From the IMG/VR virus record IMGVR_UViG_3300033463_000024: a stretch of 64,000 bases of DNA. The stretch is one strand, 5' to 3'. Origin of the DNA: a virus. Its lineage: Duplodnaviria > Heunggongvirae > Uroviricota > Caudoviricetes. The position numbers and the translations under genes are program-made. This document shows positions 1-64,000 of this stretch, piece after piece (position 1 is the first letter of the stretch; each line of letters begins with the position of its first letter). The notes beneath the pieces were generated by a model. That model had not been told where the DNA came from, made no database searches, and worked only from the letters and a program-made list of their open reading frames with translations.

Positions 1-93
1 GATACGGGAAGTCAATGTCTTCTTGGCGTTGAGATAGTTATCGAAAATTTCGGTTCCGAGTTCAAGATTGGTTTTGGTAGCTTTTTTGCTCAT
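1..93 (-). CDS. hypothetical protein, N-terminal fragment (gene runs off the window start); MSKKATKTNLELGTEIFDNY...
   Basis: ATG at 93 on the minus strand, 5 nt downstream of a conserved promoter box (98-110); frame open to position 1. Confidence 0.4.
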   Translation of the reverse strand, partial: MSKKATKTNLELGTEIFDNYLNAKKTLTSRI

Positions 94-97
94 GATC

Positions 98-130
98 AAA
101 ATGTAGCAAATGATTAGGCAATCGGCAACC
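98..130 (-). promoter_or_regulatory. conserved phage promoter (minus orientation): AAATGTAGCAAA ... N13 ... GGCAAC
   Basis: matches the repeated GTTGCC-N13-TTTGCTACATTT consensus read on the minus strand; start codon 5 nt downstream. Confidence 0.6.
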
Positions 131-132
131 GG

Positions 133-163
133 TTGTCAAATACCACATCAATTGCTACATTTA
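133..163 (+). promoter_or_regulatory. conserved phage promoter (plus orientation): GTTGTC-N14-TTGCTACATTTA, back-to-back with the minus copy
   Basis: motif copy 21 nt upstream of ATG 185; an AGGAG SD lies in between. Confidence 0.55.
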
Positions 164-184
164 TCCCAAACATAGGAGATTTCC

Positions 185-577
185 ATGTACAACTACCTGA
201 AAGGCGGTGAGCAGTACAGGTACGCAACCTGCCCCATCATCGTCACAATCCCGGAAGGTGACCCCCACTACGTGGACCACTGTACCGATTACAAATACAT
301 TTCCCAGACCAAGATTAACCTATCGAAGAAGCTGTACGAACTGTTCGGCATTCATCTCGACTGGCACACTTTTATGCAAAGGGTCAAAGGCCAAACATGC
401 TGGGCCAGTTCGGAAGTACAGTTCTGGATGCCCGGTGAGGATATCAGCGCATTTGATGCCACGCATACACTTGCCTTCCGTCGTCCGTTCAGCAAATATC
501 TGCAGAAACGCCCGAAGATCGAGCTTTTCCAAGACGAATTAGGCATCCACTGGCTAAAAATAAATGGCGACATCTAA
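185..577 (+). CDS. hypothetical protein (130 aa)
   Basis: ORF with an AGGAG SD and an upstream conserved promoter. Confidence 0.55.
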   Translation: MYNYLKGGEQYRYATCPIIVTIPEGDPHYVDHCTDYKYISQTKINLSKKLYELFGIHLDWHTFMQRVKGQTCWASSEVQFWMPGEDISAFDATHTLAFRRPFSKYLQKRPKIELFQDELGIHWLKINGDI

Positions 578-587
578 GGAGAATACT

Positions 588-1241
588 ATGCTCGCATCAA
601 TCAACACCAATCTCAGCGTATACATCGAGCCCAACGAGCTCACCTGGCAAATCATCCGCGAAAATGACAAGAAGTATTATAGTCCCAAGGAACTCGACGA
701 GCACATTGCCAAAAAGAAGAAACATATGACCACGGTAAATGTCCGGGGAGAGAACAAGAAGCTACTGAAGATGCAGATTTGGGGGTTCATGACGGAATTC
801 GGCGCACACATGCACATGGGCATGCCAGGCCCCTGCTTCAAGAACAACCAGGTATTCTTCGAGACCGACGAACTCTGTCCCATCTACGACGTGGCACCCA
901 AGGTACCGGAACCGGTTACCTATTCAGTCATCAAGGGAAGTGACGTTGTCATCGAGACCGATTTCAAGGATGGCGAAACGGTTCGGGTTAACTTCGAGAA
1001 CCTGGAAGAGGAAGGGCTCGACCTGCAACAGGAATTGAATAGACTAGAAGAAGGACCCCATGACGTGTTCGCCTACTGGGGAATCCCCGGCGAACCGTTG
1101 ACACCATGGCATGACCAGATCGTAGACGGTGAGCAGGACTACATCATACACGAAGGAAAGAACAAGATTATCATTCACAACCAGTATGATGGGGTACTCA
1201 AATGCAAGCTCAGTTTCGCACCATACAAAAAGAAGGACTAA
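588..1241 (+). CDS. hypothetical protein (217 aa; start moved to the SD-supported ATG)
   Basis: AAGGAG 8 nt upstream of ATG 588; the longer ORF begins at 564. Confidence 0.5.
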   Translation: MLASINTNLSVYIEPNELTWQIIRENDKKYYSPKELDEHIAKKKKHMTTVNVRGENKKLLKMQIWGFMTEFGAHMHMGMPGPCFKNNQVFFETDELCPIYDVAPKVPEPVTYSVIKGSDVVIETDFKDGETVRVNFENLEEEGLDLQQELNRLEEGPHDVFAYWGIPGEPLTPWHDQIVDGEQDYIIHEGKNKIIIHNQYDGVLKCKLSFAPYKKKD

Positions 1242-1242
1242 A

Positions 1243-2001
1243 CTAGTCCTTCCAGAAACAATACAAGCAGCCGTGCGGGCATCTGCGTGGCTTCGTCCCG
1301 AGAATCTGTTTCTTGGCGAGGCACATGCAGTCCCCACGCTGCTTTTTGTCTGGAGCCCCATATTCCTTCTGCGTTTCCCTGTCAAATCCGAGCAGTTCCA
1401 GGTCATAATAGCTTGCACACCCGTAGTGCAGGAAGTTATAGGGGAACAGTTTCGGCTCGGCACAGCACTCTAAGCGGAAATACTGGTAGAACCGGCAGAA
1501 AATCGTGTCAATGCGCCTGAATACGGCATCGGGAGCCGTAAACGAGTCATAGAAGACCTTGTAGCCAGCCGCTGCAAGGCGTTCTTTTACGTGGGGATAC
1601 AGGTCCACCACGGACACCCTGCACCTGATTTGGTTACGGCATTCCTCGACCACAGGCTTCCACAGTTCCAGTACCTTGATGATGTTGTCCTGTGTTTCCT
1701 TGGACCACAGGATAATCGGATCGAGCCGGAGGACATAGTGGGTCAACGGGAAACCTCTGGACAGCAGCTTTCTAAACTGTGCAAATTCATGGTCCGGGGT
1801 CTGGACATTGGGTTCGAGGACAGTACCGCCCTGCCCGGTGACGGTATGGTGGAAAATTACACGGTCCTGGACAATAAGGAGTTTCTCAATCATCTCGTCG
1901 TTGAGTTCCTTGGAGATGACGATGTTGGCTTCCAGTAGCTTCGTTTCCCAGTCAGGGACGAAGCACGGGTCATATGTTTCAGTTATGCCTATTTTCTTCA
2001 T
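1243..2001 (-). CDS. hypothetical protein with a C-terminal CX3CX2C cysteine cluster (CPHGCLYC); DUF1848/radical-SAM-like Fe-S motif?
   Basis: 252-aa ORF; the C-terminal Cys cluster is read directly from the translation. Confidence 0.55.
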   Translation of the reverse strand: MKKIGITETYDPCFVPDWETKLLEANIVISKELNDEMIEKLLIVQDRVIFHHTVTGQGGTVLEPNVQTPDHEFAQFRKLLSRGFPLTHYVLRLDPIILWSKETQDNIIKVLELWKPVVEECRNQIRCRVSVVDLYPHVKERLAAAGYKVFYDSFTAPDAVFRRIDTIFCRFYQYFRLECCAEPKLFPYNFLHYGCASYYDLELLGFDRETQKEYGAPDKKQRGDCMCLAKKQILGTKPRRCPHGCLYCFWKD

Positions 2002-2007
2002 ATTCTA

Positions 2008-2739
2008 TCACCAGTTGTGTTCATTTTCTGCACGAAGTATGCTGCCATATTCACTATCGTTCAGCAAGCGGTAATACACTTCCCGTGCCGAAAGTATCGC
2101 CGCGCGTTCCTTGAGGAACCTTTCCTCTTCGGCATCCTTGGCTTCTTTTTCTAATTTCTTTGTACTGAACATCAGATGCTTGTCCGGGTCAAACGAGCAT
2201 TCCCAAGGTCTCTTCGTATTCTTAGTGAACTCGTTAGCAAATAGGTCATTTGTTTTTTTCAGCCAGAAATCAAATGCAATTTTAAGTTCGTCGTCAGTCA
2301 AGATATGCACCGCGCCGCTGTAAATCTCGTGCTCGGTCGGCTTGTATGTTCCATCCAAATAAGACACCCGCAAAGTCATAGTATGCCGGTCAGTCAATCT
2401 GGCTGCGTGATCATCATTTACCATCTGGCGACAATACAGATGCACATTATACTTATCCGCATAATCTATGCAAAGCGGGAAATATACGTTAACGTAATCA
2501 TATCCAGGCGGCTCACCAAATGGATTATGATGTTTGATGACTTTAGGACCAAATGAAAACGCTTTTCCTACGAGTTTCTTACAAAAGCTAATGGCTTCCG
2601 CGTTTTCATCCTTCCAAGCCTTTTCCTTGGCTTCGTGCTCCAGTTTTGAATCTTCCTCAAATAACTTGCTGCGTCGCTGTTCAAGTGCCTCTATCTGCTT
2701 ATTGATACGCATGATTTCGGCATGGTTCTTTGACTTCAT
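2008..2739 (-). CDS. hypothetical protein (243 aa)
   Basis: long ORF, protein-like composition, tightly packed with its neighbours. Confidence 0.55.
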   Translation of the reverse strand: MKSKNHAEIMRINKQIEALEQRRSKLFEEDSKLEHEAKEKAWKDENAEAISFCKKLVGKAFSFGPKVIKHHNPFGEPPGYDYVNVYFPLCIDYADKYNVHLYCRQMVNDDHAARLTDRHTMTLRVSYLDGTYKPTEHEIYSGAVHILTDDELKIAFDFWLKKTNDLFANEFTKNTKRPWECSFDPDKHLMFSTKKLEKEAKDAEEERFLKERAAILSAREVYYRLLNDSEYGSILRAENEHNW

Positions 2740-2747
2740 AATACCTC

Positions 2748-3344
2748 CTAATCAAAATTCTCCGTTACACCATCTCGGTCATGCCTACGGCGTTTCAGCT
2801 TCAAGTCAAGTGTATTTGTCAGCCAGATGTCCCACCCAGATTTTGGGAATCCATTCATTTCAGCAAATCGCACATGAATCAGGTCACCTTCAAAGTTCCA
2901 GGTGAAGTCCCAATCACGATACATCTGTCCCAATCGAGCATTCACATAATCATTGCTACACGGAACCTTCTTGTTGATGCACTGGTCGATGAAATAATAC
3001 TGGTCATTTATCGACTGCAATTCCTTGTTTTTCTGTTCTGCCTTTTCCAACTGGCTTCGCATGAACTGGCAGGTTGATGAGTATTCATTAATTTTCTCAC
3101 GCAGTTTGATCATTTCAGCCGTATTCTTAGTTTCAATATTGGGAATGTCCGCAACATGTTCAGCTTTCAGTTCCTTGTCAAGAATCCTGACCGACCACAC
3201 CGGCTTGCTATCAGTAAAGAATACCCCATATACTTCACCTACGCTTGGCGTGGCATCCGAGGTGTTCCACACAACCATGGAACGAGTCTTTCCGTTCCAC
3301 CGGTCAGCAGTTACTTCATACAGTTCAACCCCATTGAAACGCAT
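2748..3344 (-). CDS. hypothetical protein (198 aa)
   Basis: ORF in the minus-strand gene block. Confidence 0.5.
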   Translation of the reverse strand: MRFNGVELYEVTADRWNGKTRSMVVWNTSDATPSVGEVYGVFFTDSKPVWSVRILDKELKAEHVADIPNIETKNTAEMIKLREKINEYSSTCQFMRSQLEKAEQKNKELQSINDQYYFIDQCINKKVPCSNDYVNARLGQMYRDWDFTWNFEGDLIHVRFAEMNGFPKSGWDIWLTNTLDLKLKRRRHDRDGVTENFD

Positions 3345-3569
3345 TTATTCCTCCTGATGACAAGTAAGGACAATCTTCTTGCCCGTATTCCGGTTAGTCC
3401 AGGTAATCTCATACGCTTTATCACCCGGTTTAATCTTGCCGAGCATGTATTCAGCAACTGAACGAAGCGCCTCATCTGTTACATCGTTTTTGCACTTCCA
3501 ATCGCCCGGGTTCTTGATGGTACCGGCATAAATTGCAGCCATACCGCATCCTACATGATATTCAGCCAT
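3345..3569 (-). CDS. hypothetical small protein (74 aa)
   Basis: GAGGAG SD before ATG 3569; the listed ORF start at 3581 is a GTG. Confidence 0.5.
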   Translation of the reverse strand: MAEYHVGCGMAAIYAGTIKNPGDWKCKNDVTDEALRSVAEYMLGKIKPGDKAYEITWTNRNTGKKIVLTCHQEE

Positions 3570-3570
3570 A

Positions 3571-3846
3571 TTACTCCTCACTTAAACCATCAGCCTGCCA
3601 CAACAGAGTATCAAGTACCACAGTTCCACCGCCTATTCCGCTATCATCTTCATTGTCCGATGCGAGTAAATACAACCCACCATCCTGCTTATAGACCTGG
3701 AATATGCCGCTCCACCCTTTCGGATAATCAGCAAACATTGGTGCATCATCAGGTAACTTAGACTTACGAATAATCTGTTTAAACTTACCAATGGTAAGAG
3801 TCTTTAAGTCAATCTGCCTCTGTGTCAAGGATTTGCCATTTTTCAT
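3571..3846 (-). CDS. hypothetical protein (91 aa)
   Basis: ORF with contiguous packing. Confidence 0.45.
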   Translation of the reverse strand: MKNGKSLTQRQIDLKTLTIGKFKQIIRKSKLPDDAPMFADYPKGWSGIFQVYKQDGGLYLLASDNEDDSGIGGGTVVLDTLLWQADGLSEE

Positions 3847-4118
3847 GTTTCGTTTTCCTTCTTGCGTTCATTCTCGATCACACGTTCCAACGCGGCAACC
3901 AGTTCATTTACGGTGGTACATTCACTGAATGTGCCGTCAGTGATGAAACAGTCGAAGTCGGTTGCCGCATCGCATTCCATCAGCATCCCGTCCACGACAT
4001 CGAACATGGTGCAGTCGGCCAGGCATGTTGAGTTTTCAAGGCACTGGCGGGTGACCTGGAAGCGATCTTCCAACCAGTTAAGTACCCATTCTTTCGGGTC
4101 CGTTATGATTTCGTGCAT
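3843..4118 (-). CDS. hypothetical acidic Cys-rich protein (91 aa)
   Basis: ORF; 4-nt overlap with the downstream gene. Confidence 0.45.
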   Translation of the reverse strand: MHEIITDPKEWVLNWLEDRFQVTRQCLENSTCLADCTMFDVVDGMLMECDAATDFDCFITDGTFSECTTVNELVAALERVIENERKKENET

Positions 4119-4121
4119 AGT

Positions 4122-4457
4122 CTATCCCTTCATCCATTCATTGACTTTGTCAATCGGGAAACCAGCCCTTACCAGGTAGTCATGAAGGATATACCCATAA
4201 TATGCCGAATAATTGGGCGGCCATGAAGCTATCTCTTCCTTAACCCATACGTCCATCGGCATGATTTCCATATAGTCCACATGCAAAACAGCGTGACAGT
4301 TCATCTCAACAAGAAAATGGTACAATGGCGCATAGCTCGCCGACACTCCGTCGAAAAACTCAGCGAATGACGATTCATGCATAAACTTGCGAACCTCGTC
4401 CTTCACTTCCTCGGAAACGCCTTCCCTAAATTTTACATTCATGTTATCGTCCTTCAA
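4122..4457 (-). CDS. hypothetical protein (111 aa)
   Basis: ORF. Confidence 0.45.
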   Translation of the reverse strand: MKDDNMNVKFREGVSEEVKDEVRKFMHESSFAEFFDGVSASYAPLYHFLVEMNCHAVLHVDYMEIMPMDVWVKEEIASWPPNYSAYYGYILHDYLVRAGFPIDKVNEWMKG

Positions 4458-4674
4458 TAATCTGTTTTACATGGGGGTCGATACAGCAATCGACTTCAAA
4501 CAATGAAGCTACGTTGAGCCGGTGATACTTTTCGAGTGTCACCCCGTTATACCGGCATCCTTCCTCACCATTTCTATTTTCAGAAAACTCGTCACTATCC
4601 CACCCGAAGATACCACAGAATGAGCAGTTCTCTGAATAGTCGAATTCAAGGTATGGACAACATCTGCAGCGCAT
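4444..4674 (-). CDS. hypothetical Cys-rich small protein (76 aa)
   Basis: ORF; multiple CxxC-like pairs. Confidence 0.4.
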   Translation of the reverse strand: MRCRCCPYLEFDYSENCSFCGIFGWDSDEFSENRNGEEGCRYNGVTLEKYHRLNVASLFEVDCCIDPHVKQIIEGR

Positions 4675-4829
4675 ATTATTATTCTTCTTCTGGAATGAAT
4701 CCTATTGGGATTGATTCAACCGGTTCCCAATACCACAGAATAAACATATTGGGCGTCACCGCCGATATAGACTGGATGTCATCCCGGTCAATGTCATTCT
4801 CATTGACAAAATCAGTCAGATGTCCCGCA

Positions 4830-5096
4830 TCACTGAACGTTCTTCTTATCAGCACTGATAGCCTCCTTTAATTCTTTCTCAATTTTCCGCTCAATATCAT
4901 CCTGCCAAGGGTCCATTATGGACATATTGTCCGGCCATATTATTTTCCAGCTTTTCCATTTAAATAGGCCAACATCCCTAACGTCCGGCGCAAGCTTGAA
5001 TCCGGATACCTTGATGATATAATCAAAAACGACGGTAAAATCTGTAATTCCCTCGGCAATCTTGTCAATGGTAATCGAAGTAGGACTGAACGCCAT
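4830..5096 (-). CDS. hypothetical protein (88 aa)
   Basis: ORF. Confidence 0.45.
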   Translation of the reverse strand: MAFSPTSITIDKIAEGITDFTVVFDYIIKVSGFKLAPDVRDVGLFKWKSWKIIWPDNMSIMDPWQDDIERKIEKELKEAISADKKNVQ

Positions 5097-5446
5097 CAGA
5101 TTTCCCCCTTCAAATACTTGATTGCAAGGTCCACTATGTCCCTAGATTTACACGTAAGCGCAACAAGCTCACCTGGCTTGTACTTCTTTTCAAGGGCGCT
5201 TATAGCCTCGTTCTCTTCCTTGCAGAAGTCGTCAAGGAGTTCACGTGCCATGTCATAACGTCCCTGGACATTTTCCAATAAATCGGACAGTTTTCTGTCA
5301 CCATACTTGTTGAGTAGTTTCTGGATGGCGATGATATCATTGAACTTGTCCTCGACTATTTCGATATACGCTTGCCTGTCATTTCGGTAGCTTTCCTGGA
5401 ACAATTTAGACTCGGTATTGTCCTCGCGTTCTTGCGTTTCGCTCAT
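5096..5446 (-). CDS. hypothetical protein (116 aa)
   Basis: ORF with a stop/start overlap. Confidence 0.5.
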   Translation of the reverse strand: MSETQEREDNTESKLFQESYRNDRQAYIEIVEDKFNDIIAIQKLLNKYGDRKLSDLLENVQGRYDMARELLDDFCKEENEAISALEKKYKPGELVALTCKSRDIVDLAIKYLKGEI

Positions 5447-5448
5447 TT

Positions 5449-5865
5449 CTACTCTTCCTCCAAAGTCCTCATGTCGCCCACGCTAATCTTGATAAGACGA
5501 GGAGTATTCCAATCAACGATGTCCCGATGTGCCTCGTTCCGAATGCCATTCAAGGTCGCGATACGCCAATCATACAGGACACCGGTGTCCGGATCGACAA
5601 CACAGTTTTCAATCCTGGTAAAGTAATTGGCCCTTTTGAGTTCGTCCTTCACTGTCAGCAACACCAGGGTGGCATATCGGAGAGCAAAGACGTAGTCGCG
5701 GAACATTTCGCTATCCTGCTTCGTGGCGTCGGAAGCAAAACGTTTCTGCCAGTCCAGACTGACTTCGAGTGCCGCCTGGTAATACGTGGCCACCTCAGTG
5801 TCCAACTCCCCAACACTAAGTAACACATCACGGATTTCCTTCCTGACTTGACTAATGGGTCTCAT
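5449..5865 (-). CDS. hypothetical protein (138 aa)
   Basis: ORF. Confidence 0.5.
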   Translation of the reverse strand: MRPISQVRKEIRDVLLSVGELDTEVATYYQAALEVSLDWQKRFASDATKQDSEMFRDYVFALRYATLVLLTVKDELKRANYFTRIENCVVDPDTGVLYDWRIATLNGIRNEAHRDIVDWNTPRLIKISVGDMRTLEEE

Positions 5866-6292
5866 CGATATCCCCCTTATACGGTTTCTTCTCGGTTACA
5901 AGCATCTTGGCCACCTGTGCAGTCGCGAGATCAGCAGTCGCCTCAGCAATGGCTTCCGCATCGTCAAACTTGCAGGCAGTTTTAAGCATGATCTGAGCCA
6001 TTTCGACCGGATCCATGGTCTCATTTGCTGCCCACGGAGGAAGTTCCTCTTCCTTCTTGGGCTCTGTCACTTCATCGACAGTGATGCGGTACTTCCATAT
6101 GCCTTCGTCAATAGGTTCAACAGTAGCCTTTGCATTGCTGTAAGTTTCCAGGGCAAGCTTCGCATAGCGGAATGCCCCATCGAGAGTGCTCATCCTCTTG
6201 TGGAACGGAAAACGGCTCTGCTTCTCGATATGGTCGGTCATTTCCTTGAAAGCACCAACCGTCATTTCTTGATTTGCTTGTGGATAATTCAT
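5852..6292 (-). CDS. hypothetical protein (146 aa; start moved to the ATG directly after the promoter box: MNYPQANQEM...)
   Basis: TTTGCTACATTTATACC-ATG; the longer ORF start at 6373 would contain the promoter. Confidence 0.55.
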   Translation of the reverse strand: MNYPQANQEMTVGAFKEMTDHIEKQSRFPFHKRMSTLDGAFRYAKLALETYSNAKATVEPIDEGIWKYRITVDEVTEPKKEEELPPWAANETMDPVEMAQIMLKTACKFDDAEAIAEATADLATAQVAKMLVTEKKPYKGDIDETH

Positions 6293-6295
6293 GGT

Positions 6296-6328
6296 ATAAA
6301 TGTAGCAAAACCGGTGCCCAATGGCAAC
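6296..6328 (-). promoter_or_regulatory. conserved promoter GTTGCC-N13-TTTGCTACATTTA; ATG 5 nt downstream (leaderless?)
   Basis: exact consensus copy. Confidence 0.65.
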
Positions 6329-6348
6329 AAAACCTATAAACTGTAGAC

Positions 6349-7053
6349 ATGAATTTCCTTGAATCATTATCACAGCTTGACATCCCTCGCCCCTTCATGG
6401 AAGCAAGTGCAAAGGCGTTTACCGCCATATTCGAAGCCAAGGATACCAAGATGGAGAAGGCCATCAAGGAGGCATGCAAGATTGCGGGCGTAAAGGATGA
6501 GGGTGACCTGTCTGACGGAAACCACACTTTCAATGACCTGTACAACCAGCGCTGTGTCCTGTTCGCCGCTCTGGTAAACCTGTTCCCGAAGATTTCCTGG
6601 AAGACAAAGAAGCATGACGACGGAAAGCCATGCTTCGGTGGAAAAAACTTCCTCGTCTGCATCGAAACTCCGAAAGGACCATATTCCTATCATTACCCGA
6701 TGAAGGACTGGGACCGATTCAAATGCAAGGAAATCGAGAAGGCCAAACCGTTCGATGGTCACACGGACAAGGATGTGGAAAGGCTCCTCTCGCTCATTCC
6801 GGAAAACCTGCCAAGAAGTATCCTTGGCGAAATCTGGAACCGAAGGGGCGACAAGTCCATGTCCAATTATCAAAAACCGGCCCCATTGGTGGAGTCGGTG
6901 AAATACGTGAAAGGCCACAAGAATTCCAAGGGCGAAGAGGCCCCGTGGGCCATCGTTTCCCATGAGACCGGCAAGATCCTGTCATCCCACAAGTCGGAAT
7001 CCGAGGCCAAGAAGCACCTTCAGCAGATGGAATACTACAAGCACAAAGGCTAG
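6349..7053 (+). CDS. hypothetical Lys-rich protein (234 aa), plus-strand gene embedded in a minus-strand block
   Basis: long ORF with protein-like composition, whereas the overlapping minus ORFs translate to low-complexity junk; no SD found and the start is uncertain. Confidence 0.45.
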   Translation: MNFLESLSQLDIPRPFMEASAKAFTAIFEAKDTKMEKAIKEACKIAGVKDEGDLSDGNHTFNDLYNQRCVLFAALVNLFPKISWKTKKHDDGKPCFGGKNFLVCIETPKGPYSYHYPMKDWDRFKCKEIEKAKPFDGHTDKDVERLLSLIPENLPRSILGEIWNRRGDKSMSNYQKPAPLVESVKYVKGHKNSKGEEAPWAIVSHETGKILSSHKSESEAKKHLQQMEYYKHKG

Positions 7054-7331
7054 AGCAGGTCCAGCACCTTCCCGATATTTTCCTCGGAAACACCGTTCGC
7101 TTCCATGATTTCAAGGATTTCGGTCTGCCAGGTCGTCAACAGTCTGGATTCTGACTTTATGGGCCTTGCGCGGGCCACGCAGGATGCCGTAATGTTGCCC
7201 AACGCCTTCTCAATCTTGCCATGGATATCCTTCACCGCGAGTCGGGCATGAATATCATTCAATGGCCCTTTTACGGATTGGACATAGTTCTCCAGATTGA
7301 GCTGGATGCTGTCCTTCATTTCCTCACGCAT
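7050..7331 (-). CDS. hypothetical protein (93 aa)
   Basis: GGGAG SD before ATG 7331; 8-nt overlap with the upstream gene. Confidence 0.5.
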   Translation of the reverse strand: MREEMKDSIQLNLENYVQSVKGPLNDIHARLAVKDIHGKIEKALGNITASCVARARPIKSESRLLTTWQTEILEIMEANGVSEENIGKVLDLL

Positions 7332-8067
7332 TCTTACTCCCGTACAAGACATTGTACATTTCGTATTCGGCTTCCGGATGTTCCTCGGGGAACGGCCACG
7401 TAAGCTGCTCCTTCAGCCACTGGACTTCCTGGCACTGGTTGTACATGAAGTCCACATATTTCCCACTCTTGGTTTCTGCGCGGAACACCTTCATCTTGGC
7501 ATCGTTTACCCCGATATAGTAGAATTTCACCTGCTCCGGCCCATTCATGAGCCACGGGAACCTCATGAGGATATAGGACCTGATTTTGTCAAGGTCATCG
7601 TTAAAATCAGGTTTCTTGGGAAGGTCTCTGGGTGTCTTAAACACAGGCAGGTCAGGCTGTTCATTCGTCTTCACATCAGTAATCTTGAAGATACCCATCT
7701 TCATGAAGGAATCCGGCTCGCAACGCTTGCACAGGTCCCTGGCTTCATTAAGCTGCTTGTTGAATTCATCCATGACCTTTGTGAGGTTTCCGGCATCAAG
7801 CTTGGCACCCTGCGACTTCGCAGCATTGCACTGGACATCGATTTCCTTGTTTATGGCGCTGATGAACTCGCGGTATATATGGATGAGCCATACCTGGTTG
7901 TTGAACACCTCGACCAGGTGGGCAAAGTGCTTCAGCAGGGCCTTTGGGTTATCGGACATGTGCGTCATGCGGTTCATCAGGTCCGCACGCACCTTATCGT
8001 CATATTCCTTGCATCGCATGAAAAGAATTTCATCAAGCTTCTCATCGGTCATTTCATCAACGTTCAT
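7324..8067 (-). CDS. hypothetical protein (247 aa)
   Basis: ORF; ATGA-type overlap with its neighbours. Confidence 0.55.
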   Translation of the reverse strand: MNVDEMTDEKLDEILFMRCKEYDDKVRADLMNRMTHMSDNPKALLKHFAHLVEVFNNQVWLIHIYREFISAINKEIDVQCNAAKSQGAKLDAGNLTKVMDEFNKQLNEARDLCKRCEPDSFMKMGIFKITDVKTNEQPDLPVFKTPRDLPKKPDFNDDLDKIRSYILMRFPWLMNGPEQVKFYYIGVNDAKMKVFRAETKSGKYVDFMYNQCQEVQWLKEQLTWPFPEEHPEAEYEMYNVLYGSKNA

Positions 8068-9044
8068 TTCATCAACTCCTGTATTGAAGCGAACCGCTCG
8101 GCAAAGTACGCAGCCAAAATTGCACCAAAGATCTCATTTTCGAATACTGAGCCCGACTGGTATCCGAAGTCGCTGACATGTGCATGATACTTATCATTGA
8201 ACACGCTTTCGCAGTTATTGTACACGGCCACCTTTCGTTTCTTGTCGGGATAATACGAGATGAATACCCGGTTGACCATGTACGATTCCTCCCGGATGAC
8301 ATATTCCACGTATGTATGGTCACCACACAATTTGTGAATTGACAACTTCGGCAATCCAAATGATTCCAGCTTACGCATAGCCTTTTCGCAAATTGGAAGG
8401 ATATCCCGATTGAACATGTCATCCATAGAAAGACCCTTGTTCAACTGCTTGGTTGTCGTCTTGGCAACCTTGTTGATTTCGTAATCAAGGATACGTTCCA
8501 GGGTGGCAAGGAAATCATCCTTCACCATGCAAGTCTTCTTAATCTTGGCCACATCGTTAATGCAGACATCAGTATGGCCATACCACTGCTTGGACGGAAT
8601 CGTTTCCTTGAGTTTCAGGAAGATGTGGTTAGTCATAGTGTTCGGAGCGTGATAATGATAATATCCCCACAGCGGATGTTCAAACCCGGTTTCACCAGCC
8701 TGTTCATACATATACTGCTGGTAAATCCACTCGAACATGTCAATGCCGTTGCTAATGCACCTGTCTTTCATATACTCAGACGAATGATGGTCAATGACAT
8801 CCGGGTGAATAATCGCATAGGACGCATTGGAAAACCGTTCATCGAACGAATTGCCAAGATTTGCATTCGGTTTGCTCATTTCAAAAATGAGATATCCGTT
8901 TGGAAGTTCTTTCAGGAAACTGAATTTTACCGGTATCACATGCGTAGTATATACCGTATGGCGATCTTCGGTACTGAAGAAACCACCGCCGACCTCCTTG
9001 GTCTCAATCCAATCCGTATCATAATTTTTGCTAAACGGTTCCAT
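8064..9044 (-). CDS. hypothetical protein (326 aa); carries an H-x-D...H motif (HPDVIDHH) as in 2OG-Fe(II) oxygenases, weak
   Basis: GGAGG SD before ATG 9044; TGATG overlap with the upstream gene. Confidence 0.5.
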   Translation of the reverse strand: MEPFSKNYDTDWIETKEVGGGFFSTEDRHTVYTTHVIPVKFSFLKELPNGYLIFEMSKPNANLGNSFDERFSNASYAIIHPDVIDHHSSEYMKDRCISNGIDMFEWIYQQYMYEQAGETGFEHPLWGYYHYHAPNTMTNHIFLKLKETIPSKQWYGHTDVCINDVAKIKKTCMVKDDFLATLERILDYEINKVAKTTTKQLNKGLSMDDMFNRDILPICEKAMRKLESFGLPKLSIHKLCGDHTYVEYVIREESYMVNRVFISYYPDKKRKVAVYNNCESVFNDKYHAHVSDFGYQSGSVFENEIFGAILAAYFAERFASIQELMK

Positions 9045-9349
9045 CACTTGCCCTCCATGTAGTCCTTCTCGCGCTGGAAGGATTCTTCCAGTTTCTTTTT
9101 CCAATAGTTCTCGCTACGTGACCAGAACAGCTTGCGGCCACTCATTGTAGCGCCGTCAATGTGGTTGGATATATACTCGGCAGCCAATAGCGCTTTCGAC
9201 CGGCGTGCGTAACTGATGCGCAAGCGGCACAGGTCACGGTACGCCTCGAAATATGCCTTGGCATTAAGGCTCATTTCAATATACGGGTTGCGGATCGGTC
9301 CAGACATGACCATTGTAAGGTCTTTTTGTTCGTATGCACTTTCAGACAT
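9044..9349 (-). CDS. hypothetical protein (101 aa)
   Basis: GGAGA SD before ATG 9349. Confidence 0.5.
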   Translation of the reverse strand: MSESAYEQKDLTMVMSGPIRNPYIEMSLNAKAYFEAYRDLCRLRISYARRSKALLAAEYISNHIDGATMSGRKLFWSRSENYWKKKLEESFQREKDYMEGK

Positions 9350-9359
9350 GGCATTCTCC

Positions 9360-9788
9360 TTATACACAGTATGCGGCATACGGCGAATCGTATTTCCTGA
9401 ACATCTTGCCAAGATCCGGTTTCACCACGCCTAGTTCATTTGCTCGGGCATATAGGGCCATGAGTGCCGGCTCCGTATCGTCACCGAAGGCATAGGTCGG
9501 ATTAGCCGTTTCAATCATCCAAAGCGCCCTTTGCACCATTTCTTTCTCATCCTTGCAGAGAACAAACTTTCCGCATTTGGCAGCAATCGAAGCTCTGGTA
9601 TCCGATGTAATATCGTGGGTACCGTAGGTGATAAATTCGTTCTTGCTGGAGAGGTACACGGTCATGCAGACGAACTCGCCTGCATAATGTCTCCTGGGAT
9701 CGGGGAACCTTCCGTTCACAGCAACTTCGATATCCAGTGCGAGAGCATCCTCGCTGTCGTCCAATGGCTTGCATAAGTGTGTATTCAT
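9360..9788 (-). CDS. hypothetical protein (142 aa; MNTHLCKPLDD...)
   Basis: ATG 4 nt downstream of the conserved promoter box. Confidence 0.55.
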   Translation of the reverse strand: MNTHLCKPLDDSEDALALDIEVAVNGRFPDPRRHYAGEFVCMTVYLSSKNEFITYGTHDITSDTRASIAAKCGKFVLCKDEKEMVQRALWMIETANPTYAFGDDTEPALMALYARANELGVVKPDLGKMFRKYDSPYAAYCV

Positions 9789-9792
9789 GTTC

Positions 9793-9824
9793 AAAATGTA
9801 GCATTTCCTGCTAGAAATGGCAAC
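9793..9824 (-). promoter_or_regulatory. conserved promoter GTTGCC-N13-AATGCTACATTTT
   Basis: consensus copy; leaderless arrangement. Confidence 0.6.
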
Positions 9825-9843
9825 ATTGGTGTAGTTTCCAGGC

Positions 9844-10578
9844 ATGGAACCGCAAGTCATCATATCCCTTACAAGCTGGAAGGGGCGCATATACAACGAG
9901 CTTACCGCCCCGGTCATATTCTCCTACATCACCCAGGAATCCCCGGTACCGTTCAAGGTGGTACTGGTACTGTCATCGGACGAATTCCCCGGTAAGGAAG
10001 CCGAAGTGCCGGAGGGCATATTGAAACTGGCAAAGGGATGCGAAAACTTTGAAATCCTCTGGACGGTCGCCAATACTGGTCCATACAAAAAATACTTCCC
10101 CGTGAAGGAGAAGTATCCAAGCTTACCAATCATTACCGTAGACGACGATTCTACCGCATATCCGCATTTCATGAAGACCTTGTGGAAGCTTCACACCGAA
10201 CATCCGGACAGGGTAATATATGGATGTGCCGGACAGCCGTACTCCTGGATGAACAGGCACAGTATAGACGGCGTTAGGTATGGTGTCGCTTTGTATCCGC
10301 CCGGTTCCACGTATGACCTGGATGCACAGTTCGGCATCAAGTACTTTAAGTTCATGGACGACGAGTTCATGAGGCTCCTGTGCCTCCTGAACGGCACCCA
10401 CCATGTGACCATAGACGCCAATTCAGTCCTTATTATCAACGGTTTCGCCCAGGACAAGGCAATCGGTCGTGTCCATGGGCGAGAGTTCCGTGAAATCGGG
10501 GACATGTGGGGGCGCCTTGGGTCAGAGCATCCCGAATTGAAGAAGATTTGGGAAGAAAAACGTAAGATTCCCAACTGA
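9844..10578 (+). CDS. putative GT-A-like glycosyltransferase, member of a 3-paralog family (IISLTSWKGRI ... VDDD)
   Basis: 244-aa ORF; paralogous to 26516..27193 and 27845..28522, sharing the SLTSWK(G/A)R N-terminus and a DDD (DxD-like) motif. Confidence 0.55.
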   Translation: MEPQVIISLTSWKGRIYNELTAPVIFSYITQESPVPFKVVLVLSSDEFPGKEAEVPEGILKLAKGCENFEILWTVANTGPYKKYFPVKEKYPSLPIITVDDDSTAYPHFMKTLWKLHTEHPDRVIYGCAGQPYSWMNRHSIDGVRYGVALYPPGSTYDLDAQFGIKYFKFMDDEFMRLLCLLNGTHHVTIDANSVLIINGFAQDKAIGRVHGREFREIGDMWGRLGSEHPELKKIWEEKRKIPN

Positions 10579-10585
10579 GCATGAC

Positions 10586-11110
10586 CTAAATAGTCCATGA
10601 TTCCAGTTTAAACCACGTGCCATCATCACGCGGTCTCACTGTTATTTTTAATGTAATATCATAACTGTGGCCATCCAGGATATATTCTAACTGGTCAAGT
10701 TCCTCAGCCGACTGGTTATTATCGTACACGTGATACAGCGTCACACGTACAGTGTCATCTTTGCGCTCACAGATGAATTCGATGAAGCTATCCGGACTAG
10801 CATCTTGGTTGTCCCAATGATAGCAGAGGCCTGGAATAGTAATGAAATCAGACAGAGCGAATGTGCACTCAATGTCCGTAGGTGAATTCGCACTTAGCTC
10901 CCTGACGTTGGAGTCAGTATTAACCACGTTTTTCAGTTTTTCAAGTTCCGCCGCGATACCGGTCGGCGTAATTTCTCCGTTGCAAAAACAGACATTCGCA
11001 TGCTTATCGGATACGGTAATTACCTGTTCGCCGGTTGTAACAATATGAACCCCGTACCGATTCTCGAGTGTACGCAATTCATCCAAGAATGTCTTAAGAT
11101 TGTTGGTCAT
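10586..11110 (-). CDS. hypothetical protein (174 aa)
   Basis: GGAG SD before ATG 11110. Confidence 0.5.
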   Translation of the reverse strand: MTNNLKTFLDELRTLENRYGVHIVTTGEQVITVSDKHANVCFCNGEITPTGIAAELEKLKNVVNTDSNVRELSANSPTDIECTFALSDFITIPGLCYHWDNQDASPDSFIEFICERKDDTVRVTLYHVYDNNQSAEELDQLEYILDGHSYDITLKITVRPRDDGTWFKLESWTI

Positions 11111-11150
11111 TCTGACTCCGTGTTCCATAATGTTTCATTTTTCACCCATC

Positions 11151-11420
11151 CTATGACTCTTTTAAGTTTTTGAGGATATCACACAGGTCTTCCTGCAGCA
11201 TGCAATGCAGCGGTTCCTCGCCCTCGATAAAGAGGATAACCATCTGGGGCACATCGTACTTGTCCGGCGGACAGTACCGCATGACTAGCGTCTCGCCCAC
11301 CATGCAGTCGGTGAACCGCCGGTCACTGATGCGGCTGTGCGTAAACACGATGTCATGCTCGGGAAAGTACCGTTCGCATGCCTCGTAGAAGTCCGCCTTT
11401 GTGACCACCGGGCCGTGCAT
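11151..11420 (-). CDS. hypothetical protein (89 aa)
   Basis: TAATG overlap with the upstream gene. Confidence 0.45.
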   Translation of the reverse strand: MHGPVVTKADFYEACERYFPEHDIVFTHSRISDRRFTDCMVGETLVMRYCPPDKYDVPQMVILFIEGEEPLHCMLQEDLCDILKNLKES

Positions 11421-11734
11421 TATTTACGCCCCAGGTACATGTAAGTGTCGGAGTCTTCGGCCCATGCTGCAATGTGCTTCTTGCAGGACGGGCACTCCGT
11501 TGCCAAAATGAAGCTGGCCTTACGTTCCGGGTTGTACCATCGGGCCCTCCCGCGCATGGGGGTGCATTTGTAGACCCACATCTGGTCATAACCGGCCATG
11601 AAGGCGGCCTGGCAGTGCAAGCACTTGAACTCTACGCCGTAGCGGATCTCGTTGAACTTGACATCATCGTCCAGTTCCACGTCGTAGTCACTGGAAATGT
11701 CGAGACTCTTCCTTACATCTTGTTCCGATACCAT
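11420..11734 (-). CDS. zinc-ribbon protein (CxxC...CxxC), 104 aa; its 5' end is duplicated at 13113..13254
   Basis: AGGAG SD; KCLHC...CPSCK motifs. Confidence 0.55.
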   Translation of the reverse strand: MVSEQDVRKSLDISSDYDVELDDDVKFNEIRYGVEFKCLHCQAAFMAGYDQMWVYKCTPMRGRARWYNPERKASFILATECPSCKKHIAAWAEDSDTYMYLGRK

Positions 11735-11743
11735 ATTACACTC

Positions 11744-12373
11744 CTAGATTGGAACTGTCCTGCAAAGGTCACAGTAGTCCTTCTTCCACACGAACCATGC
11801 GTGGCACATGGTGGTCGCCCAGCGCTTGCCGTTCTCGTCCCACTGCTGCCCGTTGTTCCATGTGGGCATACGCTTGGAGAAGGGGAAGCAGAATGCCGGC
11901 GGGTTGTCCAGGAGGAACTGCTTGCGCTTCTCGCCTTCCCAGAACTGGATTTTCAGGAACATGGCCAGGTAGCCCCGGTGTTCAAGATGTTCCAGACACT
12001 TCTTCACGAAGTCGAGTGCGATGGAATACGGGGGATTGGTGACGATGAGCTGGTACTTCCGTTCCGGCTTGAACGTCATGAAGTCCTGCACGATGGTCTC
12101 CGGGTACCCGCGGTCCACGATGTCTACGAATGTATTCACCGATTCCGGACGGTGGAGGGAGAAGTTGAAGTAGTCCAGCGTGGCCCTGGCGATGTTGCCG
12201 TTGCCCACGCACGGTTCCATGAAGGACCACGGGGAGAAATCAGTGAACTCATTGTCGTACATGCAGAGAGCCTTGAAAAGCTGCTCCACCGCTGCAGGGT
12301 CGGTCGCGTAGAAGTCGTTATCGACACGACCGTTTTCCGGGTTGCCCCCGGCCAGTTTTCCACCTTGCATCAT
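11744..12373 (-). CDS. DNA methyltransferase (N6-adenine or N4-cytosine class; motif IV TNPPYS, motif I-like EPCVGNGN)
   Basis: NPPY catalytic motif read from the translation; own conserved promoter and GAGGA SD. Confidence 0.65.
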   Translation of the reverse strand: MMQGGKLAGGNPENGRVDNDFYATDPAAVEQLFKALCMYDNEFTDFSPWSFMEPCVGNGNIARATLDYFNFSLHRPESVNTFVDIVDRGYPETIVQDFMTFKPERKYQLIVTNPPYSIALDFVKKCLEHLEHRGYLAMFLKIQFWEGEKRKQFLLDNPPAFCFPFSKRMPTWNNGQQWDENGKRWATTMCHAWFVWKKDYCDLCRTVPI

Positions 12374-12402
12374 ATCCTCATGTGGTTAATTGTTTACCTT
12401 GT

Positions 12403-12433
12403 AAATGTAGCAAAAATTTCTTACACCGGCAAG
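12403..12433 (-). promoter_or_regulatory. conserved promoter CTTGCC-N13-TTTGCTACATTTA
   Basis: consensus copy about 30 nt upstream of ATG 12373. Confidence 0.6.
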
Positions 12434-12437
12434 AAAC

Positions 12438-12722
12438 TTACACGCATTCCCGGCATGCACCGAATTTCAACGCCTCCGAAATCTCGAAGGCAATCGTCTG
12501 GTACTCCTCGGCTGTAATGCAATACTTGTTCAGCACGTCTCCGCTCGGTTGCTTGATGTCGCAGCGCATGTCGCGACAGCCGAATTCCTGTGCATGGGCC
12601 TTGTCGTGGTCGTACTTGCGCACGAAGTCGTTGTAATCCAACGGCTCCCCGTTGATATGGCAGTCGGGGTTCAGTTCGCAGATGTCGCCGTAATGCGGCG
12701 CAACCTTGTATTCTAGTAGCAT
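12438..12722 (-). CDS. hypothetical Cys-rich protein (94 aa; MLLEYKVAPHYGD...)
   Basis: AGAGGA SD; the longer ORF start lies inside the promoter box. Confidence 0.5.
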   Translation of the reverse strand: MLLEYKVAPHYGDICELNPDCHINGEPLDYNDFVRKYDHDKAHAQEFGCRDMRCDIKQPSGDVLNKYCITAEEYQTIAFEISEALKFGACRECV

Positions 12723-12740
12723 ATCGTGTCCTCTTTTCCC

Positions 12741-12772
12741 CAAATGTAGCATTAAGGGACACGCATGGCAAC
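12741..12772 (-). promoter_or_regulatory. conserved promoter GTTGCC-N13-AATGCTACATTTGG
   Basis: consensus copy. Confidence 0.6.
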
Positions 12773-12776
12773 CTGG

Positions 12777-13211
12777 CTAATCGGGGAACACCTTGTCGAG
12801 CGCCTTGGTGAACAGGTAGTGGGCGCCTGGCCCCCAGACACCGTTGGCAATGCCTGTACCGATAATCCCCCACTTCGCCGGTTCTTGAGCCGTCAATGAA
12901 CAGTATGTCATTCCCGCCATGATGGGGAGGCCCACCCAGATTATGTAGAGTACCAGGAGAATGCAGATTAAGGCGGCTACGCCAAGTCCCTTCATCAGCG
13001 TGAGATAGCATTCCGCCCATGTCTCGTCCTTGAAGAATACTGGCCTCAGGGGCACCGGGGACCACAGGACAATCGCAGCAATGACCAGGATACCGGGCAC
13101 GAGGCCGACATCCGGCCATGAATGCGGCCTGACAATGTTTGCACTTGAATGATACACCGCCGCGAATTTCATTGAACTTGACATCGTCATCCAGTTCCAC
13201 CTCATATTCAC
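12777..13211 (-). CDS. small membrane protein, paralog of 14112..14591 (shared C-terminus W.PGAHYL..K.LDKVF); N-terminally truncated and chimeric, since its first ~33 codons are an alternate-frame reading of the duplicated segment
   Basis: protein-level similarity to its paralog over ~110 aa; lacks the paralog's first TM helix. Confidence 0.4.
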   Translation of the reverse strand: MNMRWNWMTMSSSMKFAAVYHSSANIVRPHSWPDVGLVPGILVIAAIVLWSPVPLRPVFFKDETWAECYLTLMKGLGVAALICILLVLYIIWVGLPIMAGMTYCSLTAQEPAKWGIIGTGIANGVWGPGAHYLFTKALDKVFPD

Positions 13212-13254
13212 TGGAAATATTAAGACTCTTTCTTATATCTTGTTCCGATACCAT
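13113..13254 (-). pseudogene. duplicated 5' fragment (47 codons, MVSEQDIRKS...CQAAFMAG) of the zinc-ribbon gene 11420..11734, then frame-shifted into the membrane gene
   Basis: ~147 bp at ~78% identity to 11591..11737, including the SD and ATG; downstream translation is R/P/G-rich junk. Confidence 0.55.
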
Positions 13255-13266
13255 ATCACCTCGCAT

Positions 13267-13560
13267 TTACATTTCATATCTTTGCAGATGGATTACAGAT
13301 TCAGAATTCACCTGTCCATGAGGGCCGTGCCACCTAAACTTAAAAACGGTAGTTCCTTGAAGGAGATAGTAAACCAACGCATCAACCTTCTCCGGGAATG
13401 TTTTCGGGAGCGTATCATTAATCGGTTGGTCGTCAATGTAGACAGTGCAGGATGTTGACAGGATTCGTTCAACCTCGTCACGGAACACCTTGATGATATC
13501 GTCATTGTCATATTTGGTGCCAACTGCCAAAATAAAGCTGTCACGAATTAAAAATACCAT
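13267..13560 (-). CDS. hypothetical protein (97 aa)
   Basis: ATG 13560; the listed ORF start is a TTG. Confidence 0.45.
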   Translation of the reverse strand: MVFLIRDSFILAVGTKYDNDDIIKVFRDEVERILSTSCTVYIDDQPINDTLPKTFPEKVDALVYYLLQGTTVFKFRWHGPHGQVNSESVIHLQRYEM

Positions 13561-13573
13561 TTGTTCCCTTTTA

Positions 13574-14059
13574 TCAATGGGTGAAGTCTTGTTCAAGTGC
13601 GGTAAGATCGGACAGCAGATTGCATAAGTTCTTGGTCACCTTGCAAAGCACCTTGGCCATTTCCTTATCGGAAATTACAGTAAGGTGAGCCATGTCCATG
13701 ATGTCGCACTTAGTGTCTTTCTTGTCCATACAGAACAATATGCCGTCGGAACGCAAGCTCAGTTCATTAGACACGCTGAGACGGTAATCACAAGAACGAT
13801 CCAGGCGGTACTCGCCGGGAGCGAATTTCCGCAAGTTGTCGATCCTGAATATTCTGTAATGACCACCAGCCGTCTTGTCATAGGTGTGCTCGTCATGGAT
13901 ACCCCATCCGCCAAGAGTCACCCACTTGCCAACGAACTTGGCCGTGAGCGCATTCGTCTCCTCGGCGTCAACCGAGGCTCTGAGCTTGGCCCGCTCGTTG
14001 CGCAGGTTCTGTATCTGATGGTCAATGTCGTCAAGTTTCTGTCGTGTAGTCTTCTTCAT
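13574..14059 (-). CDS. hypothetical coiled-coil protein (161 aa), distant paralog of 36919..37422
   Basis: starts directly after the promoter box; shared architecture (N-terminal coiled coil, W..GGW motif, ..VIS.. segment). Confidence 0.5.
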   Translation of the reverse strand: MKKTTRQKLDDIDHQIQNLRNERAKLRASVDAEETNALTAKFVGKWVTLGGWGIHDEHTYDKTAGGHYRIFRIDNLRKFAPGEYRLDRSCDYRLSVSNELSLRSDGILFCMDKKDTKCDIMDMAHLTVISDKEMAKVLCKVTKNLCNLLSDLTALEQDFTH

Positions 14060-14074
14060 TGCTGTACCTTTACT

Positions 14075-14107
14075 GCAAATGTAGCAAAGGGGACCGCCGG
14101 TGGCAAC
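14075..14107 (-). promoter_or_regulatory. conserved promoter GTTGCC-N13-TTTGCTACATTTGC
   Basis: consensus copy. Confidence 0.65.
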
Positions 14108-14111
14108 AGGG

Positions 14112-14591
14112 CTACTTTGAAGACTTGTCAAACACCTTATCCAACCACTTATCATATAGGTAGTGTGCGCCTGGCGCCCAAATTACATTGAAAACCAGAG
14201 TGGCGACAACTTCAAAATCTTTCGGTCCCCGATTTAGCAATGCGCTAATAGTCAAGCCAGCCAATATAGGAAGGCATACCCAGATAAGCCATCCGGCAAT
14301 AAAAGCACATACTATGATACCCATAACAATGCCTTCAAATGTTTTCCGGTATGATTCCCACAATGTACAGGAACCATAGTCATCCATATGCGCAAAGCGA
14401 AGCACTATCGGTGCCCACAGCGCAATGGCTACCAGATCCCCGGCAACTACCCACCAGCTGATGTCAGTATTCTTGGTCGCAACCATATAGGCTATGAGAA
14501 TAAGGCCCGGCAGCATGAGAGCAAGGGCTATCATGCCCGATTTGGTAAATGTCCATAAGGAACGTAGTGCACTTTTGTAAACTTCAAGCAT
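14112..14591 (-). CDS. small multi-pass membrane protein (159 aa), full-length paralog of 12777..13211
   Basis: hydrophobic segments; AGAGG SD; promoter box upstream. Confidence 0.55.
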   Translation of the reverse strand: MLEVYKSALRSLWTFTKSGMIALALMLPGLILIAYMVATKNTDISWWVVAGDLVAIALWAPIVLRFAHMDDYGSCTLWESYRKTFEGIVMGIIVCAFIAGWLIWVCLPILAGLTISALLNRGPKDFEVVATLVFNVIWAPGAHYLYDKWLDKVFDKSSK

Positions 14592-14609
14592 TCTATACCT
14601 CTTTTTGGT

Positions 14610-14637
14610 AAATATAGCATATTTTTGCTATATTTGG
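14610..14637. promoter_or_regulatory. divergent promoter pair: AAATATAGCATA (minus) and TTTTTGCTATATTTGG (plus)
   Basis: variant consensus boxes facing genes 14591 (minus) and 14641 (plus); the plus ATG is 4 nt after its box. Confidence 0.5.
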
Positions 14638-14640
14638 GGC

Positions 14641-15282
14641 ATGACTAGCAATGAAAATACTTACCAGACACTTAAAAGCCTTTGCAACAACTCCATCTGT
14701 CAACGCGACAAGGATCCTCGGTGGATTGTCAGCGAGGAATACGCACTTACCAAAAAGGACTTCAAGATTAACTGGCACACCCCCGGAGTAATGGACGGGG
14801 GAATAGATGTCGATATCAAAGTCGGCTGTGATGGAACGCTGTCCATAAAAACCATCCAGGATGGCATAGTCGAACTGGGAACGCTCGACAAATACACCAT
14901 GAAACTCGAACGCTTCCGCAACCGGATGATAACGATTATAATTGATGCCAACACAAACAACCCATATAATGACGGAAGCGGCAAAATACAGGTTGTAGCC
15001 ATTGACGACCCGGAGTACATCCTGTGGCAGGTACAGTATTTCAACTACATAGCCAACGAGGAACAGTTCGTTGTAGTCAAGGCCAGGTCAAAGAACGAGG
15101 CAAAGGTCATCGCATGGCACGATTCATGCTACTGTTATCGTAACGCAATCAACCCAGATACATTCAAGGTATGGGAATACAGCGGGCCGCACATCATTTC
15201 CCGTGACCCGAAGTTTAGCGATGAGGAGATGAAGAAACAGATGCTCATCTGCGAGGAATACGACAAGGAATATGGTGAATAA
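14641..15282 (+). CDS. hypothetical protein (213 aa)
   Basis: ATG right after the promoter box; a terminator follows. Confidence 0.55.
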   Translation: MTSNENTYQTLKSLCNNSICQRDKDPRWIVSEEYALTKKDFKINWHTPGVMDGGIDVDIKVGCDGTLSIKTIQDGIVELGTLDKYTMKLERFRNRMITIIIDANTNNPYNDGSGKIQVVAIDDPEYILWQVQYFNYIANEEQFVVVKARSKNEAKVIAWHDSCYCYRNAINPDTFKVWEYSGPHIISRDPKFSDEEMKKQMLICEEYDKEYGE

Positions 15283-15292
15283 TTGCCTAATA

Positions 15293-15327
15293 AAAAGGAT
15301 TGCCTCAATGGCAATCCTTTTTGTTTT
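15293..15327. terminator. bidirectional rho-independent terminator (AAAAAGGATTGCC-loop-GGCAATCCTTTTTGTTTT)
   Basis: perfect 11-bp stem with flanking A/T runs, between convergent genes. Confidence 0.7.
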
Positions 15328-15751
15328 ACTTCAGTATCAAATTTTCCAGTTTCTTGTATATCTCATATATGAATGAGCCTATGAAAGCAACTGCATGCGA
15401 GATGACAAATCCCACCCACATCGGAAGCAATAACGGGAACAATATCAACATAGGAGCAATTACCTTCCCGTACCGTTCCCTACGTTCTTCGGTGGTCGGT
15501 TCATATTCAAGCGGATCATCCCCGGCCATATATAATACGGCTACGATAAAGAATATGGAATTTATTGCGCCATATACACCCATTACAGTATGGGATACTA
15601 TGGTATAATGTTCAAAGCCAAGCGCATTAAGTCCCATCAAATCCAGATACAGCAGCACGATTGCATCAATAACCATTGTACTCCACATGATGCCCGGATA
15701 TTCGGCGGTCAAATCAGACAGTGTGCTATGTAATAATTTTATAAGTTTCAT
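15326..15751 (-). CDS. membrane protein (141 aa)
   Basis: hydrophobic ORF. Confidence 0.5.
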   Translation of the reverse strand: MKLIKLLHSTLSDLTAEYPGIMWSTMVIDAIVLLYLDLMGLNALGFEHYTIVSHTVMGVYGAINSIFFIVAVLYMAGDDPLEYEPTTEERRERYGKVIAPMLILFPLLLPMWVGFVISHAVAFIGSFIYEIYKKLENLILK

Positions 15752-15755
15752 GTAT

Positions 15756-17141
15756 TTACCTTATTTTTAAGATTTCCTGGGCTTCATCATATTGCGCAAT
15801 TGTGAGATACCATGGCTTTGCGCGGATCGAGTTCCAGCAATACTGGGTACCGTTCTCATAGTTTCCAAAATTCTTATATGACGGTCGTGCCAGCTTTTTC
15901 ACCAGCCCGTAATACAGCAAGTCTACGTCACCGGTGTACTCCTTGTACTCGTCCCAGAATGTTTTATTGATGAACTGGATAAACTCGATTGGCGTCATGT
16001 CGCCGATGTAAGTTTCCACCACCTTCTTGGATTTACCTTTGCGGTAATTGACATCGCCATGAAGGCAGCACATGGTATGCCAGTTAAATCCAATCTGCTG
16101 CCTGCCATAACATTCAAATTCATAGACACTGTTCTGGCAGAGCGCGTATATGTCCTCGTCTCTGTTCTCAGGCTCGTAGTAGAAGAAATTTGATAATTTG
16201 GGATCGCTTCCACGGTCATACGTCTGCATGAAAATGTCGGTAATCATGCATATTGGCAGTTCTTTAAGCTTCATGCTGGCAAACGGAACCACATCCAAGT
16301 TTGTTACGCCGGCACGCCAACCCCGGCGCAGATAACGCGTATCAAGTCGTCTGACATGATTCTTCCAATCTTTCCACTCGATATACGGCACAGGCTCACG
16401 AATGGCGACATTTTCCGTCGGAGCATACTCTTTGGCCGGAGTGAAATGCTGCTTGACATGACCACAGTCCCCCAATGTTCTATCGACAATCATGGAGTCA
16501 AAATCCAAGTGTCTACTCGACACCATGGCATCATAACGCATGGTAAACGTCCGGAAATTATAGTCCCGCCCAACGACAATGTAGTTACGCCAGAAGCAGT
16601 TAGTGGAACTATCACAATAGGATCTTCCAGTACCGCAAACCTGATGCATCAGCGGCTTAATCATCTCAACAAGCTTCCGTGCATCGACATAGTAGTCGCG
16701 AAGCTTTTCAATCAATGGACTGCATGGGATGCGGTCAACGTCCTTGGGCATGAGCGATTCCTTGCCGATCGGGCCAACACTGAGACCTCGGCTAATGACA
16801 TATATGCCCTCGTCAGGGGAATCGTGCGTACGCTTTCCAAGTGTAGTAAACGCAGAAACATCGTGCATTACTGGCCGCACATATGGATTATATTCGTAAT
16901 CCCAGTCATAATATGGACTAAAATACCGAAAATCGCCAGCTTTACTCAAAGCTATCGAATCTTCGCAAATGCAACTATGCCCACGGGACCAACTGCTATC
17001 CCGATCGTTATAATAAACGCCGAGAACGATGCAGTTGTCGCTCGGCTTACCGTAAAGGTCGAAAATACGGTCGATTTCCGTGCATAGCTGGTCATACAGC
17101 TTTTTGCTGGTTTTCTTTACTGGCTTAGTCATATTCACCAT
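15756..17141 (-). CDS. hypothetical large Cys-rich protein (461 aa)
   Basis: long ORF. Confidence 0.55.
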   Translation of the reverse strand: MVNMTKPVKKTSKKLYDQLCTEIDRIFDLYGKPSDNCIVLGVYYNDRDSSWSRGHSCICEDSIALSKAGDFRYFSPYYDWDYEYNPYVRPVMHDVSAFTTLGKRTHDSPDEGIYVISRGLSVGPIGKESLMPKDVDRIPCSPLIEKLRDYYVDARKLVEMIKPLMHQVCGTGRSYCDSSTNCFWRNYIVVGRDYNFRTFTMRYDAMVSSRHLDFDSMIVDRTLGDCGHVKQHFTPAKEYAPTENVAIREPVPYIEWKDWKNHVRRLDTRYLRRGWRAGVTNLDVVPFASMKLKELPICMITDIFMQTYDRGSDPKLSNFFYYEPENRDEDIYALCQNSVYEFECYGRQQIGFNWHTMCCLHGDVNYRKGKSKKVVETYIGDMTPIEFIQFINKTFWDEYKEYTGDVDLLYYGLVKKLARPSYKNFGNYENGTQYCWNSIRAKPWYLTIAQYDEAQEILKIR

Positions 17142-17156
17142 TTTGTTAATATTATT

Positions 17157-17456
17157 TTACATCCACTTAGTGCTTATTTTTCCTTCGTCCCTCATGTCGC
17201 TTAATATGTTCAGGACAATGATGGGAATGAAGAGGAACACGACACAATACGCCATCAGGGCGTACCCGAATATGTTTTCAGTAGTGTTGGCATATTTCCA
17301 CGGTTCTTCTTCGAGAAGGACAAGAACATAAACCACTGTGCCAAGTGCAAACATGCTGAACAACGCATATACAACCGCCATCCAGCCAAAAATAAGGCCA
17401 ACGATGGCAAACAGCAGTATGTAAGTGGCGAGAACTATAATTGGGATCGGTTTCAC
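17157..17456 (-). CDS. small membrane protein (99 aa)
   Basis: hydrophobic ORF. Confidence 0.45.
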   Translation of the reverse strand: MKPIPIIVLATYILLFAIVGLIFGWMAVVYALFSMFALGTVVYVLVLLEEEPWKYANTTENIFGYALMAYCVVFLFIPIIVLNILSDMRDEGKISTKWM

Positions 17457-17482
17457 GGTCTATTCTCCATGTCTTTCTTCAT

Positions 17483-17689
17483 TCATGGTTTGGGTACCGC
17501 CTGCTTGTTATTCTCGATGCACAGGTACGGCTTCTTCCGGTACCAGTTTTTGCCAGTAGCTATATTCGGGTTGTAATAGTTGCTTGCAATAGTCTTCCAT
17601 GCCTTCTCGCATTCATCGAGGGTCGAGAACTCCCCGATTGGCAATGGCCAACCGGAAAGGTAGGAAATGAGGATGAAATATTTAATCAT
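17483..17689 (-). CDS. small protein with an N-terminal hydrophobic segment (68 aa)
   Basis: ORF. Confidence 0.4.
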   Translation of the reverse strand: MIKYFILISYLSGWPLPIGEFSTLDECEKAWKTIASNYYNPNIATGKNWYRKKPYLCIENNKQAVPKP

Positions 17690-17692
17690 GGG

Positions 17693-17938
17693 TTATTTCA
17701 GGATATAATTGGTAACTTGCTTGATTTCACGCCCATCGGAACATGTAAACGAGCTAGACTTTCCATACGCGGTGTGAACCGTATGCAAGACACCCGAACA
17801 CACCGGCTGGTCATTTCCAATCATATACAGAACACCCGCTGTATCTTTTGGCTTGGCCAGCACAGCGTATACGACCAATATGATCAATAACGCAATGATG
17901 GATATCGCCAATTCCATAGTGGAATTTTTTGTTGACAT
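17693..17938 (-). CDS. small membrane protein (81 aa)
   Basis: ORF. Confidence 0.4.
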   Translation of the reverse strand: MSTKNSTMELAISIIALLIILVVYAVLAKPKDTAGVLYMIGNDQPVCSGVLHTVHTAYGKSSSFTCSDGREIKQVTNYILK

Positions 17939-17944
17939 GTCGTC

Positions 17945-18571
17945 CTACTTGTTTAATTTTTCAACTTCTTTCCAGAAACCGTCGAGATATTCCTGATTCT
18001 CGCGCCATCTTTCTTCATCTTCTATCATATGTTGCTTATGATATTGAATGTCAGATACGGCAAGGTTAATCAGATTGGCCTTATATGCATCAAGGCCTTC
18101 CTGGCTAGCGAGAGCAGTCTTCAATGAGTCCACGTATCGCGCATGCCATGTATCTTCATCCGGCTCGGAACTTGAAATCTGCTCAAGTGCAAACTTCTTT
18201 ACAGGAAGATATTTTTCGTCGCAATCCCATTCCTGGATAGCGTTCTTGACCTTGGTGAGACGTTCCAAAGCTTCGGCATTCTCGGCAGCTTCCTTCTCAT
18301 GGCGAGCGGTTGCCGAATCAATTTCAGTTTCAATTTCCTTTATCCATTCATCGTCAGTTCTCGCACGAAGACGTTCAAGTTTTTCCTTGGCCTTTGCAAG
18401 TTCCTCCTTATGATAGGTTTCCTTCTCCAATGTCTTGGGTATATTTGGAGAAAGTGGCTCATCTCTATACGCGCAGAGAATGCCAAACCCGCGCAAGCAG
18501 AGCTTTACAAAATCATACGCACTAGTCATGCCATCTTTGATAATGAAACTAGTAAAGCCAGTCATTTGCAT
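17945..18571 (-). CDS. hypothetical protein with a central coiled-coil/charged region (208 aa)
   Basis: promoter box plus AAGAGGA SD upstream. Confidence 0.55.
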   Translation of the reverse strand: MQMTGFTSFIIKDGMTSAYDFVKLCLRGFGILCAYRDEPLSPNIPKTLEKETYHKEELAKAKEKLERLRARTDDEWIKEIETEIDSATARHEKEAAENAEALERLTKVKNAIQEWDCDEKYLPVKKFALEQISSSEPDEDTWHARYVDSLKTALASQEGLDAYKANLINLAVSDIQYHKQHMIEDEERWRENQEYLDGFWKEVEKLNK

Positions 18572-18596
18572 ATTTATTTCCTCTTTGTTTATGTGA

Positions 18597-18627
18597 CATA
18601 TGTAGCAAAGATGCCACTACGTGGCAA
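18597..18627 (-). promoter_or_regulatory. conserved promoter GTTGCC-N13-TTTGCTACATATG
   Basis: consensus copy. Confidence 0.6.
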
Positions 18628-18632
18628 CTTCG

Positions 18633-18812
18633 TTAGTCGTCGTCATCATGGAACAGGTTGAACGGATCGAGAACGTCCTTTACGACCTTTTCCGTGTCAT
18701 CGGCTACACATTTCGCGCCGCGCACGCCCGCCTTGGTGGCAGAAGATGCGACATCAGCAACGGCATCAGCCGTATCCGCAATAGTTCCAACGATTCCACT
18801 AAGAATACCCAT
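18633..18812 (-). CDS. small protein (59 aa), Ala/Asp-rich
   Basis: AAGGAG SD 8 nt before ATG 18812. Confidence 0.45.
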   Translation of the reverse strand: MGILSGIVGTIADTADAVADVASSATKAGVRGAKCVADDTEKVVKDVLDPFNLFHDDDD

Positions 18813-18814
18813 AA

Positions 18815-19077
18815 TCAAGTCTCCTTGTTGTTAGTTCCCGGAAGCGCCGGGAAGCGCCATGAAGCTATTTCATAAACATCATATTCGATGCAGAAATCTT
18901 CGTTCTTAGGATCATAGTCAAAACAGTCGAATTCCTCGTCATAAAGGAGTTTCACCGTCTTGACTGTCCCATCAAACATCTTGAATTCGACAGGGACTAT
19001 CCACGACTTGTCCCATTCCAGTTCATGGTCAAACGGTCCGCATTCAGTGAAATCAGAATGCCATTCAGTGTCTATCA
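18815..19077 (-). CDS. hypothetical protein (87 aa)
   Basis: GGAGG SD before ATG 19077; the longer ORF's N-terminus overlaps gene 19080..19298 in another frame. Confidence 0.45.
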
Positions 19078-19079
19078 TT

Positions 19080-19298
19080 CTATTCCTCCGTATCCAGGTG
19101 GCTGTCGACCCATTCGGTACCGCACAGGATATCAATGGCATAATACAGACCCATTTCAAACCCCTTGGCGAATGAATGACGGTCAAGGGACGGGTCCTTT
19201 GCACTCTCGCACCGGAAATCACTGCTTCCTTCGCGTAGGGTCCGGTATTTCTTAATGTGTTCCAGGAACTTCTTGATGTCTTCTTCCTCAACTACCAT
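19080..19298 (-). CDS. hypothetical protein (72 aa)
   Basis: AGGAG SD. Confidence 0.45.
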   Translation of the reverse strand: MVVEEEDIKKFLEHIKKYRTLREGSSDFRCESAKDPSLDRHSFAKGFEMGLYYAIDILCGTEWVDSHLDTEE

Positions 19299-19306
19299 AA
19301 TTTCTC

Positions 19307-19753
19307 CTAGATAAGCGGTATAATAGGAAACAGGTCATCGTCATCAATCCACACATCTATCGGAAGACAATCGCGAAGGATGGACACATCACTAATAAAT
19401 TGCCACTTGTAATCATATTTTAACCTATCCCTGATTCTTACCAAGTATTCCTTGCCATGGGACATGCGAATCGGGTTCCAATAATTGGGCCTGTGGCTAT
19501 CTGTTGAAATCGGCTTGCTAAACCAATGCGTAAATGGCAAATGTTCAAGTTTCTCAATCGTCGTATCCGGGCGAACTTCAATCAAATCATAAGCTCCACC
19601 ATTGTCGGTAAACAGGTAATATCCACCCCCATACTGCATGCTCGGAATATGCAGAGTACAGTCTCCCCGGTGCAGCAAGTTCCACTCGTACGGGTTACCC
19701 GGTCGAGTCGGTTTCAGTAACAGTAATTCAATCTTCGGCCCTAAGCAACTCAT
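19307..19753 (-). CDS. hypothetical protein (148 aa)
   Basis: GAGGA SD. Confidence 0.5.
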   Translation of the reverse strand: MSCLGPKIELLLLKPTRPGNPYEWNLLHRGDCTLHIPSMQYGGGYYLFTDNGGAYDLIEVRPDTTIEKLEHLPFTHWFSKPISTDSHRPNYWNPIRMSHGKEYLVRIRDRLKYDYKWQFISDVSILRDCLPIDVWIDDDDLFPIIPLI

Positions 19754-19759
19754 ATTTCC

Positions 19760-20206
19760 TCAACTAGCTTCCTTGGTCGAAATTTGGCTTAGAATTCGCT
19801 GTACCCTTTTGGCGATATGCTTTCCGTCTATGGAGATATAATGGAAATTACCATCGTTTCTAATACTTTCCTTGTATTTGTTGTCATATCTGAAAAAATC
19901 AGTCCAATATGTCAAGTGTGGCAATTTACCGTCAGCTACACAGGTACAGTCATACACGAACGCAAGTTGGTCCTTATAATAATACCCTACCCTTTCCTTG
20001 TATGATGAAATATGTTTCTGTGTAAACTCGTACTTAGATGCTTCAACAAGCGAATCAATTTCTTTCTTGGTATCGAGATATTGCTGACTTGGTGCTAAGT
20101 TACGGAATTCTGGGTCTTTTGCCTTGGCCTTAGTATATTCTTCGAGGATTCCAGGATGTACAAGGCCAAGCCAACCTACAAAGTCTTCAGCATCTTTCTG
20201 ATTCAT
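19760..20206 (-). CDS. hypothetical protein (148 aa; MNQKDAEDFVGW...)
   Basis: start placed downstream of the promoter box; the longer ORF start would contain the promoter. Confidence 0.5.
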   Translation of the reverse strand: MNQKDAEDFVGWLGLVHPGILEEYTKAKAKDPEFRNLAPSQQYLDTKKEIDSLVEASKYEFTQKHISSYKERVGYYYKDQLAFVYDCTCVADGKLPHLTYWTDFFRYDNKYKESIRNDGNFHYISIDGKHIAKRVQRILSQISTKEAS

Positions 20207-20228
20207 CAAGTTCTCCTGTGTTATGTAC

Positions 20229-20284
20229 TCAATGTAGCATTGTTTCCTCCTGTTGGCAACTAGGAACATTTTTGCTACATTTGT
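20229..20284. promoter_or_regulatory. divergent promoter pair sharing a central GTTGGCAAC: minus AATGTAGCATT and plus TTTTTGCTACATTTG
   Basis: two consensus copies back to back; the plus ATG at 20288 is 4 nt after its box. Confidence 0.65.
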
Positions 20285-20287
20285 GAC

Positions 20288-20500
20288 ATGGACCAGAAAA
20301 CACCAAAACCAATAGAGCAATACGCCGTAATCGCCATATGCGAGATATGGACCATCAAGGTCAATGGAGTCGTTGAAACCAGATATCGTGACCCGTTTAA
20401 ATTTGTCGATACCGTGGAGGAGGCCGAAAAGATCATCCAATATGAAAAGGATGAATCAATCCTTCACCGCAAATGCGCATATAATACAAAAACTATATAA
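20288..20500 (+). CDS. hypothetical small protein (70 aa)
   Basis: immediately downstream of a consensus promoter. Confidence 0.5.
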   Translation: MDQKTPKPIEQYAVIAICEIWTIKVNGVVETRYRDPFKFVDTVEEAEKIIQYEKDESILHRKCAYNTKTI

Positions 20501-20502
20501 GA

Positions 20503-21798
20503 CTAGGCAAAAGTGTATATATTATAACACTTTTGTATATAATTTTTGCTGAAGACTGCATTCTGGATATAATCCTTAAGCAGGAACCGGTATTTCAGTC
20601 CCGATTCTTTAATTTTAGAGAAAAGTCCTTTCCAGTCCTCCACTGCAGCGAGTGTTTGCTTCCATTGCTCATCTCGGGGCTGAATATTGAATCTTGGATA
20701 GAACCATCCCTTTTCGAATTTCTTGTAAGCACGGCGTGCGATCTCTATCGAGGCGGCAATCATGTCCGGCGTATTCCCGTTCCCGTAGGCGAAGTTGCCT
20801 ACGACTGACGAGTACATCGGGTTGACCTCGACGATATCATACTTGTGAAGTTCGGCAAGCATCTTTAGCTTGGTTGTAAACAGCCTGCGTTCCCACTTGT
20901 TGTTGCATAGCCGGTTTACCTTCTTGCCTTTCTTGTGATCCTTCGGCTTGATGCTTAGATCCTCAATGGCGACCGTCCTGCATTTCCACACATCCACAAG
21001 TCGGGAAATCTCGTGTGCAATCGCAATCGTCTCGTGCCTTAGCTTGTTCGTAATGTACTTGGATGCGGAATCGCTGCTTGCCTTGCCGGAGGATACCGTT
21101 AATTTGCTCAAATCGAATACACGCTTGTGAAGCACCCTGAATTCATCGTTCTTGTCGAACTCTATTACGGAAAGCCCGATATAGCTGGGATTCATGTCGA
21201 TACCCAGTATTCGGTTACGCTTAAGCTTCTTGAACCTCGCATCGTATATCAGACTCTCATCGTAAGTAAGCCATACGTACTTTTCAGACAACTTAACCGA
21301 TACCGTTATCTTGTTTTGCTCCGCAAGCTCCTGCACCTTCGCAAGCTCGTTTGCTATCTTCTTCCGCATCGGAAGAAATTCTATGTCAACATGCCTGCCC
21401 CGGCATGGCTTGTACAAAATCTTCTGGTTATTTAAGTCGAAATCAAATAGACGATTTCCTTGATAGTTCGCCTGACCCTGTATTCCTACAGGAAACATCC
21501 TACGATATTTGAATGTTAGCTTGTCTATAATCCCGGTAAGGTACTGGTGAAGGTTGTTCTTGCCGCCGAACAGTATTCGCGTATCCCCGTTTAATTTATG
21601 CAAGGCAGCCGCTTCCTTGATCGCACACTGGATGAACCAACGGTTCGTTGCAAATAAATTATTACAGTACGCACGGACTTCCTTCTCGTCCATCCCATCC
21701 TGATAACGGTTGTAGGCAACGTGGACTATACTACTGAACACACGCATGTCGTCCAGCACATCTATCCTGTTGCTTATTGTCAGCTTAACCGTCTTCAT
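20503..21798 (-). CDS. TnpB-like (IS200/IS605 OrfB/Cas12-like) RuvC nuclease homolog lacking the zinc finger; RuvC-I GIDMN, RuvC-II IEDL and RuvC-III DMIAASIEIARRA are present
   Basis: 431-aa ORF; the three RuvC motifs are read from the translation, and there is no CxxC..CxxC between RuvC-II and RuvC-III. Confidence 0.6.
   Translation of the reverse strand: MKTVKLTISNRIDVLDDMRVFSSIVHVAYNRYQDGMDEKEVRAYCNNLFATNRWFIQCAIKEAAALHKLNGDTRILFGGKNNLHQYLTGIIDKLTFKYRRMFPVGIQGQANYQGNRLFDFDLNNQKILYKPCRGRHVDIEFLPMRKKIANELAKVQELAEQNKITVSVKLSEKYVWLTYDESLIYDARFKKLKRNRILGIDMNPSYIGLSVIEFDKNDEFRVLHKRVFDLSKLTVSSGKASSDSASKYITNKLRHETIAIAHEISRLVDVWKCRTVAIEDLSIKPKDHKKGKKVNRLCNNKWERRLFTTKLKMLAELHKYDIVEVNPMYSSVVGNFAYGNGNTPDMIAASIEIARRAYKKFEKGWFYPRFNIQPRDEQWKQTLAAVEDWKGLFSKIKESGLKYRFLLKDYIQNAVFSKNYIQKCYNIYTFA
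20507..20545. terminator. hairpin CAAAAGTGT-N10-ACACTTTTG followed by T/A-rich sequence; overlaps the 3' end of the TnpB-like ORF
   Basis: perfect 9-bp inverted repeat. Confidence 0.45.
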
Positions 21799-21813
21799 TT
21801 TTTCGATTTCTTA

Positions 21814-21853
21814 GGCAATTCTATTGCAAATATACTTCATTTTGCTATATTTG
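21814..21853 (+). promoter_or_regulatory. promoter-like box GGCAAT...CATTTTGCTATATTTG (plus orientation)
   Basis: variant of the consensus; about 130 nt upstream of ATG 21987. Confidence 0.4.
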
Positions 21854-21986
21854 TCAATAGTTTTATATGATTTTGAGATGTCAAAAATGGACAATGGGGC
21901 AATTTGCCGAATACATGCGACAGCAGTTTGAATATGTACATTCAGTATTCAGCAGTCACAGCCTATAAGGGCAGGGTTATGAAACT

Positions 21987-22805
21987 ATGGGAAGAATTCT
22001 AAACAAAATGTACATCTTGTCCGGTGGTGTCACCGGGGAAGACAAGCTCTCCTCCTACCGCTTCCTTACCAAGAAGATGCTCGACACCACCCCGCAATGG
22101 GGATACGTGTGCCCACTGTTCGACAAGGCGCTCGAAGTGGACAGCACCGGCCACAAGGTCGAGTACGGCAAGGATTCCTATGACGCCTACTGGCACACAT
22201 GGGACAATACCCTGTTGAAGGACCTGAACTGCAAGAGGGTCGCCAAGATCAACGAGAAGTGGGAATACCTCGACATCGAGCCGTTCCACGAGGGAAGCGT
22301 CGATGACTACCTCCGCGAACAGGGATACACGCGCAAGATTGGCGACTATGGCTCCGGATGGTACGACAAGGACCATGTCCCTCCCTTCAAGCTGGCCATA
22401 TTCAGCGCAATCCACCGCAAGCTCGAACTGGAATGGGACTTCAAGCGCAACCGCCACGCGGGCATCGTCCCGAACATGAAGAAGGACGAGCTCACAATCT
22501 ATACCGGCGAAGCCTCGCACTACTACGATGGCGAAATCGGCCACGTCCGCGTGGATGGCATGAAGGTCGTCATTGACCTGTACGACAGGACCTACACCTT
22601 CGGGAGCGAGACCGACCAGGGCTTCATCGACTTCGTTAAGCTCTGCCAGGATTCCAATGCGGCGATGCTCGACGCCACCTCAAAGGAAAAGTACAAGAAG
22701 GACCCCGAGTTCGACGAATGGCTCGCCAGGGGCAACGCACGCCAGCTTGCACGCCGGCAGGAACAGTTCGCCGAGATTTTCAACATGTACAAGGAGAACC
22801 CATGA
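21987..22805 (+). CDS. hypothetical protein (272 aa), first gene of a GC-richer plus-strand module
   Basis: long ORF with protein-like composition; the overlapping antisense ORFs are R/P/G-rich. Confidence 0.55.
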   Translation: MGRILNKMYILSGGVTGEDKLSSYRFLTKKMLDTTPQWGYVCPLFDKALEVDSTGHKVEYGKDSYDAYWHTWDNTLLKDLNCKRVAKINEKWEYLDIEPFHEGSVDDYLREQGYTRKIGDYGSGWYDKDHVPPFKLAIFSAIHRKLELEWDFKRNRHAGIVPNMKKDELTIYTGEASHYYDGEIGHVRVDGMKVVIDLYDRTYTFGSETDQGFIDFVKLCQDSNAAMLDATSKEKYKKDPEFDEWLARGNARQLARRQEQFAEIFNMYKENP

Positions 22806-23131
22806 CCAATATCCCCCTTATTGTCCATCTGGGTGACGGCTGTGTCATCGTAGGCACCCTCGTATCGTTCGAGCAGAACATTCCCGTGACTGTCTTACTC
22901 GACTGTCCCATCGTCCAGTTACCCGAGTCATCATGCCGGGTGTCCGTCCTGACCAATACCGTGGGGACCCTCAACTTCAACGCCAGACACGTAGTCAAGA
23001 TAGGGACCGACAAGGACCACATGGTCGAAATCAAGGCAGCGCTGGATGTCGTGCTTTACCTGACATCCCTGCTGGACCTAGAACACAAGGCCGGAAGTTC
23101 CGTTGAACAACTCTTACAACAAATCCACTAG
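22802..23131 (+). CDS. hypothetical protein (109 aa)
   Basis: AAGGAG SD; ATGA overlap with the previous gene. Confidence 0.5.
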   Translation: MTNIPLIVHLGDGCVIVGTLVSFEQNIPVTVLLDCPIVQLPESSCRVSVLTNTVGTLNFNARHVVKIGTDKDHMVEIKAALDVVLYLTSLLDLEHKAGSSVEQLLQQIH

Positions 23132-23139
23132 GAGGATTT

Positions 23140-23433
23140 ATGAAAGACTATAAAGAACTTATGGAACTTGGCAAAGAAGAAGTAGAACGTCTTTGCGAAA
23201 TCTACGACAAGGAAGTGATTTCCGTCAGTTGCCATAGAAACTGGCAAACGGGTGAAACCTATTACGATGAACCCGTTCCCGAAGGTGTAATACCTGTGTG
23301 CTATTTCTCAAATGCGACTCACTTTCTCCGTATGACACCGGTGTTTGAAAAGCTGTCTGAAACGCAGCTTGAACAACTTGGCTCATACAACAATGACAAA
23401 TACAGACCATCGTTCTTGGCATACCGTGATTAG
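23140..23433 (+). CDS. hypothetical protein (97 aa)
   Basis: AGGAGG SD. Confidence 0.5.
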   Translation: MKDYKELMELGKEEVERLCEIYDKEVISVSCHRNWQTGETYYDEPVPEGVIPVCYFSNATHFLRMTPVFEKLSETQLEQLGSYNNDKYRPSFLAYRD

Positions 23434-23472
23434 GCTGAGCGAGAGGGATAACTGGAAACCCGAGAGGAATAA

Positions 23473-24009
23473 ATGGAAAAATTTGACGTAATACCTGAAG
23501 CCGAAGATGCGCCAGTCCGTGGCGACTTCCCGAGAATCGGAAACAGCAACTACCGGTTCAACCTGTGGTACAAGTTTCCGAAGAAGATCAAAAAGCTGAG
23601 TGACGGGAAGAGATACGACAATTACCACGGAGACCACAACTTCGTATCCGATAAACTCATCGACTACATGAGAGAATCCATGTCCGGCATCAAGCTCATC
23701 GAGGCCTTCGACGAGCACGAGGACTACTGGTCTGGAAAGGTGCTGAAATCCTACAGAGTGGAAGCCTTCATTCCCGAACGAGAATGCGGAGTCGACACAG
23801 TCTACGCTCAGGAGAACATGAAGTCTTTCAAGGAGATCGCCTTCGAGAAGTCTGGCGAATGGATCGCCAAGATGCTAGAGAGGGCAGGCGCTTCCCTTGA
23901 CATCAAGAAGTGCCAAAAGCGCATCAAGAATCAGGAAGAAGAAGCCAAGGCGCTGATGGCGTCTTGTAAGGAGCTCTCTGATATCATCAATGACTGGCAG
24001 ACAAAATGA
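23473..24009 (+). CDS. hypothetical protein (178 aa)
   Basis: GAGAGGA SD. Confidence 0.5.
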   Translation: MEKFDVIPEAEDAPVRGDFPRIGNSNYRFNLWYKFPKKIKKLSDGKRYDNYHGDHNFVSDKLIDYMRESMSGIKLIEAFDEHEDYWSGKVLKSYRVEAFIPERECGVDTVYAQENMKSFKEIAFEKSGEWIAKMLERAGASLDIKKCQKRIKNQEEEAKALMASCKELSDIINDWQTK

Positions 24010-24177
24010 AATGCAAGGATGACTTCCGCAAGGTAATCAAGGAAGTCGAGGTGGAACTCTGATGAAGGACCTAGAAAACTACGAATCCGACTGGCTTCTC
24101 TGTGTCGCCGGCATCTTCGACGGTGACAAGACGCCATCCGGCTACGAAATCTTCTGGAAGAAATACTGGGACAGGCT

Positions 24178-24567
24178 ATGGCGAAAAGATATAGACGAAT
24201 GATTGATCCGGGCTACGAGAGCCCGTTCATATCGAGGATGCCGGGGATACCCGCCTCCATGGAGGACGACCGGGAACCGACATACGAATACAAGAACCGG
24301 CTGAGCGACGATGACGACATCTGGGAATGGGAAAAGCTCGAGGACGAGGACGATGACATCTGGGTGGAATACGGTGACGGATGGCACTCGGAAGAAGCCT
24401 TCATGGACCCGGATGCAAAAGCCGACTTCCCCGATGACTACCACAAGGGATGGCGGGATGATGACGATGATGACTCCACATCCGAGTCCATATCATCGGA
24501 CGATTGCAAGGAATTGTTTGGAATCTTTTTAGTAATAGTGATAATCATGATGGTCATCCTATGGTAG
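24178..24567 (+). CDS. highly acidic protein with a C-terminal transmembrane anchor (129 aa; D/E runs, ...[17 protein letters not shown])
   Basis: ORF; tail-anchor topology inferred from the sequence. Confidence 0.45.
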
Positions 24568-24585
24568 ACCAAAGGAGTTAACTCG

Positions 24586-24933
24586 ATGTGTGAAATTGAC
24601 ACAGACGGACTCGATCGCGACCAGCGCAGATACATGGCATTCATGGATGCCGTCGAAAGGCACGGGCTGGATTGGGTAAAACGGGCATGGGATTTTGAAA
24701 TCTGCCCCAAGGAAATCGCCAAGAAGGCACTGGAACATGCAGGATGCAACTTCGACAAGATATGGACGCTTAATGCACGAATTGCCCACAATCCATACAC
24801 TGACCGTGACATGCTGACCGTAACATGGCTGACAGTCGCCTACTACCTTGAAAAGAAGGGAGTGATTAGCCTAAGAAACGTCGCCGAAGCCAAGGAACGG
24901 GTAGAGGAATATTGCCGCAAGGAAGGCCTCTAA
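24586..24933 (+). CDS. hypothetical protein (115 aa)
   Basis: AAAGGAG SD. Confidence 0.5.
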   Translation: MCEIDTDGLDRDQRRYMAFMDAVERHGLDWVKRAWDFEICPKEIAKKALEHAGCNFDKIWTLNARIAHNPYTDRDMLTVTWLTVAYYLEKKGVISLRNVAEAKERVEEYCRKEGL

Positions 24934-24937
24934 CTAT

Positions 24938-24972
24938 AAACTGCAAGGGTCACGAACCCTTGCAGTTTTACT
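24938..24972 (+). terminator. hairpin AAACTGCAAGGG-loop-CCCTTGCAGTTTTACT immediately before ATG 24973 (possible attenuator)
   Basis: 12-bp perfect stem followed by T-rich sequence. Confidence 0.5.
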
Positions 24973-25983
24973 ATGGAAAAGACCCAGATACAGTTCTCCA
25001 ACTTCATCGACAGAGTATGCGGCGAATTCGCCTGCATGGAGGCAGCAAAGCCCCTACAGGAGGGCTTCCGGTGCCTATGCGAGTCCATCCATACCGCAAG
25101 GGCCATAGAGGTGAGAAAGCAATTCAATCTCCTCATGGGACGTGTCAATGACTGGATTAAGAAGGAAAGGGAGCACCTCTCCAACGGCGGGCGCGGTGAC
25201 CCGATTACCGAACCGATTTTCATCGCAGAACACGAACTGACCGATCTCGACTGGGGCGACCCGGATGATTTCGACTTTTCCGACCCGGACAACCTGGACA
25301 AGATTGCCAACTTCGACAACGGGCTCACCATCCGCATATCGCTCGTCCCCGACGAATATAACGATACCGGCGCCCAATATTCCGTCGGGATGGACCTGGT
25401 CCAGATTACCATCCCCGACCTCGCCGCAGAGTGGATGCATGAATGCAGACGCACCAAGAATGCCTACCTCAAGGACAAGGCAATGCGCATCTGGAAAATG
25501 ATGCAGGAACTGAAGACCAGTGACCGGGTGACACTTGACATCCTTGACGGTGTCGAGACCCTCCTGAATACAGGTACGGCTATTGAAGCGATTACCCACG
25601 AGCTGACACACTACGTCCAGGAGAAGTGCGGCGAAATGCCTAACGCCGAGGAGGAAGTCGCCAAGTACGGAATCAAGCCCGAAGAATACGACCCGCATCT
25701 GCACCACGAGTTCCTTCCCTGGGAAATCGACGCCGATGTCCAGGGACACATCATCAGCTTCATCCGTATGAACTGGCTGCTCAGTCCGAACGAGATGGCC
25801 AAGAAGATTTACGACATGTTCATCCATTCCAAGAGGAATGAAGGAAGGATCCCCGAGGAACGCAGGAAACAGTGCTGGCAAACCGCTGCCTCACTGGCAC
25901 GCGCTGTCAACCTGGCCACTGAAAGAGACGGGTATGACGGCGCCGAAGAAATCATCAAGCACCTTGATGACTACGGGGTATAG
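24973..25983 (+). CDS. putative zincin-like metallopeptidase (HExxH: HELTHYVQE); N-terminal Cys-containing domain shared with 29292..31247
   Basis: HExxH with downstream Glu residues; local similarity IQFSNFIDRVCGEFACMEAAKPLQEGF versus VKFNAFLESVCNQFGCRDALRPLQQGF. Confidence 0.5.
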   Translation: MEKTQIQFSNFIDRVCGEFACMEAAKPLQEGFRCLCESIHTARAIEVRKQFNLLMGRVNDWIKKEREHLSNGGRGDPITEPIFIAEHELTDLDWGDPDDFDFSDPDNLDKIANFDNGLTIRISLVPDEYNDTGAQYSVGMDLVQITIPDLAAEWMHECRRTKNAYLKDKAMRIWKMMQELKTSDRVTLDILDGVETLLNTGTAIEAITHELTHYVQEKCGEMPNAEEEVAKYGIKPEEYDPHLHHEFLPWEIDADVQGHIISFIRMNWLLSPNEMAKKIYDMFIHSKRNEGRIPEERRKQCWQTAASLARAVNLATERDGYDGAEEIIKHLDDYGV

Positions 25984-25997
25984 AAGCCGGATACGTA

Positions 25998-26360
25998 CTA
26001 CTTCTTGATTCGTTTAATTTCTTTGATGTATTCGAACTCGTCGCACATTTCATCAGTCGCAACGTTTAAGCAGTATAGGCCAGTCAATTCGTCATCCGCA
26101 AACACTGCATCATCCCAGATTTCAGTGACTTTTTCTCCGTGTTCTTTGCCCCATGAGATTTTGTAGTGGACTTCTTGATATGGGTCGGTATGCTCCGCGT
26201 CCTTAAACATCACCGTCCCATCGACGTACTGCCTGGAGAGTTCTTTCGCTACCCGGTATACTTTCTTTCCAATATCAGAAGCCATGTCATCAATGCTGCC
26301 ATGGATTCCAAGCGCGGTTTTTGCTTCGGTGAAGAAATTATGAAGATTTTGATTTAGCAT
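25998..26360 (-). CDS. hypothetical protein (120 aa)
   Basis: AAGGAG SD 9 nt before ATG 26360; conserved promoter upstream. Confidence 0.5.
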   Translation of the reverse strand: MLNQNLHNFFTEAKTALGIHGSIDDMASDIGKKVYRVAKELSRQYVDGTVMFKDAEHTDPYQEVHYKISWGKEHGEKVTEIWDDAVFADDELTGLYCLNVATDEMCDEFEYIKEIKRIKK

Positions 26361-26396
26361 TACGGGTAGCTCCTTGGCATTGATATGTCTCATATA

Positions 26397-26429
26397 GAAA
26401 ACATAGCAAACTGGGCACCGTCCGGCAAC
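26397..26429 (-). promoter_or_regulatory. conserved promoter GTTGCC-N13-TTTGCTATGTTTTC
   Basis: consensus copy. Confidence 0.55.
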
Positions 26430-26515
26430 CCGTGGCTGTCGCAAGGAATGGCGGGTTATGCGGGGCGATAATGATACTATACAGACTACTGAGCTAATTC
26501 TATAAACTACAGATT

Positions 26516-27193
26516 ATGCAAGATATACATAGCGAAATAATTGGTACTGATGGAAAACAATATGATGGCGAGCAAGCAATCATATCACTTACATCATGGA
26601 AAGCACGGATTACAACCGTCGGGCTAACCTTATTTAGTCTCATATCGAATTGCCCTGGGTTTCATATTGTCCTGGTTTTATCGACCGATGAGTTTCCCCA
26701 AAAAATGCTGGAGATGCCAAATGATATCATACTATTGGCAAACTCTAAGAAGATAGAACTTTTATGGGTAAAAACTAATTTCAAATCATTCAAAAAAGTT
26801 TGCTTCACTATGCATAAATATCAAACAGTCCCCATCATTAGCGCAGATGATGATTGTATATATGTATGCAACTATGCACAAGAGCTATATAATGCGCATC
26901 TGAAAAATACAAACATACCAATCAATTATCGAAAATCAAAAATTCCGTTTTGCACATGTGGTCCAGCGACTTTATACCCGCCATCACTGTTTGGTTATAT
27001 ACTAAGTGAATTTGAACAATACACCACATCAAGCTATCAAGATGATGGATTCTTTGCCAATATATTTCAAAAGGCAGTTATCCAGCCATTAGCGATATCA
27101 ACTACATTTCCATGTTACTTTCATGATGAGGACAAACCGCTCACCGGCTCGGCTAAGGTGGCTGAATGGGTTCGCGATCAACGCTTCGCCTAA
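26516..27193 (+). CDS. putative GT-A-like glycosyltransferase paralog (IISLTSWKARI ... ADDD), in an AT-rich island
   Basis: paralog of 9844..10578. Confidence 0.5.
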   Translation: MQDIHSEIIGTDGKQYDGEQAIISLTSWKARITTVGLTLFSLISNCPGFHIVLVLSTDEFPQKMLEMPNDIILLANSKKIELLWVKTNFKSFKKVCFTMHKYQTVPIISADDDCIYVCNYAQELYNAHLKNTNIPINYRKSKIPFCTCGPATLYPPSLFGYILSEFEQYTTSSYQDDGFFANIFQKAVIQPLAISTTFPCYFHDEDKPLTGSAKVAEWVRDQRFA

Positions 27194-27195
27194 AA

Positions 27196-27855
27196 TCATT
27201 TAATGTTGGTTGCATATTTATGCATGTTGTATGAATCAGCAATAAACAATTCCATGTAAGTTAAATTGCTATGTTTGCAAAACTCATCAATACGAGTCGC
27301 ATACGAACGTTCCGTTCTATTATCCAAAATTAAGATATTCTTGAAATTATGCATTAAATACAGCATCAATGGCACTGACATCGAATCGGTATTTAATAGT
27401 AAATTACGATCGGTAACGCTATTTGTATTAGCTATGTGAGCACATCTATGTGAGCAAATGAATAATTTGTGATAATCCGTAAAACAACCTAAATATGACT
27501 TGAAATTCTTGTTAAATGCAGTCTCCGATATCCGCATCGCGGTCGTTGTATCATAAAACAAATCATTTACGATAACCACTTCATCGGAAGCTGGAATATG
27601 ATAACTAAGATCATGTCCATCAGTAACATGGGTTATATATACAAATTCGGCTGGATTAAAATGTAACGATAAATCATTGGACAAGCGTGGAATAAATGTA
27701 TTCCATACATAGTTTGTGGTCCAATGATGCTCATTAAACCTAAAATTACTATATGCTTCAGGTTCTTCATGAGTTAAATCAATGACGCCTGGCATTTTAT
27801 TCACAAGTTTGTAGTTAGGGGAATGAATTGCATACCGAATTATTTTATTTACCAT
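27196..27855 (-). CDS. hypothetical protein in the glycosyltransferase island (219 aa)
   Basis: AGGAGA SD 5 nt before ATG 27855. Confidence 0.45.
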   Translation of the reverse strand: MVNKIIRYAIHSPNYKLVNKMPGVIDLTHEEPEAYSNFRFNEHHWTTNYVWNTFIPRLSNDLSLHFNPAEFVYITHVTDGHDLSYHIPASDEVVIVNDLFYDTTTAMRISETAFNKNFKSYLGCFTDYHKLFICSHRCAHIANTNSVTDRNLLLNTDSMSVPLMLYLMHNFKNILILDNRTERSYATRIDEFCKHSNLTYMELFIADSYNMHKYATNIK

Positions 27856-28522
27856 AATATCTCCTAATGGCTTTAACACATGCATCACGTCGTCTTTCGT
27901 ATGGAATAGAGGTATATTGCTTACTTAGTGCAGTATCATTCTTTTTCATATCGATGAATAACGTTGATATTTCCGGAACAACCATCGGGGAAATGTTTTC
28001 ATGCGCCAGAACATCTGTTATCCATAAGTCGCTTGAACATATTACATCCATGTCTGCCGATGTTAAACTATACAGTAAATCATCCATGAACCACTTTGTG
28101 CTGTAAATCATGGCATAGCCATGAACATGTCTTCCCCAAGTTCCTGGCGTAAAATAATTTCTAGGATACGCTTCAAGTAATGATAACATAAATTCAGCAT
28201 AATTGGGTAGATATAACATATCATCATCGCCAGCAAGTATGGCATAATCATTGTGTTTATATCGCTGAATTGTAGGAATAACTTTTTTGAATGCCTTGGT
28301 GTTTTTTCCGGATATCCAATTTATTTCAAAAAACGGAAAATATGCTTTCGATAATAGGCGGATATCGGCGGGAAGCGCATCCATCGAAGAAAATTCGGCA
28401 GCCGATAAATTTAGAATTATCTTTTTTGGCTTAATAGTCTGTGTTAATAAGCTGAAAATGGATGGTCCAGCATCTTTGACACGTCCTTTCCATGAAGTCA
28501 TTGATACAATATAATCTTTCAT
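27845..28522 (-). CDS. putative GT-A-like glycosyltransferase paralog (IVSMTSWKGRV ... GDDD)
   Basis: third family member. Confidence 0.5.
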   Translation of the reverse strand: MKDYIVSMTSWKGRVKDAGPSIFSLLTQTIKPKKIILNLSAAEFSSMDALPADIRLLSKAYFPFFEINWISGKNTKAFKKVIPTIQRYKHNDYAILAGDDDMLYLPNYAEFMLSLLEAYPRNYFTPGTWGRHVHGYAMIYSTKWFMDDLLYSLTSADMDVICSSDLWITDVLAHENISPMVVPEISTLFIDMKKNDTALSKQYTSIPYERRRDACVKAIRRYYGK

Positions 28523-28536
28523 ACGGCCACACCCCG

Positions 28537-29202
28537 TTACATTCCCATTATTGCCGTTTCATCCATTTCTTCCACACCTAAGTAATTATGTACCGACGGT
28601 TCACTCACTATGCGGCATGGCGCCCCTATCCACCTAATCATTCGTGCCTGTTCTTGTAATGATGTCTCATTGTAGTAATGCAGATTCAGTAAAATCTTGC
28701 TACGAAGGATCCACCGGTCAAGCTCGTTGCTATCCCAGCAGTTGGTAAGAATCTTGACATTGTGCCTTTTGCTCAATTCGTCCAATATTTTCTTCCGGTG
28801 GTCGTTCATGGACCCATAGAACAATATGTCGATATCCTTCTTGGCTTCCTTAGGCCACACCTTATACGGTTTGAGCACATGGAGCTTCACATCAGGGCGA
28901 ATCAGCTTCAATACCCTGATATTCTCCTCATCATAGTCCCACACTTCATCGGCTTGCGTAAGCCATGCGAAGTACCCAACGTGCATGAAATTGCGCTGCT
29001 TGGCGAGCAACGGTTCCTGGTTGAACACGATTACCTTACCATCTTTTCTCTTATATTCGCCAAGGGCATGAGCATGTGATAAATCATGGGCTCCACATAT
29101 GATGACATCGTTTGACCGGTCATCACGGAATTCATGCTTCAAAGAATCTATGGTATCGTTAAATGCGGGATGTGATTGTACAAACTGCATGGCTATGCCC
29201 AC
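28537..29202 (-). CDS. putative glycosyltransferase, GT-B/GT1-like C-terminal half (LFYGS...R..L ... LH.Y.E)
   Basis: motif resemblance only. Confidence 0.4.
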   Translation of the reverse strand: MGIAMQFVQSHPAFNDTIDSLKHEFRDDRSNDVIICGAHDLSHAHALGEYKRKDGKVIVFNQEPLLAKQRNFMHVGYFAWLTQADEVWDYDEENIRVLKLIRPDVKLHVLKPYKVWPKEAKKDIDILFYGSMNDHRKKILDELSKRHNVKILTNCWDSNELDRWILRSKILLNLHYYNETSLQEQARMIRWIGAPCRIVSEPSVHNYLGVEEMDETAIMGM

Positions 29203-29235
29203 CCAAAGCGTTTTTCTTGTGTGCCGGTCATATAC

Positions 29236-29270
29236 AAAAACTACCGGGATTTGTTTCCCGGTAGTTTATA
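29236..29270 (-). terminator. rho-independent terminator AAACTACCGGGA-loop-TCCCGGTAGTTT; shares CCGGTAGTTTATAAT with the hairpin at 31274..31310
   Basis: 12-bp stem with a U-rich tail on the minus transcript. Confidence 0.65.
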
Positions 29271-29291
29271 ATATTATAGGACTAGGAACGA

Positions 29292-31247
29292 CTAGTAATC
29301 GCTGTCCCAGCGGTTCGACCGGTTTTCCATCCTGCGGTCTGAATATTCATTGTAGTCCTGCAATTCCGGATCATCCGGATTTGCACGCCGCCTATAATAG
29401 AAATCATCGGCATCCGGATCCACATAAGCTTCAGAATCCTCATACATATAGGTAGTATATTCATACACCGTTTGATCGATACCATCCGGTCCCTCAACAT
29501 CACGATTGACTAGTCTACAGCCGAGATTGGTCATAACGGCATCAATCATTTTACTGTCTACATTATCCGGCCCAGTTTCATTAGATGAAAGCACCCGGGT
29601 AAAGGTGAAGCAGTCTCCCATTCGATTAGTAGTATCACCGTATCTGTTACGGGCGTAATCTTCGCCAAACGAAACCTTCCAACCCATGTGGTCAGCAAGT
29701 TTTTCAACCTTATCGACTATTTCTTGCGGAATTTTAGGGCGGTTAAAGGAAACACCTTGGGTTGTACGATCCCAGCGAGCCTTTCGATTAGCCTTACGGT
29801 CAGCTGGGTTCATATTCCATTCCGGGTCATTATCTAGCGATTCGCCAGCATGTTGAACCCGCAACTTGGCCTGGTATACGAACACGCCGTTATTCTTAGT
29901 ATCCTTGGCGGCAATAAATTCCTTAGGAGACGAATAAATAACAACCCACCCCTTGTCGGAAGAATGATATCCCTTCTGCTCGCGCATAGCCCTAGTGGCT
30001 TCTGCAGCACTCATGCAACGGTAATAGTCATAATCATTACTTACCAAACGAATATTCTTTTTATCAACAACATCCTTGGTAATTTCCGAAATAGGCATAT
30101 TCTTGATAGTGCAGTTGCCTTCAACCAACGTATAGTAGTTGCTTTCCGCACGAGGCAACTCGCCAGTACGGTAAGCAAATGCTTCACAAAGGGCAGCAAA
30201 ACCCTGCTGGAGTGGACGGAGGGCATCCCGGCACCCGAACTGGTTACATACGGATTCGAGGAATGCGTTGAATTTTACTTGTTTGCTAGACATCAGGTGT
30301 CTCCCATAATTACTTTCAAAGCAGTTTATAGTATTTTCATTTTCCGGAATCGTCGCGCCCAGCTTATCATTGAGTTCCCTGTATCTCGCCTTAATTTCCT
30401 CAACCGCTTCCGGGGGCATATATTCCGCATACAGTCGATCATGCTTCTTGGCACCGATCTCGATGAATTCCTTGACCAGAGAATCATATTCATCCGATGG
30501 AATGGAGGATACTTCCACCGCAGGCTCGCCAAAATTCGGCTTGCTCTCCTTGATTATCTTGACCAGGTTGCCAATGGTGTCATTGAGGGCACTGCGGGCA
30601 ATCAAGGCCTCCTTCATCTGCTCATAAGGAATTTCTTCATAATTTCCGCCTGACCTGGTAAACATTTCCGTAATCGACTTGGTCAAATTGCCCCGTTTTG
30701 GCATTATCTCCTGCAATTTAGCCATTGCATCCTGGGACTTCCTGGCAGAAACCTGCGCATTCATCATAGCGTTCCGCAGGTCTTCCTTGTGGGCTCGGTA
30801 TTCAGCTTCGGTCTTGCCTTCCATGATGTACGAAATTGGCATCATCTCTTCAAGCTGCTGTTTCTGCTGGGCACCGATGTACTCCCGGTACGTGGTCAAA
30901 ATCTGGGGCTGCAGGTACTTGGTCGGCGGGAACGGGGCATCTGCCGTAATCACCTTGGCAGCACCCAGGCTGCCCAGATTCGGGTCGTAAGCGTAAGCGA
31001 CATATCTCACGTAGCCGTTGGCCTTCATTTCATATCCAAGAACCGCAATCTTGCACCGCTGCGGATTCCTCACCACCGACCGTATGATATCCTTGGCGCA
31101 TTCATGGTCCCGCCGGCACCGGTCGCCACGGCTGCTGTAACGAGAACGGAAATTCAGTGCATGGTCACTGAGATTGCGGGAGTTCAGTCCGTTAAATATC
31201 ATTTTCGCAACCAGCGGGATGTACTTCTTCTCAAGTGTGTCAATCAT
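29292..31247 (-). CDS. large multidomain protein (651 aa), possibly a polyvalent/injected-type protein; shares a Cys-containing domain with the HExxH protein
   Basis: long ORF bracketed by two related hairpins; AGGAAA SD. Confidence 0.55.
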   Translation of the reverse strand: MIDTLEKKYIPLVAKMIFNGLNSRNLSDHALNFRSRYSSRGDRCRRDHECAKDIIRSVVRNPQRCKIAVLGYEMKANGYVRYVAYAYDPNLGSLGAAKVITADAPFPPTKYLQPQILTTYREYIGAQQKQQLEEMMPISYIMEGKTEAEYRAHKEDLRNAMMNAQVSARKSQDAMAKLQEIMPKRGNLTKSITEMFTRSGGNYEEIPYEQMKEALIARSALNDTIGNLVKIIKESKPNFGEPAVEVSSIPSDEYDSLVKEFIEIGAKKHDRLYAEYMPPEAVEEIKARYRELNDKLGATIPENENTINCFESNYGRHLMSSKQVKFNAFLESVCNQFGCRDALRPLQQGFAALCEAFAYRTGELPRAESNYYTLVEGNCTIKNMPISEITKDVVDKKNIRLVSNDYDYYRCMSAAEATRAMREQKGYHSSDKGWVVIYSSPKEFIAAKDTKNNGVFVYQAKLRVQHAGESLDNDPEWNMNPADRKANRKARWDRTTQGVSFNRPKIPQEIVDKVEKLADHMGWKVSFGEDYARNRYGDTTNRMGDCFTFTRVLSSNETGPDNVDSKMIDAVMTNLGCRLVNRDVEGPDGIDQTVYEYTTYMYEDSEAYVDPDADDFYYRRRANPDDPELQDYNEYSDRRMENRSNRWDSDY

Positions 31248-31273
31248 CGTCGATTTCCTATTTAGTGGCCATA

Positions 31274-31310
31274 TAAAAACTGCCGGCGGTAATCACCGGT
31301 AGTTTATAAT
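31274..31310 (-). terminator. hairpin AAACTGCCGG...CCGGTAGTTT with the conserved CCGGTAGTTTATAAT
   Basis: imperfect 8-10 bp stem. Confidence 0.45.
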
Positions 31311-31330
31311 TCAAGCGACCGCAGCCGCGC

Positions 31331-31549
31331 TTAAACGTCTTTATGCTTCTTCCTTTGGCGCCTCTGCGCCCTGTTGCCCTTCCCGCCCCGCCAACCTTCA
31401 ATCAATAGATCGCGAGCCTCCGATACTGAAATATGCCGCTGGATGGTCAGGGCCATTACAAGGTCAAACGGGATACGGGAACCGTCCGGGTATGTGTATG
31501 GGGTATCATCCCGGAACAAAGACGGAAACTGTCGTGGAAACAAAGTCAT
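31331..31549 (-). CDS. hypothetical basic protein (72 aa)
   Basis: GGAGGG SD before ATG 31549. Confidence 0.4.
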   Translation of the reverse strand: MTLFPRQFPSLFRDDTPYTYPDGSRIPFDLVMALTIQRHISVSEARDLLIEGWRGGKGNRAQRRQRKKHKDV

Positions 31550-31560
31550 GTCAACCCTCC

Positions 31561-31968
31561 TTAAATCATCCTTCCCCATTGGGGTGTATTCATCCATTCA
31601 TCGCCAGTCGGCAAGTCGCCGATGAAGTCCTTAGCCTTGCCGAAGTTGATGATGTGCATAGAATCAGTAGCCTCCGTGAAGATGATGGCGCTCATTTCAG
31701 AACCGCTTAATGAATACTGGTTCAATGTGACCCTGGTATTCGTAGGATTCAGCAAATATTCCCCTGGAGAGTCGGACATAACCGTAAGGATTCCAGTTGG
31801 CGGAATCAGCAACAGCGATATGAGGTCCGGAGTCATGATAATCCAGTGCGGAGGGCATTCCGAGACATATGTGAGAATGTAGTTCACAAGGTCAGCGACC
31901 TTATCCTTGATATCATGGTATTTCTTGTCCGGATTGAGCTTAAAGGTTTCAATCGAATTCACCTGCAT
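31561..31968 (-). CDS. hypothetical protein (135 aa)
   Basis: ORF. Confidence 0.5.
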   Translation of the reverse strand: MQVNSIETFKLNPDKKYHDIKDKVADLVNYILTYVSECPPHWIIMTPDLISLLLIPPTGILTVMSDSPGEYLLNPTNTRVTLNQYSLSGSEMSAIIFTEATDSMHIINFGKAKDFIGDLPTGDEWMNTPQWGRMI

Positions 31969-31978
31969 GTTGTTTCTC

Positions 31979-32191
31979 CTATGCTAAATGGTCCATTTCA
32001 GACCGTTCTGTTTTCAGTATCTGTTCACGCTTATACCGGTCGAGCGCATGGTGGTAATCCTTCTTGTTCAGGATGTACCCGTACGACCGCTTGCCGGTCT
32101 TGGCAAAATATAGAAATCCCCACCAGAAATGCTGCGCCATTCTAATCCACCACAGGCATCCCCAGATATTCTTCCCGGTACCGCTTTTCAT
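31979..32191 (-). CDS. hypothetical Trp-rich small protein (70 aa or shorter)
   Basis: ORF; start uncertain. Confidence 0.3.
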   Translation of the reverse strand: MKSGTGKNIWGCLWWIRMAQHFWWGFLYFAKTGKRSYGYILNKKDYHHALDRYKREQILKTERSEMDHLA

Positions 32192-32312
32192 CGAGCTTGG
32201 ATATCTTCAGGCGCTCATATTCCGGGTAGGAAATCACATGGAGTTGTTCCTTCTGTTTCTGCTCTTCAAGGACCCGTTTCCATTTCTCTACCGTTTCAGG
32301 TATTTTCATCAT
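32142..32312 (-). CDS. hypothetical small basic protein (~56 aa)
   Basis: GGAGAA SD. Confidence 0.35.
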   Translation of the reverse strand: MMKIPETVEKWKRVLEEQKQKEQLHVISYPEYERLKISKLDEKRYREEYLGMPVVD

Positions 32313-32541
32313 TCTTCTCCATTGATACATTCAGTTTCACATTGTGGATCGTTATCGGCTCCCGTTTCGGGTGTAGCTTCACCTCCACCTCACAGTGGCC
32401 CGGTGTACGCTCGACCTTAACGATTTCCACGGTAGCATCTATGCACTCCGGATGCACTGCAAGGAATTCCATTCGGGCATTACGCACATGTTCTTCAATG
32501 GCATCCATTATAGCAGTATCCGGTACATTATCCAACAACAT
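32296..32541 (-). CDS. hypothetical protein (81 aa)
   Basis: ORF. Confidence 0.4.
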   Translation of the reverse strand: MLLDNVPDTAIMDAIEEHVRNARMEFLAVHPECIDATVEIVKVERTPGHCEVEVKLHPKREPITIHNVKLNVSMEKNDENT

Positions 32542-32605
32542 CTTTTACCTCTGGTCTAAGCTCCGGGCGAAGTTTATCGCCGAATCCTTAGCCACCGGTT
32601 GCCCG

Positions 32606-33199
32606 TTATGGAGGTATCGCAATGCCTTCCTTAGTGGATAATGGGCGGACTCTGGCCTTTTCTTCGGTAACTTTCTTCCATTCTTCCCGGCAGGCCTTAT
32701 CAACCAATTCATTAAGCCGCTTTTTGTATGCGGCCCACTTGGGTTCAAGCATCTTATTGTCCCGAATGACGCTGTAATACATGTCCGCAAAAGTAGGCTC
32801 GGCAAACAACGGGGGCATCAGGCGCTTGCTCAAAGGAAGGTCATGTTCTTCAATACGCATAGCAACAAGACCGGCCTTCCAGTCATCGTACGCCTTGGAA
32901 GATTGTTTTACCTTCTCCCACCGGTCCCTGGCAATCACATCCAAGTGAGCGGCAAACTTGGCGGAGTCGCATATATCTTCCAGCTTCCAGTCACTCACTT
33001 CCTTGGCAATGTAACTGGCCGGAATCGGATCCTTTTCATGCGCATCCAGCCATTCCGCCTCGGCCTCGTAGTCATATGCGGAACGGAAATGGCCTATGCA
33101 GAACTTGAATCCACCCGGATATTTCTTGTAAAGGGCGTAGCAAATGTCGCCCGCCCGCAGGACGTTATCATCAAACTTCTCTACAAATATCTTGCTCAT
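32606..33199 (-). CDS. hypothetical protein (197 aa)
   Basis: ORF. Confidence 0.5.
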   Translation of the reverse strand: MSKIFVEKFDDNVLRAGDICYALYKKYPGGFKFCIGHFRSAYDYEAEAEWLDAHEKDPIPASYIAKEVSDWKLEDICDSAKFAAHLDVIARDRWEKVKQSSKAYDDWKAGLVAMRIEEHDLPLSKRLMPPLFAEPTFADMYYSVIRDNKMLEPKWAAYKKRLNELVDKACREEWKKVTEEKARVRPLSTKEGIAIPP

Positions 33200-33208
33200 G
33201 TATTCCTC

Positions 33209-33715
33209 CTATATATTCGCAATGTGCTGAATAAGGTCATACTTCATGGCTCTCAGCAGTATATTGAACACATCGTCCTTCTCGAATCTACCAAACGGGT
33301 CCATGGACAAATCCTCGCTCGTATGACAATATGATTCCATCTTTTCCGGCATTATCTTCTGGACAATAGCTTTCAACTTCTCAGCACGTTCTTGCGTTGT
33401 CTCAGCATGATTCGAAATCGTATCGCTTACGTTCATCAGTTCGCATATCAACGCATTCTGCTTATCGTTCAGCATCGTTACATGCGTTGTCGCTTCTAGC
33501 AATGTTTGCCGCAGAGTCCCGGGCCCATTCGTGCTACACACAGCTTCCAGTGCTTCAAGACTAATCTTGAAAGGAATTCCGTTCCTATAATAGGTAACAA
33601 CGTATGACATGTCATTGTTATTGAGCGCAATAGACAACTTTCCGCCTATCTCATCAACAACCGACTTAAGTTCTGCAAGGAAATCGTTTTCGTTGAATTC
33701 CGTTTTCTGTGTCAT
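33209..33715 (-). CDS. hypothetical protein (168 aa)
   Basis: ORF. Confidence 0.5.
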   Translation of the reverse strand: MTQKTEFNENDFLAELKSVVDEIGGKLSIALNNNDMSYVVTYYRNGIPFKISLEALEAVCSTNGPGTLRQTLLEATTHVTMLNDKQNALICELMNVSDTISNHAETTQERAEKLKAIVQKIMPEKMESYCHTSEDLSMDPFGRFEKDDVFNILLRAMKYDLIQHIANI

Positions 33716-33996
33716 CCTTCGAATCCTGTCTCGTTAATTTGGATAATGGTATCTATCTGCCCAATGAACATCCTGTCTTCATCCGTGAAATTCCACCAGC
33801 CGCGACCGGTCATATGTTTTCTATTTGCGGTCATCTTTGTCTTTGCTGCCCCGAGAGTGGCAAAGTGGGTAGCCTGGGAAATATCGGTTTCCCAACAGCC
33901 GTGGCCCTTTCCTCCCCAGTAATGTATTTCCGGGTCGTTGCGGCCAGGGGCAGGAATCCAGCAGAGCACCCATGTTTTCAATGGAACTTCAATCAT
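33712..33996 (-). CDS. hypothetical protein (94 aa)
   Basis: GGAGGG SD; ATGA overlap with the upstream gene. Confidence 0.45.
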   Translation of the reverse strand: MIEVPLKTWVLCWIPAPGRNDPEIHYWGGKGHGCWETDISQATHFATLGAAKTKMTANRKHMTGRGWWNFTDEDRMFIGQIDTIIQINETGFEG

Positions 33997-34223
33997 CTGT
34001 CCCTCCATACGACGGTAACCGATTTTGGTACCGAACAGTCCCTCCACCTGGTTTCCAAAAGCCGAATGGCCTCATCCATGTTGCCAAACGATTCGGGCGT
34101 CCAACTCTCGTAATACGTTGTCCATACATAGTGCCACCACAGGAACCACACCTGGGGGTAAAAGGTGCCGGTTTCCCGCTTGATGACCCGCTTGGGCAGT
34201 TTTCTCATTAGTCTATTCCACAT
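33993..34223 (-). CDS. hypothetical Trp-rich protein (76 aa)
   Basis: ORF. Confidence 0.4.
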   Translation of the reverse strand: MWNRLMRKLPKRVIKRETGTFYPQVWFLWWHYVWTTYYESWTPESFGNMDEAIRLLETRWRDCSVPKSVTVVWRDR

Positions 34224-34225
34224 GA

Positions 34226-34420
34226 TTACCTCATTAGCATGCCGATGCTATCGCACGGCCCCATTTCAATCCATTCAACTCGCCGTTTGCCATGCCGGGT
34301 CACTATCCTGGCCTTGTACTTGACCGCATAGCAATGGGAATACCCGAATTCCGGGTGGTTTTCGCTCCTGTACTCAATCCTGTACATCAGAACCCCGTTG
34401 TTGCCGTAACTGACCAGCAT
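34226..34420 (-). CDS. hypothetical small protein (64 aa)
   Basis: ORF; 34-nt overlap with the upstream gene. Confidence 0.3.
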   Translation of the reverse strand: MLVSYGNNGVLMYRIEYRSENHPEFGYSHCYAVKYKARIVTRHGKRRVEWIEMGPCDSIGMLMR

Positions 34421-34728
34421 CTAGGAATATACTCGAATGCCCCTAGTTCAATGAGGACATGCTGAGTCTTGTCACTCTGATTGATAATGACAATATTCTG
34501 ACGCTCTTCGTGCACAGTGTATTCCTGCTCACCGAAACTTAGCTCGTATGCAGCCGGAACCTCACCCTGTTCGATATCCCAGTCGGATGCCCACAGTATC
34601 TTCGTGTTCCCCCTGGCACGGACATTGGCATAAATATCATCACCATTATGGAAATGGTTTCTGATTATCTGCACCTTATTCGGTTCAACATCAAATGAAA
34701 AGCTATTTATCGGGCCAAGCCTATACAT
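34387..34728 (-). CDS. hypothetical protein (113 aa)
   Basis: ORF. Confidence 0.45.
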   Translation of the reverse strand: MYRLGPINSFSFDVEPNKVQIIRNHFHNGDDIYANVRARGNTKILWASDWDIEQGEVPAAYELSFGEQEYTVHEERQNIVIINQSDKTQHVLIELGAFEYIPRCWSVTATTGF

Positions 34729-34733
34729 AAATC

Positions 34734-35105
34734 CTACTTCCGATAAAGGTCGGCAATGTTTTGAACGAGGGTATAATCAATGATAATCTTGCCATTGTGG
34801 AAGGTTGCCGTTGCAAGATAGTAAGTCTTCACAGTCTTCGGCGCCTCCTTCATTGCAGCAAGGGTAAGTTCCCCCTTGAGCTTCTGATACAGAAGGGTGG
34901 ATGTCCCCGACAGGATAGACGGTTCTCCATTTTCAATTCGGTCCAGTGTACTGATGAGACTGGTATCGACAATAAACGAATTGTTGTTTATGCACACTAC
35001 TTCCGTATAGGGGTTATAGTGCTTATAGTCCCAATACGTCATGAACAGTGCCGCGCCTATTATCAATACGACGATTGCAATTGGAATGATCGCGCATAAA
35101 GACAT
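34734..35105 (-). CDS. membrane-anchored protein (N-terminal TM helix; 123 aa)
   Basis: GGAGG SD; promoter box upstream. Confidence 0.55.
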   Translation of the reverse strand: MSLCAIIPIAIVVLIIGAALFMTYWDYKHYNPYTEVVCINNNSFIVDTSLISTLDRIENGEPSILSGTSTLLYQKLKGELTLAAMKEAPKTVKTYYLATATFHNGKIIIDYTLVQNIADLYRK

Positions 35106-35128
35106 ATAACATTTTCCTCCGCTTATTC

Positions 35129-35176
35129 CAAAACTAGCATTTTGTTGCCACTATTGCAACGGTTTGCTACATTTTA
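35129..35176. promoter_or_regulatory. divergent promoter pair around the palindrome GTTGCCACTATTGCAAC: minus AAAATGCTAGTTTTG and plus TTTGCTACATTTTA
   Basis: two consensus copies; the plus ATG at 35180 is 4 nt after its box. Confidence 0.65.
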
Positions 35177-35179
35177 TGC

Positions 35180-35779
35180 ATGGAAAATGCATCTACACCG
35201 CCACTATTCAATATCGACCGCCAGGAAATGGAAACGCTCCTTGATAAATTTAAGGAACGAAAGAAAACTGACCGTGATGAAAAGATCAAGTCGTGTATTA
35301 GCCGTCTTGAAAAGGCCGAACAAGCTATTGCGGCAACCCAGGAAAGCTTGCGTACGCTATTCGCACTTCATACGCAACTGGATTTAGCTGATCGCATTTC
35401 ATTCAACAACCCGACATCGCTATATTTCACCTCCCGTAACGGAGAGCAGTGCGTACAGAACCGAATGCAGCAGCCAAATTTAATCATTACGGAGAATTGC
35501 AAGCTAGGTGCAATGTGTGTCGTCGAAGGACATGCGGATACAGGCAAGCATGCCATATTCTTCGACTCGCACACCCTTCGCCAAGAAATTGAGAAAAACG
35601 GGATTTACGGTAATGAGATGCTAATTATGCCTTTGCGCTTATCTTGCGAAAATTACAAATATGTTCTTGGCAACGGCCTCAAATATGGAGGACTTATCGA
35701 TCTACTCGAAATCATGGTTAACGAACTCCCGATCTACACGAAAGCATTTGTTGATTATATCAAAGACAAAGGAAAATAA
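35180..35779 (+). CDS. hypothetical protein (199 aa)
   Basis: directly downstream of a consensus promoter. Confidence 0.55.
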   Translation: MENASTPPLFNIDRQEMETLLDKFKERKKTDRDEKIKSCISRLEKAEQAIAATQESLRTLFALHTQLDLADRISFNNPTSLYFTSRNGEQCVQNRMQQPNLIITENCKLGAMCVVEGHADTGKHAIFFDSHTLRQEIEKNGIYGNEMLIMPLRLSCENYKYVLGNGLKYGGLIDLLEIMVNELPIYTKAFVDYIKDKGK

Positions 35780-36069
35780 TGGAAAGACCGGACGTAAAAT
35801 ACATCATCGTGAATGACTACAGGGACCAGGCCGTACAGAACTGGACCTTTGCCGACAGGAAGCGCATTGTCTATTGCAACAGTGCCGAATAGGCAATGAA
35901 GTTCGCTGGCAAGGCTGGCGCCAAGCGCACCATGGACTACCTGAAGAAGAACTTCCCCGGCCAGGACCTCAGTATCGTAGAAGCAACATTCTACAACGAC
36001 GTTACGTTCAAGGAGGCCAAATGCTAGCATTTTTCACATTTGTGGGAAAGATTTGAAAGGAGAACTCAA

Positions 36070-36717
36070 ATGAACCTGAAAGAACTCTCAAAGGAAATCT
36101 CCTACGCGCTGCGCCATGCACCGTGGGAATACGAACTGGAACTGGATGAGGAAGGCTTCGTCCCCATCGAACAGCTCCTCCATGCCCTCAATGAGAACAA
36201 GGATTATGACCGCCCGGTCACCAAGGAAGACCTGGAAGAAATCATCCGCACTTCCGACAAGAAGCGTCATGAAATCGTAGGGGACCGCATCCGCGCCCTC
36301 TATGGCCACAGCGTCCCCCAGACCATCAAGAAGGAAGCCGGGACCCCTCCTGACATCCTGTACCACGGCACCAACGAGTTCTGCGTGGAGGCAATCGCCA
36401 AGGACGGCATCCTGCCCATGGCCCGCCAGTATGTCCATATGTCCACCGATACCCAGATGGCGGAAACGGTGGCCAAGAGGCGCAAGGGGCGCACGCTCAT
36501 CATGCGGATTAACGCCAAGCAGGCAATGGCCGACGGCATCGAGTTCTTCGTGGGCAACGACAGGGTGTGGCTGGCAAAGCGCATCCCGCCCCAGTACATT
36601 TCGGTCCTCATGTTCTACAAAGCCAACAACCCCGCCAAAGGTGTTCCGGTACCCTTAGCCGAATTCATGAAACAAGTGAACTACTGCAAGGAACAAACCC
36701 ATGATAATAGTGTTTAG
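36070..36717 (+). CDS. kptA: RNA 2'-phosphotransferase Tpt1/KptA (NAD+-dependent)
   Basis: N-terminal LSKEISYALRHAPWEYELELDEEGFVPIEQLL and the LYHGT motif match the Tpt1/KptA family; AAAGGAG SD before ATG 36070. Confidence 0.8.
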   Translation: MNLKELSKEISYALRHAPWEYELELDEEGFVPIEQLLHALNENKDYDRPVTKEDLEEIIRTSDKKRHEIVGDRIRALYGHSVPQTIKKEAGTPPDILYHGTNEFCVEAIAKDGILPMARQYVHMSTDTQMAETVAKRRKGRTLIMRINAKQAMADGIEFFVGNDRVWLAKRIPPQYISVLMFYKANNPAKGVPVPLAEFMKQVNYCKEQTHDNSV

Positions 36718-36922
36718 GACGAATGTCGGCACTGCCGCCTATGACAGCGACACTATAATGAAGATTGAATATAACAGGGCAACTGTCGTAGCAAGCATTA
36801 CCTATGCGGCACACAATAAACTAGAACCCAATGTTCTAACCGCCCAACACTATCTCAAATCCGCCAAGGAATTTGACGAGATTCTCAACCAGTGGAAGAA
36901 ATCGAAGGAGACGCCCAAATGA
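36701..36922 (+). CDS. hypothetical protein (73 aa)
   Basis: AAGGA SD; overlaps the kptA stop. Confidence 0.45.
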   Translation: MIIVFRTNVGTAAYDSDTIMKIEYNRATVVASITYAAHNKLEPNVLTAQHYLKSAKEFDEILNQWKKSKETPK

Positions 36923-37422
36923 TGCAGAATATACTTGACTCGGTGGAAAGCTTGGTCATGTTCAAGGCGAAACCCACCCCGGAACAGCAGGTCAAGGAAC
37001 TCGACGAGCAGATCGAGGACCTGAAAAAGAAGCGTCAGCTCGTTATTGACGGGGTGGACAAGAAGTACGTGAACGAGATGCTCTCCCGCATCATGAACCA
37101 ATGGGTCATTGTGGGCGGATGGAACGATGATGACGAGTGTCCGTTCCACGGGCAGCATTACACCATCTACAAGGTCGTGAAGGCCTTGCAGTGGGAAGGC
37201 GGGAACAGCTTCCGTATCATCGCGAAGCACATGATGTACCTGTCCGCCGAAGGATACCTGAACGGTGGCATCTATGAGGTGGATATCAACCGCCGGGTCA
37301 AGGACATCGGGAACCTTGCCGTCATTTCCGCGGAAAAAGCAGCAAGCATTATCAAGAATGCTCGCAAGACAGTGAACAAGCGCCTTGACAGGGCATTGAA
37401 TGAAGCACAGGGGAATATCTAA
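36919..37422 (+). CDS. hypothetical coiled-coil protein (167 aa), paralog of 13574..14059
   Basis: GAAGGAG SD; ATGA overlap. Confidence 0.5.
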   Translation: MMQNILDSVESLVMFKAKPTPEQQVKELDEQIEDLKKKRQLVIDGVDKKYVNEMLSRIMNQWVIVGGWNDDDECPFHGQHYTIYKVVKALQWEGGNSFRIIAKHMMYLSAEGYLNGGIYEVDINRRVKDIGNLAVISAEKAASIIKNARKTVNKRLDRALNEAQGNI

Positions 37423-37832
37423 TGAAGCCGTACAATGAACGTGTTGTGGAAATGAATCATGACCAGGATGGGAATCCATGCACTAGCGCGGCACGTATCC
37501 AACGCTGGATTAACGAGCGCTTGGACTACAAGGACTACACCAATACACTGTTCTCGGTCCTCGTGCTCGATCCATCCTATGAGAAACAGGTGATAGAACT
37601 CATCGAACGCAACTATCCGCACTATACCTACTGCGATACCAAGCTCGGATGCTGGTGTCTCAACGACGACTGGTACGAGTTCTACGCGGACGCAATTACG
37701 GAATGGGACGGGGTCTACCCGGTCAACTGGAACATCGCCGACGTGGTGTTCCTCGAAGAACTGTACCTCAGGCGCAAGATATACATCGATGCCGCTTGGG
37801 TCACCGAGAACGGCCTGAAACCTGTCCACTAA
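37422..37832 (+). CDS. hypothetical protein (136 aa)
   Basis: TAATG overlap. Confidence 0.5.
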   Translation: MKPYNERVVEMNHDQDGNPCTSAARIQRWINERLDYKDYTNTLFSVLVLDPSYEKQVIELIERNYPHYTYCDTKLGCWCLNDDWYEFYADAITEWDGVYPVNWNIADVVFLEELYLRRKIYIDAAWVTENGLKPVH

Positions 37833-37841
37833 GGAGATCCT

Positions 37842-38249
37842 ATGAGCAAGGTTACTCGTGAGCAAATTACGCAAGCTGCACACAAAGCTTGTCAGGTAAA
37901 GCCGAAATACGGGGGTATTTACTCCGTACTATTTACGAATACATTTGATGAGATTCAGGAAGACTTGGAAGCTGCTGTAGAGGTAAACAAGTCTCTCCCG
38001 GACTGTATCACTTCTGTCAGCTGCAGAGCGACCGGCGAAGTGAATGGTATTTTCAAATTCAGTGGCAACTTTACGACGAAAGGTGGGAAGGAAGTCTATG
38101 TGTCAATCAAGGTAGACAGAAGTTCCGCCGAATTCGATATTCATCCGGACTACTGGTCTGAATTCCTCCGGTTATGTGCCGAGCGATTCAAGGATCCTCC
38201 ACCGGAACCAGCCGAAACATATGAAGACATAGTGCGGCGCGAAGGATAG
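37842..38249 (+). CDS. hypothetical protein (135 aa)
   Basis: AAGGAG SD; a terminator follows. Confidence 0.5.
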   Translation: MSKVTREQITQAAHKACQVKPKYGGIYSVLFTNTFDEIQEDLEAAVEVNKSLPDCITSVSCRATGEVNGIFKFSGNFTTKGGKEVYVSIKVDRSSAEFDIHPDYWSEFLRLCAERFKDPPPEPAETYEDIVRREG

Positions 38250-38267
38250 CCCGCCATCCAACAAAAA

Positions 38268-38304
38268 CAAAAAAGGGCTCCGAAAGGAGCCCTTTTCCGT
38301 GTTT
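38268..38304. terminator. bidirectional rho-independent terminator AAAAGGGCTCC-GAAA-GGAGCCCTTTT
   Basis: 11-bp perfect stem, GAAA tetraloop, flanking A/T runs, between convergent modules. Confidence 0.75.
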
Positions 38305-38316
38305 TGCAAAGGATTT

Positions 38317-38733
38317 CTATCCAATACGCATCATTCCCCAGTTGACCCTTGAATTCCGTATCATGAAATCATATCCCTTGGGACCAATTCTTTCCACCAA
38401 ATCGGTGTGACCCCATACCCTGGTCCAAAACAGCTTTCCGTCGGGTGACTGATTCACCAGGACTACCCTGACAGTATCGTCACACAATTCATACGGTTTT
38501 GTCTCGGTGAACAACAGCACAAACAGGTTACGCCCCGGTTCCCCGGATTTAATGGAGTACCCTGGCATGTAAACCACATTCACGCATGACCCTGGAAATG
38601 TATACGGGAGTTTACTTAATATCGTATGCGGACCCGGACAGTATTCCACTAGGTTGTCCTTTTCCACCCTGACGGTAATTCCTTCATATGGATTATACGG
38701 AAGTCCAAGCAGCTTCTTTAAGGCCGCAAACAT
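38317..38733 (-). CDS. hypothetical protein (138 aa)
   Basis: ORF. Confidence 0.5.
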   Translation of the reverse strand: MFAALKKLLGLPYNPYEGITVRVEKDNLVEYCPGPHTILSKLPYTFPGSCVNVVYMPGYSIKSGEPGRNLFVLLFTETKPYELCDDTVRVVLVNQSPDGKLFWTRVWGHTDLVERIGPKGYDFMIRNSRVNWGMMRIG

Positions 38734-39089
38734 ATAGGCTTCCCTCCGTCATCGTCACCCTTATCTCCGAGTGCAGTCGTTCCATCCCACACAGCCTTGC
38801 CGTTTAACGGGGTATCGCCGATTGCGGTATCAAGCGACTGGCATCCATACGTCGTAACCACGGGGAACTTGTATGGATTCGGTACGCTCGGGACATACGG
38901 TTGTAAAGGGTCCCTGGGCCGCAACGGCTGGTTAGGCTGTTCAGGAATCCGCTTCAGGAGATCCTTCCAGTCGTCAGGATAAGGCACCTTCTCGTCATTG
39001 GGGTCAATAAGGCCCTCCTTCACCATCTGCTTCAGTTCTTCTACGGTCAATTCAAGGTCAAAGCCATTCCATTTGAGCTTCATAATCAC
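38718..39089 (-). CDS. hypothetical Pro-rich protein (123 aa)
   Basis: ORF. Confidence 0.45.
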   Translation of the reverse strand: MIMKLKWNGFDLELTVEELKQMVKEGLIDPNDEKVPYPDDWKDLLKRIPEQPNQPLRPRDPLQPYVPSVPNPYKFPVVTTYGCQSLDTAIGDTPLNGKAVWDGTTALGDKGDDDGGKPICLRP

Positions 39090-39102
39090 CTCCTACCCAA
39101 AA

Positions 39103-39333
39103 TTACTTCCATCTGGGGTCATAAGGCATTCCGCATAGCCTCATGGTATCGTTCCAGGTCTTAAGCCACCACTCTCGGAACGTCAGCCGGTCATCAAATG
39201 CCCATAGGACAAGAATAGCCGGTATTCCAAATGCGATGAACAGCATTACAACCATCGGGAAATACAGTACATACTCAATCGCATAGAATATTGCCCTGAT
39301 GATGCCCCTCAATATTTGTGCAATAGTACCCAT
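39103..39333 (-). CDS. small membrane protein (76 aa)
   Basis: hydrophobic ORF. Confidence 0.45.
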   Translation of the reverse strand: MGTIAQILRGIIRAIFYAIEYVLYFPMVVMLFIAFGIPAILVLWAFDDRLTFREWWLKTWNDTMRLCGMPYDPRWK

Positions 39334-40136
39334 TACCCGTAGCTCCCGTAGAGCTTCATGACCTTCTCGCCATCAAACAGGACCGTTCCAATGTTCTCGG
39401 TGATATAATCATAGCCCTTGATGATGTTTTCACGATCGTTGCCAAGTGTTCCAAGAAGGCGATCCTTGTTGGCACGCAGAAATTCTTCGCATTTCTCTTT
39501 AGCACCGTCCGTCGTCATATCCTTGATGATATGATAAACCCGGTTATACCGGTCTTCCTTTTCCAAGATCGTGTCAATCATTTCAGTCAAAGTCAATGAA
39601 GGACCCAATTTATACCCCTTTGAACAAAACATGTAGTCATCATAGATGATTGCGGGTATAATCCTAGCAACCTTGTTTGTCAGCATGATTGCAGAAAACT
39701 TGATTCTATCAAGATAATACATATCATTGAAAGACACTTCAACAACCTTGCCATCCTTGCCAACCAGATTCTTCGCAAATCCGCCATTTTCAGGCAAAAC
39801 AATGCGAGTACACAAGTTCAATGACAATCCATACAGGATCATTGGATTTTGTAACTTCGTCGTCTTGTCGCCAAAATTAACTTCCGTGCCCGGTTCAAGG
39901 AATGCCCACTTTCCCACAACGTCATCAGCTATCGACTGCAGTCTCTTGCAGAATGGGACAAACTGTTTAGCAAGCTCAATCGAATCCGATTCATCGTCTA
40001 TTTTCTTCTGTATTCGCTCAAGATTATTACTCGCCTTGTCATACCATTCCGCATGGCTGGAATCATTCAGGTATTCGGTGTATTCAGTTTCGTTAGGGGG
40101 GTTAAATTTCTGCATTAGATACCCAATATGTTGCAA
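39333..40136 (-). CDS. hypothetical protein (267 aa)
   Basis: ORF. Confidence 0.5.
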   Translation of the reverse strand: MQHIGYLMQKFNPPNETEYTEYLNDSSHAEWYDKASNNLERIQKKIDDESDSIELAKQFVPFCKRLQSIADDVVGKWAFLEPGTEVNFGDKTTKLQNPMILYGLSLNLCTRIVLPENGGFAKNLVGKDGKVVEVSFNDMYYLDRIKFSAIMLTNKVARIIPAIIYDDYMFCSKGYKLGPSLTLTEMIDTILEKEDRYNRVYHIIKDMTTDGAKEKCEEFLRANKDRLLGTLGNDRENIIKGYDYITENIGTVLFDGEKVMKLYGSYG

Positions 40137-40762
40137 AGTTTCTTGATTGTGTCAATGTTGTCGCCCATCAGGATATGGTCTACGTCCTTGACGTACGATT
40201 CACGGTTCTCTTTCAGCATTTCTCTGAATTCTTCCACGCTCATCTTCCACCAGTCGTGTTCAGCGCCAATCTCTTTAAGCAGCGCATTGATAAAATTTTC
40301 CAACGCACATAAATCGCCGGCCTCAAACGAAGTCTTCGTATATACATCCGGTTTGGAGTCATAATCCGGCGCAAACCGGAACATGTATACAGAAACCTTG
40401 GTGCTCTTGAACCACTGTTTCGGAGTAAGCACCGTTTTTCCCTGCACATCCAGGATATCGAATTCTTCATCTTCGGTGCCTGTTGTCATCTTAAGCACCC
40501 GGAAGACGGTCGGGTGATTCCCGAGGCCGCTCTTCGTCGCATACCACTTTCCGAATAGGTGCTTACAGCCTTTCTTGGCAAGCTCAACAACCTTGTTGTA
40601 ATGACAATACTCCAATGAACAGCGACGATATTTCTCCTCTTCATCTTTGGCTTTCTCTTCAGCCTCTTTAAATTTCTTTTCATATGCCTCCAATTGGTCT
40701 GGAGACATAGCGCAGAACTTCTTGAACAAGTCCGCCTTGTGTTTCATTTCTTCATCTGTCAT
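40115..40762 (-). CDS. hypothetical protein (215 aa)
   Basis: ORF. Confidence 0.5.
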   Translation of the reverse strand: MTDEEMKHKADLFKKFCAMSPDQLEAYEKKFKEAEEKAKDEEEKYRRCSLEYCHYNKVVELAKKGCKHLFGKWYATKSGLGNHPTVFRVLKMTTGTEDEEFDILDVQGKTVLTPKQWFKSTKVSVYMFRFAPDYDSKPDVYTKTSFEAGDLCALENFINALLKEIGAEHDWWKMSVEEFREMLKENRESYVKDVDHILMGDNIDTIKKLCNILGI

Positions 40763-41502
40763 AAGTTAGGTTTCACTCCTCTAAATGTAAGTTCATTCCA
40801 TCGCGTTGTTAGCAAATCCCCATAGCATTTTTCCATACCCGCGTACATACCTATGCTAAAAGCGTCGTTCACCTCAACCAGGGCAGTCTCACCGGTGTCA
40901 AGCACGCCAACATCCAAGCAATATGCCCAAGGCGCCATTACATAATCATGAACCATCTTCTCCACTTCCGCAGTGTCCACTGTAATACTTTTGTCGCCAT
41001 CATACCAGAAATATCCCTGGATTTTCCCATGTATTACCGGTACGCGATATTCGGAAACCCAGCGAACCTGTTCGGAGCAGTACAGTTCAACATTGCCGCC
41101 GATGTTGCACAGGGGGGACAGGTCGTCGGCTGTACTGATAACACGGCCAGTAAACCGTTTCACCTTGCGCATGGGCTTGATGAACACCGGCACAATTTCG
41201 CCGTCGGCTTCAATCCTCCGGCGGAAATACTTCATGTTGCCGGACCATACGTTGCGGTGCAGGTATTTGACCAATTCTTCCGGGTAGTCGTCGTTTCGGT
41301 AGTTATCCACCCCGAGCTGTCTAAGCGCAGGGAGTGTAACCTGCAGGCCACCGGCCAAGAAGTCGCCCGGCAGCAGAATGATGCGCCGTTGCAGGATCTC
41401 CTTCGCGTGGAACGGTACGTAGTTACCCTCACCGAAATACTCGGCCAGTGCAGCCTCTTCCGGGGCGAATGTCGAATTGTCTTTCAGTTGCAGGTAGTTC
41501 AT
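40759..41502 (-). CDS. hypothetical protein with an ATP-grasp-like C-terminal motif (ETALVEVNDAFSIGMY)
   Basis: AGAGGA SD before ATG 41502; motif resemblance only. Confidence 0.45.
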   Translation of the reverse strand: MNYLQLKDNSTFAPEEAALAEYFGEGNYVPFHAKEILQRRIILLPGDFLAGGLQVTLPALRQLGVDNYRNDDYPEELVKYLHRNVWSGNMKYFRRRIEADGEIVPVFIKPMRKVKRFTGRVISTADDLSPLCNIGGNVELYCSEQVRWVSEYRVPVIHGKIQGYFWYDGDKSITVDTAEVEKMVHDYVMAPWAYCLDVGVLDTGETALVEVNDAFSIGMYAGMEKCYGDLLTTRWNELTFRGVKPNL

Positions 41503-41504
41503 AA

Positions 41505-41753
41505 TCAAAATGTCCTCTGGATAATCAACACGATACCCATAATTATGAGCAGGCTAATCATTGCAATGTTCAAATTACGGCTAAGCCGTTCAAACCGGCG
41601 TCTTGCATTTTCCTCATTGCGACGTTCCTCGGCAGTGATGCATCCGCGCACATACGCCGGATTCTTGATCGCTTCCTCCGGCGGAATGTAATGGGAAGTC
41701 TCGATTTCCCAGTAGTTGCCGTCCTTGTCGTGATATTCGCGCATGATTGTCAT
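41505..41753 (-). CDS. small protein with a C-terminal TM segment (82 aa)
   Basis: GAGGAAATT-ATG. Confidence 0.4.
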   Translation of the reverse strand: MTIMREYHDKDGNYWEIETSHYIPPEEAIKNPAYVRGCITAEERRNEENARRRFERLSRNLNIAMISLLIIMGIVLIIQRTF

Positions 41754-41760
41754 AATTTCC

Positions 41761-42339
41761 TCAGAAGTTAAAGGTTTCACCCAGCAAGTGCTGTTTCACA
41801 TCGTCCTCACCATCCATCTCGGCAATAAGCGGAAGCAAATTGTCATAGTGGGGACCCTTATAATTCAATGCCTCCGGGGAATCCATCCATAGGGGGAACG
41901 TATCGGTGTAATCCCGCCTAGTCAAAGAGTAATTACAGTCAAGCTGGTATGCCTTTCCGGTTATCCTGATATCGACGGGTCCATACCACGAAACGTCTTC
42001 GACAGCAACATACTCATCCAGTTTCCACGCATTGTCAAACCGTTCCATATGCAAAATCTTGGAAACCAGCAAATCTTTGAGAGAATCCACCAGTCGATGC
42101 CGGATATCGTCTTCCTTCGAGGCCAAGAAGTCCCGTCTTTCGTTCAATTCAGCAATTCTATCTCGGACCCCCGTGATAAGGTCATCGGGGAGTCTTGAAG
42201 TCACATTCTCGTCCCGCTTGACATCGTACATAAGCTTCTTTATCATCATGTACTTGCCAATCAAGCTGCGGATTGCGCGAAGTTCAGAGAATGTATCGAC
42301 GGTTTTCAGAAGGTCTTCTGGATATTCAATCTTTTTCAT
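41761..42339 (-). CDS. hypothetical protein (192 aa)
   Basis: ATG 5 nt after the promoter box. Confidence 0.5.
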   Translation of the reverse strand: MKKIEYPEDLLKTVDTFSELRAIRSLIGKYMMIKKLMYDVKRDENVTSRLPDDLITGVRDRIAELNERRDFLASKEDDIRHRLVDSLKDLLVSKILHMERFDNAWKLDEYVAVEDVSWYGPVDIRITGKAYQLDCNYSLTRRDYTDTFPLWMDSPEALNYKGPHYDNLLPLIAEMDGEDDVKQHLLGETFNF

Positions 42340-42342
42340 GCA

Positions 42343-42380
42343 ATAAATATAGCAAAAGAGCGCATTTTTTGCTACTTTTC
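42343..42380. promoter_or_regulatory. divergent promoter pair: minus AAATATAGCAAAAG and plus TTTTTTGCTACTTTTC
   Basis: variant consensus boxes facing genes 42339 (minus) and 42399 (plus). Confidence 0.5.
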
Positions 42381-42398
42381 AAATAAAAGGAATGTAAA

Positions 42399-42902
42399 AT
42401 GGAAGAAGTAACCCAAATTTCAGCAGTCCCAGTCAGTGGAATCTGGTGTGCATTCAAGTTGGCCCCCATGTCCCCGTTCTTTCCCATGTTCAACATCTCG
42501 GAGGCGAGGCACGGACAGAATCCGGTGACCATCCTGTCCACCGAGAAAGGGAAATTCAGCCAAAAAGGCGAAGTTTGCCGTAGAATAGGCCCTCTTGATA
42601 CAATCGATTCATGCAAACTTGAAGTAGACATTCCATACACCTACCGGATCAAGTTCAAACTTGAAGACGGCACACTCCAGACAGTCTACACCAACGACGA
42701 CGAGGCCGAATACCTTCTCCGACTCATGTCCTCCGTGGAAAATATCGAGAAGTATCGCTCGATGTGTCTTAATGGGCAGTGGGACCTGGCAATCCAAGAA
42801 CTCATGATTGACCACAAGGTGGACAATTCCTATGTCTCTTCAGCAGACAAGGCCAGCCTTGATAAGCTGGCCAAGTCAGTCGGGATTACACTAGGACCCT
42901 AG
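42399..42902 (+). CDS. hypothetical protein (167 aa)
   Basis: AAAAGGAA SD. Confidence 0.5.
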   Translation: MEEVTQISAVPVSGIWCAFKLAPMSPFFPMFNISEARHGQNPVTILSTEKGKFSQKGEVCRRIGPLDTIDSCKLEVDIPYTYRIKFKLEDGTLQTVYTNDDEAEYLLRLMSSVENIEKYRSMCLNGQWDLAIQELMIDHKVDNSYVSSADKASLDKLAKSVGITLGP

Positions 42903-43420
42903 CCGTTATAATTTTCAATCAGGCTTTTTAGTTTCAGAACCATTTCATCAATGGTTTTGAAGTTGTAGTCACAATATGAGAACAGGCCACCGCATAGAAG
43001 AATATTGAAATACCCATCTTTATAGTCGTCAAACATGGGACGCATCTTGCTTATCCACGCAGAAACATTCGGACATTGTTTTGTGGAAACATTAAACCCA
43101 TAGTCGTCTCGGATACGGTCATCTTTATCGCATTGCTTGAAATTTAATACAGTAAAATTCTTTTCCAGCATGTCCTTGATTTTTCCAAGCTCTTCAGGCG
43201 TAAATTCCACCTGCCGACACACCAGTTTAAAAGGTTCCTGTAGGACAAGGTACGCATCCAAATGTTCATCTGGAACCGAATTTATTTGAGCGATTACTTC
43301 ATCAAGCCGTTCAGAATCAAACTCATCCGGCTTATTCTTTACAAGATCTTTCAGTTCATCGATGGCACGTTCGCGAAGACTCTTACGCTTCGCTTCTTGT
43401 TTAACCGGCTTCTTGACCAT
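42899..43420 (-). CDS. hypothetical protein (173 aa)
   Basis: ORF. Confidence 0.5.
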   Translation of the reverse strand: MVKKPVKQEAKRKSLRERAIDELKDLVKNKPDEFDSERLDEVIAQINSVPDEHLDAYLVLQEPFKLVCRQVEFTPEELGKIKDMLEKNFTVLNFKQCDKDDRIRDDYGFNVSTKQCPNVSAWISKMRPMFDDYKDGYFNILLCGGLFSYCDYNFKTIDEMVLKLKSLIENYNG

Positions 43421-43820
43421 TGCATTCTTCCTTTTCTTTCAATATGCTAAAGTGTGCAACAATGCCAGTAAATCTGGCGTTTTCAGGAATCCCGTTGATA
43501 ACATGCATCATCTTGTCACCATCATCCCGTTCAAGGATATGATCACCAGCCTTAGTTCCCGGGCCTTCGTCACCGGTAGCCCGCCTGGCAATAAACGGTC
43601 CTTTCAGGTCTACATCGTATAACCCACCCTCAAAGAACTGGGGTTCAAACGATTCCTTAAAGATTATTGACTTTCCATCATTGGAGAGAACGACGGCATT
43701 AAGGTCGCCCCCTTCGCCAAATGCATTTTCAACACCAACATTAAGGAACCCATACCCATTCCGGACATAGCTTCCAAGGCAGTGATATAGCTGTTCAAGC
43801 GTCATATCTTGATGCCCCAC
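43401..43820 (-). CDS. hypothetical protein (139 aa)
   Basis: ORF. Confidence 0.45.
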   Translation of the reverse strand: MGHQDMTLEQLYHCLGSYVRNGYGFLNVGVENAFGEGGDLNAVVLSNDGKSIIFKESFEPQFFEGGLYDVDLKGPFIARRATGDEGPGTKAGDHILERDDGDKMMHVINGIPENARFTGIVAHFSILKEKEECNGQEAG

Positions 43821-44401
43821 ATTTCAGCGGCATTCTTCTTGATTGAACCGGTCGGATCGATTAGTTCGAATTCCGGTTCCAAGTCCTCCCATGTAACAAA
43901 GTACATTCTCGGAAGACCCGTAAGATAATGTTCACCTTCCGGCAAGTCCAGCTTCAACGGTTCCGGCCACATGCGGACCATATCATCACAGCACCTGTGT
44001 TTCGCATCCATCGTCTTAAGCTTGGTATCAAGCCCTCTTGTGTAAAACACGATAAGCGTATCATTTCCGGACGCAAATTCAACCCGGTCAATCATGTGAA
44101 ATACCGAGTCACCTGCACGGACAATCTTACCCCTATATGTTTCCATCAGGAGTTCAGCCAGTTCAGTCTTAACCTCACCGGTCTTTTTACGAAGCTGGGT
44201 TTCTTCATGCTGCAAAGCGCAAATTTCGGCCTTGATTGTTTCAAGTGCATTATGCTGATCATAATCAGTGCTGATGTCGAGAGCTTTTTCAAGCATTTGC
44301 TGGCATCCAACAAGATAACCCTTCTTCTTATGAATTACCTTGATACGCACCAGATGGTCAATCAAGTCACGGATTCTTTCTGAATAAACAATCTTTTCCA
44401 T
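43802..44401 (-). CDS. hypothetical protein (199 aa)
   Basis: ATG 4 nt after the promoter box. Confidence 0.5.
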   Translation of the reverse strand: MEKIVYSERIRDLIDHLVRIKVIHKKKGYLVGCQQMLEKALDISTDYDQHNALETIKAEICALQHEETQLRKKTGEVKTELAELLMETYRGKIVRAGDSVFHMIDRVEFASGNDTLIVFYTRGLDTKLKTMDAKHRCCDDMVRMWPEPLKLDLPEGEHYLTGLPRMYFVTWEDLEPEFELIDPTGSIKKNAAEMWGIKI

Positions 44402-44405
44402 ATAT

Positions 44406-44444
44406 CAAACCTAGCATTTATGCACGTGGCCGTCAACCGGCAAC
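44406..44444 (-). promoter_or_regulatory. conserved promoter GTTGCC...CATAAATGCTAGGTTTG (TAnnTTTG -7 box)
   Basis: consensus-like copy; leaderless arrangement. Confidence 0.55.
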
Positions 44445-44714
44445 TTCCTCAAAGCCGATTCCACCCACGCGCTTGCGCCATCCGCAACGGTCATTACCGG
44501 ATGTCACCTTCTTGGCATAGAGTGTATGGGTACTTTCCGGCTTCCCTGGATAGCAGACAACCAAGGCAAAATAATCACCATCAATCTGGACATCAATCAA
44601 GTCCAGTTCAGTACATCCACGGTTGGAACTGGCCATTTCCCAATAACGGGTATGGAACACACCATTTTCATCCCGGTTGGCATATACGGAATTCGCACAA
44701 TAAAACGCCTGCAT
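44433..44714 (-). CDS. hypothetical protein (93 aa)
   Basis: GAGG SD. Confidence 0.4.
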   Translation of the reverse strand: MQAFYCANSVYANRDENGVFHTRYWEMASSNRGCTELDLIDVQIDGDYFALVVCYPGKPESTHTLYAKKVTSGNDRCGWRKRVGGIGFEEVAG

Positions 44715-45040
44715 TATTCTACCTCGATGTATTTCGGTTTAATCTTCTTTCCCAGTTCAATAGCTTTCCTTTCGGCTTCCTTGTGTTCGGCAACAATTTT
44801 ACAATGTTCTTTGTAATATCCAATCATATCCTTTGCACGCTTAATCGTCTTGAAGCCAACCCGATTACTCGGGAACTCCCACACCAGAAAGAAATCATCG
44901 CACATGCTATGCAGGTGCTCTATACAATCGCAATATTCCTCATAAGAAAAACTGCTATAAAAGAACAGCCCCTTCATCTGCGGAACATACAGCGTCCTAT
45001 TGTATTTCGGGCTAAAAATTTCCTTAATTCGCCATTTCAT
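44714..45040 (-). CDS. hypothetical protein (108 aa)
   Basis: ORF. Confidence 0.45.
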   Translation of the reverse strand: MKWRIKEIFSPKYNRTLYVPQMKGLFFYSSFSYEEYCDCIEHLHSMCDDFFLVWEFPSNRVGFKTIKRAKDMIGYYKEHCKIVAEHKEAERKAIELGKKIKPKYIEVE

Positions 45041-45336
45041 CAGTTGATAACCTCCCCTTTAGGTTCGTCTTCATAAACATAATCCTCGGAATTCAATATC
45101 CAGACCTTGTAAATCCACTCTTTCAACTGGTCAAGGTCCATAGTGGTTCCGCTCTGCACCGCGCCGTTATATGCCAGAATGACACTGTACTTAACACAGT
45201 CTTCCACCGGAGGAAAAATTGCACACAGATCCTGGTTGTATTGCAGCTGCAATACCTCCATGTCATTAGCATCCTTGGTGATGTACGGGATGCCTATTTC
45301 ATCCAAGTATTTCTTTACTTCTGCACATTTTATCAT
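45040..45336 (-). CDS. hypothetical protein (98 aa)
   Basis: ORF. Confidence 0.45.
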   Translation of the reverse strand: MIKCAEVKKYLDEIGIPYITKDANDMEVLQLQYNQDLCAIFPPVEDCVKYSVILAYNGAVQSGTTMDLDQLKEWIYKVWILNSEDYVYEDEPKGEVIN

Positions 45337-45369
45337 ATCTCAACAAGCTCCATTTTGACTTCCAGAGGC

Positions 45370-45729
45370 TTAAAGTCCTGTGGATGGTCTTGGAATGACA
45401 ACCAGTTGATCAATTGGGCCAAATGGATAGATGTCTTCCCCACTTGCCTCGCTGAGGATAATAGCATCCTCCCGTAATTCTCGTAATTTAGCTTCTTTGC
45501 TTGCATCTCTTACCATTGCCTTCATGCATTTGAGCACTTTTCCTGATATTGGTTTGCTAGTCCTGGGGTCATAGGGATGTTTACCGGTCTTGCCGAAATT
45601 GCATACGCAATCTTCACAGTCGATTTCCGCATAATAATCACAACAGAAGTCTCGGCAATCCGTAGTATTTTGCCAATAACCCAAACATGGAAGGGACAGT
45701 AGTTCCCTAGCCTTCTTTTTTCGATCCAT
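45370..45729 (-). CDS. hypothetical Cys-rich protein (119 aa)
   Basis: ORF. Confidence 0.45.
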   Translation of the reverse strand: MDRKKKARELLSLPCLGYWQNTTDCRDFCCDYYAEIDCEDCVCNFGKTGKHPYDPRTSKPISGKVLKCMKAMVRDASKEAKLRELREDAIILSEASGEDIYPFGPIDQLVVIPRPSTGL

Positions 45730-46018
45730 TTGGTTTTACTCCGCACAATTTGAATACGCTTAGGATGAATGCTGCTACCTTCTTCAAGTCCTCAGTACGG
45801 GCGACTGTGCATCCTTCTCCCTCGGTATGGTTCTGAATCCACACGTCATACATCGGGCCCATATTTGTCTCGATAATGATATCGACATCATCGGTAACGC
45901 TCAGATGGAGACGGTTTGAGCCAACGCTCATACGGTTTCCATCAGCGTCGATAACTTCCTTGACACTGGTCGCCTGCAATATGGTCTTGACCAAGTCTTC
46001 TATCCTAGTATCCTTCAT
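45707..46018 (-). CDS. hypothetical protein (103 aa)
   Basis: ORF. Confidence 0.45.
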   Translation of the reverse strand: MKDTRIEDLVKTILQATSVKEVIDADGNRMSVGSNRLHLSVTDDVDIIIETNMGPMYDVWIQNHTEGEGCTVARTEDLKKVAAFILSVFKLCGVKPNGSKKEG

Positions 46019-46021
46019 GGT

Positions 46022-46603
46022 CTAATCCTTATACAGTTGATACTTCTTGCTCAACTTACGGCTAATTTCATCCGGGAGTGGCTTGAACCAGATGCCAACG
46101 CGGCACCGGCCCACACCATCCGCGTCGGTAAATTCCGGTGTCAGGTCGGTCTTGCAAACATCGTCGATATACCCATAGTCAATGAGCGGGACAAGACCAA
46201 GTTCCTTGGCGACCTCTTCCACCTTCATTAGATGGTTAAGGTTCTTTGCCTCACAGATTGTCTTCGTGAAGATATCATTGATGTAACCATCCCAGATTTC
46301 TTTCGGGATTTCAAACGCAATCGTCTTCGTAGGACGGGAGTTTTCCGCCTTGTATTGGAAGGTTTTCTCACCCCGTTCATGAGCAGCTTTCGCCGCAGCA
46401 TATACACCAGGATGACGATACAACATCCAATAATCGGGGTCGTCCGGGGTTTCTACTGGCAGTATATCGTATTCGTTGTCCTTGACGACACTCATATGCT
46501 TAAATACGTTTAGCCAGTAACATTCAGCACAGTGGCCAACCATGGCGGCAAGCTTGCCGGCATGAAGGTTCAAGTCCTTCCTGATTATAAAAAGTCTTCT
46601 CAT
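46022..46603 (-). CDS. Pth2-like protein (peptidyl-tRNA hydrolase PTH2 family N-terminal motif RRLFIIRKDLNLHAGKLAAMVGHCA)
   Basis: matches the conserved v.vvR.DL....GK.aAQ..H.a pattern of PTH2; the C-terminal half differs. Confidence 0.4.
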   Translation of the reverse strand: MRRLFIIRKDLNLHAGKLAAMVGHCAECYWLNVFKHMSVVKDNEYDILPVETPDDPDYWMLYRHPGVYAAAKAAHERGEKTFQYKAENSRPTKTIAFEIPKEIWDGYINDIFTKTICEAKNLNHLMKVEEVAKELGLVPLIDYGYIDDVCKTDLTPEFTDADGVGRCRVGIWFKPLPDEISRKLSKKYQLYKD

Positions 46604-46604
46604 A

Positions 46605-47708
46605 TTACTTACCCATTACATAATTGATTCGGTCAGTGGGAATCCATTTCTCGATCCATTCTTTGATATCCGGTGTGACCTGTTGGTGAAGCTTGTCTCG
46701 CCAGTGCCAGATAAACATCCGGGCTTGACTTTCCTTGTCCCACTTATACTCGACCATGGCATCGAGTAACCCGTACTTGTATAAGAGGACATCCTCGGCA
46801 AGCAGCCTGACAAACTGGATTTCATCCGGAAACTCATTGGCCGGAAAGTCATACTCCTCGGCAGTGTATGTCTTACCCTTGTACTCGAAGGCATCACGGA
46901 CCTCAGAAAAGTTAAGGTCGGGAAGCGCCTTACAGAAGTCACGGGCGTCTTTGTAAGCATCGATGAAACCTTGAGTAAACCGGCACTTGCCCCGTTTGCC
47001 CACAGTGTCATGAACCATGTAGTGACGTATTATGCCAAGCTGGTCTCGCCTGTCCTTGTAGGATGAAATATCAGGATAGGTGTCGTACGGGCGCAAGTCG
47101 GTCTTGAGCAGCGGTTCCTTTTTGAAGGCCTCCATTTTAGATTGCAGCTCCTTGGCGTACTGGACAAATTCGTCACAGAAACCATTGTCACCATATGCCT
47201 TGGCACTGCACTTGTAACAGATTCCCTTCCTGTGGAGTGGAATGTAGAACTCTATCGACATGTCGATTGTGCGAGACACCTTCTTGCCGTATCCGAGGTC
47301 ACGCTCGACCTTGATAATCGAGTAATGCGAATCCAGTTTGCACTTACCATCAGTCAGGTTAGGATGGTCTTCAAGAACCGACGCACGGAGCTTTTCGTAG
47401 GCAACCTGGAGATATCCATCCGGATACCACCCGTACTGGGCCGGAGAACTGTTCCCGGTGTTGAAGTCGGTCGAGACCACATGGAGCATCTGCATGCCCG
47501 TAATCCAATTTCTCAGGTATTCCCTGAGCACTTCCTGCCAATCCATGGCACGGAGACGTTCCATGATATCTTGGCCGCGCTTGGTAAGCATCTTCCCGCT
47601 TTCGTAATCGTGTAGGTCCAAAATCCTCGGGGAATAGTAGGCCGGATCCTCCGGCGTACGTGTCTCGAAAAATTCTCGACGCTGCGCTTCCTCGTTCTCG
47701 CTACTCAT
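46605..47708 (-). CDS. hypothetical protein (367 aa), first of three unknown genes translationally coupled downstream of the phosphoribosyltransferase
   Basis: ATGA-type overlaps along the operon. Confidence 0.55.
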   Translation of the reverse strand: MSSENEEAQRREFFETRTPEDPAYYSPRILDLHDYESGKMLTKRGQDIMERLRAMDWQEVLREYLRNWITGMQMLHVVSTDFNTGNSSPAQYGWYPDGYLQVAYEKLRASVLEDHPNLTDGKCKLDSHYSIIKVERDLGYGKKVSRTIDMSIEFYIPLHRKGICYKCSAKAYGDNGFCDEFVQYAKELQSKMEAFKKEPLLKTDLRPYDTYPDISSYKDRRDQLGIIRHYMVHDTVGKRGKCRFTQGFIDAYKDARDFCKALPDLNFSEVRDAFEYKGKTYTAEEYDFPANEFPDEIQFVRLLAEDVLLYKYGLLDAMVEYKWDKESQARMFIWHWRDKLHQQVTPDIKEWIEKWIPTDRINYVMGK

Positions 47709-47989
47709 AATGCAGTTCCTTTACACAACTTGTCTACTTGCCCCCGCAACCAGTCCACCTCGGGCACCGAGGCGCCAACTGGGCAAATTCCATCGATATT
47801 ACCCTTAGTATCGTCCCATGACTGGATGGGTTTCGGGTAGGCGTTAATCGTATCTACCCGGAGTAATTCTTCCAGCCGTTCCTTAACCACATCGTCCAGA
47901 TTGGAATCCCAGATGGTCTTCAAGGCCATCTCGACATTCTCGTAATAGTCATCCCAATCGATAGGGCAGATGGAGCATTCGCCTACCAT
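47705..47989 (-). CDS. hypothetical protein (94 aa)
   Basis: overlapping start/stop. Confidence 0.45.
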   Translation of the reverse strand: MVGECSICPIDWDDYYENVEMALKTIWDSNLDDVVKERLEELLRVDTINAYPKPIQSWDDTKGNIDGICPVGASVPEVDWLRGQVDKLCKGTAL

Positions 47990-48549
47990 ATGGAACCCGT
48001 CTTGTCAAAGAAGTTATTGCGCACCTTGTCAAGCAGCTTGTCAAGCTGGTTACCGGTAAGCACCTGGTCTACCCTGGAAATCCGAAGATCGTTCCCGGTT
48101 GCCACAGAGACCGAAAGCTTGGAGCCACCATACGGAATTTCAAGCTTGTCCTTTCCAGCAACCTTGAGCATCTTTCCCTTGACGGAAACAAACCCATTGC
48201 CAATGAAAATAACCTTTTCGACCTTGGTAATGATGAAATTTTCCTTGATAGGAACACCTTTGCCCATCATCATGGGCAACCGGTCATACTCAAGCACCCA
48301 TTTGTCCCGGTAGAAGTCATCCAGAAGCTTAATGCGGCTAGTCTGGTCATCCTTGGAAACCGTCCGATAATTCTCCTCCGCCACCCGCAATGCCTCCCTG
48401 GCATTTTCAAGCGCCTTCCAAGCCAATTCCTTCTTCGGGTCCGGCTTGGAAAAACGATAGGTCTTAACGGGAACCACTTCCCCGGTCGGAGAGGTGATTG
48501 TAGCAGTCTCGGACTCAAATAAGTCGTTTAACGGGCCGAGCTTGCTCAC
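47983..48549 (-). CDS. hypothetical protein (188 aa; GTG start with a CAGGAGG SD overlapping the PRT stop)
   Basis: SD-supported GTG; there is no in-frame ATG until far downstream. Confidence 0.45.
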   Translation of the reverse strand: MSKLGPLNDLFESETATITSPTGEVVPVKTYRFSKPDPKKELAWKALENAREALRVAEENYRTVSKDDQTSRIKLLDDFYRDKWVLEYDRLPMMMGKGVPIKENFIITKVEKVIFIGNGFVSVKGKMLKVAGKDKLEIPYGGSKLSVSVATGNDLRISRVDQVLTGNQLDKLLDKVRNNFFDKTGSIW

Positions 48550-49940
48550 TGGCAAACCTCCTGCACCTCGTCGATGGAGCTGTAATTGAATGTCCGTTTT
48601 ACGAGTTCCACATGGTCCTGGTCGGGGCACATGGTCTTGCCGATGGAATCGGACAGTTTAACAGCCCAAACCCACGGTGCATCGTTGTGGGCCTTGACCT
48701 TCACAACCTTCATGACCATGGAAAGCGGCTTGCGCTCGGCATTGCCCTTGAACTTCACGATGGAAGCACTGAGGAATGTCCCGATGCCGAAGGCAATCTT
48801 GATACGGAGGTTGAAGTGCTCGGCGATGGCGATGGACTTGTCCACATCGAGACTGTCGCTCCAACAGCCAACCTTGGTGGCCGGGTCAATCTTCAACTTC
48901 TTGTAATGGGCAATGAGCATTTCGCCCCAAGTGTACGGGTTGCCGGAGTCATGCCGGCAGCCATCGAACACCTTGGCATAGAGCTTGCCGCGACGAGAGC
49001 CTGCACCGAAATCTTCGAGGAACGCCTTGAAGCCAAAGTTATCGGACAAGGCAATACCGAGATCACCGCCGAATTCGTGCATCCAGTCTTCAAACACCTG
49101 AGTCTGGCACTTGCGGAGCTTTACATCATCGAGGCCCTGGTAGACCGCGTAAAGCTCATGCGCAAAAGTGCCGATAGCCTTACAACCAAGCTTGATAGCG
49201 AGGTACACATTGGATGTACCCACAAACACGCCCGGAAGTTCCTTCAAGAGGGTGGACACCATGTATTCGTTCCATTCGTCGGATACGCCACGGCGGATAC
49301 CGAAGTCAGAAACGGTAAACTTGATGCCGCGTTCGGATGCTTCCTTCCACTTCTTGATTACTTCGGCAAGGTTACGCTTGGAAGCTTCCCAGTCGATTTC
49401 AAGGTCGTCGAAGTAGAGGTGCTGCACAATCTGCAACACGTAGATTTCAAACCAGTAGACATCCATCTGGGAGCCTTCTGCCCAGATTTTGAGCCCACAT
49501 TCATCGTCCGGATCATATTCGCAGTGAATGTATTCACGCTGCAACTGGAAGCGTTTCAGTTCACGGAGGAAGTCATCATCAATCCACGGTGCAACTTTAC
49601 CAATTCCAGTAAGTTCCCAATCCGTATAGCGGAGGGTGCAAAGGTGGTCGAGTTCGCGATTGATTGCATCGTGCAAGTAATCAAGGCGTACACCCTTGGA
49701 ACGGAGTTTAAACTCCCAGCGGGCCTGTACATTACGGTGCTTGTGGAAGTACAACTGGCCCATGCTGTACTTGTATAAATCGGTTGCAGTCAAATGTTGA
49801 ATAATCCATTTATTCGGGTCCTTTTTCTTGTACTGTTTCGGAAGAGCCGGCGTAATGAGCCTTGCATCCGGCTTGCGACGACCCTTTCTGTTCGGCATTG
49901 CCAAGCTAAGTTTCTTCTTTTCTGTAAGAATCTGTGCCAT
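48546..49940 (-). CDS. nicotinamide/nicotinate phosphoribosyltransferase (NAPRTase family; NadV/PncB-like), with a Lys-rich ~35-aa N-terminal extension
   Basis: TDLYKYSM N-terminal motif, SDFGIRRGVS (PRTase signature) and GTSNV; 464 aa. Confidence 0.7.
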   Translation of the reverse strand: MAQILTEKKKLSLAMPNRKGRRKPDARLITPALPKQYKKKDPNKWIIQHLTATDLYKYSMGQLYFHKHRNVQARWEFKLRSKGVRLDYLHDAINRELDHLCTLRYTDWELTGIGKVAPWIDDDFLRELKRFQLQREYIHCEYDPDDECGLKIWAEGSQMDVYWFEIYVLQIVQHLYFDDLEIDWEASKRNLAEVIKKWKEASERGIKFTVSDFGIRRGVSDEWNEYMVSTLLKELPGVFVGTSNVYLAIKLGCKAIGTFAHELYAVYQGLDDVKLRKCQTQVFEDWMHEFGGDLGIALSDNFGFKAFLEDFGAGSRRGKLYAKVFDGCRHDSGNPYTWGEMLIAHYKKLKIDPATKVGCWSDSLDVDKSIAIAEHFNLRIKIAFGIGTFLSASIVKFKGNAERKPLSMVMKVVKVKAHNDAPWVWAVKLSDSIGKTMCPDQDHVELVKRTFNYSSIDEVQEVCQ

Positions 49941-49952
49941 TTTGTACCTCGT

Positions 49953-50399
49953 TTAACACCATTCGCCAACCATGAGGTCATATCCCAGGCCCCAGTTGAT
50001 CTTGTTTAATTCCTTGTATTCAACATTTCCCATTTCATCATGTCGAATTTCGGGGACATGCCGATGCAAATGCGTCTTCTGGTCCCATTCGTCCAAAGGA
50101 ACATCGGGTAGTCTGCTTTTCGTCCCGGAATACTTATGCTCCGGCGACAGCTTTCCACGTTCGGTTATGATGGATAGCATTTCTTTCTTAGAAATCCGCT
50201 CACCATATTCATCTTCGATAACGAAACGGCGAGAATTCCATAGTTTTCTCCAATCATCAAGACTCTCGGCTATGCCCGGAATCACATGAAGTGAAAACGC
50301 CCACCCATAGCTCGATTTTCCAATATGGAGTCCATAATTGGACCTATATGGCCAATTATGAGGCAACTCCTTATTTCTCAGATAATAGTTGGTACCCAT
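49953..50399 (-). CDS. hypothetical protein (148 aa)
   Basis: ORF. Confidence 0.5.
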   Translation of the reverse strand: MGTNYYLRNKELPHNWPYRSNYGLHIGKSSYGWAFSLHVIPGIAESLDDWRKLWNSRRFVIEDEYGERISKKEMLSIITERGKLSPEHKYSGTKSRLPDVPLDEWDQKTHLHRHVPEIRHDEMGNVEYKELNKINWGLGYDLMVGEWC

Positions 50400-50402
50400 A
50401 CA

Positions 50403-51029
50403 TCAACCGTCTAGTTTACCAAAGAATGCATTGAACTCAGCTTCCACATCGTTAACAAGGATTGCCTGATATATTTCAAATCCCGTATCTTCACCGGTAT
50501 CCTTTCTGAGCGCATCACAAATCCATTCCATTCGATGCTTCACAATCAATTCAATAGGATTACCGTGGAGCTTGAATGGCGTACGGAGAATGAAGTACGG
50601 ATCGAGTTCGCCGGTGGCATCCTGAAGGTCACAAATGTAGTTAAATTGTGGACCACGTTCCACATGAAAACGCGACTTCCACTGGCCATTTTTATAGAAA
50701 CAACCAACACCATCAAGAAGCCTTCTAGTAGAATGAATCCAGGAATTCAAATCCTTGACCACCCGCATGAGCCAGCGACGCTTCATATTGCGTTTCAAGT
50801 CATGCCTGTACACAAGCTTGTGAAGTTTAAGTTCATGCTGCAAAATACTCTTCGCACTATCATCCACACCGTCTTTCAACGCTTTCTGGATACCATGAAT
50901 ATCCTTGATATTCAAGTTCTGCCACTTAGAAATCCTATCAATTTCCTCTACAGCACGCTCACCGGCGCAGTTACCCCAGTCCTGGATGATTTTCAGTGCC
51001 TTTTTCACTTCTGCAAATGTAAGTTCCAT
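50403..51029 (-). CDS. hypothetical protein (208 aa)
   Basis: ORF. Confidence 0.5.
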   Translation of the reverse strand: MELTFAEVKKALKIIQDWGNCAGERAVEEIDRISKWQNLNIKDIHGIQKALKDGVDDSAKSILQHELKLHKLVYRHDLKRNMKRRWLMRVVKDLNSWIHSTRRLLDGVGCFYKNGQWKSRFHVERGPQFNYICDLQDATGELDPYFILRTPFKLHGNPIELIVKHRMEWICDALRKDTGEDTGFEIYQAILVNDVEAEFNAFFGKLDG

Positions 51030-51040
51030 CTCAAATCTCC

Positions 51041-51841
51041 TTAATTGGCAAAAAACGAATACACGCTAGTTCTTATGGCACCAATCTGAATAGTGCCTTC
51101 CAGCAAGTTTGTATCAACGCCGATTAGTAAATTTAAATGCTTTCGGTATTCATCAGTCAGGAACTCATCAAACATCGTTGTGGGAGGTGTGCACATGACC
51201 ATTTTCTTCATGCACATACCGACAAAGCACTGTGCTGCCATCAAAACATCGCAATCTGCCGGTCTAAGCAGCTGTCTCGTAATAATATCGGCAATCTGAT
51301 GGGAAATTTCCGAATGTTTTTCAAGTGAAACAATTTCATGCGTGTATCTGTTAAGCACATCTTCCATTATTTCAATACGGGCGCAATACATCTCTCGAAC
51401 GAAGATTTTCTGTAAATCCTCGGTAGTCTGTTTGCTCCACATATCCTTGATATCCAGACTGTAATCATAGGTCATGCGTCCGCCGCATCTCTCATATTCA
51501 AAATGAAGCGAATTTCCATTTTCCTGATTGAATGGAATAAGAATCTCATTCACAAATCGTTCAAGATTATTATTATACTCACGAGGGGTAAATTGAGGAA
51601 TCGCAAGTGGAACCACATTACATACGTCATAATGACCGGTTTCCAGGTCAAATTTCATGGAAACTTCAAAAGCATTCACTTGTCCATGGTTCCAACGGAA
51701 GAACAGGTACTTAATGTCCTGAATTTTGTCAGTACGGACGGTCCACGGGTCCTTCTGGAGCTTGATTGCCCAGTGGTAGAACTCAGTTTCCTGTCCATCC
51801 TGGGCAGTGCATCTTACGTCGTCAAATTCACTTTCAGCCAT
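51041..51841 (-). CDS. hypothetical protein (266 aa)
   Basis: GAAGGA SD before ATG 51841. Confidence 0.5.
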   Translation of the reverse strand: MAESEFDDVRCTAQDGQETEFYHWAIKLQKDPWTVRTDKIQDIKYLFFRWNHGQVNAFEVSMKFDLETGHYDVCNVVPLAIPQFTPREYNNNLERFVNEILIPFNQENGNSLHFEYERCGGRMTYDYSLDIKDMWSKQTTEDLQKIFVREMYCARIEIMEDVLNRYTHEIVSLEKHSEISHQIADIITRQLLRPADCDVLMAAQCFVGMCMKKMVMCTPPTTMFDEFLTDEYRKHLNLLIGVDTNLLEGTIQIGAIRTSVYSFFAN

Positions 51842-51842
51842 A

Positions 51843-52103
51843 TTAGTCCTTCGTATCTTCGAGAAGCTGCGGGAGGTCTTCCTGCATCTTCTTTGTAAGT
51901 TTCTGGTAAGCACGGGTCATCGAATCCTCGGAGAAACCGCGCCAGGATGTGCGGGCGGGGTATGCACGGTCGGCGCCTTCATCGTCACACTCAATCACGA
52001 TGCACCACCCGAAGATGTGTAGGAAGGTGTTGATAAAAAGAAGAAGTCCTGTGCTCTGGAACTCCTTCCAAGTGGTCTCTTTCGGCGTCGTGTACAGTGC
52101 CAT
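51843..52103 (-). CDS. small membrane protein (86 aa)
   Basis: AAGGA SD; the longer ORF would overlap the tRNA. Confidence 0.45.
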   Translation of the reverse strand: MALYTTPKETTWKEFQSTGLLLFINTFLHIFGWCIVIECDDEGADRAYPARTSWRGFSEDSMTRAYQKLTKKMQEDLPQLLEDTKD

Positions 52104-52121
52104 GTTGTCATCCTTTGCTAA

Positions 52122-52194
52122 AGCGGGAGACGAGATTCGAACTCGCGACCTAGGCAATGGGAATGCCTCGCTCTACCACCTGAGCTACTCCCGC
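52122..52194 (-). tRNA. tRNA-Gly (anticodon CCC); CCA not encoded
   Basis: cloverleaf folded by hand: acceptor GCGGGAG/CTCCCGC, D-arm GCTC/GAGC, anticodon stem AGGCA/TGCCT with loop TTCCCAT, T-arm GCGAG-TTCGAAT-CTCGT. Confidence 0.85.
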
Positions 52195-52450
52195 ATGGTG
52201 GGCCTCCGTGGTAAATCACGTCACGGTAACGGGTGGTCCAACCGTTTCCCCTTTTACCCCAGGGGAAGGGTGCCTAATTTCTTCCTTATGGGAGCGAATT
52301 TCCAGAAAGGGGAAAGGCATCCCCCGCCGCATGATATCTGCATGGGCACAGAACCATTTACTGATGATTCAGGACCGCTCATCGGCTGCCTGGTCATGAC
52401 CCCAAGCGACACTCCACTGATTCTTGTGGCAGAACGGACGACTGTTATCC

Positions 52451-52480
52451 CGAATATAGCAAATTTCCAGCCATATCGGA
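52451..52480 (-). promoter_or_regulatory. promoter-like box AAATTTGCTATATTCG (minus) about 260 nt upstream of the tRNA
   Basis: variant consensus without a clear GTTGCC element. Confidence 0.35.
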
Positions 52481-52495
52481 GGATTTTCCTAAATT

Positions 52496-53302
52496 TTATT
52501 TCAAGTCAATGATTGGCATGATTTTGTCATTGGCCACAACGTCGGGGAGCTCGCCATTCCAGGTTTCAATCCACTGCAACGTGATATATTCCTTGCTGTT
52601 TTGCTGCTTTAACGCCTTGAGACGGGTGGCAATTACTACAGAATCAGCCTTGGCAGCAATAACCTTGGCAGCAGAATCAGCCTTGGCAGCAATCTTCTTC
52701 TGTTCATTCTGGTATTCAACAGCCTTAAGGATATTCTTTTCCTTCAAGGAATTCTGTTCAGCAATCTGCTTATCCAAGATACTCTTGTTAAACTGGGCGT
52801 CAAACTTGAATTCATAGATGGTAAAGCCGTCAAGAATGATATGGGAATTGGCTGAATCCAGTTTGTTACGCAAAGCCTGTTCCATACGGCGACGGACTTC
52901 TTCACGCTTCTGCAACATTTCTTCTGCAACATATTGTGGGGTAACACCGGTAATGGTTTCACGCATCTTCGGCTGCAAGATAGTCACGACCGCATCAGTA
53001 CCGAACTGGCCATACACTTCATCAACCTTCTTTGGATCAATATGATAGTTCACGTTGACCCCGACGGTAACTTCCTGCATGTCCTTTGAGCCGGCACCGA
53101 CCCGCATGGTTTCAAGCTGCGTCTTGACCGGAATCTTGACCACCTTCTCAGTGATGACATTGTAGAAGTTGAGACCAGGTTCCATTGTTTCGCTCACCTT
53201 ACCGAAGTTGAGAACGACACCGCGTTCAGTTTGGTCGATCTGGGAGCATCCAGTGAACGCGAAGAGGATGAGAATTGCTAAAAATGCAATGATTTTTTTC
53301 AT
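52496..53302 (-). CDS. SPFH/band-7 (prohibitin/HflK-like) lipoprotein; signal peptide plus lipobox FTGC
   Basis: MKKIIAFLAILILFAFTGCSQ followed by ERGVVLNFGKV...PGLNF, typical of the SPFH domain. Confidence 0.7.
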   Translation of the reverse strand: MKKIIAFLAILILFAFTGCSQIDQTERGVVLNFGKVSETMEPGLNFYNVITEKVVKIPVKTQLETMRVGAGSKDMQEVTVGVNVNYHIDPKKVDEVYGQFGTDAVVTILQPKMRETITGVTPQYVAEEMLQKREEVRRRMEQALRNKLDSANSHIILDGFTIYEFKFDAQFNKSILDKQIAEQNSLKEKNILKAVEYQNEQKKIAAKADSAAKVIAAKADSVVIATRLKALKQQNSKEYITLQWIETWNGELPDVVANDKIMPIIDLK

Positions 53303-53321
53303 GTTGTTTTATCCTTGTTTG

Positions 53322-53765
53322 TTAAAAATTCGAAATAGGCTGTGCTTGCTTCTGGATGGCATCCAGTTCACTGATACAGGCCTTCAAATGGTCAATATCC
53401 GACTTGTGCCCGTCATCAAGCTCGCACTGGTCAAGAAAAGACTGCTTGACTTTGAGCTCGCCGACAAACATGCGGTAAAGTTCATAGGCATAGCGGAAGC
53501 GATTCTTCTGTGTCGCACCGCCATGGCACGGAACATTCTTGCGGTCTTTCTTCTCGGCATCCCGCATGATAGCTTTAAGTTCCTTGCCAAGACGCTTCTT
53601 GTCGCTTTTCGTCATGAGCAGGGTAGCCTGTTCATACTGTGCACAGCAGATAAGCTTGGCAAAATCGCTCGTAATCTTGGGCTTCGATTCACGTGTACCC
53701 AGGATTTCCCATACAACCCCGATGCCGAAAAGCACGATTGCGATAATGGTAATGATGTCGGTCAT
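53322..53765 (-). CDS. membrane protein (N-terminal TM; 147 aa) next to the SPFH gene; NfeD-like partner?
   Basis: AAAAGGAG SD before ATG 53765; the longer ORF N-terminus is junk-like. Confidence 0.45.
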   Translation of the reverse strand: MTDIITIIAIVLFGIGVVWEILGTRESKPKITSDFAKLICCAQYEQATLLMTKSDKKRLGKELKAIMRDAEKKDRKNVPCHGGATQKNRFRYAYELYRMFVGELKVKQSFLDQCELDDGHKSDIDHLKACISELDAIQKQAQPISNF

Positions 53766-53778
53766 TTGATTACTCCTT

Positions 53779-54141
53779 TTAGTGATGACTGATGTCACCG
53801 GACATTGTGTTAATATTACCCGAAACGGAACCACCCACGTCCACGTCGCCGGAACTTGTTTCAATATTGCCGGCACTTCCGCCGATTGTAATGTCGCCGC
53901 TAGAGCTTGTGCAGTTTCCTGCATCGCCAGTAACCTTGATGTATCCGGAACTTGTTGTAACAGAGCCGACCGTACCTTCGATTGAAATGTTGACAACCTT
54001 TTCCTTGCAGACAATCACTTCATCGCCAACAATGATGTTGTCACCATCAATCGTGATGCTTGAACCCGACGGGGCCTTGATTGTCTTTCCATTGATTTGG
54101 ATGCAATTTCCATTGATGCTATTACATACCAAGATAGCCAT
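53779..54141 (-). CDS. bactofilin-like (polymer-forming beta-helical repeat) protein (120 aa)
   Basis: G/S/T/D/I-rich repeats (..GDITIGGSAGNIETSSGDVDVGGSVSGNI..); AAGGAG SD. Confidence 0.5.
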   Translation of the reverse strand: MAILVCNSINGNCIQINGKTIKAPSGSSITIDGDNIIVGDEVIVCKEKVVNISIEGTVGSVTTSSGYIKVTGDAGNCTSSSGDITIGGSAGNIETSSGDVDVGGSVSGNINTMSGDISHH

Positions 54142-54520
54142 TGATTCTCCTTAACGTTTCCTTATCCATAAATTTACTATCAGTCAGCAATGCTGTCACC
54201 TTGTCAAGAAAGACCCTAAACGGTATGCTGATCCACCTGACATGATTTTTCGGGTCATTGTGCGAATCTTCTCCAAACGGGTTCAATAGTTCCATGTGCC
54301 AGCACTTGTCCTTCGGCCATTTAATATGATGCTCCACTGTAAGAACAACCGGAGCAACCACCGACTCACTATCTTTCGGATACATCTTAATCCGAGAAGA
54401 GTCATCGGAAACTTCAATGCCATATTCGTCAGTTTCCCTTGCAATAGCCTGCTTGATTTCATCTTCGGTAAACTTATCCTGGATAAAATCATTAAATATT
54501 CTGCCAAGTACACCTTCCAT
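54122..54520 (-). CDS. hypothetical protein (132 aa)
   Basis: ORF. Confidence 0.45.
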   Translation of the reverse strand: MEGVLGRIFNDFIQDKFTEDEIKQAIARETDEYGIEVSDDSSRIKMYPKDSESVVAPVVLTVEHHIKWPKDKCWHMELLNPFGEDSHNDPKNHVRWISIPFRVFLDKVTALLTDSKFMDKETLRRINGYLGM

Positions 54521-55074
54521 TAAATTTCCTCCGGGTGTTCAAACGTTATAATTACTTCCACATTGTGGTCGTACGTCGTCATGGAACGAGTCTCATACCA
54601 CCTATTGTTAGTATCGTCGATGAGGATAAACTCATCGGTTTCGGTGTTATCTATTCTTGACGGGAAACTAGTTTCATCCATGGCTTGCTGCACGAAACAC
54701 ATCTGTTTATTTAATCCATAGCGATTCATTGCACCAGGGATATGCAGGTCATCGATTTCCAGTTCATCCTTAGTATTGACCCACTTATGCTTGTAAGCAC
54801 ACTCGATAGAATCATCCTTGGTCCATACCCGACCACGATTTTCCGCCGGAATTTCCAGTGCGTCGAATAGCCACTTTACGACGTAATCCCGAATTTCATC
54901 CTTAGTCTTCCACCCCCAAGTAAACAAACTTACCTTGACGGGCATTCCATGTTCATGTTCAGCAATTTTTTCCAAGACATAGCTTGAAATTCGCTTACAT
55001 TGCTCCTCCAAAAGCGTACAACTGTACAAGTCGTCAATGAGCGTATTCTCGATGTCTATAAATATTTCCGTCAT
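54520..55074 (-). CDS. putative HAD-like phosphatase (motif FIDIENTLID at the N-terminus; DxExT variant)
   Basis: starts 3 nt after the promoter box; motif call is weak. Confidence 0.4.
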   Translation of the reverse strand: MTEIFIDIENTLIDDLYSCTLLEEQCKRISSYVLEKIAEHEHGMPVKVSLFTWGWKTKDEIRDYVVKWLFDALEIPAENRGRVWTKDDSIECAYKHKWVNTKDELEIDDLHIPGAMNRYGLNKQMCFVQQAMDETSFPSRIDNTETDEFILIDDTNNRWYETRSMTTYDHNVEVIITFEHPEEI

Positions 55075-55077
55075 GTT

Positions 55078-55110
55078 CCAAATATAGCAAATGCCGGCAT
55101 TGCCGGCAAC
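55078..55110 (-). promoter_or_regulatory. conserved promoter GTTGCC-N13-TTTGCTATATTTGG
   Basis: consensus copy. Confidence 0.6.
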
Positions 55111-55184
55111 TATATGCAATCCTAGATTTTATGGAACCCGAAGCCAGGCCCATCCATCATGAAACGCTGTCCGCTCAGTTCTTC

Positions 55185-56525
55185 TTGACATACTCCCACG
55201 ACTAAAGTCGTGGGATTCTGGGAGTTGCCACAGATGGGCAACATGTCCCAAAGGTAGATGCCCCTACCTTACATAAGTTACGGGCGGCATTTCTATCCCT
55301 ATCGTGTTCCGCACCACAGCTAGGACATATCCAATGACGGATAGATACATCCTTTAGGTCGTGGTTCTGATAACCACATTCGGAGCATAATTGCGACGAT
55401 GGATACCACTTATCGGCGTACATTACGGTCTTACCAGTCTTATGAGCTACATATTCGAGAATACTCAAGAAAGCATTGAACCCGAAATCGTACATAGACT
55501 TCTTGTACTTCTTGGATAGGTTGGCCAAGTCTAGCGTCTCAAACACCATAACATCGTAGTCTCGGCAGAACTGCCGAGCCAACTTCCAGTGCATATCGGA
55601 ACGCTGATTGGCTACTTTCTCGTGTAGCTTCTGCAATGTACGCAGCGAACCTCGCTTACCCTTGCTCTTTCGGTATTTTTCTGATAGGTTTCTCAATGAT
55701 TTGAGGTTCTTCTGCAATATTTTAGGCATACTACAATCGTCGCCGTTAGAGGAAACCAAGAAGTCGTGCAGACTGAAGTCGAAACCAACGATTTCACCCG
55801 ATTTAGTCCACTCTGTCTGTGTACATTCTTGCTCAACGACGATGTATATGTAGAATCCGTTGCTCTTGCGTTTGACAGTTAAGGTCTTGACCTTGCCATC
55901 AAAATCCCTGCTGTTCCAGTAGGGAAAATCCTTCTTGCATATCTTAACTCTGTTAAAGTCGTGGAATTTATATCCAGCTTGCTTCGTTGTGAATGAACGG
56001 TATTTAGCCGTCTTCTGAAAGTGAGGCGGATTGGTCTTCTTTCCAGCCTTCAAGTTCAAGAAGAACAACCGATATGCTCGGTCTATCCTATCTGTGATGT
56101 CTTGAATGGCTTGCGACGGAACCTCATTCCACTCTGGATATTGTCTCTTCAGTTTGGTTAAGTGCTTCTGCAACTGGTATTTATTAAGCATCTTATGATA
56201 GATACCGTAGTACCGACGGTGCAGAGCAATGCAGTGGTTGTATATCCGTCCAGCAACTACAAGTATATTGTTGAGATACCTTAGAGCATCTCGATTGTAC
56301 AGCTTGTACTTGTATGTCTTCAATTCAACCATAGATAAGCAAATGCCCACAGAACGCTTAATTTGCCCGTCAGCATTCCGTGGACATTTAAAATCTAACC
56401 TTGATAGGAGGACGGGCAAGAACTCTTATCATAGAGAAGTTTATAACAATCTATAAAAACTTTTCTTAATTGGCAACCATTTTCATCATCCCACGGCTGA
56501 AGCCGTGGGCTTTCCGTTCAGCGTA
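55185..56525 (-). mobile_element. IS200/IS605-family (IS1341-type, tnpB only) insertion element; subterminal hairpins CCCACGACT-TTA-AGTCGTGGG (55195..55214) and CCCACGGCT-GA-AGCCGTGGG (~56497..56516)
   Basis: TnpB ORF flanked by two near-identical hairpins; boundaries approximate. Confidence 0.6.
55202..56332 (-). CDS. tnpB: TnpB (IS605 OrfB) RNA-guided RuvC nuclease, with a zinc finger
   Basis: RuvC-I GFDFSL, RuvC-II VFETLDL, CSECG...CPSCG zinc finger and RuvC-III DRDRNAARNL; N-terminus TYKYKLYN. Confidence 0.85.
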   Translation of the reverse strand: MVELKTYKYKLYNRDALRYLNNILVVAGRIYNHCIALHRRYYGIYHKMLNKYQLQKHLTKLKRQYPEWNEVPSQAIQDITDRIDRAYRLFFLNLKAGKKTNPPHFQKTAKYRSFTTKQAGYKFHDFNRVKICKKDFPYWNSRDFDGKVKTLTVKRKSNGFYIYIVVEQECTQTEWTKSGEIVGFDFSLHDFLVSSNGDDCSMPKILQKNLKSLRNLSEKYRKSKGKRGSLRTLQKLHEKVANQRSDMHWKLARQFCRDYDVMVFETLDLANLSKKYKKSMYDFGFNAFLSILEYVAHKTGKTVMYADKWYPSSQLCSECGYQNHDLKDVSIRHWICPSCGAEHDRDRNAARNLCKVGASTFGTCCPSVATPRIPRL

Positions 56526-56574
56526 AAATTCAGGTGTTTGCATTTCGGCGCAGTTACCTTATGCAGCCATTTCC

Positions 56575-56883
56575 TTATTGCTTCGAACATTCGGACTCCC
56601 ATTTTTCAATGAATTTAACCATGTCGTCAGTCATCGGGATAGGATGCAATATGTCATCGCCGTACCAGCGGCCCTTTACACGAGCCTGAAGGCACAGATT
56701 GATGTCATGTTCCCATTCATCCTCGGAAATATTCCAGTCAGCCGGCGGCTTATTGGGTAAATGGAAAATAGGTTCAATAATAGAATGGTCATGCACATTC
56801 TTAGCCAGGTGATAACTACGAAAACCGCCTGCAACGCCAATAACCAGATTTGGCAGAGGTATGTCAGGAAACATCTTGTGCAT
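56575..56883 (-). CDS. hypothetical protein (102 aa)
   Basis: GGGGGA SD. Confidence 0.45.
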   Translation of the reverse strand: MHKMFPDIPLPNLVIGVAGGFRSYHLAKNVHDHSIIEPIFHLPNKPPADWNISEDEWEHDINLCLQARVKGRWYGDDILHPIPMTDDMVKFIEKWESECSKQ

Positions 56884-56885
56884 GG

Positions 56886-57965
56886 CTATCCCCCGATCGT
56901 CTTGATGTAATCTTCAAGGATTTGGTTATGGTGGAACGCCAAGTGAGCCTTGCGGGCTACGCTCAACGGGAACCATGCTGCCTCGGCAGCATCGTCGTCA
57001 CCCTTGACTGCCCCGAAAATCCCACGAACATAGACACCCACGTCATACGCCCAGTGTCCAGGAACATTCTCGCGAGGGTCTTCCGGGATATACACCTTCA
57101 ATTGGTGAACCTGATTAGGGTAGAGTACAAGCCCCGTTTCCTCATGGAGTTCACGACAGCTGCAATTCTCGATGGGTTCATGCGGATTGGTAAAGCCACC
57201 AGGGAGACACCAGTAGTTAGCGAACGGCCAGCGCTTGCGGCGCACTAGAAGCACCTGGTCCTCTCGACCAATGGTAGGTTCGCCAATGCTGTTGATAACC
57301 ACGGAAGTCACCGTAACCGAAGGTTTTGGATAATCGCCTGGCTTGTAGTTGGCAAGTTCCTGATGTTCAGTGTTCCAATGTATTAGCGGATTATCCTGGT
57401 GATATAATCCATGCTGGAAAATATACCCAAGAACTTGCGGCGAAACCGACATTCCCCCATACATGGGGTTCATGAGCATGTCACTACGGACAGCTGTGGA
57501 CGACACATCGGGAACATTTACGAAAATAGGGTTGATATCGCCTCGGGTACCAAGTTCCGTATGGAAATTGAAGTTTTTTCCACGGTTGAATACACGGATG
57601 CTGTACTTGTCGATGAGCTTGTCAGAATCTTTCCACTTGCCGGCCAGAAGGGCTTCAAGCTCATCCATGCCGATAATGAGGTCAATGTCCGGATTCTTGT
57701 TCTCGGATCCGGAAACATATGTTCCATACACTGTTTCGAGATTATCGAAGGTACGAACCGACTGCTTATGGATGTTCAGTTTCGGAAACCGGGCAATCAA
57801 CATGCCATAACGGTCCTGGAATGATGCATTGTACTGTTTTTCATCATTGTCGGTCACATAGACATGGACTTCCGGGTAGTTTTCCAAAAGATACTGAATA
57901 ATTGCCTCATGGGCAACGGTAAGCGGGTCAAATGCGCCGCCATAAACTGCAATCTTGTGTTCCAT
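56886..57965 (-). CDS. nadM: bifunctional NMN adenylyltransferase / Nudix ADP-ribose pyrophosphatase (NadM-Nudix)
   Basis: N-terminal IAVYGGAFDPLTVAH nucleotidyltransferase motif; C-terminal Nudix box GGFTNPHEPIENCSCRELHEETGL. Confidence 0.8.
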   Translation of the reverse strand: MEHKIAVYGGAFDPLTVAHEAIIQYLLENYPEVHVYVTDNDEKQYNASFQDRYGMLIARFPKLNIHKQSVRTFDNLETVYGTYVSGSENKNPDIDLIIGMDELEALLAGKWKDSDKLIDKYSIRVFNRGKNFNFHTELGTRGDINPIFVNVPDVSSTAVRSDMLMNPMYGGMSVSPQVLGYIFQHGLYHQDNPLIHWNTEHQELANYKPGDYPKPSVTVTSVVINSIGEPTIGREDQVLLVRRKRWPFANYWCLPGGFTNPHEPIENCSCRELHEETGLVLYPNQVHQLKVYIPEDPRENVPGHWAYDVGVYVRGIFGAVKGDDDAAEAAWFPLSVARKAHLAFHHNQILEDYIKTIGG

Positions 57966-57968
57966 AAT

Positions 57969-58259
57969 TTACCAATTCTTTATCCCGGCTGGGTAAGATT
58001 CATCAAATTTAACATAATATGTGCCTTTATATCCCCGTTCAATGGCAGTTTTAACGAACTGAATCGCGTCTTTTTCCGATTTAAACTTCACTTCTCGCCA
58101 TGATTCGGAATACATTTCAAAAGCACCCATGGCAAACTCGGCTACCATCAGCCTATAACGGATCCAGTAACCAAATATAAACCAGCCATGCTTCCACTGT
58201 GGTATCCACCAGTCGTCAATCTTCTTGACGCGATGCTTCTTATCAATGTAAGTCGTCAT
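57969..58259 (-). CDS. hypothetical Trp-rich protein (96 aa)
   Basis: ORF. Confidence 0.45.
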   Translation of the reverse strand: MTTYIDKKHRVKKIDDWWIPQWKHGWFIFGYWIRYRLMVAEFAMGAFEMYSESWREVKFKSEKDAIQFVKTAIERGYKGTYYVKFDESYPAGIKNW

Positions 58260-59067
58260 CCGGAAATTCCTTCTTCAAATTTTCAACCCACTGGTCACAC
58301 TTTTCGTGCCAGTCGGTAATGGTCTGCCTGAATGCCTTGTCACCAAGCACGCCGTTGATAATATGCTGACGGTCAGTGATGTTCCCGTTGACCTGCAGTT
58401 TCAGGCCGAACTCCACTGCCGCACGGGTGAAATTCAGCGGGACATCCGCCTCGTAGAAGTCATTCTCGTTGGCAATGGGCGCCGGGGCGCACTGGCCAAC
58501 CCATCGCGACACCTTGGGTGAAAGCAGCACTTCCCGCATGAAGTCATGCACGGGCTTGCCATCCTCGCCGATGGTTGCCTTGCAGTCGGCATCGGCCAAT
58601 GTATGGAGCCTAGGGAACCACTGGTGGGTCACAATCTGCATGATGCGGAACCTGGACTTCATTTCACCGAGGACCAGGGCGTTCATGTGGTTCTCGATGA
58701 CCCAGTGAAGCGGGACGATATTGGGGATGACCCCACCAACCTCGTTTCGGATCCATTCGTTGAACACATCCAGGCTGTAAAGTTCATGTCCGGCCATGTT
58801 CTTGCCCTCGTTCTTTTCGAGTGCACGCTTCTTGCCGGCATCGTGGAACAGGGCAATCATCACGTCCACCCAGTCATGGCCATCGCGTAAATTCTTGATT
58901 ACGAGGGCGGTATGGTCCCACACGTCACCCTCGCAGTGTACCTTCGGATGGGCGACCCCCATCATTTCATTTTCGATGAACGGGAAGAAATCTCGGTTTT
59001 CGAGGATGGTCGAGACCGGATGTTCCGAGTTGAAAATGTCTATTGCCTTGTTGATATTAGGATTCAT
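58243..59067 (-). CDS. HD-domain phosphohydrolase (H...HD motif: HPKVHCEGDVWDHT...LFHDAGK)
   Basis: ATG 5 nt after the promoter box. Confidence 0.6.
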   Translation of the reverse strand: MNPNINKAIDIFNSEHPVSTILENRDFFPFIENEMMGVAHPKVHCEGDVWDHTALVIKNLRDGHDWVDVMIALFHDAGKKRALEKNEGKNMAGHELYSLDVFNEWIRNEVGGVIPNIVPLHWVIENHMNALVLGEMKSRFRIMQIVTHQWFPRLHTLADADCKATIGEDGKPVHDFMREVLLSPKVSRWVGQCAPAPIANENDFYEADVPLNFTRAAVEFGLKLQVNGNITDRQHIINGVLGDKAFRQTITDWHEKCDQWVENLKKEFPDDDLH

Positions 59068-59069
59068 AC

Positions 59070-59103
59070 CCAAAATGTAGCAAAATGGGCAGAAGGTGGC
59101 AAC
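59070..59103 (-). promoter_or_regulatory. conserved promoter GTTGCC-N13-TTTGCTACATTTTGG
   Basis: exact consensus copy; abuts the stop of the upstream gene. Confidence 0.65.
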
Positions 59104-61625
59104 TAGTCCTTCACCAGGAACAAAAACCGTCTGCGGGAGTTTGTAAACTTGTTGTACTGTATGAAGCCCTCGTCGGTAATGTACTGCCCATCGCCGACCA
59201 TAAGTCTCTCTTCTTGCCGTTCGGTCTCAGTGTGCATTATGAGCTGGTCGCCAACAAGATCAACCCTTGCCGACCTAAACCAATGAATCTGCGTTTTCAC
59301 GTTCCCATCAGTGTCAAGCAAGTCCGTGATACATACTTCCTGCGACACAAACGGGGCCACATTGCCAAATGTTGAATTTTGAATAAACCCGGTGTCTTGG
59401 CCAGCAATTTTAACCAATGAACCAAACCCCATCAAGTCCCGCATGATATCCGGCGCACTCTTTCCAGTTTCCCGGATTTCATCATCCTCATCCTCGTTAC
59501 TGTGAACTATGTCGCACCTTCCCTGGTCAGTCGTAATATACAGAGATGGATATGAATCATCCTTATGTAATTGTTTCGGTATCCTGACACCGCACATGGT
59601 AAACGCACGGCCATTAGACCAGGAATTGGAGCATATTTTGTTGCAATTTCCAGCACCGCTTCGAATAACCTTTCCACCCAACGCCGAATACAGGCGATAC
59701 AGGTCATCAATGGTTGGCAAGTGCCAGCCGTCCGGTATGGTCTCCTTGATATCCGCATGCGAATACAATACACCCCGCGAACCATCTTCAGCCGTCACGC
59801 TGACGGTAATGGACGGATTGAGAGCGCGTATAATCGCTTCCGTCTCCGGGGTTAAAGCATCCGCCTTGTATCTATATGTGACGAGTTCCCTTGCCTTACC
59901 AAACTGTAAATAGTTACGCGAATGCGGCGTGTTGGAATGGGTCAATAATATAAGTGACGCTCGGCCATATGTGCCGGAGTTGCCTACCTGGTCGGTTATC
60001 CTAAACTCCCCAATACCCCGGCCATTGGTATATTCCTTAACAAGCATATCGGTAACAACTGTAACACTCGTCTCGTCATGCGGGAGGTTCGCTTTCTCCA
60101 GTGCATCACGCACGGTTCGCTCACGTTCATCACGCACTTGTGCCCAGTAGTTGTCAGCCTGGCCAAAATCAAGACATGACGACAAGTCCTCTAATAAAGA
60201 GCCATCGATGATGGTATCGCCTATCTTGACCCCTTCAAGAAACACGTTATATATCGCATCATACACATCTATGTTGCCACCCATACTAACATAGCATCTG
60301 GAGGAAGTCTTTACCACATAGTTATTCGGCATATCATGGTGAACATACACCGAATCATTAACCCGGCCATTGCATTCATGCGTTATGACATTTGCCGTCT
60401 CAGCATCGGCAGGATGTTGCCAGTCAATCGAACATGTCAGTCCTTCTTCTGTGCGGGTAACACACAGGATCGGAAGGAATACCTTGATTTCCGGGCGTAC
60501 GGGGCATAGTATGGTTTCCAGTTTTTTCAGATTTGCCGGAATTTCCGGAATTTTCGTTGGAGAGTACTTGAGTGGTTCGGCCATCCACGTCCTGCCTCCA
60601 ATAGTCTCCGTACGGTAGGTCTTGCCATCCCTCTTGTCAGTGAATGTTCCGGACCGGCGAATGCGGTTCTTGCCAAGGCATATACTCTTAGTAATCTTCT
60701 TCCTATCAGCAATCACCTTGGCATTGTTTGTAAGTCGCTCCTCGCGCATGCGGACCGCCAGCTCACGATATGTATCATGCCCATAGGGTGGGCATAGTTC
60801 AAAGAATGGGCCACCAAGCAAGTCCGAAAGTTCAACCTCGTCGTACTTGTTGTCGCCCTTGCGGACATCCACATTGTCATGGGCATGGTTCCACCGGTTA
60901 TTCACATGGACTAGACGGCCACCGGGCCCGATGTCGATACCCAGCATGGATTCGCCATACAGTTCATCGCTTTCGGTCAAATTCTCGAAACCAGGAAGAA
61001 CGGCCAGGTAAAGTTTCACCGGCAGCTTCTTATCCCCGGCACTGGCCATCCGATAATGGTCAAACATGCTCTGTGAATTGAGGTGGCACCACACATGCGG
61101 CTGGGTGTATTCGGCATATTTGTTCGCCGTTTCAAATTCATCAAGAGGGATTATCTCATAACGTCTCTGTCCATACTTCCGTCTGCGGAGCATGCGTCGC
61201 ATCGCGCTCCATTGCTTGGCTATCCTCTGGCCATATATTTCATCAAGTTCCTTGAATGACGGGCGTCTACCGTCAATACCAAGATAACGGTCATACTCAC
61301 TCGAATGGGCAATGGAAATAATGCGAATTATGTCATGAAGACGGCCAATCGGCCCCGGTTCTTCATCACCTGTACCAAGCGACAATTCGCCAAACGCAAT
61401 TCTTGCGGCACCCGGCGCGAAACGGATCTTGCACTGTCCGTCCCTGAAAAAGTGGGTACGGACCTCCTGGTATGCTGCACGGGTCCAGGAAGAAATCCCC
61501 CTTTTCTGGGCAATTTCCTCATAGATAGTCTGCAGCCGCCCCCTGTTGGGTAGGGCCATCAGGACCTTCTTGGTGTAGCGGTAGGCATCGCCTTCTGAAC
61601 CATGTGCAGTTTCGTTCGGTAGCAT
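59103..61625 (-). CDS. large protein (840 aa) with a Fibrobacter-succinogenes-major-paralogous-type domain (FTDKRDGKTYRTETIGGRTWMAEPL ... DGWHLPTIDDLYRL)
   Basis: domain signature recognised in the translation; N-terminal ~330 aa unassigned. Confidence 0.6.
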   Translation of the reverse strand: MLPNETAHGSEGDAYRYTKKVLMALPNRGRLQTIYEEIAQKRGISSWTRAAYQEVRTHFFRDGQCKIRFAPGAARIAFGELSLGTGDEEPGPIGRLHDIIRIISIAHSSEYDRYLGIDGRRPSFKELDEIYGQRIAKQWSAMRRMLRRRKYGQRRYEIIPLDEFETANKYAEYTQPHVWCHLNSQSMFDHYRMASAGDKKLPVKLYLAVLPGFENLTESDELYGESMLGIDIGPGGRLVHVNNRWNHAHDNVDVRKGDNKYDEVELSDLLGGPFFELCPPYGHDTYRELAVRMREERLTNNAKVIADRKKITKSICLGKNRIRRSGTFTDKRDGKTYRTETIGGRTWMAEPLKYSPTKIPEIPANLKKLETILCPVRPEIKVFLPILCVTRTEEGLTCSIDWQHPADAETANVITHECNGRVNDSVYVHHDMPNNYVVKTSSRCYVSMGGNIDVYDAIYNVFLEGVKIGDTIIDGSLLEDLSSCLDFGQADNYWAQVRDERERTVRDALEKANLPHDETSVTVVTDMLVKEYTNGRGIGEFRITDQVGNSGTYGRASLILLTHSNTPHSRNYLQFGKARELVTYRYKADALTPETEAIIRALNPSITVSVTAEDGSRGVLYSHADIKETIPDGWHLPTIDDLYRLYSALGGKVIRSGAGNCNKICSNSWSNGRAFTMCGVRIPKQLHKDDSYPSLYITTDQGRCDIVHSNEDEDDEIRETGKSAPDIMRDLMGFGSLVKIAGQDTGFIQNSTFGNVAPFVSQEVCITDLLDTDGNVKTQIHWFRSARVDLVGDQLIMHTETERQEERLMVGDGQYITDEGFIQYNKFTNSRRRFLFLVKD

Positions 61626-61650
61626 CGTTACTCTCTTTAAAAAACAGAAA

Positions 61651-61688
61651 CTGCGGCCTTACAGGGGCGTCCCCCTGCTCGACCGCAG
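61651..61688 (-). terminator. intrinsic terminator/attenuator hairpin (CUGCGGUCGAGCAGGGGGACGCCCCUGUAAGGCCGCAG then a U-run) inside the 5' leader, about 25 nt before the 840-aa start codon
   Basis: GC-rich nested hairpin followed by UUUCUGUUUUUU on the minus transcript. Confidence 0.5.
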
Positions 61689-61820
61689 CCTCCAAGGACC
61701 TTTCAAGAACACGCGCCAGCCGCTGACCACCTTGCGGTGAGGGCCGACACACGTCCCATCCAAATCCTCTTCGTTCAATCCAGCCAGTCAGCCGCGCAAG
61801 GGGCCGCCTAGCCGTTATTC

Positions 61821-61852
61821 AATATATAGCAATTACTGTTGCATTTGGCAAC
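61821..61852 (-). promoter_or_regulatory. conserved promoter GTTGCC-N14-TTGCTATATATT, about 190 nt upstream of the 840-aa gene
   Basis: consensus-like copy. Confidence 0.55.
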
Positions 61853-61855
61853 CGG

Positions 61856-62275
61856 TTATTTCTTTTGCTGGTTCGGCTTTTCGACTTCATCCGCAGCACC
61901 CTTCAAGATAATGGAGAGACTGTGGACAATTTCCTGTGTATCCTTGCCAGCCTGCTGCAAATTGGCAGAATCGGCAAGCTTAGACACGATTTCAGAACCA
62001 TACATGGCGTACATTTCCGTCTTCGGCGGAATTGCAGAAGCAAGGATGGAAAAGAACAGGAATGCCGGTAACCAATATTGGACTCGCATGAACTTAATCC
62101 ATGGTTCAATTTCTTCCACATCCCGTTGGCTTCCGGAATCCTTTGCACCCTTCCAGATAACGAACATGACAAATGCGATAATCGCACCAAAGAATGCCAC
62201 GGTAGCCAAGACCTTGAAAAGGTCATCCAAGCCATCAAGGAACGAAGTGATGAAAATAAAAGTAGAAAGTTTCAT
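61856..62275 (-). CDS. membrane protein (139 aa)
   Basis: hydrophobic ORF. Confidence 0.5.
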   Translation of the reverse strand: MKLSTFIFITSFLDGLDDLFKVLATVAFFGAIIAFVMFVIWKGAKDSGSQRDVEEIEPWIKFMRVQYWLPAFLFFSILASAIPPKTEMYAMYGSEIVSKLADSANLQQAGKDTQEIVHSLSIILKGAADEVEKPNQQKK

Positions 62276-62290
62276 GGTTTAATCTTCTTA

Positions 62291-62725
62291 TTACTTGGTT
62301 CCGGTAGAGCCGAAGCCACCACGGTCCTTATCAACCATCTGGCCTTCAACAATGTTGATTTTCGGCTGCTTCTCCATGATGCGGAACTGGCAGATGCGTT
62401 CACCGCGCTTGATTACCGTATCGCGGGTAGCATATGCAGGGAAGCGCCACCAGTCATTAGGGCCACAATAGGAGTTGTCTACGACACCAACAGAGTTTGC
62501 CTGGAGAACACCGAAGTTCTTGAGGGTGGAAGAACGCGGAGCAAGATGCGCTTCATATCCTTCTGGAAGCTTCATTGCCACGCCAAGATGAATGAGCTTA
62601 AGTTCACCTTGCTTGATTTCCACATCTTCGTCGGCAGTAAGATCAATCCAGTCACCCTTTTCGCGAATGGTGATACGGGCGGTTTCTGGGGAACGATATT
62701 GGACGGTGATTGTTTCTTCTTTCAT
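62291..62725 (-). CDS. dut: dUTP diphosphatase (dUTPase)
   Basis: motifs [13 protein letters not shown] and C-terminal DRGGFGSTG; AAAGGAAAG SD. Confidence 0.85.
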
Positions 62726-62743
62726 TTTTTCTTTCCTTTTTGT

Positions 62744-63988
62744 TTAAAAATTCTTCCATTCCATCGGAAGGATATTTTTAGAGAGTTCGACTGCAAACTC
62801 GTCGATTTCTTCCGGCGTATAGGCCTTTTCCTTTAATCCGGATGCGGCAAAAGCCTTGTTAACTTCCTTGCCAAGTGCACCGATATAGTCGATGATGTCG
62901 TCAAACGTCCAGTCACCATTCTTGATTGCAAGGAGGAAATCGCGGTCATTGCTGTACGGGTGCTTGTTGTAATCCATACAGACCATGTTGCACAAATCCT
63001 TATCAGCGCGGTAGACCGGGACGGTATGCTCGGTGGCGATACCGTAAGCGGTAAGGAGCAGACGGACACAGTGCATGATGTTCTTCGCATCGTAGCCTTG
63101 GCCATGCTTCAACGTGGTGTTGTAGCGTTCCTCGTTACGGGACTTGACCCAATCCCAATACTCGTGCCACTTCTTGCATTTACGTGCAAAGTCGTTGCGG
63201 TTCACGAAGATATGGGCAACGGAGCTCAAACCCTTTGGGATGGAGTTGAGTTGGATATCATCGCTGCGCTCGATGTCACGGACGACACCATAGCCCCAAC
63301 GCCACTTGTGCTCGGGAAGCTGACGGACACCCTTGAATACCTTGGAGAGACATTTCCGGACGAATTTGTGGATACTGATGGACAGCGGCTTCTTCTGGAA
63401 ATACACCGCGTAGATGCAATCGCCATGGTCGATCCGGGCGATGGAGAACCAACGCTGGACTTCTTCCGGCTTGCCGCGATAATTGGCCTTAATCCATTCC
63501 ATGAGGGGAGTGGCGAGGTTGCCATCGAGGACATAGATGAAATCGACGAAACGCGGGCGCCTCTCCGGCTGCGGATCGAATACCTTCTTGTTCAGGCCCT
63601 TCGCACGGTCAACCTGGCCACGGGCATACTCGCAGAACGACTTGTCACAACGCATGGTGAGGAAGTCAAATTTCTTTCGGAGGATTTCGAGGATAGACTG
63701 GCCCACAAATACGCAATGCTTCGGAGCATAGAGCATTTCGAGGGCCTGGGGATTGGCGGAGTTCAACTCGGTAAGGAACTTCGTGATGTCCCAGTAGACC
63801 TCGTTGTTCTTCTCGTCGGCAATCTGGCTCGGGGCATCGTGCTTGATGCGCTCGCTCCATTTCAGGATATACACACCGTGAATGTCCACATCGGAAGTCT
63901 CGGTGGCAAGACCGAACGACTGCGAACCCGCGGCCACCTTGATGAGGAGGATACCCTTTTCATGGACCCTCTTCTCGGTTTCGGACAT
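62744..63988 (-). CDS. Pol-beta-superfamily nucleotidyltransferase, RlaP-like (RNA-repair-pathway NTase); GSQSFGLATETSDVDIHGV
   Basis: hG[GS]x9-13DxD NTase signature at the N-terminus; 414 aa. Confidence 0.5.
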   Translation of the reverse strand: MSETEKRVHEKGILLIKVAAGSQSFGLATETSDVDIHGVYILKWSERIKHDAPSQIADEKNNEVYWDITKFLTELNSANPQALEMLYAPKHCVFVGQSILEILRKKFDFLTMRCDKSFCEYARGQVDRAKGLNKKVFDPQPERRPRFVDFIYVLDGNLATPLMEWIKANYRGKPEEVQRWFSIARIDHGDCIYAVYFQKKPLSISIHKFVRKCLSKVFKGVRQLPEHKWRWGYGVVRDIERSDDIQLNSIPKGLSSVAHIFVNRNDFARKCKKWHEYWDWVKSRNEERYNTTLKHGQGYDAKNIMHCVRLLLTAYGIATEHTVPVYRADKDLCNMVCMDYNKHPYSNDRDFLLAIKNGDWTFDDIIDYIGALGKEVNKAFAASGLKEKAYTPEEIDEFAVELSKNILPMEWKNF

Positions 63989-64000
63989 GGCACCGTTGGT

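Follow-up and report, generated by a model that had tools for sequence, protein, structure and literature searches.

This large gut/rumen phage carries a PncB-type phosphoribosyltransferase and a fusion of a NadD-type adenylyltransferase with a Nudix hydrolase, and we consider it likely that these provide two steps of NAD+ salvage by the deamidated (Preiss-Handler) route together with ADP-ribose recycling, raising or restoring NAD+ during infection. Both genes lie in the window, by which we mean the whole analysed stretch of 64,000 nucleotides, along with a gene for an enzyme that uses NAD+:

48546..49940, minus strand: PncB-type nicotinate phosphoribosyltransferase, 464 aa (Pfam, NCBIfam and PDB matches)
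57390..57965, minus strand: NadD-type nucleotide adenylyltransferase domain, residues 1–192 of the fusion protein (NCBIfam, PDB profile, fold, motifs)
56886..57353, minus strand: ADP-ribose-type Nudix hydrolase domain, residues 205–359 of the fusion protein (Pfam, NCBIfam, PDB, fold)
36070..36717, plus strand: Tpt1/KptA RNA 2'-phosphotransferase, which uses NAD+ (PF01885, phrog_5470, PDB)

The open reading frames of the two salvage genes, 48546..49940 and 56886..57965 (359 aa), are present as an earlier note on this DNA had reported them, and the same two genes were called independently on public contigs with 100% identity to window positions 38546..64000. The motifs that the note had read from the sequence are also there, with DLYKYSM, SDFGIRRG and GTSNV in the first product, and GAFDPLTVAH and a complete Nudix box (GGFTNPHEPIENCSCRELHEETGLV) in the second.

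Judged by its sequence, the product of 48546..49940 belongs unambiguously to the PncB-type nicotinate phosphoribosyltransferases, and not to Nampt or NadV. Profile searches place it inside the NAPRTase family, as had been proposed, with PF17767 (NAPRTase_N, E = 7e-21) covering residues 53–172 and PF04095 (NAPRTase, E = 2e-57) residues 208–454, each profile being matched over nearly its full length. With the PncB equivalog model TIGR01514 it scores 337.2 bits, above the cutoff of 269.55, and with NF003704 it lies exactly at the cutoff (379 against 379), whereas no Nampt profile in NCBIfam matches at E ≤ 0.01, which contradicts the earlier statement that the enzyme resembles PncB as much as NadV. 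PDB matches at E ≤ 1e-3 comprise NAPRTases and no NAMPT, the best being 1yir, 'Nicotinate phosphoribosyltransferase 2' (E = 1e-61), aligned end to end. The phage records among tblastn matches at E ≤ 1e-5 contain pncB-type genes only, with no NadV-carrying phage, and phrog_448 gives only a partial, 50-bit match. The histidine of GT-x-AHE is kept (GTFAHEL in the query, GTMAHEW in 1yir); by the Salmonella PncB, we take it to be the phosphorylation site of the ATP-coupled (autophosphorylating) class. The basic N-terminal extension that had been pointed out, 26–40 aa in length, is genuine relative to homologues. We infer that the enzyme takes nicotinate over nicotinamide, and the presence of PncA and NadE in related gene cassettes is in line with nicotinate as its substrate; the PncBs of two such cassettes, L008 and L009, are 70% and 59% identical to it, respectively.

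In the fusion protein, the N-terminal domain is NadD-type and not NadM-type by profile and by fold, so that the designation 'NadM-Nudix' given earlier does not apply. Pfam detects CTP_transf_like (3e-07) in the protein, and the NadD models NF000842 (1e-19) and TIGR00482 (2.5e-16) align with the domain over their full length. The domain profile matches the NadD structures 5llt (1.5e-18) and 2h29 (1e-17) and those of many bacterial NadDs; its top 60 structure matches include no NadM-type protein. The predicted structure of the fusion protein is a confident model (pLDDT 88, pTM 0.83), and its N-terminal fold matches the NadDs 8aih, 9fyb and 5deo with TM-scores of 0.76–0.78 and an rmsd of 3.4–3.8 Å. 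Since the curated NadD cutoffs are not reached (70.8 bits against 167 for NF000842, 60.3 against 112.45 for TIGR00482), we regard the domain as divergent and NadD-like and not as a certified equivalog, and its presumed use of nicotinate mononucleotide (NaMN) as substrate rests mainly on gene context. Across an alignment of 26 family members with 36–87% identity, the catalytic motifs of both fusion domains are invariant, including GxFDPxTxxH (here GGAFDPLTVAH) and SSTxxR (VSSTAVR). At the five positions mutated in 6kg3, a variant of E. coli NadD, the phage protein has I22, R71, K112, F126 and V151 and thus none of the five variant substitutions, R71 being an invariant Arg.

The C-terminal half is a Nudix domain (Pfam NUDIX, 2e-14) whose probable substrate is ADP-ribose. 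The NCBIfam matches to NtrR (2.7e-13) and to NadM-Nudix models (5e-13) concern this half only. Its PDB sequence matches are 2fml (1e-15), 3gz8/3gz5 (NrtR) and 2qjo, and the predicted fold resembles that of the ADP-ribose-bound NrtR Nudix domain (3gz8, TM-score 0.77) and also that of 2qjo. The GX5EX7REUXEEXGU box is complete, and its residues G256, G257, R271, E272, E275 and E276 are invariant in the fusion family. Among the family labels originally assigned, the Nampt/NadV-like one and the NadM half therefore need correction.

Gene context in relatives provides further information on the pathway. Counting neighbours up to 10 kb from the fusion gene in 23 related loci, we found PncA in 20, NadE in 19, PncB in 19 and all three in 17; the typical cassette is contiguous, in the order pncB, nadD::nudix, pncA, nadE. 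Because of this context, we place the fusion family in the deamidated Preiss-Handler route. That PncB so regularly accompanies the fusion (19/23 loci), despite its rarity in phages (13 of 50,697 records), supports the earlier proposal that the two genes encode functionally linked NAD+-salvage enzymes. The phage PncAs retain a D/K/C set and a D/H/H set, which we take to be the nicotinamidase catalytic triad and the metal site, respectively. In one of the loci (L007), the gene immediately before the fusion gene encodes a microbial-type PARG, and a PARG copy 53% identical to it lies just outside our window. Among GTDB species-representative genomes, the full-length fusion occurs only on six gut/ruminal MAG contigs; their taxonomy is inconsistent, and they probably stem from phages and were mis-binned. 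The family looks rare and phage-restricted. One might suppose that the fusion is mainly a Nudix enzyme that lies near PncB incidentally and destroys either NAD-capped RNA or immune signals derived from ADP-ribose: its Nudix half scores better in Pfam, and there is precedent in phages for enzymes that break down ADPR-based signals and feed NAD+ synthesis (PMC13232231). We consider this quite improbable, as the motifs of the adenylyltransferase do not vary within the fusion family, and PncB, PncA and NadE co-occur with it far too regularly for an incidental association.

PncB produces nicotinate mononucleotide and NadD produces deamido-NAD, whose conversion to NAD+ needs NadE, and entry from nicotinamide needs PncA. 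With a PncB and a NadD-type adenylyltransferase, the two-step product would be deamido-NAD, and the capacity for complete two-enzyme NAD+ reconstitution that the earlier note had ascribed to the phage is thus not supported, NadE being needed as well, plus PncA when starting from nicotinamide. The model behind that claim was the NARP2 pathway of Vibrio phage KVP40, formed by NadV/Nampt and NatV/NadM-Nudix (bioRxiv 10.1101/2024.02.11.579819), in which the phosphoribosyltransferase and the fusion would take nicotinamide through NMN to NAD+. The likeness is real, in that both phages combine a phosphoribosyltransferase with a bifunctional adenylyltransferase-Nudix protein for which NAD+ rebuilding is a plausible role, the Pfam-level architecture (a phosphoribosyltransferase; CTP_transf_like plus NUDIX) equals that of NadV and NatV, and NadM-Nudix proteins are the top matches when the whole chain is used in a fold search. 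With the bifunctional NadM-Nudix enzymes (2qjo; 2qjt/2r5w from Francisella tularensis), the fusion shares the domain order and a homologous ADP-ribose-type Nudix domain with an intact box; however, its N-terminal domain belongs to the NadD branch, and the domain arrangements do not superpose, the whole-chain matches having an rmsd of ~15 Å and a TM-score of 0.37. The NadM-Nudix models of NCBIfam (NF0037xx) score 38–49 bits against cutoffs of 354–449, over approximately residues 150–357, consistent with sequence similarity confined to the Nudix half. The phosphoribosyltransferase passes the PncB equivalog model, with no Nampt-side match in profiles, PDB or tblastn, and the PncA and NadE found beside the fusion gene in relatives would be superfluous on an amidated route. 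The subfamily and context tests therefore largely refute a NARP2-type pairing, which we consider very improbable: NARP2 is amidated and complete with two enzymes, whereas the PncB and NadD-type enzymes of this phage would depend on NadE, and on PncA for nicotinamide.

Both pncB and the nadD-like gene are present in this phage. In 79.6 kb of its 160 kb JGI contig, made up of the window and 15.6 kb of flanks, we found neither PncA nor NadE, and NadE was not traced to the phage's own contigs. A sister genome of 224 kb (UViG_3300037454_000941), collinear with the window, carries a NadE gene 39 kb away from its fusion gene; PncA was not detected in it. The clade of this phage thus has a dispersed version of the cassette, in which NadE and PncA are not adjacent to the fusion gene, and PncB and the fusion gene are 7–9 kb apart with unrelated genes in between. 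In the window, these intervening genes all lie on the same strand, and promoter and terminator matches show no excess over shuffled sequence, so that the different operons named in the earlier note are not confirmed. For this phage, NadE probably comes either from the host or from a gene ~39 kb distant, like that of the sister genome; PncA is probably host-supplied.

The lack of an adjacent NadE in this clade could also be accommodated if the NadD-type domain, like eukaryotic NMNATs, took NMN as well as NaMN, with the fusion making NAD+ from NMN without NadE and PncB feeding a parallel branch. Its motif has the T-x-x-H form (FDPLTVAH) of eukaryotic-type enzymes, and 5llt, its best PDB match, has FDPITYAH. 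We nevertheless consider dual specificity unlikely: no source of NMN (Nampt, NadR or PnuC) was seen in the window, the fusion family is, overall, closely associated with PncA and NadE, and its family-invariant residues are identical in clades with and without an adjacent cassette.

Under the deamidated reading that we prefer, PncB would convert nicotinate and PRPP into nicotinate mononucleotide, probably coupled to ATP, as its family membership suggests, and the NadD-type domain, judging by fold, motifs and gene context, would convert this into deamido-NAD. The fused Nudix domain, with its complete box and matching fold, would cleave free ADP-ribose into AMP and ribose 5-phosphate, from which host PRPP synthetase could regenerate PRPP for PncB. 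The last step, from deamido-NAD to NAD+, would proceed via NadE, and nicotinamide would enter via PncA. A raised or restored NAD+ pool may counter NAD+-depleting defences, supply Tpt1 and the flanking PARG, or both. Phage-boosted NAD+ salvage, possibly as counter-defence, stays plausible, though dependent on NadE (and on PncA for nicotinamide) from elsewhere; the counter-defence role is drawn solely from the analogy with NARP1-3.

The Tpt1 gene, which had been listed alongside the salvage genes, is real, agreeing with the public gene call. Its product matches PF01885 (2.7e-39, 135.5 bits against a gathering score of 26) and phrog_5470 (5e-50), and aligns end to end with the solved structures 6ede/6e3a (E = 2e-56), including LRH, RALYGHS and RQYVHxS, with the catalytic Arg-His-Arg-Arg positions conserved; the Tpt1 equivalog models of NCBIfam remain under their cutoff (192 against 231). 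Its link to salvage is weak, as it lies 12 kb away on the opposite strand, and it probably belongs to an RNA-repair gene set rather than to the salvage unit.

Gut 'NAD-jumbo phages', such as Kuafu_71, carry pncB-nadD-nadE clusters according to an annotation-based catalogue (Microbiome 2024, PMC11662467). These large phages of ruminant and other gut metagenomes share their pathway logic with our phage and its sister genome, but their genes are clustered, whereas those studied here are dispersed, with NadE not found in the 79.6 kb. In the parts of that survey that we searched, the word 'Nudix' does not occur, and PARG and clustered phage pncA are unmentioned; the survey reads such gene sets as auxiliary metabolism and reports pathway complementarity between phage and host. 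The same biochemistry could accordingly be a metabolic module, supplying NAD+ for phage replication in the nicotinate-rich gut/rumen or in hosts with weak salvage, with no specific link to immunity. Consistent with this, no PncA was detected in this phage's clade, so that nicotinamide released by NADases could not enter without the host. The fused ADP-ribose hydrolase, PARG, and the PncA of most cassettes point instead to the handling of NAD+ breakdown products, and we regard a purely metabolic role as possible though somewhat improbable.

More tentatively, and with slightly less than even confidence, we propose that NadD::Nudix marks a phage-restricted system in which both products of immune NADases are used to rebuild NAD+, and of which the window would hold a derived, dispersed, PncA-less and partly host-dependent version. 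In such a system, PncA, PncB, the NadD domain and NadE would take nicotinamide to NAD+, while the fused ADP-ribose pyrophosphatase, often with a PARG neighbour, would return ADP-ribose to the PRPP pool. The four enzyme families and their reaction order are those of the bacterial Preiss-Handler pathway, but bacterial NadD is a stand-alone protein, whereas the phage domain is fused to Nudix. NARP1 (Adps and Namat) and NARP3 (PnuC and NadR-like; PMC13464706) likewise restore NAD+ depleted by immunity, but with unrelated enzymes and through ADPR-PP and nicotinamide riboside, respectively, without nicotinate intermediates. Our literature search found no earlier description of a NadD-Nudix fusion or of its PncA cassette.

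For the window itself, these results change the annotation to PncB and NadD-like/ADPR-Nudix, not NARP2. The dispersed two- or three-gene version offers a natural comparison between steps borne by the phage and steps left to the host. NARP1-3 are three experimentally supported phage NAD+ reconstitution pathways, none of which runs via the nicotinate route, and the cassette, if the proposal is true, would effectively amount to a fourth type of NARP, through deamidated intermediates. If it serves in counter-defence, annotation tools that seek only Nampt, Namat or NadR would miss it, and phages would have taken over the bacterial Preiss-Handler pathway in full and fused it to ADP-ribose recycling.

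The genes encoding the phosphoribosyltransferase and the putative adenylyltransferase–Nudix fusion were recovered as proposed in the earlier note, and the same gene calls are present on public contigs with 100% identity to the window across 38546..64000. All motifs quoted for the two proteins were found. Promoter and terminator scans were uninformative on operon structure.

48546..49940, minus strand: PncB, 464 aa, Pfam NAPRTase_N and NAPRTase
56886..57965, minus strand: fusion protein, 359 aa, Pfam CTP_transf_like and NUDIX
36070..36717, plus strand: Tpt1, Pfam PTS_2-RNA (Tpt1)

The third gene had also been correctly recognised as Tpt1, as its product aligns end-to-end with solved Tpt1 structures (E 2e-56) and conserves the catalytic motifs.

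Profile searches place the phosphoribosyltransferase in the NAPRTase family, as anticipated, but remove the ambiguity between PncB and NadV that had been left standing. The protein passes the curated equivalog model TIGR01514 (337.2 bits against a cutoff of 269.55) and scores exactly at the cutoff of NF003704 (379), while no Nampt model in NCBIfam was matched at E<=0.01. All six PDB relatives at E<=1e-3 are nicotinate phosphoribosyltransferases (best 1yir, 1e-61), and the histidine of the GT-x-AHE motif is conserved with respect to 1yir. Among 50,697 phage records we detected 13 matches, of which the annotated ones are named pncB or nicotinate phosphoribosyltransferase and none belongs to a NadV-carrying phage; the PHROG Nampt family gave a partial match only (50 bits). 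Judged from its sequence, the product of 48546..49940 is thus a PncB, and it shares 70% and 59% identity with the PncBs of two related gene cassettes (loci L008 and L009, respectively). The lysine-rich N-terminal extension noted previously is real relative to homologues: the PncB of L008 (416 aa) lacks it, and that of L009 (426 aa) has a shorter one; codon 15 is the sole alternative in-frame methionine ahead of the conserved domain.

49821..49940, minus strand: basic N-terminal extension of PncB, first 40 codons, 13 Lys/Arg in 40 residues

The fusion protein had been read as NadM-Nudix, an assignment that does not hold for its N-terminal half. NadM-Nudix models of NCBIfam align with the Nudix half only, whereas NadD models align over their full length to residues 3-190 (1e-19 and 2.5e-16), yet below their cutoffs. 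With an N-terminal domain profile built from 13 family members, NadD structures ranked first (5llt, 1.5e-18; 2h29, 1e-17), followed by many bacterial NadDs; human NMNAT1 was matched only partially, and no NadM-type protein appeared in the top 60 of this search of structures. An AlphaFold model based on 26 family members reached high confidence (pLDDT 88.1, pTM 0.83), with the predicted N-terminal domain superposing on NadD (TM 0.76-0.78, rmsd 3.4-3.8 A) and the C-terminal domain on the ADP-ribose-bound Nudix domain of NrtR (TM 0.77), while NadM-Nudix proteins match the whole modelled chain loosely (rmsd about 15 A). Catalytic signatures of both domains are invariant across the family. We also mapped the five positions mutated in an E. 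coli NadD variant (6kg3), which we take to have been engineered toward NMN use: the fusion protein carries none of the five substitutions, and one of the positions, R71, is a family-invariant arginine, which is suggestive but not decisive. Profiles and model together identify the protein as a predicted fusion of a NadD-type domain with an ADP-ribose-type Nudix domain, rather than NadM-Nudix.

The strongest evidence for a deamidated (Preiss-Handler) route comes from gene context in relatives. We counted genes within +-10 kb of the fusion gene in 23 related loci whose fusion protein is at least 28% identical.

Genes within +-10 kb of the fusion gene in 23 related loci
PncA-like isochorismatase: 20 of 23
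NadE (NAD synthase): 19 of 23
PncB: 19 of 23 (21 including copies cut by a locus end)
PncA, NadE and PncB together: 17 of 23

The usual arrangement is a contiguous cassette of pncB, fusion gene, pncA and nadE, and the phage PncAs retain D/K/C and D/H/H residue sets, presumably the nicotinamidase triad and metal site. This context places the fusion protein in a pathway that would run from nicotinamide through nicotinate, NaMN and deamido-NAD to NAD+. A microbial-type poly(ADP-ribose) glycohydrolase (PARG) directly precedes the fusion gene in one relative (L007), and another lies just outside the window, in a contig that reaches past its right end (L004); the latter is 99% identical to the copy in the syntenic locus L091 and 53% to that of L007. 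PARG near the salvage genes points to a wider ADP-ribose-handling theme.

L004 5875..6714 (window-equivalent about 64912..65751): microbial-type PARG (PF10021)

In the clade of the window, the cassette is dispersed. Neither PncA nor NadE, remnants included, was found in the window, its 7.6 kb right flank or its 8.0 kb left flank, and candidate pseudogene remnants beside the fusion gene were rejected (best tblastn E-values 0.5-9). Two syntenic loci, L090 (fusion protein 54% identical) and L091 (49%), share this split layout: PncB follows 8-10 kb downstream of the fusion gene, and the genes separating the two are unrelated. A transposon-associated gene lies directly downstream of the fusion gene in the window, and its insertion might have caused the loss of PncA and NadE.

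55202..56419, minus strand: TnpB / OrfB_IS605 (PF01385 and PF07282)

Its absence from L090 and L091 marks it as a lineage-specific insertion; since both loci nevertheless lack adjacent PncA and NadE, we rejected TnpB as the cause of the loss. A GC-rich hairpin, CCCACGGCTGAAGCCGTGGG (56490..56509), in the gap just upstream of TnpB could be an end of the element, and an unrelated TnpB copy (28% identity) is found near the cassette in L008.

L091 is part of a 223,861 bp IMG/VR genome (IMGVR_UViG_3300037454_000941) that is collinear with the window. In this sister genome, a stand-alone NadE of 248 aa is encoded at about 123 kb, and the fusion gene, at about 163 kb, is 39 kb away; by collinearity, a NadE in the window's phage would be expected some 33 kb past the right window end. 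This position corresponds to about 151 kb of source contig Ga0310786_10000071 (160,273 bp), on which window position w falls at roughly w+54,130 for w above about 29 kb; a second source contig is Ga0265300_10000031 (184,633 bp). Among the NadE homologues listed, including 40 of the 354 members of the largest cluster, and among the matches listed for a single metagenome, none could be linked to the contigs of this phage. The sister genome was absent from the best 80 of 133 PncA matches, ranked against the closest PncA type, which is evidence for, though not proof of, its lacking PncA. The genome of the window's phage and the sister genome are 95.6% identical in nucleotides across a 5 kb block (L004 3929..8897, window-equivalent about 62729..67697; L091 2058..7025) encoding a PolyA_pol-type nucleotidyltransferase, PARG and RlaP, and about 70% elsewhere, suggesting recent exchange of this block between related phages.

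The fusion family is small, with about 33 full-length clusters in 5.8 billion proteins; every one of these clusters is unnamed and of metagenomic origin. Megablast of the region against deposited phages returned no match, hence no annotated close relative among them, and searching IMG/VR and GTDB for exact peptides of only the fusion protein likewise gave nothing, so that alignment-based scans were needed to detect the family. IMG/VR viral contigs of 72-348 kb carry about 20 members, while GTDB species-representative genomes gave only six full-length matches, all on gut or ruminal MAG contigs whose mutually inconsistent taxonomy suggests mis-binned phage contigs.

No structural genes were found in the window, where family matches are very few. 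Four indirect indications underlie its assignment to a large phage: IMG/VR classifies relatives as viral, the left flank carries a gene of the Amidase_2 family, which is typical of endolysins, a tRNA gene is present, and the gene organisation is dense and ORFan-rich. The tRNA-Gly (anticodon CCC; 52122..52194, minus strand) lies between the PncB and fusion genes and adjoins a Band_7 (SPFH) family gene (52496..53302). An 840-aa reading frame (59103..61625, minus strand) without Pfam or PHROG match corresponds to an 887-aa protein in L090 and to only about 1.1 kb in L091, and is thus a variable large gene. A family scan of 30 further proteins gave significant matches only to DUF1848, WDGH and phrog_7313; precomputed tables add a dUTPase, an R2K ATP-grasp and SSO2105_N, and the rest of the window is genomic dark matter.

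1243..2001: DUF1848
6349..7053: WDGH domain
20503..21798: SSO2105_N (precomputed tables)
40759..41508: phrog_7313 / R2K ATP-grasp (precomputed tables)
46022..46603, minus strand: PTH2-like, faint match
62291..62725: dUTPase (precomputed tables)
62744..64000, minus strand: RlaP, cut by the window end
L004 4249..5484, flank: PolyA_pol/CCA-type nucleotidyltransferase

Tpt1, RlaP, the faint PTH2-like match and the flanking nucleotidyltransferase lend the region an RNA-repair flavour; an RNA ligase 1 gene adjoins PncB in three relatives (L008, L093 and L107), and the window itself yielded no RNA ligase. Compared with a 160 kb JGI contig, the window represents a strain-level variant, with 100% identity over 38.5..64 kb and 99.8% at 19291..41247 (L003). 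A stretch at about 8020..11163 (compared with L378) is divergent or inserted relative to the JGI contig, and is matched instead by an ENA contig (ERZ27257207 k141_4823155) that is 100% identical to window 1..12739.

Among known phage NAD+ reconstitution pathways, NARP2, the amidated, two-enzyme route of Vibrio phage KVP40 Nampt and NadM-Nudix (bioRxiv 10.1101/2024.02.11.579819), resembles the present system in architecture and plausible purpose, but its defining features are absent here; the chemistry of NARP1 and NARP3 is unrelated. The earlier interpretation of functionally linked NAD+ salvage genes stands, while the proposed route and its completeness do not, because the deamidated set needs more enzymes. 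A survey of viral NAD+ and ADP-ribose functions describes phage NAD+ synthesis as NadV with NadM or NadR only (PMC9503650). A 2024 gut jumbo phage survey lists pncB-nadD-nadE clusters purely as annotation (PMC11662467), so the pathway has already been noted in phages. An additional search of the literature yielded nothing further on it, and we found no earlier account of the NadD::Nudix fusion, its regular cassette with PncA (sometimes PARG) or the dispersed variant.

Our data establish the family and fold of both proteins, their intact catalytic motifs and the conserved association with PncA and NadE. In the mechanism we propose, nicotinamide would enter via host PncA, PncB would convert nicotinate and PRPP to NaMN, the NadD-type domain would form deamido-NAD, and a NadE encoded elsewhere in the phage or by the host would complete NAD+. 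The Nudix domain would cleave free ADP-ribose, yielding AMP together with ribose 5-phosphate, and the latter could be recycled to PncB through the PRPP synthetase of the host. Such a system could counter NAD+-depleting immunity, supply NAD+ for phage enzymes, or both, and the corrected annotation provides a lead to an experimentally uncharacterised phage NAD+ module.

Follow-up and report, generated by a model that had tools for sequence, protein, structure and literature searches.

Our analyses suggest that positions 52496–54141 of the window, i.e., the whole 64,000-nucleotide stretch of DNA studied here, probably hold three adjacent, functionally separable accessory genes in the co-directional gene array of a large mobile element, one of which encodes a prohibitin-type SPFH lipoprotein that is exchanged on its own. 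As initially annotated, three consecutive, closely spaced minus-strand ORFs fill this interval exactly. They encode an SPFH/Band-7 lipoprotein of 268 amino acids (52496–53302), a bitopic membrane protein of 147 amino acids (53322–53765) and a small β-solenoid protein of 120 amino acids (53779–54141). The ORFs have AGGAG-type ribosome-binding sites, the intergenic spacers measure 13 and 19 nt, and each gene is under purifying selection with dN/dS values of 0.1–0.3. The SPFH gene would be the only one of the three with an assignable mechanism, and it would act alone.

The interval is an arbitrary cut, and its description as one cluster could not be upheld, because the co-directional gene array runs on past the three genes on both sides. 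Upstream, a 132-aa gene (54122–54520, minus strand), identified by ORF calling and lineage synteny, overlaps the β-helix gene by 20 nt. It adjoins this gene in every lineage member whose sequence covers the region, including L109, a syntenic contig discussed below. Further upstream follows a gene of about 184 aa (54520–55074, minus strand; same evidence). Its true start is likely the ATG at 55074, in agreement with relatives beginning MTEIFIDIENTL, and its stop overlaps the start of the next gene (TAATG). Downstream, a tRNA-Gly(CCC) (52122–52194, minus strand) lies about 300 nt from the SPFH gene, a position kept in all four lineage relatives scanned. The 300-nt spacer in between gave no significant Rfam family (best match CRISPR-DR57, E = 0.13, below threshold), and its folding is not unusual (z = −0.85). 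In general, promoter-like and terminator-like sites were not more frequent than in shuffled sequence, and neither kind was predicted between the three genes. PADLOC defense-system models matched none of the three proteins or of five neighboring ones, and megablast of positions 50000–58000 against 50,697 phage records found no match.

The initial annotation of the first gene product as an SPFH/prohibitin lipoprotein was borne out. The protein matches Pfam PF01145 (Band_7) with E = 3.9e-27 and 95.9 bits at a cutoff of 23.6, where residues 21–194 align with profile positions 2–167 of 176, and phrog_200, annotated as lipoprotein, with 1.5e-41. The SPFH domain (residues 21–194) is followed by a coiled-coil and then by a conserved C-terminal W-x-G-x-LP motif. 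In profile searches, the closest solved relatives were PHB1/PHB2 (1e-32 to 1e-30), with an alignment that spans SPFH domain and coiled-coil up to profile positions 223–235 of 257, followed by HflK (1e-12). With the two NCBIfam HflK models the protein reached 45.5 bits where 660 is required and 44.9 bits where 159.4 is, which shows that it is no HflK orthologue. The NCBIfam HflC cutoff of 427 was not reached either (12.9 bits). In the coiled-coil region, homologue comparison revealed a short in-frame tandem repeat (52639–52694, minus strand) that results in an AAKADS...AAKADS duplication, an insert of 11 amino acids relative to most homologues. The SPFH gene has a dN/dS of 0.10–0.20, and the window contains no second SPFH gene.

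A signal peptide with lipobox is predicted at the N-terminus (53246–53302, minus strand; MKKIIAFLAILILFAFTG followed by Cys19). The lipobox AFTGC with Cys19 satisfies a PROSITE-type rule, with AILILFAFTGC as residues 9–19 after an initial MKK. The motif recurs in 24 of 26 homologues, with an invariant glycine at −1 and a cysteine conserved to at least 90%; the two homologues without lipobox retain an uncleaved hydrophobic N-terminal anchor. Pfam LPAM_1 matched weakly (E = 0.13). Judged from its sequence, the protein is a genuine prohibitin-type SPFH/Band-7 membrane-scaffold lipoprotein, and it is an ordinary addition to a kind already annotated in many phages.

Following our preferred reading, the SPFH product would be exported and, as its lipobox predicts, lipid-modified at Cys19, and SPFH domain and coiled-coil would therefore come to lie on the periplasmic side of the membrane. 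Its two closest solved relatives have the same topology: prohibitin is exposed to the mitochondrial intermembrane space and HflK/C to the periplasm, and both assemble into rings or cages around FtsH-family proteases and a membrane patch. By homology, the phage protein may form a homo-oligomeric cage. This cage could sequester or modulate a host envelope protein, with FtsH as the prime candidate, or it could stabilize the membrane during infection. We infer cage, lipidation, membrane (inner or outer) and FtsH client from homology.

Annotations of phage SPFH genes date back to 2006 (PMC1524935), and in one paper such a gene was treated as a moron (PMC10269572). Our literature search found neither experiments on a phage SPFH protein nor a link of SPFH to anti-phage defense. 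With tblastn, we obtained matches to the SPFH protein in 43 phage records. The protein is only 24–32% identical to its counterparts in isolated phages, in which the gene is found among early or accessory genes without a recurrent partner, and its close relatives (45–99% identity) come exclusively from uncultured rumen-type phages and Fibrobacter MAGs. SPFH loci in IMG/VR were found by a scan with the SPFH alignment; single-protein pattern scans of IMG/VR with the β-helix and SPFH proteins gave no match. In total, 27 loci encode an SPFH protein that is at least 45% identical, and they are spread over six or more unrelated phage or prophage neighborhoods, among them the side of a T4-type terminase, elements of about 42 kb with a ParB-like gene, a second huge-phage lineage and Fibrobacter MAGs. 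Homology clustering of the flanking ORFs at SPFH loci found no neighbor family that recurs beyond single lineages; this analysis worked by ORF-level BLAST and HMM clustering, which very divergent partners could escape. By its distribution, the SPFH gene is a single-gene moron, exchanged on its own between phages.

The middle ORF has its true start at the ATG at 53765 (147 aa) and not at the TTG at 54014. Its product contains one strong hydrophobic stretch at residues 4–22, within a transmembrane (TM) helix at about residues 3–23, in line with the small protein with a single N-terminal TM segment described at the outset. The soluble part is predicted to be an all-α bundle, in which C114, H120 and C130 are invariant. 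The charges flanking the TM helix, −1 on the N side and +2 on the C side, probably place the protein N-out/C-in by the positive-inside rule, with its soluble domain in the cytoplasm. An exhaustive HMM search of 1.84 billion representatives yielded only 12 family members; the protein is an orphan bitopic membrane protein limited to one lineage. Its proposed role as an NfeD-like partner had to be given up. The protein is all-α and lineage-unique, and it has no NfeD (PF01957) match, no OB fold and no fold match. Furthermore, its domain is probably cytoplasmic whereas the SPFH lipoprotein is predicted to be periplasmic, which argues against an NfeD analogue. An NfeD-like neighbor was seen at one of about 170 loci of this SPFH subfamily, with a score below the Pfam cutoff, and an iterative search seeded with it found no further ones.

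For the third gene, the proposal of a bactofilin-like β-repeat protein was confirmed in its repeats but not in its bactofilin part. The 120-aa protein is predicted to be all-β with four TSSG[DY][IV] repeats at a period of 16–17 residues and to be cytoplasmic, without signal peptide or TM segment, and it belongs to phrog_3163, a widespread family of small phage β-solenoids. Genes of this family sometimes adjoin cell-wall hydrolases and tail spikes. In the bactofilin profile search, named beforehand as the refutation test, PF04519 did not match the 120-aa protein at E ≤ 1; it was matched by 2 of 35 β-helix family members, the best with 25.8 bits against a cutoff of 27.9. Fold comparison of the 120-aa model gave only generic β-solenoid matches, with bactofilins ranking 26th and 50th behind many unrelated solenoids, and Foldseek returned E = 1.0 against bactofilin. 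Bactofilins carry a membrane-targeting N-terminus (MTS) with the consensus MFSKKKK (PMC12448750), whereas the 120-aa protein has none of this type: its N-terminal 10 residues, MAILVCNSIN, contain neither Lys nor Arg. MTS-like N-termini occur in only 3 of the 35 family members, and at least one of these extensions may be a mis-called start. The bactofilin assignment was not confirmed, either by profile or specifically by fold.

Weak sequence evidence leans toward a 120-aa protein that is nearer to Toastrack/DUF4097 than to bactofilin. The protein itself matches no DUF4097 or Toastrack profile, and the β-helix profile found nothing meaningful at E ≤ 1 among sequences of solved structures. One family member (P0037) passes the DUF4097 threshold with 32.7 bits vs 22.9, and another (P0011) weakly matches LiaF-like_C, below the cutoff. 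Toastrack structures (4QRK, 4OPW) are β-helices with a characteristic N-terminal region of seven intertwined strands, and the Foldseek comparison of the model with 4opw gave E = 1.8. In our preferred reading, the 120-aa protein would be a cytoplasmic mini β-solenoid of Toastrack/DUF4097-like type and the 147-aa protein a bitopic protein with a cytoplasmic helical domain, both separate from the SPFH protein.

The cooperation of two or all three of these proteins, as initially put forward, lacks comparative support. In a survey of about 170 loci of the SPFH subfamily, genes for the 147-aa and 120-aa proteins were nearby only in the syntenic lineage of the window, and when HMMs for these two genes were run over 159 further SPFH loci, hits no more than 6 kb from an SPFH gene were again limited to this lineage. 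Distant β-helix homologues never have an SPFH neighbor, nor do they have a recurrent TM neighbor, and the two wider families are each abundant without the other. Gene order is retained in 8 of the 9 loci of the lineage. In the remaining member, L109, three unrelated genes (1.6 kb) lie between the β-helix and TM genes, and a gene for an AAA_21-like ATPase lies between the TM and SPFH genes. Divergence is discordant as well, with dN values between L012 and L109 of 0.046 for the SPFH gene, 0.29 for the TM gene and 0.40 for the β-helix gene. On this comparison, the three genes are not a conserved module, and their adjacency reflects the history of a single lineage. Co-expression, or an interaction specific to this lineage, may be possible because spacing is tight, no terminator-like site intervenes and the order is mostly kept.

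The same adjacency on a shared strand, with short spacers and retained order, would also agree with a membrane-remodeling module, in which the SPFH protein as scaffold, an NfeD-like membrane partner and a polymer of bactofilin type organize host microdomains for superinfection exclusion, as an assembly platform or for protection from abortive infection. All three proteins come from plausibly membrane-associated classes, since Band-7, single-pass TM and Toastrack-like β-helix proteins have been linked to membrane-proximal processes (PMC11237479). We nevertheless regard this module as unlikely: its supposed partner is an all-α protein without PF01957 match whose soluble domain is probably cytoplasmic and not periplasmic like the SPFH domain, its supposed polymer has no bactofilin profile match or MTS-like N-terminus and finds only generic solenoids, and none of the other SPFH loci or distant β-helix loci contains the trio, which is split in L109 and shows discordant divergence. 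Alternatively, only the two upstream genes might form a pair, in which the 147-aa protein anchors the Toastrack-like β-solenoid under the inner membrane and SPFH is unrelated. Such a pair would be a split form of the TM-plus-Toastrack architectures that bacteria use in envelope-stress sensing. Prediction places the soluble domains of both proteins in the cytoplasm, one β-helix family member passes the DUF4097 threshold, and bacterial Toastrack domains are usually found C-terminal to single- or multi-TM domains (PMC11237479). This pairing appears rather doubtful in view of the three unrelated genes between both genes in L109, the missing recurrent TM neighbor of distant β-helix homologues, the tighter tie of the β-helix gene to the 132-aa gene by the 20-nt overlap and the failure of the 120-aa protein itself to match DUF4097.

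A lysis-type pair of TM protein and lipoprotein in the manner of i-spanin and o-spanin (Rz/Rz1), with the β-helix protein as a lysis accessory, seems highly improbable. The order of TM protein then lipoprotein would fit, and both in Klebsiella phage KB57 and in L010 a β-helix homologue has a cell-wall hydrolase as its neighbor. However, the lipoprotein is a 268-aa SPFH protein and not a short o-spanin, the acidic N-side and basic C-side flanks of the TM helix indicate N-out/C-in, the reverse of an i-spanin, the soluble part of the 147-aa protein is a compact bundle and not a long coiled-coil, and no adjoining endolysin or holin was identified with Pfam and PHROGs. We may further speculate, as quite a long shot, on a trans-membrane envelope-buffering device built in this one lineage from a periplasmic prohibitin-like cage, a single-pass TM link and a sub-membrane Toastrack-like platform. 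If true, phages would have built a counterpart of the PSP/Lia envelope-stress networks of bacteria, in which Band-7, TM and Toastrack proteins are repeatedly combined. The device would keep the host membrane energized through the long infection by a 400-kb phage or blunt membrane-targeting abortive-infection effectors.

The large mobile element itself most likely represents a huge phage, about 400 kb in size, with rumen Fibrobacter as its host. This identity derives from syntenic contigs and not from genes inside the window: among the relatives are an IMG/VR contig of 224 kb and a contig of 398 kb (ERZ28653751 scaffold_25), which support the phage context assumed in the initial annotation. Structural or packaging genes were found neither among 27 window ORFs compared with PHROGs, most of them unmatched, nor among 17 compared with Pfam. 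This would suit a non-phage, megaplasmid-like extrachromosomal element with the SPFH gene aboard as an ordinary envelope gene of cellular type, an origin that we hold to be improbable. Against it speak that the syntenic L109 is an IMG/VR viral genome, that in a 416-kb IMG/VR contig a T4-type terminase lies 1.7 kb away from close SPFH relatives, and that huge phages typically show the features seen here, namely PHROG matches, an NAD-salvage pair, the tRNA and densely packed small ORFs in one direction.

These results are modest and open no new class of system. If our preferred reading of a singly acting SPFH gene is right, phage SPFH proteins are a recurrent accessory class that, by homology, would form periplasm-facing cages of the prohibitin/HflK type and is exchanged singly. 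The likely target of such periplasmic cages would then be FtsH-family proteases of the host or the stability of its envelope. Huge-phage genomes contain long arrays that are co-linear within a lineage, and adjacency in them is hence weak evidence of a functional module.

Compared with known systems, the 120-aa protein differs from bactofilins (PF04519) in its winding, which in bactofilins is triangular with three strands (2N3D), as opposed to two strands per repeat in the 120-aa model. Bactofilins such as BacA and TtBac have a compact right-handed β-helix core, and bactofilins polymerize into filaments independently of nucleotides. With Toastrack domains (DUF4097, DUF2154/LiaF_C, DUF2807) it has in common the repeated T-S-S-G-D-[IV] turn motif, and its predicted intracellular location agrees with the one proposed for Toastrack (PMC11237479). 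Unlike in Toastrack, the family is essentially phage-borne (phrog_3163); a Toastrack domain is about twice as long as the 120-aa protein, which carries no fused TM domain, be it PspC, LiaF-TM or another.

In SPFH-NfeD operons, for example stomatin PH1511 with PH1510, QmcA with YbbJ or FloT with NfeD2, a small membrane protein is encoded directly beside the SPFH gene, as it is here. In contrast, the neighbor in the window has no NfeD domain or OB fold and probably lies across the membrane from the SPFH domain. With PHB1/PHB2 and HflK/HflC, the 268-aa phage protein shares the succession of SPFH domain and coiled-coil and, as predicted, the location of its bulk on the extracytoplasmic side or its intermembrane-space equivalent. 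Instead of their N-terminal TM anchor it would carry a lipid at its lipobox, and whereas PHB1/2 and HflK/C are hetero-oligomers, the phage protein is encoded by a single gene without a paralogous partner. Its closest counterparts are the phage SPFH genes of phrog_200, which belong to the same family and likewise stand alone as accessory genes among early or moron genes.

The interval 52496-54141 holds exactly three ORFs, all on the minus strand, which read 5' to 3' encode a 120-aa beta-helix protein (53779-54141), a 147-aa transmembrane (TM) protein (53322-53765) and a 268-aa SPFH lipoprotein (52496-53302). Mechanical ORF calling opens the TM gene at TTG 54014; all homologues begin at ATG 53765, which is hence the real start. 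An AAGGAG-type Shine-Dalgarno sequence precedes each gene, and the spacers between them measure 13 and 19 nt. We found no terminator-like site separating any of the three genes, and the frequency of promoter-like sites did not exceed that in shuffled sequences. From pairwise dN/dS values of 0.10-0.30 against four relatives it follows that all three genes are real. The initial annotation had described three consecutive genes in one cluster. Their adjacency holds, but the array neither begins nor ends there: it extends past both ends of the region, the beta-helix gene overlaps an upstream 132-aa gene (54122-54520) by 20 nt, and the latter shares TAATG with the next upstream gene. The SPFH gene is followed, after about 300 nt, by a tRNA-Gly(CCC) (52122-52194, minus strand); the four lineage relatives scanned (L001, L004, L012 and L109) all have it just 3' of this gene as well, and in L001 it is duplicated (7455-7527 and 7867-7939). 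The 300-nt spacer gave no significant Rfam match, and its folding is not unusual (z = -0.85).

Judged from profile searches and alignments, the SPFH protein is of the prohibitin type and carries a conserved lipobox, which confirms its annotation as an SPFH/band-7 lipoprotein. Residues 21-194 match Pfam Band_7 (PF01145; E = 3.9e-27, 95.9 bits versus a cutoff of 23.6), and PHROGs assigns the protein to phrog_200 'lipoprotein' (1.5e-41). The N-terminus, MKKIIAFLAILILFAFTG followed by C, conforms to a PROSITE-type lipobox rule; the lipobox is kept in 24 of 26 diverse homologues with an invariant Gly at -1, and residue +2 is Ser. The closest solved structures to the family profile are the eukaryotic prohibitins PHB1/PHB2 (E from 1e-32 to 1e-30), with the alignment continuing through the coiled-coil, followed by HflK (1e-12) and then stomatin, HflC and QmcA. 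An HflK orthologue was rejected at 45.5 and 44.9 bits versus NCBIfam cutoffs of 660 and 159.4. Within the coiled-coil coding region, an imperfect tandem repeat (52639-52694, minus strand; period 15-18 nt, about three copies) lies in frame and lengthens the coiled-coil by 11 residues compared with most homologues; the resulting AAKADS...AAKADS duplication is specific to this protein's clade.

The 147-aa protein had been proposed as a membrane partner in the position of NfeD. Its single N-terminal TM helix stood up, at residues 2-23 of an AlphaFold2 model (pLDDT 82), but the NfeD identity did not. The defining feature of NfeD is its C-terminal OB-fold beta-barrel, and since the soluble domain of our model is compact and all-alpha (pLDDT about 90), we rejected this assignment. 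The protein had no match in Pfam, PHROGs, NCBIfam or PADLOC. A word-indexed search returned only 12 homologues, with identities of 58% or more, and exhaustive HMMER against 1.84 billion cluster representatives gave 12 matches, four of them below 1e-10. Within the SPFH subfamily, an NfeD-like neighbour occurs at 1 of about 170 loci, with a score below the Pfam cutoff; NfeD neighbours are not the norm. From the charges flanking the TM helix (-1 before, +2 after) an N-out/C-in topology with a cytoplasmic soluble domain is predicted. This domain and the extracytoplasmic SPFH domain of the lipoprotein would thus lie on opposite sides of the membrane.

For the 120-aa protein, the beta-helical fold was borne out whereas its likeness to bactofilins was not. 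The AlphaFold2 model (pLDDT 81.6, pTM 0.72) consists of beta-structure only, each repeat contributing two strands. The family, with 40 homologues of 105-160 aa in nearly all cases, has in common an N-terminal INGKT motif and three to six repeats centred on T-x-S-G-D-[IV]; in the 120-aa protein itself these repeats start at residues 63, 79, 95 and 112. PHROGs places it in phrog_3163, of unknown function (9.7e-21). Pfam gave no match at E<=1, PF04519 included, and Foldseek against the PDB yielded nothing significant (6ria, E = 1.0; the Toastrack example 4opw, E = 1.8). Furthermore, the N-terminus, MAILVCNS, does not contain the bactofilin membrane-targeting motif MFSKKKK (PMC12448750), and only 3 of 35 family members have anything similar. 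A Pfam scan of these 35 members matched DUF4097/Toastrack in two (best 6.5e-8), Bactofilin in two (best 1.3e-5) and LiaF-like_C in one; only a DUF4097 match clears its curated cutoff (P0037, 32.7 bits versus 22.9), and the best bactofilin match stays under it (P0010, 25.8 versus 27.9). This weak evidence leans toward the Toastrack superfamily (PMC11237479) rather than bactofilins. As neither signal peptide nor TM segment was detected, the protein is probably cytoplasmic. In unrelated phages, distant phrog_3163 members lie directly beside a cell-wall hydrolase (Klebsiella phage KB57, 3938-4930), an Amidase_2 endolysin (L010, 4951-6420) or a tail spike (L008, 6001-8199, where a terminase also adjoins), a hint that the family's role relates to the envelope or to lysis. 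The L007 homologue adjoins a large Laminin_G-like protein.

Do the three genes form a cooperating module, as had been suggested? The order beta-helix, TM, SPFH is retained in seven close relatives (L001-L006 and L012); their whole 12-16-kb neighbourhood is co-linear, however, so that this conservation is uninformative on functional linkage. In L109, a more divergent member on a 224-kb IMG/VR contig, the trio is split. A PNKP-type HAD phosphatase gene (3110-3589, after the beta-helix gene), a 172-aa gene and a 3-TM gene separate the beta-helix and TM genes, and an AAA_21/AAA_15-like ATPase gene (AbiEii/OLD-type P-loop; 5102-5956) is inserted between the TM and SPFH genes; the ATPase and phosphatase positions appear to be gene-insertion hot spots. 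The L109 beta-helix gene still adjoins the upstream 132-aa gene and that gene's own upstream neighbour. When L012 is compared with L109, SPFH has a dN of 0.046, the TM gene one of 0.29 and the beta-helix gene one of 0.40; in the comparison of L012 with L001, dN amounts to 0.004 in the beta-helix gene and 0.089 in SPFH. Such gene-to-gene discordance indicates recombination between the trio genes.

We collected 159 further SPFH-subfamily loci (80 from bacterial genomes, 79 from IMG/VR), and within 6 kb of these, HMMs of the TM and beta-helix proteins matched only in L109. The 27 loci with SPFH identity of at least 45% split into at least six unrelated neighbourhoods, among them a second huge-phage lineage (431-kb contig), a lineage with a T4-type terminase N-domain 1.7 kb away (416-kb IMG/VR contig), elements of about 42 kb bearing a ParB-like gene, and Fibrobacter MAG contigs. 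Conversely, the distant beta-helix homologues (L007, L008, L010 and KB57) have neither an SPFH neighbour nor a recurrent TM neighbour. In isolated phages the SPFH gene sits among early or accessory genes with no recurrent partner: in Acinetobacter phage nACB2 it is close to rIIB, in GAP32 it belongs to the early genes with sigma-70 promoters, and in Burkholderia phage CSP3 it lies 3' of the replication genes. The SPFH gene moves alone between phages. The comparative evidence, namely the loci devoid of the other two genes, the split in L109, the discordant dN and the SPFH-free beta-helix loci, is against the trio as a module.

The element is probably a huge phage. The evidence for this is indirect: syntenic contigs of 398 kb and, in IMG/VR, 224 kb; PHROG matches to genes of Nampt-like, NMNAT/Nudix and nucleotidyltransferase type; and the presence of a tRNA, a TnpB gene and densely packed small genes that run in one direction. 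We say probably because no virion gene was seen inside the window (27 ORFs against PHROGs, 17 against Pfam). Most ORFs are orphans, and sequenced phages gave no near-identical match. A Fibrobacter host is suggested by the closest cellular-genome SPFH matches (Fibrobacter MAGs, 60% and 57% identity; about 32% elsewhere), by source-assembly labels that, from their names, look like rumen studies, and by a sub-threshold fragment of Fib_succ_major, the Fibrobacter succinogenes major paralogous domain (E = 1.6e-5, 25.7 bits versus a cutoff of 33.9), in an 840-aa ORF with no PHROG match (59103-61625, minus strand).

The block containing the trio is flanked by a Nampt/NAPRTase-like gene (48546-49940, phrog_448) and a bifunctional NMNAT-Nudix gene (56886-57965, phrog_1198 and phrog_395), both on the minus strand, which together look like the gene pair with which phages rebuild NAD+ when faced with NAD-depleting defences. 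This part of the genome may be an island of accessory or counter-defence genes. A TnpB/IS605 OrfB-type gene (55202-56419, minus strand; phrog_506, 2e-82) separates the NMNAT-Nudix gene from the upstream gene of about 184 aa. It looks like a recent insertion, since syntenic L004 and L012 lack a copy at the matching position; L002 and L013 carry further copies elsewhere. A 414-aa nucleotidyltransferase (62744-63988, minus strand; phrog_388, 5.9e-34), probably a member of the CCA-adding or poly(A) polymerase family, is in keeping with a huge phage that carries a tRNA; the second huge-phage lineage (L013) likewise has a PolyA_pol gene close to its SPFH gene. At 22001-26000 and 36001-38000, raised GC (0.52) and strong positive AT skew (about +0.2) coincide with plus-strand ORFs, the rest of the window being mostly minus-strand.

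Prohibitin and HflK/C form cages around FtsH-family proteases and a membrane patch. Once exported and lipidated, as predicted, our lipoprotein would expose its SPFH domain and coiled-coil to the periplasm, a topology equivalent to that of these family members, and because of this match we propose that it may form a homo-oligomeric, lipid-anchored cage. Such a cage could sequester or modulate a host envelope protein, with FtsH as first candidate, or stabilise the membrane. The same structure could plausibly act instead in superinfection exclusion by a lipoprotein. The 147-aa bitopic membrane protein and the 120-aa mini-solenoid likely serve in protein binding or scaffolding.

We found no experimental study of a phage SPFH protein in the literature. 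The listing of SPFH genes in T4-like phages dates from 2006 (PMC1524935), the CSP3 gene has been discussed as an HflC-like moron (PMC10269572), and tblastn located SPFH genes in 43 phage records. A three-part module is unsupported, and the SPFH gene described here adds to this known, functionally uncharacterised kind of phage SPFH gene.

Follow-up and report, generated by a model that had tools for sequence, protein, structure and literature searches.

Several described systems combine a structured RNA with a neighboring gene, and they provide the closest comparisons for the leader analyzed here, which lies in 64,000 nt of DNA (the window) from the Caudoviricetes record IMGVR_UViG_3300033463_000024. 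RNAs such as omega-RNA, Y RNA and phi29 pRNA serve partner proteins. In HEARO (the omega-RNA of IscB/IsrB) and retron msr/msd, as at this locus, a structured RNA adjoins one protein family on the same strand, usually on the 5′ side, and is sometimes co-transcribed with the gene. In contrast to those systems, the 840-aa protein encoded here carries no RuvC, HNH or reverse-transcriptase domain and the RNA has no HEARO match in Rfam; neither a guide-like variable segment nor terminal repeats were seen. Type III toxin-antitoxin systems of the ToxIN kind share the layout only, namely promoter, noncoding RNA, terminator and protein gene; the terminator of ToxIN ensures that the RNA outnumbers the mRNA for the protein. 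The window RNA differs in that it has no tandem repeats (none in 61500-61950 by Tandem Repeats Finder) and in that the element is phage-borne, and searches of Pfam, PADLOC and NCBIfam gave no match of the 840-aa protein to a ToxN-, CptN- or AbiE-type toxin. ROOL and GOLLD RNAs are found in phage or rumen sequence, often by tRNA genes, and are abundant in GNRA-type tertiary motifs (PMC5737381, PMC12286853). The family described below likewise comes from phage and rumen sequence, is tRNA-adjacent in one clade (clade B) and bears a GNRA loop, but ROOL and GOLLD are 2-4 times larger (about 500-800 nt), are modeled in Rfam and are not tied to one protein family.

Among regulatory leaders, attenuating riboswitches and T-box elements resemble the locus in the order of promoter, structured leader, terminator and ORF and in having a mutually exclusive helix. 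They differ from it in that the RNA family of the window lies outside the 5′ UTR in two clades (B and C) and at one further locus (L043), and accompanies a single protein family instead of the genes of a metabolic regulon. The ZTP (pfl) riboswitch (RF01750) is, like the window leader, a GC-rich 5′ leader with a terminator; the stretch that invites the comparison, UGACUGGCU, is however the 3′ strand of a hairpin (H1) that varies among relatives, and the gene that follows belongs to neither purine nor folate metabolism.

A preliminary description of the window, made from its letters, had proposed a riboswitch or attenuator upstream of the 840-aa gene. Its anatomy proved right and its class assignment wrong, while its regulatory reading is partly supported. 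The RNA is best described as a new family, absent from Rfam 15 and associated with an ORF, which takes a leader-plus-terminator form in the window.

Results

A long leader precedes the 840-aa gene

The gene, its start region and the promoter, which was called from its motif, are arranged on the minus strand as follows.

59103-61625, minus strand: 840-aa gene, encoding an N-terminal domain of ~320 aa and then a split FISUMP domain (TIGR02145)
61623-61637, minus strand: Shine-Dalgarno-like AGAGAG followed by the AUG, neither of them paired in the predicted fold
61821-61852, minus strand: promoter, with a -33-like GTTGCC at 61852-61847 and a -7-like box GCTATATATT at 61830-61821

Between the promoter and the ORF start at 61625 lie ~190 untranslated bases. 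The motif GCTAYATWT occurs 22 times in the window, mostly with GTTGCC ~16 nt upstream, an arrangement that we take to be similar to the -33/-7 promoters of Bacteroidota. The spacing from the motif to the ATG is mostly 4 nt (leaderless) or 16-28 nt, and the copy at 61830 stands apart with 195 nt, in agreement with the earlier remark that this leader is unusually long. As deduced from the leaderless genes of the window, transcription would start at approximately 61817-61815. The promoter at 61852-61821 also falls within the repeat families D2, D3 and D10. A 139-aa ORF ends ahead of it at 61856 on the same strand, and no terminator was detected between this upstream gene and the promoter. Two further long untranslated stretches of the window, 21858-21995 and 52195-52495, have no unusual structure.

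The leader is a conserved, folded RNA

The predicted minimum free energy of the leader is -98.2 kcal/mol (z = -4.84), and none of 200 shuffled sequences was equally stable. A GC content of ~65% against ~48% locally had been claimed, which roughly describes the folded part (64.5% over 61646-61814) and the mean of the window (47.2%, with a standard deviation of 5.3 and a maximum of 63.1 in 195-nt windows); over the full 61626-61820, the content is 59.5%. The fold consists of three hairpins and a U-run.

61639-61816, minus strand: structured leader RNA of ~178 nt, comprising H1, H2, H3 and the U-run
61781-61814, minus strand: H1 hairpin, formed by GGCUAGGCGGCC and GGCUGACUGGCU around an 8-nt loop
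61694-61769, minus strand: H2, a long helix of 29 pairs that bears the core module
61708-61755, minus strand: core module, with a CGGCC/GGCUG helix (including an invariant G:U) around a bulged C, a GNRA hairpin and a UCAGC strand
61646-61693, minus strand: H3, a terminator hairpin with a 13-bp lower stem, a 7-bp upper stem and a GACG loop
61639-61644, minus strand: U6 run, read from the sequence, with one G (61645) between it and H3

The three-hairpin leader is common to 12 loci that encode homologues of the 840-aa protein (clade A, introduced below), where the three hairpins are kept at 96-99% paired cells, each with compensatory changes. All H1 cells are paired in the 12 sequences, and one pair has changed on both sides from G:C to A:U; in H3, 97.9% of cells are paired in the 12 sequences and one pair has gone from A:U to C:G on both sides. 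H1 and H3 taken together are 98.6% paired with two double-change pairs in the 12 clade-A sequences. In the same 12 sequences, H2 is paired in 96.2% of cells, has three double-change pairs and reaches a covariation score above all 500 shuffles. H1 is missing in L002 and L009. Many pairs are invariant in clade A because its leaders are closely related, with a mean column identity of 87%. The window leader shares 85-88% identity with those of L010, L011 and L039, whereas identity over nucleotides 301-1200 of the coding sequence is just 50-65% at the DNA level.

Leaders of close relatives are separated by indels of 1, 2 and 4 nt, indicating that the leader is noncoding. A 77-aa ORF with a GTG start overlaps the leader, and the public gene calls P0007 and P0008 (887 aa; P0008 from L002) wrongly translate part of the RNA. 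The lectin-like C-terminus of the FISUMP protein raised the possibility of a diversity-generating retroelement (DGR) template repeat, which was rejected, as the leader is not repeated in the gene; a 148-nt repeat at 11592/13112 corresponds to the starts of paralogous genes and lacks an A-specific mismatch pattern. Folding and covariation analysis against related phages, which had been suggested as a check, found the pairing kept, the z-score cited above and a core whose covariation was matched by 0 of 500 shuffles. These results confirm that the GC-rich leader is a real, conserved and folded RNA.

A core module covaries across clades

The hairpin CACC-GCAA-GGUG, noted earlier as a GNRA hairpin, is present as UCACC-GCAA-GGUGG at 61740-61727 and covaries in relatives. 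Across clades the bulged C is optional, the GNRA hairpin has 4-5 bp and the A-rich 3′ strand is 5-7 nt long, occurring as UCAGC, UCUAAAC or GAACGC. The long-range complementarity proposed for the leader, GCUGAC/GUCAGC, is present but lies outside the conserved fold and is lost in relatives, L001 having UCUAAAC in place of UCAGC.

The core was aligned over 13 distinct sequences including that of the window. The alignment was made by hand with gaps as N, because plain MAFFT misaligned hairpins of unequal length, and as it was fitted to the structure by eye, it favors pairing. Over its 19 pairs, 97.1% of cells are paired, compared with 35-45% in slid controls; nine of the 19 pairs show double changes (33 double-change cells), and the covariation score of 0.506 stands against 0.197 for shuffles. 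G:U pairs are frequent in the core, one of them invariant, and their number points to constraint on the RNA of this strand rather than on DNA.

A covariance model (R2) was built from this 13-sequence alignment and replaced a narrower first model, R1, which missed clade B. In the window, whose sequence is part of the training set, R2 gives a sole match in 64 kb, at 61755-61708 (51.3 bits, E = 1.2e-11). It also matches 24 of the first 50 gene-bearing loci examined, with exactly one core per locus, always on the strand of the gene, and finds the core in L053-L057, which lie outside the training set (E from 5e-13 to 2e-5). The core motif was absent from 185,579 bacterial and archaeal genomes when these were searched for exact copies, the exact clade-B core motif retrieved nothing from IMG/VR beyond two contigs already known with the gene, and an exact 29-nt string of the leader had no match in IMG/VR.

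A predicted terminator and a possible competing helix

H3 alone folds with -37.4 kcal/mol and a pair probability of 0.99, and it holds the family motif GGUCGA. With the U6 run it has the make-up of an intrinsic (Rho-independent) terminator and is predicted to act as one; a simple terminator scanner overlooked it because the stem has internal loops. A terminator hairpin and U-tract had been placed about 25 nt before the AUG, and both elements are there, at shorter distances: the H3 stem ends 20 nt and the U-run 13 nt before the AUG. Neither the motif census nor a reading of the window sequence revealed a second promoter motif between H3 and the AUG, so expression of the 840-aa gene would need read-through of the terminator.

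Folding of truncated transcripts revealed a 22-bp helix, 61807-61782 with 61690-61667, that excludes both H1 and the terminator.

61782-61807, minus strand: 5′ strand of the alternative helix, a candidate antiterminator overlapping H1
61667-61690, minus strand: 3′ strand of the alternative helix, overlapping the 5′ half of H3

The helix forms when the 3′ strand of H3 is missing or blocked, and with that strand blocked it is the best fold (-83.2 kcal/mol, against -100.3 kcal/mol for the full minimum free energy). It can pair in 93.3% of cells among the 12 relatives, compared with 36-52% in slid controls, but its pair counts, with one C:G to U:A double change, were reached by 108 of 500 shuffles. 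A series from C:G through U:G to U:A runs through this helix in L011 and L057, and the A that completes it breaks an H3 pair. Changes in the H1 loop of L055 and compensated changes in H3 of L013 break pairs of the alternative helix and leave H1 and H3 intact, and in L002 and L009 the 5′ segment needed for the helix is missing although H2, H3 and the U-run are present. In the lineage of the window, the alternative helix could make read-through conditional.

The RNA matches no catalogued class

We searched all 4227 families of Rfam 15 at the gathering score and, for 61550-61900, also at E ≤ 10. At the gathering score, tRNA was the only match, with one in the window and nothing but tRNAs in a scan of 17 loci. 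At E ≤ 10, the region 61550-61900 gave only chance-level miRNA and snoRNA matches with E of 5-9, and full-length relatives gave nothing beyond chance level. The Rfam/Infernal comparison that the preliminary description had proposed for the leader therefore yielded no riboswitch match even at the permissive threshold. Membership of the ZTP, NAD+, c-di-GMP, T-box, HEARO, ROOL and GOLLD classes, and of any further curated riboswitch or leader family, is ruled out by the lack of Rfam matches. The resemblance of one stretch to the ZTP class did not survive: UGACUGGCU resembles part of the ZTP consensus, but it is a strand of the variable H1 helix, it becomes UGGCCGGCC and UGUCCGGCC in relatives with pairing kept, and RF01750 went unmatched at both thresholds. 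Literature searches found no published description of this RNA.

The RNA stays beside one protein family in variable placement

A blastn search of GenBank phages found no annotated relative; only the dUTPase gene of SPbeta-like phages matched. A search of IMG/VR with the single 840-aa protein gave no match. Homologues of the protein, ~120 in all, come from metagenomes; many lie on contigs of 100-480 kb and some in viral genomes of IMG/VR, which suggests jumbo phages, sampled chiefly from the rumen. From rumen metagenomes we assembled a comparison set of 60 loci bearing the gene, with promoters in all relatives called from motifs. The same or a related RNA is present at 46 of them, 32 with the core (found by the model or by eye) and 14 with a related variant of putative homology, and the RNAs range from 150 to 390 nt in size. 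Their arrangements differ between clades.

Clade A (12 loci): leader arrangement with three hairpins and a terminator
Clade A2 (L003, L008, L058-62): leader; a rod of 150-170 nt that ends 20-25 nt before the ATG
Clade B (L005, L006, L007, L021, L025-29, L033, L034, L037, L049): promoter, tRNA-Gly(CCC), RNA, second promoter motif, gene
Clade C (L004, L015-18, L048): own promoter, RNA of ~320 nt, terminator, gene promoter, leaderless ATG
Clade D (L035, L036): leader RNA of ~390 nt
L043: RNA of the clade-B type that has a promoter of its own and directly follows the gene

In clade B, the RNA measures ~250 nt, or 325-332 nt in L007 and L021, and a 19-bp helix, P1, closes it. The second promoter motif overlaps the 3′ end of P1, and a short hairpin and a T-run come after the motif. 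The consensus fold of eight full-length clade-B RNAs has 72 pairs, 23 of them compensatory. L034 was placed in this clade by eye, because R2 misses its variant core. The rod of clade A2 is closed by GGACGGCC/GGCUGUCC followed by a U-run and has 54 pairs with 14 compensatory; here the closing stem of the family doubles as the terminator stem. The R2 core is missing from the RNAs of clades C, D and A2, which have only short motifs in common with clades A and B (ACGGCCCUGG, GGUCGAC and GCGGCUG), so that their homology to the RNA of the window is plausible but tentative.

According to the motif-inferred promoters, placement between promoter and ORF holds in clades A, A2 and D and fails in clades B and C and at L043. 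Wherever R2 found the RNA, it was on the strand of the gene. No such RNA was found within ~2.5 kb of the gene at 16 of 50 loci selected by the protein, indicating that the link is not obligatory or that the RNA lies elsewhere in those genomes. Taken together, the comparison suggests that the RNA behaves as its own gene that stays beside one protein family.

The putative partner protein has a conserved domain

Homologues of the 840-aa protein share an invariant N-terminal domain of ~320 aa, in which the motif GSEGDAYRYTKKVL begins at residue 9 and so supports the annotated start codon. No family or fold match was found for this domain. Searches of Pfam, PHROGs, PADLOC and NCBIfam recovered only the split FISUMP domain in the protein, residues 327-355 corresponding to the start of the NCBIfam profile and residues 615-652 to positions 48-88 of the Pfam profile, and there was no sequence-profile match in the PDB. 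AlphaFold models were confident (pLDDT 83.8 and 90.1), and a structure search of BFVD with them returned a weak PcfJ-like match with a TM score of 0.19. Neighboring genes encode an RlaP-like nucleotidyltransferase, a dUTPase and a NadM/Nudix-like enzyme.

Discussion

We favor, at a probability of about one half, the reading that the leader is a shortened local representative of a structured-RNA family that has not been catalogued and that partners one protein family on rumen jumbo-phage contigs. We infer a discrete short RNA, termination, read-through and partnership with the protein. According to this proposal, transcription would start at ~61816 from the promoter at 61852-61821, and the nascent RNA would fold into H1, the core-bearing H2 and H3. 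Most transcripts would end at H3 and the U6 run, setting free a stable RNA of ~175 nt, and the 840-aa gene would be expressed solely from transcripts that pass through H3; with termination at H3 and rare read-through, the short RNA would exceed the mRNA. The lineage of the window lacks the separate gene promoter motif of clades B and C. The variable placement of the RNA relative to the gene fits a stand-alone, protein-partnered RNA better than a metabolite riboswitch. Judging from this placement, the RNA would most likely work on the encoded protein or together with it, serving as a cofactor, a scaffold, an antidote or an autoregulatory binding site, and sensing of a metabolite by the RNA is unlikely. 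Three observations speak against a stand-alone, protein-partnered RNA: the conserved alternative helix, which suits a cis-acting switch equally well, the 16 loci at which the RNA was not found near the gene, and the shortness of the motifs that link clades C, D and A2 to the window.

Such a switch, in which H1 and H3 terminate transcription while the 22-bp helix permits read-through under the control of a small ligand or the encoded protein, is the strongest of the competing explanations, and we nevertheless consider it unlikely. It draws on the order of promoter, structured leader, terminator and ORF without a second promoter, and on the genes for NAD salvage and nucleotide metabolism nearby. 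The alternative helix lends it further weight, appearing in co-transcriptional snapshots, being the best fold once the 3′ strand of H3 is blocked, pairing far above the slid controls in relatives and carrying the C:G to U:G to U:A series of L011 and L057 at the cost of an H3 pair. The same helix, however, has pair counts within the range of shuffles, is broken by the changes in L055 and L013, and has no 5′ segment in L002 and L009, where H2, H3 and the U-run persist. Clade A2 follows the opposite logic, its closing stem being the terminator stem, and in clades B and C and at L043 the RNA is outside the 5′ UTR of the gene; no riboswitch or T-box match was obtained even at E ≤ 10. Of the attenuating, T-box-like leader first proposed, the promoter-proximal conserved leader and the predicted terminator stand and a known riboswitch or T-box class does not; an alternative helix is present, and the position in the 5′ UTR is not constant among relatives.

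The element might also be no more than a strong terminator or insulator against upstream transcription, combined with stable hairpins that shield the mRNA at its 5′ end, with no specific partner or ligand and with a conservation that reflects recent ancestry. The closeness of the clade-A leaders, the upstream 139-aa gene that has no terminator before the promoter, and the frequency of a promoter-then-hairpin arrangement in these phages would all fit. We find this explanation improbable, since the core covaries between clades whose proteins are 40-60% identical and whose flanks are unrelated, the leader is more conserved than the adjoining coding DNA in L010, L011 and L039, and the conserved GNRA loop, invariant G:U and A-rich strand are unneeded by a stabilizing hairpin; moreover, the RNA is a separate unit in other clades and at L043. 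Constraint at the level of DNA (a protein site with inverted repeats, an origin or a packaging site) or a short coding region is very improbable. GC-rich sequence with plentiful inverted repeats, the 77-aa GTG ORF and the extension of the L002 ORF into the leader by gene callers (P0008) could suggest it, but the frequent G:U and U:G pairs would count as mismatches in duplex DNA or on the opposite strand, only the minus strand has a U-run after the hairpin, and protein conservation starts just after the annotated Met. The small-ORF and DNA-element readings were rejected on the G:U pairs and on the frame-breaking indels of 1, 2 and 4 nt between close relatives.

A bolder form of the favored reading, which we offer tentatively and hold to be somewhat doubtful, draws on the analogy with known RNA-protein pairs. 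The RNA and the N-terminal domain may together form a previously unknown phage ribonucleoprotein, linked to the tRNA-Gly(CCC)/tRNA-array region of rumen jumbo phages, in which the RNA would be an obligate structural or specificity subunit and, in the lineage of the window, would double as a terminator-based device for dosage or feedback.

If the favored reading is correct, the leader belongs to a new class of structured RNA with good covariation support. This class would be confined to uncultivated jumbo phages of the rumen, where it goes with a protein family whose conserved domain shows no recognizable fold. Pairs of RNA and protein genes have earlier yielded new biochemistry, as in the omega-RNA nucleases, the retrons and the type III toxin-antitoxin systems. 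The variation in layout within this family, from a leader with a terminator to tRNA-linked, independent and downstream RNAs, provides a natural experiment on action in cis versus in trans.

Recurring helical unit and gene order

A 5-bp unit, CGGCC:GGCUG (with one G:U pair), occurs several times per RNA in the window leader and in all of the related RNAs, where its copies are spread over various helices and occur in either orientation. The window leader has the unit in the inner stem of hairpin H1 and at the top of hairpin H2. In clade B, in which the loci are ordered promoter, tRNA-Gly(CCC), RNA, second promoter motif and gene, it forms two nested helices, and in clade A2, which has a rod-shaped leader RNA, it makes up the closing stem. 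This unit may act as a recognition unit or as the receptor of a GNRA loop.

The order RlaP, dUTPase, small ORF(s), RNA and gene is common to the window and the related locus L001, and locus L002, whose contig stops upstream of dUTPase, matches the window from that gene on. The public gene call for the homologous ORF of L002 (1687-4350; protein P0008, 887 aa) begins at a GTG within the RNA (at GUGCUACGGCCCUCACC...), as does that for P0007. The 47 residues gained in this way are spurious, and the homologous ORF in fact starts at the Met preceding GSEGDAYRY.

Neighboring features in the window
62744-63988 (-): RlaP-like (RNA-repair-pathway) nucleotidyltransferase, just upstream of the leader promoter
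62291-62725 (-): dUTPase, just upstream of the leader promoter
56886-57965 (-): 359-aa ORF with a nicotinamide/nicotinate-nucleotide adenylyltransferase domain and a Nudix domain (NadM/Nudix-like)
52122-52194 (-): tRNA-Gly(CCC), the sole tRNA in 64 kb

The predicted domains of the 359-aa ORF point to NAD+ salvage encoded by the phage, and such salvage has been reported for gut jumbo phages (PMC11662467).

tRNA-Gly(CCC) and the promoter-adjacent hairpin

In all clade-B loci checked, the tRNA immediately 5' of the RNA is tRNA-Gly(CCC). In several relatives, including L043, which carries a clade-B-type RNA 3' of the gene, the gene promoter motif is directly followed by a hairpin and a T-run.

tRNA-Gly(CCC) directly 5' of the RNA, and hairpin with T-run, in related loci
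L005: tRNA 2091-2164; hairpin 2437-2470
L006: tRNA 2106-2179; hairpin 2453-2478
L007: tRNA 2030-2103; hairpin 2453-2487
L034: tRNA 1276-1349
L037: tRNA 2094-2166
L043: hairpin 2440-2480

Transcription from the gene promoter would start within the 5' arm of this hairpin, so that the hairpin could terminate the upstream tRNA and RNA transcripts yet be incomplete in transcripts begun at the gene promoter itself.

The window tRNA-Gly(CCC) lies on the same strand as the 840-aa gene, approximately 7 kb downstream. An ORF-free stretch of ~300 nt (52195-52495, minus strand) separates it from a promoter motif near 52460, giving an unusually long tRNA 5' leader. The folding of this leader is not exceptional (z = -0.85), and a search with R2, the covariance model of the RNA core module, found no match in it.

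Direct repeat and promoter motif across the window

The window also contains a 148-nt direct repeat with 82% identity (11592-11739 versus 13112-13259), whose copies are the beginnings of two small minus-strand genes that are paralogs of each other. Most mismatches between the copies are transitions and adenine is not favored among them, which rules out a DGR template/variable pair.

A motif census identified 22 window sites sharing a promoter-like motif, GTTGCC, ~16 nt, TTTGCTAYATTT.

Example sites of the promoter-like motif
59081, 55088, 42353, 14085, 9802, 6306 (-)
14627, 20274, 35166 (+)

The ATG is often just 4 nt past the motif, and this spacing implies that the window mRNAs are probably mostly leaderless and that the host transcription apparatus would be of the Bacteroidota type.
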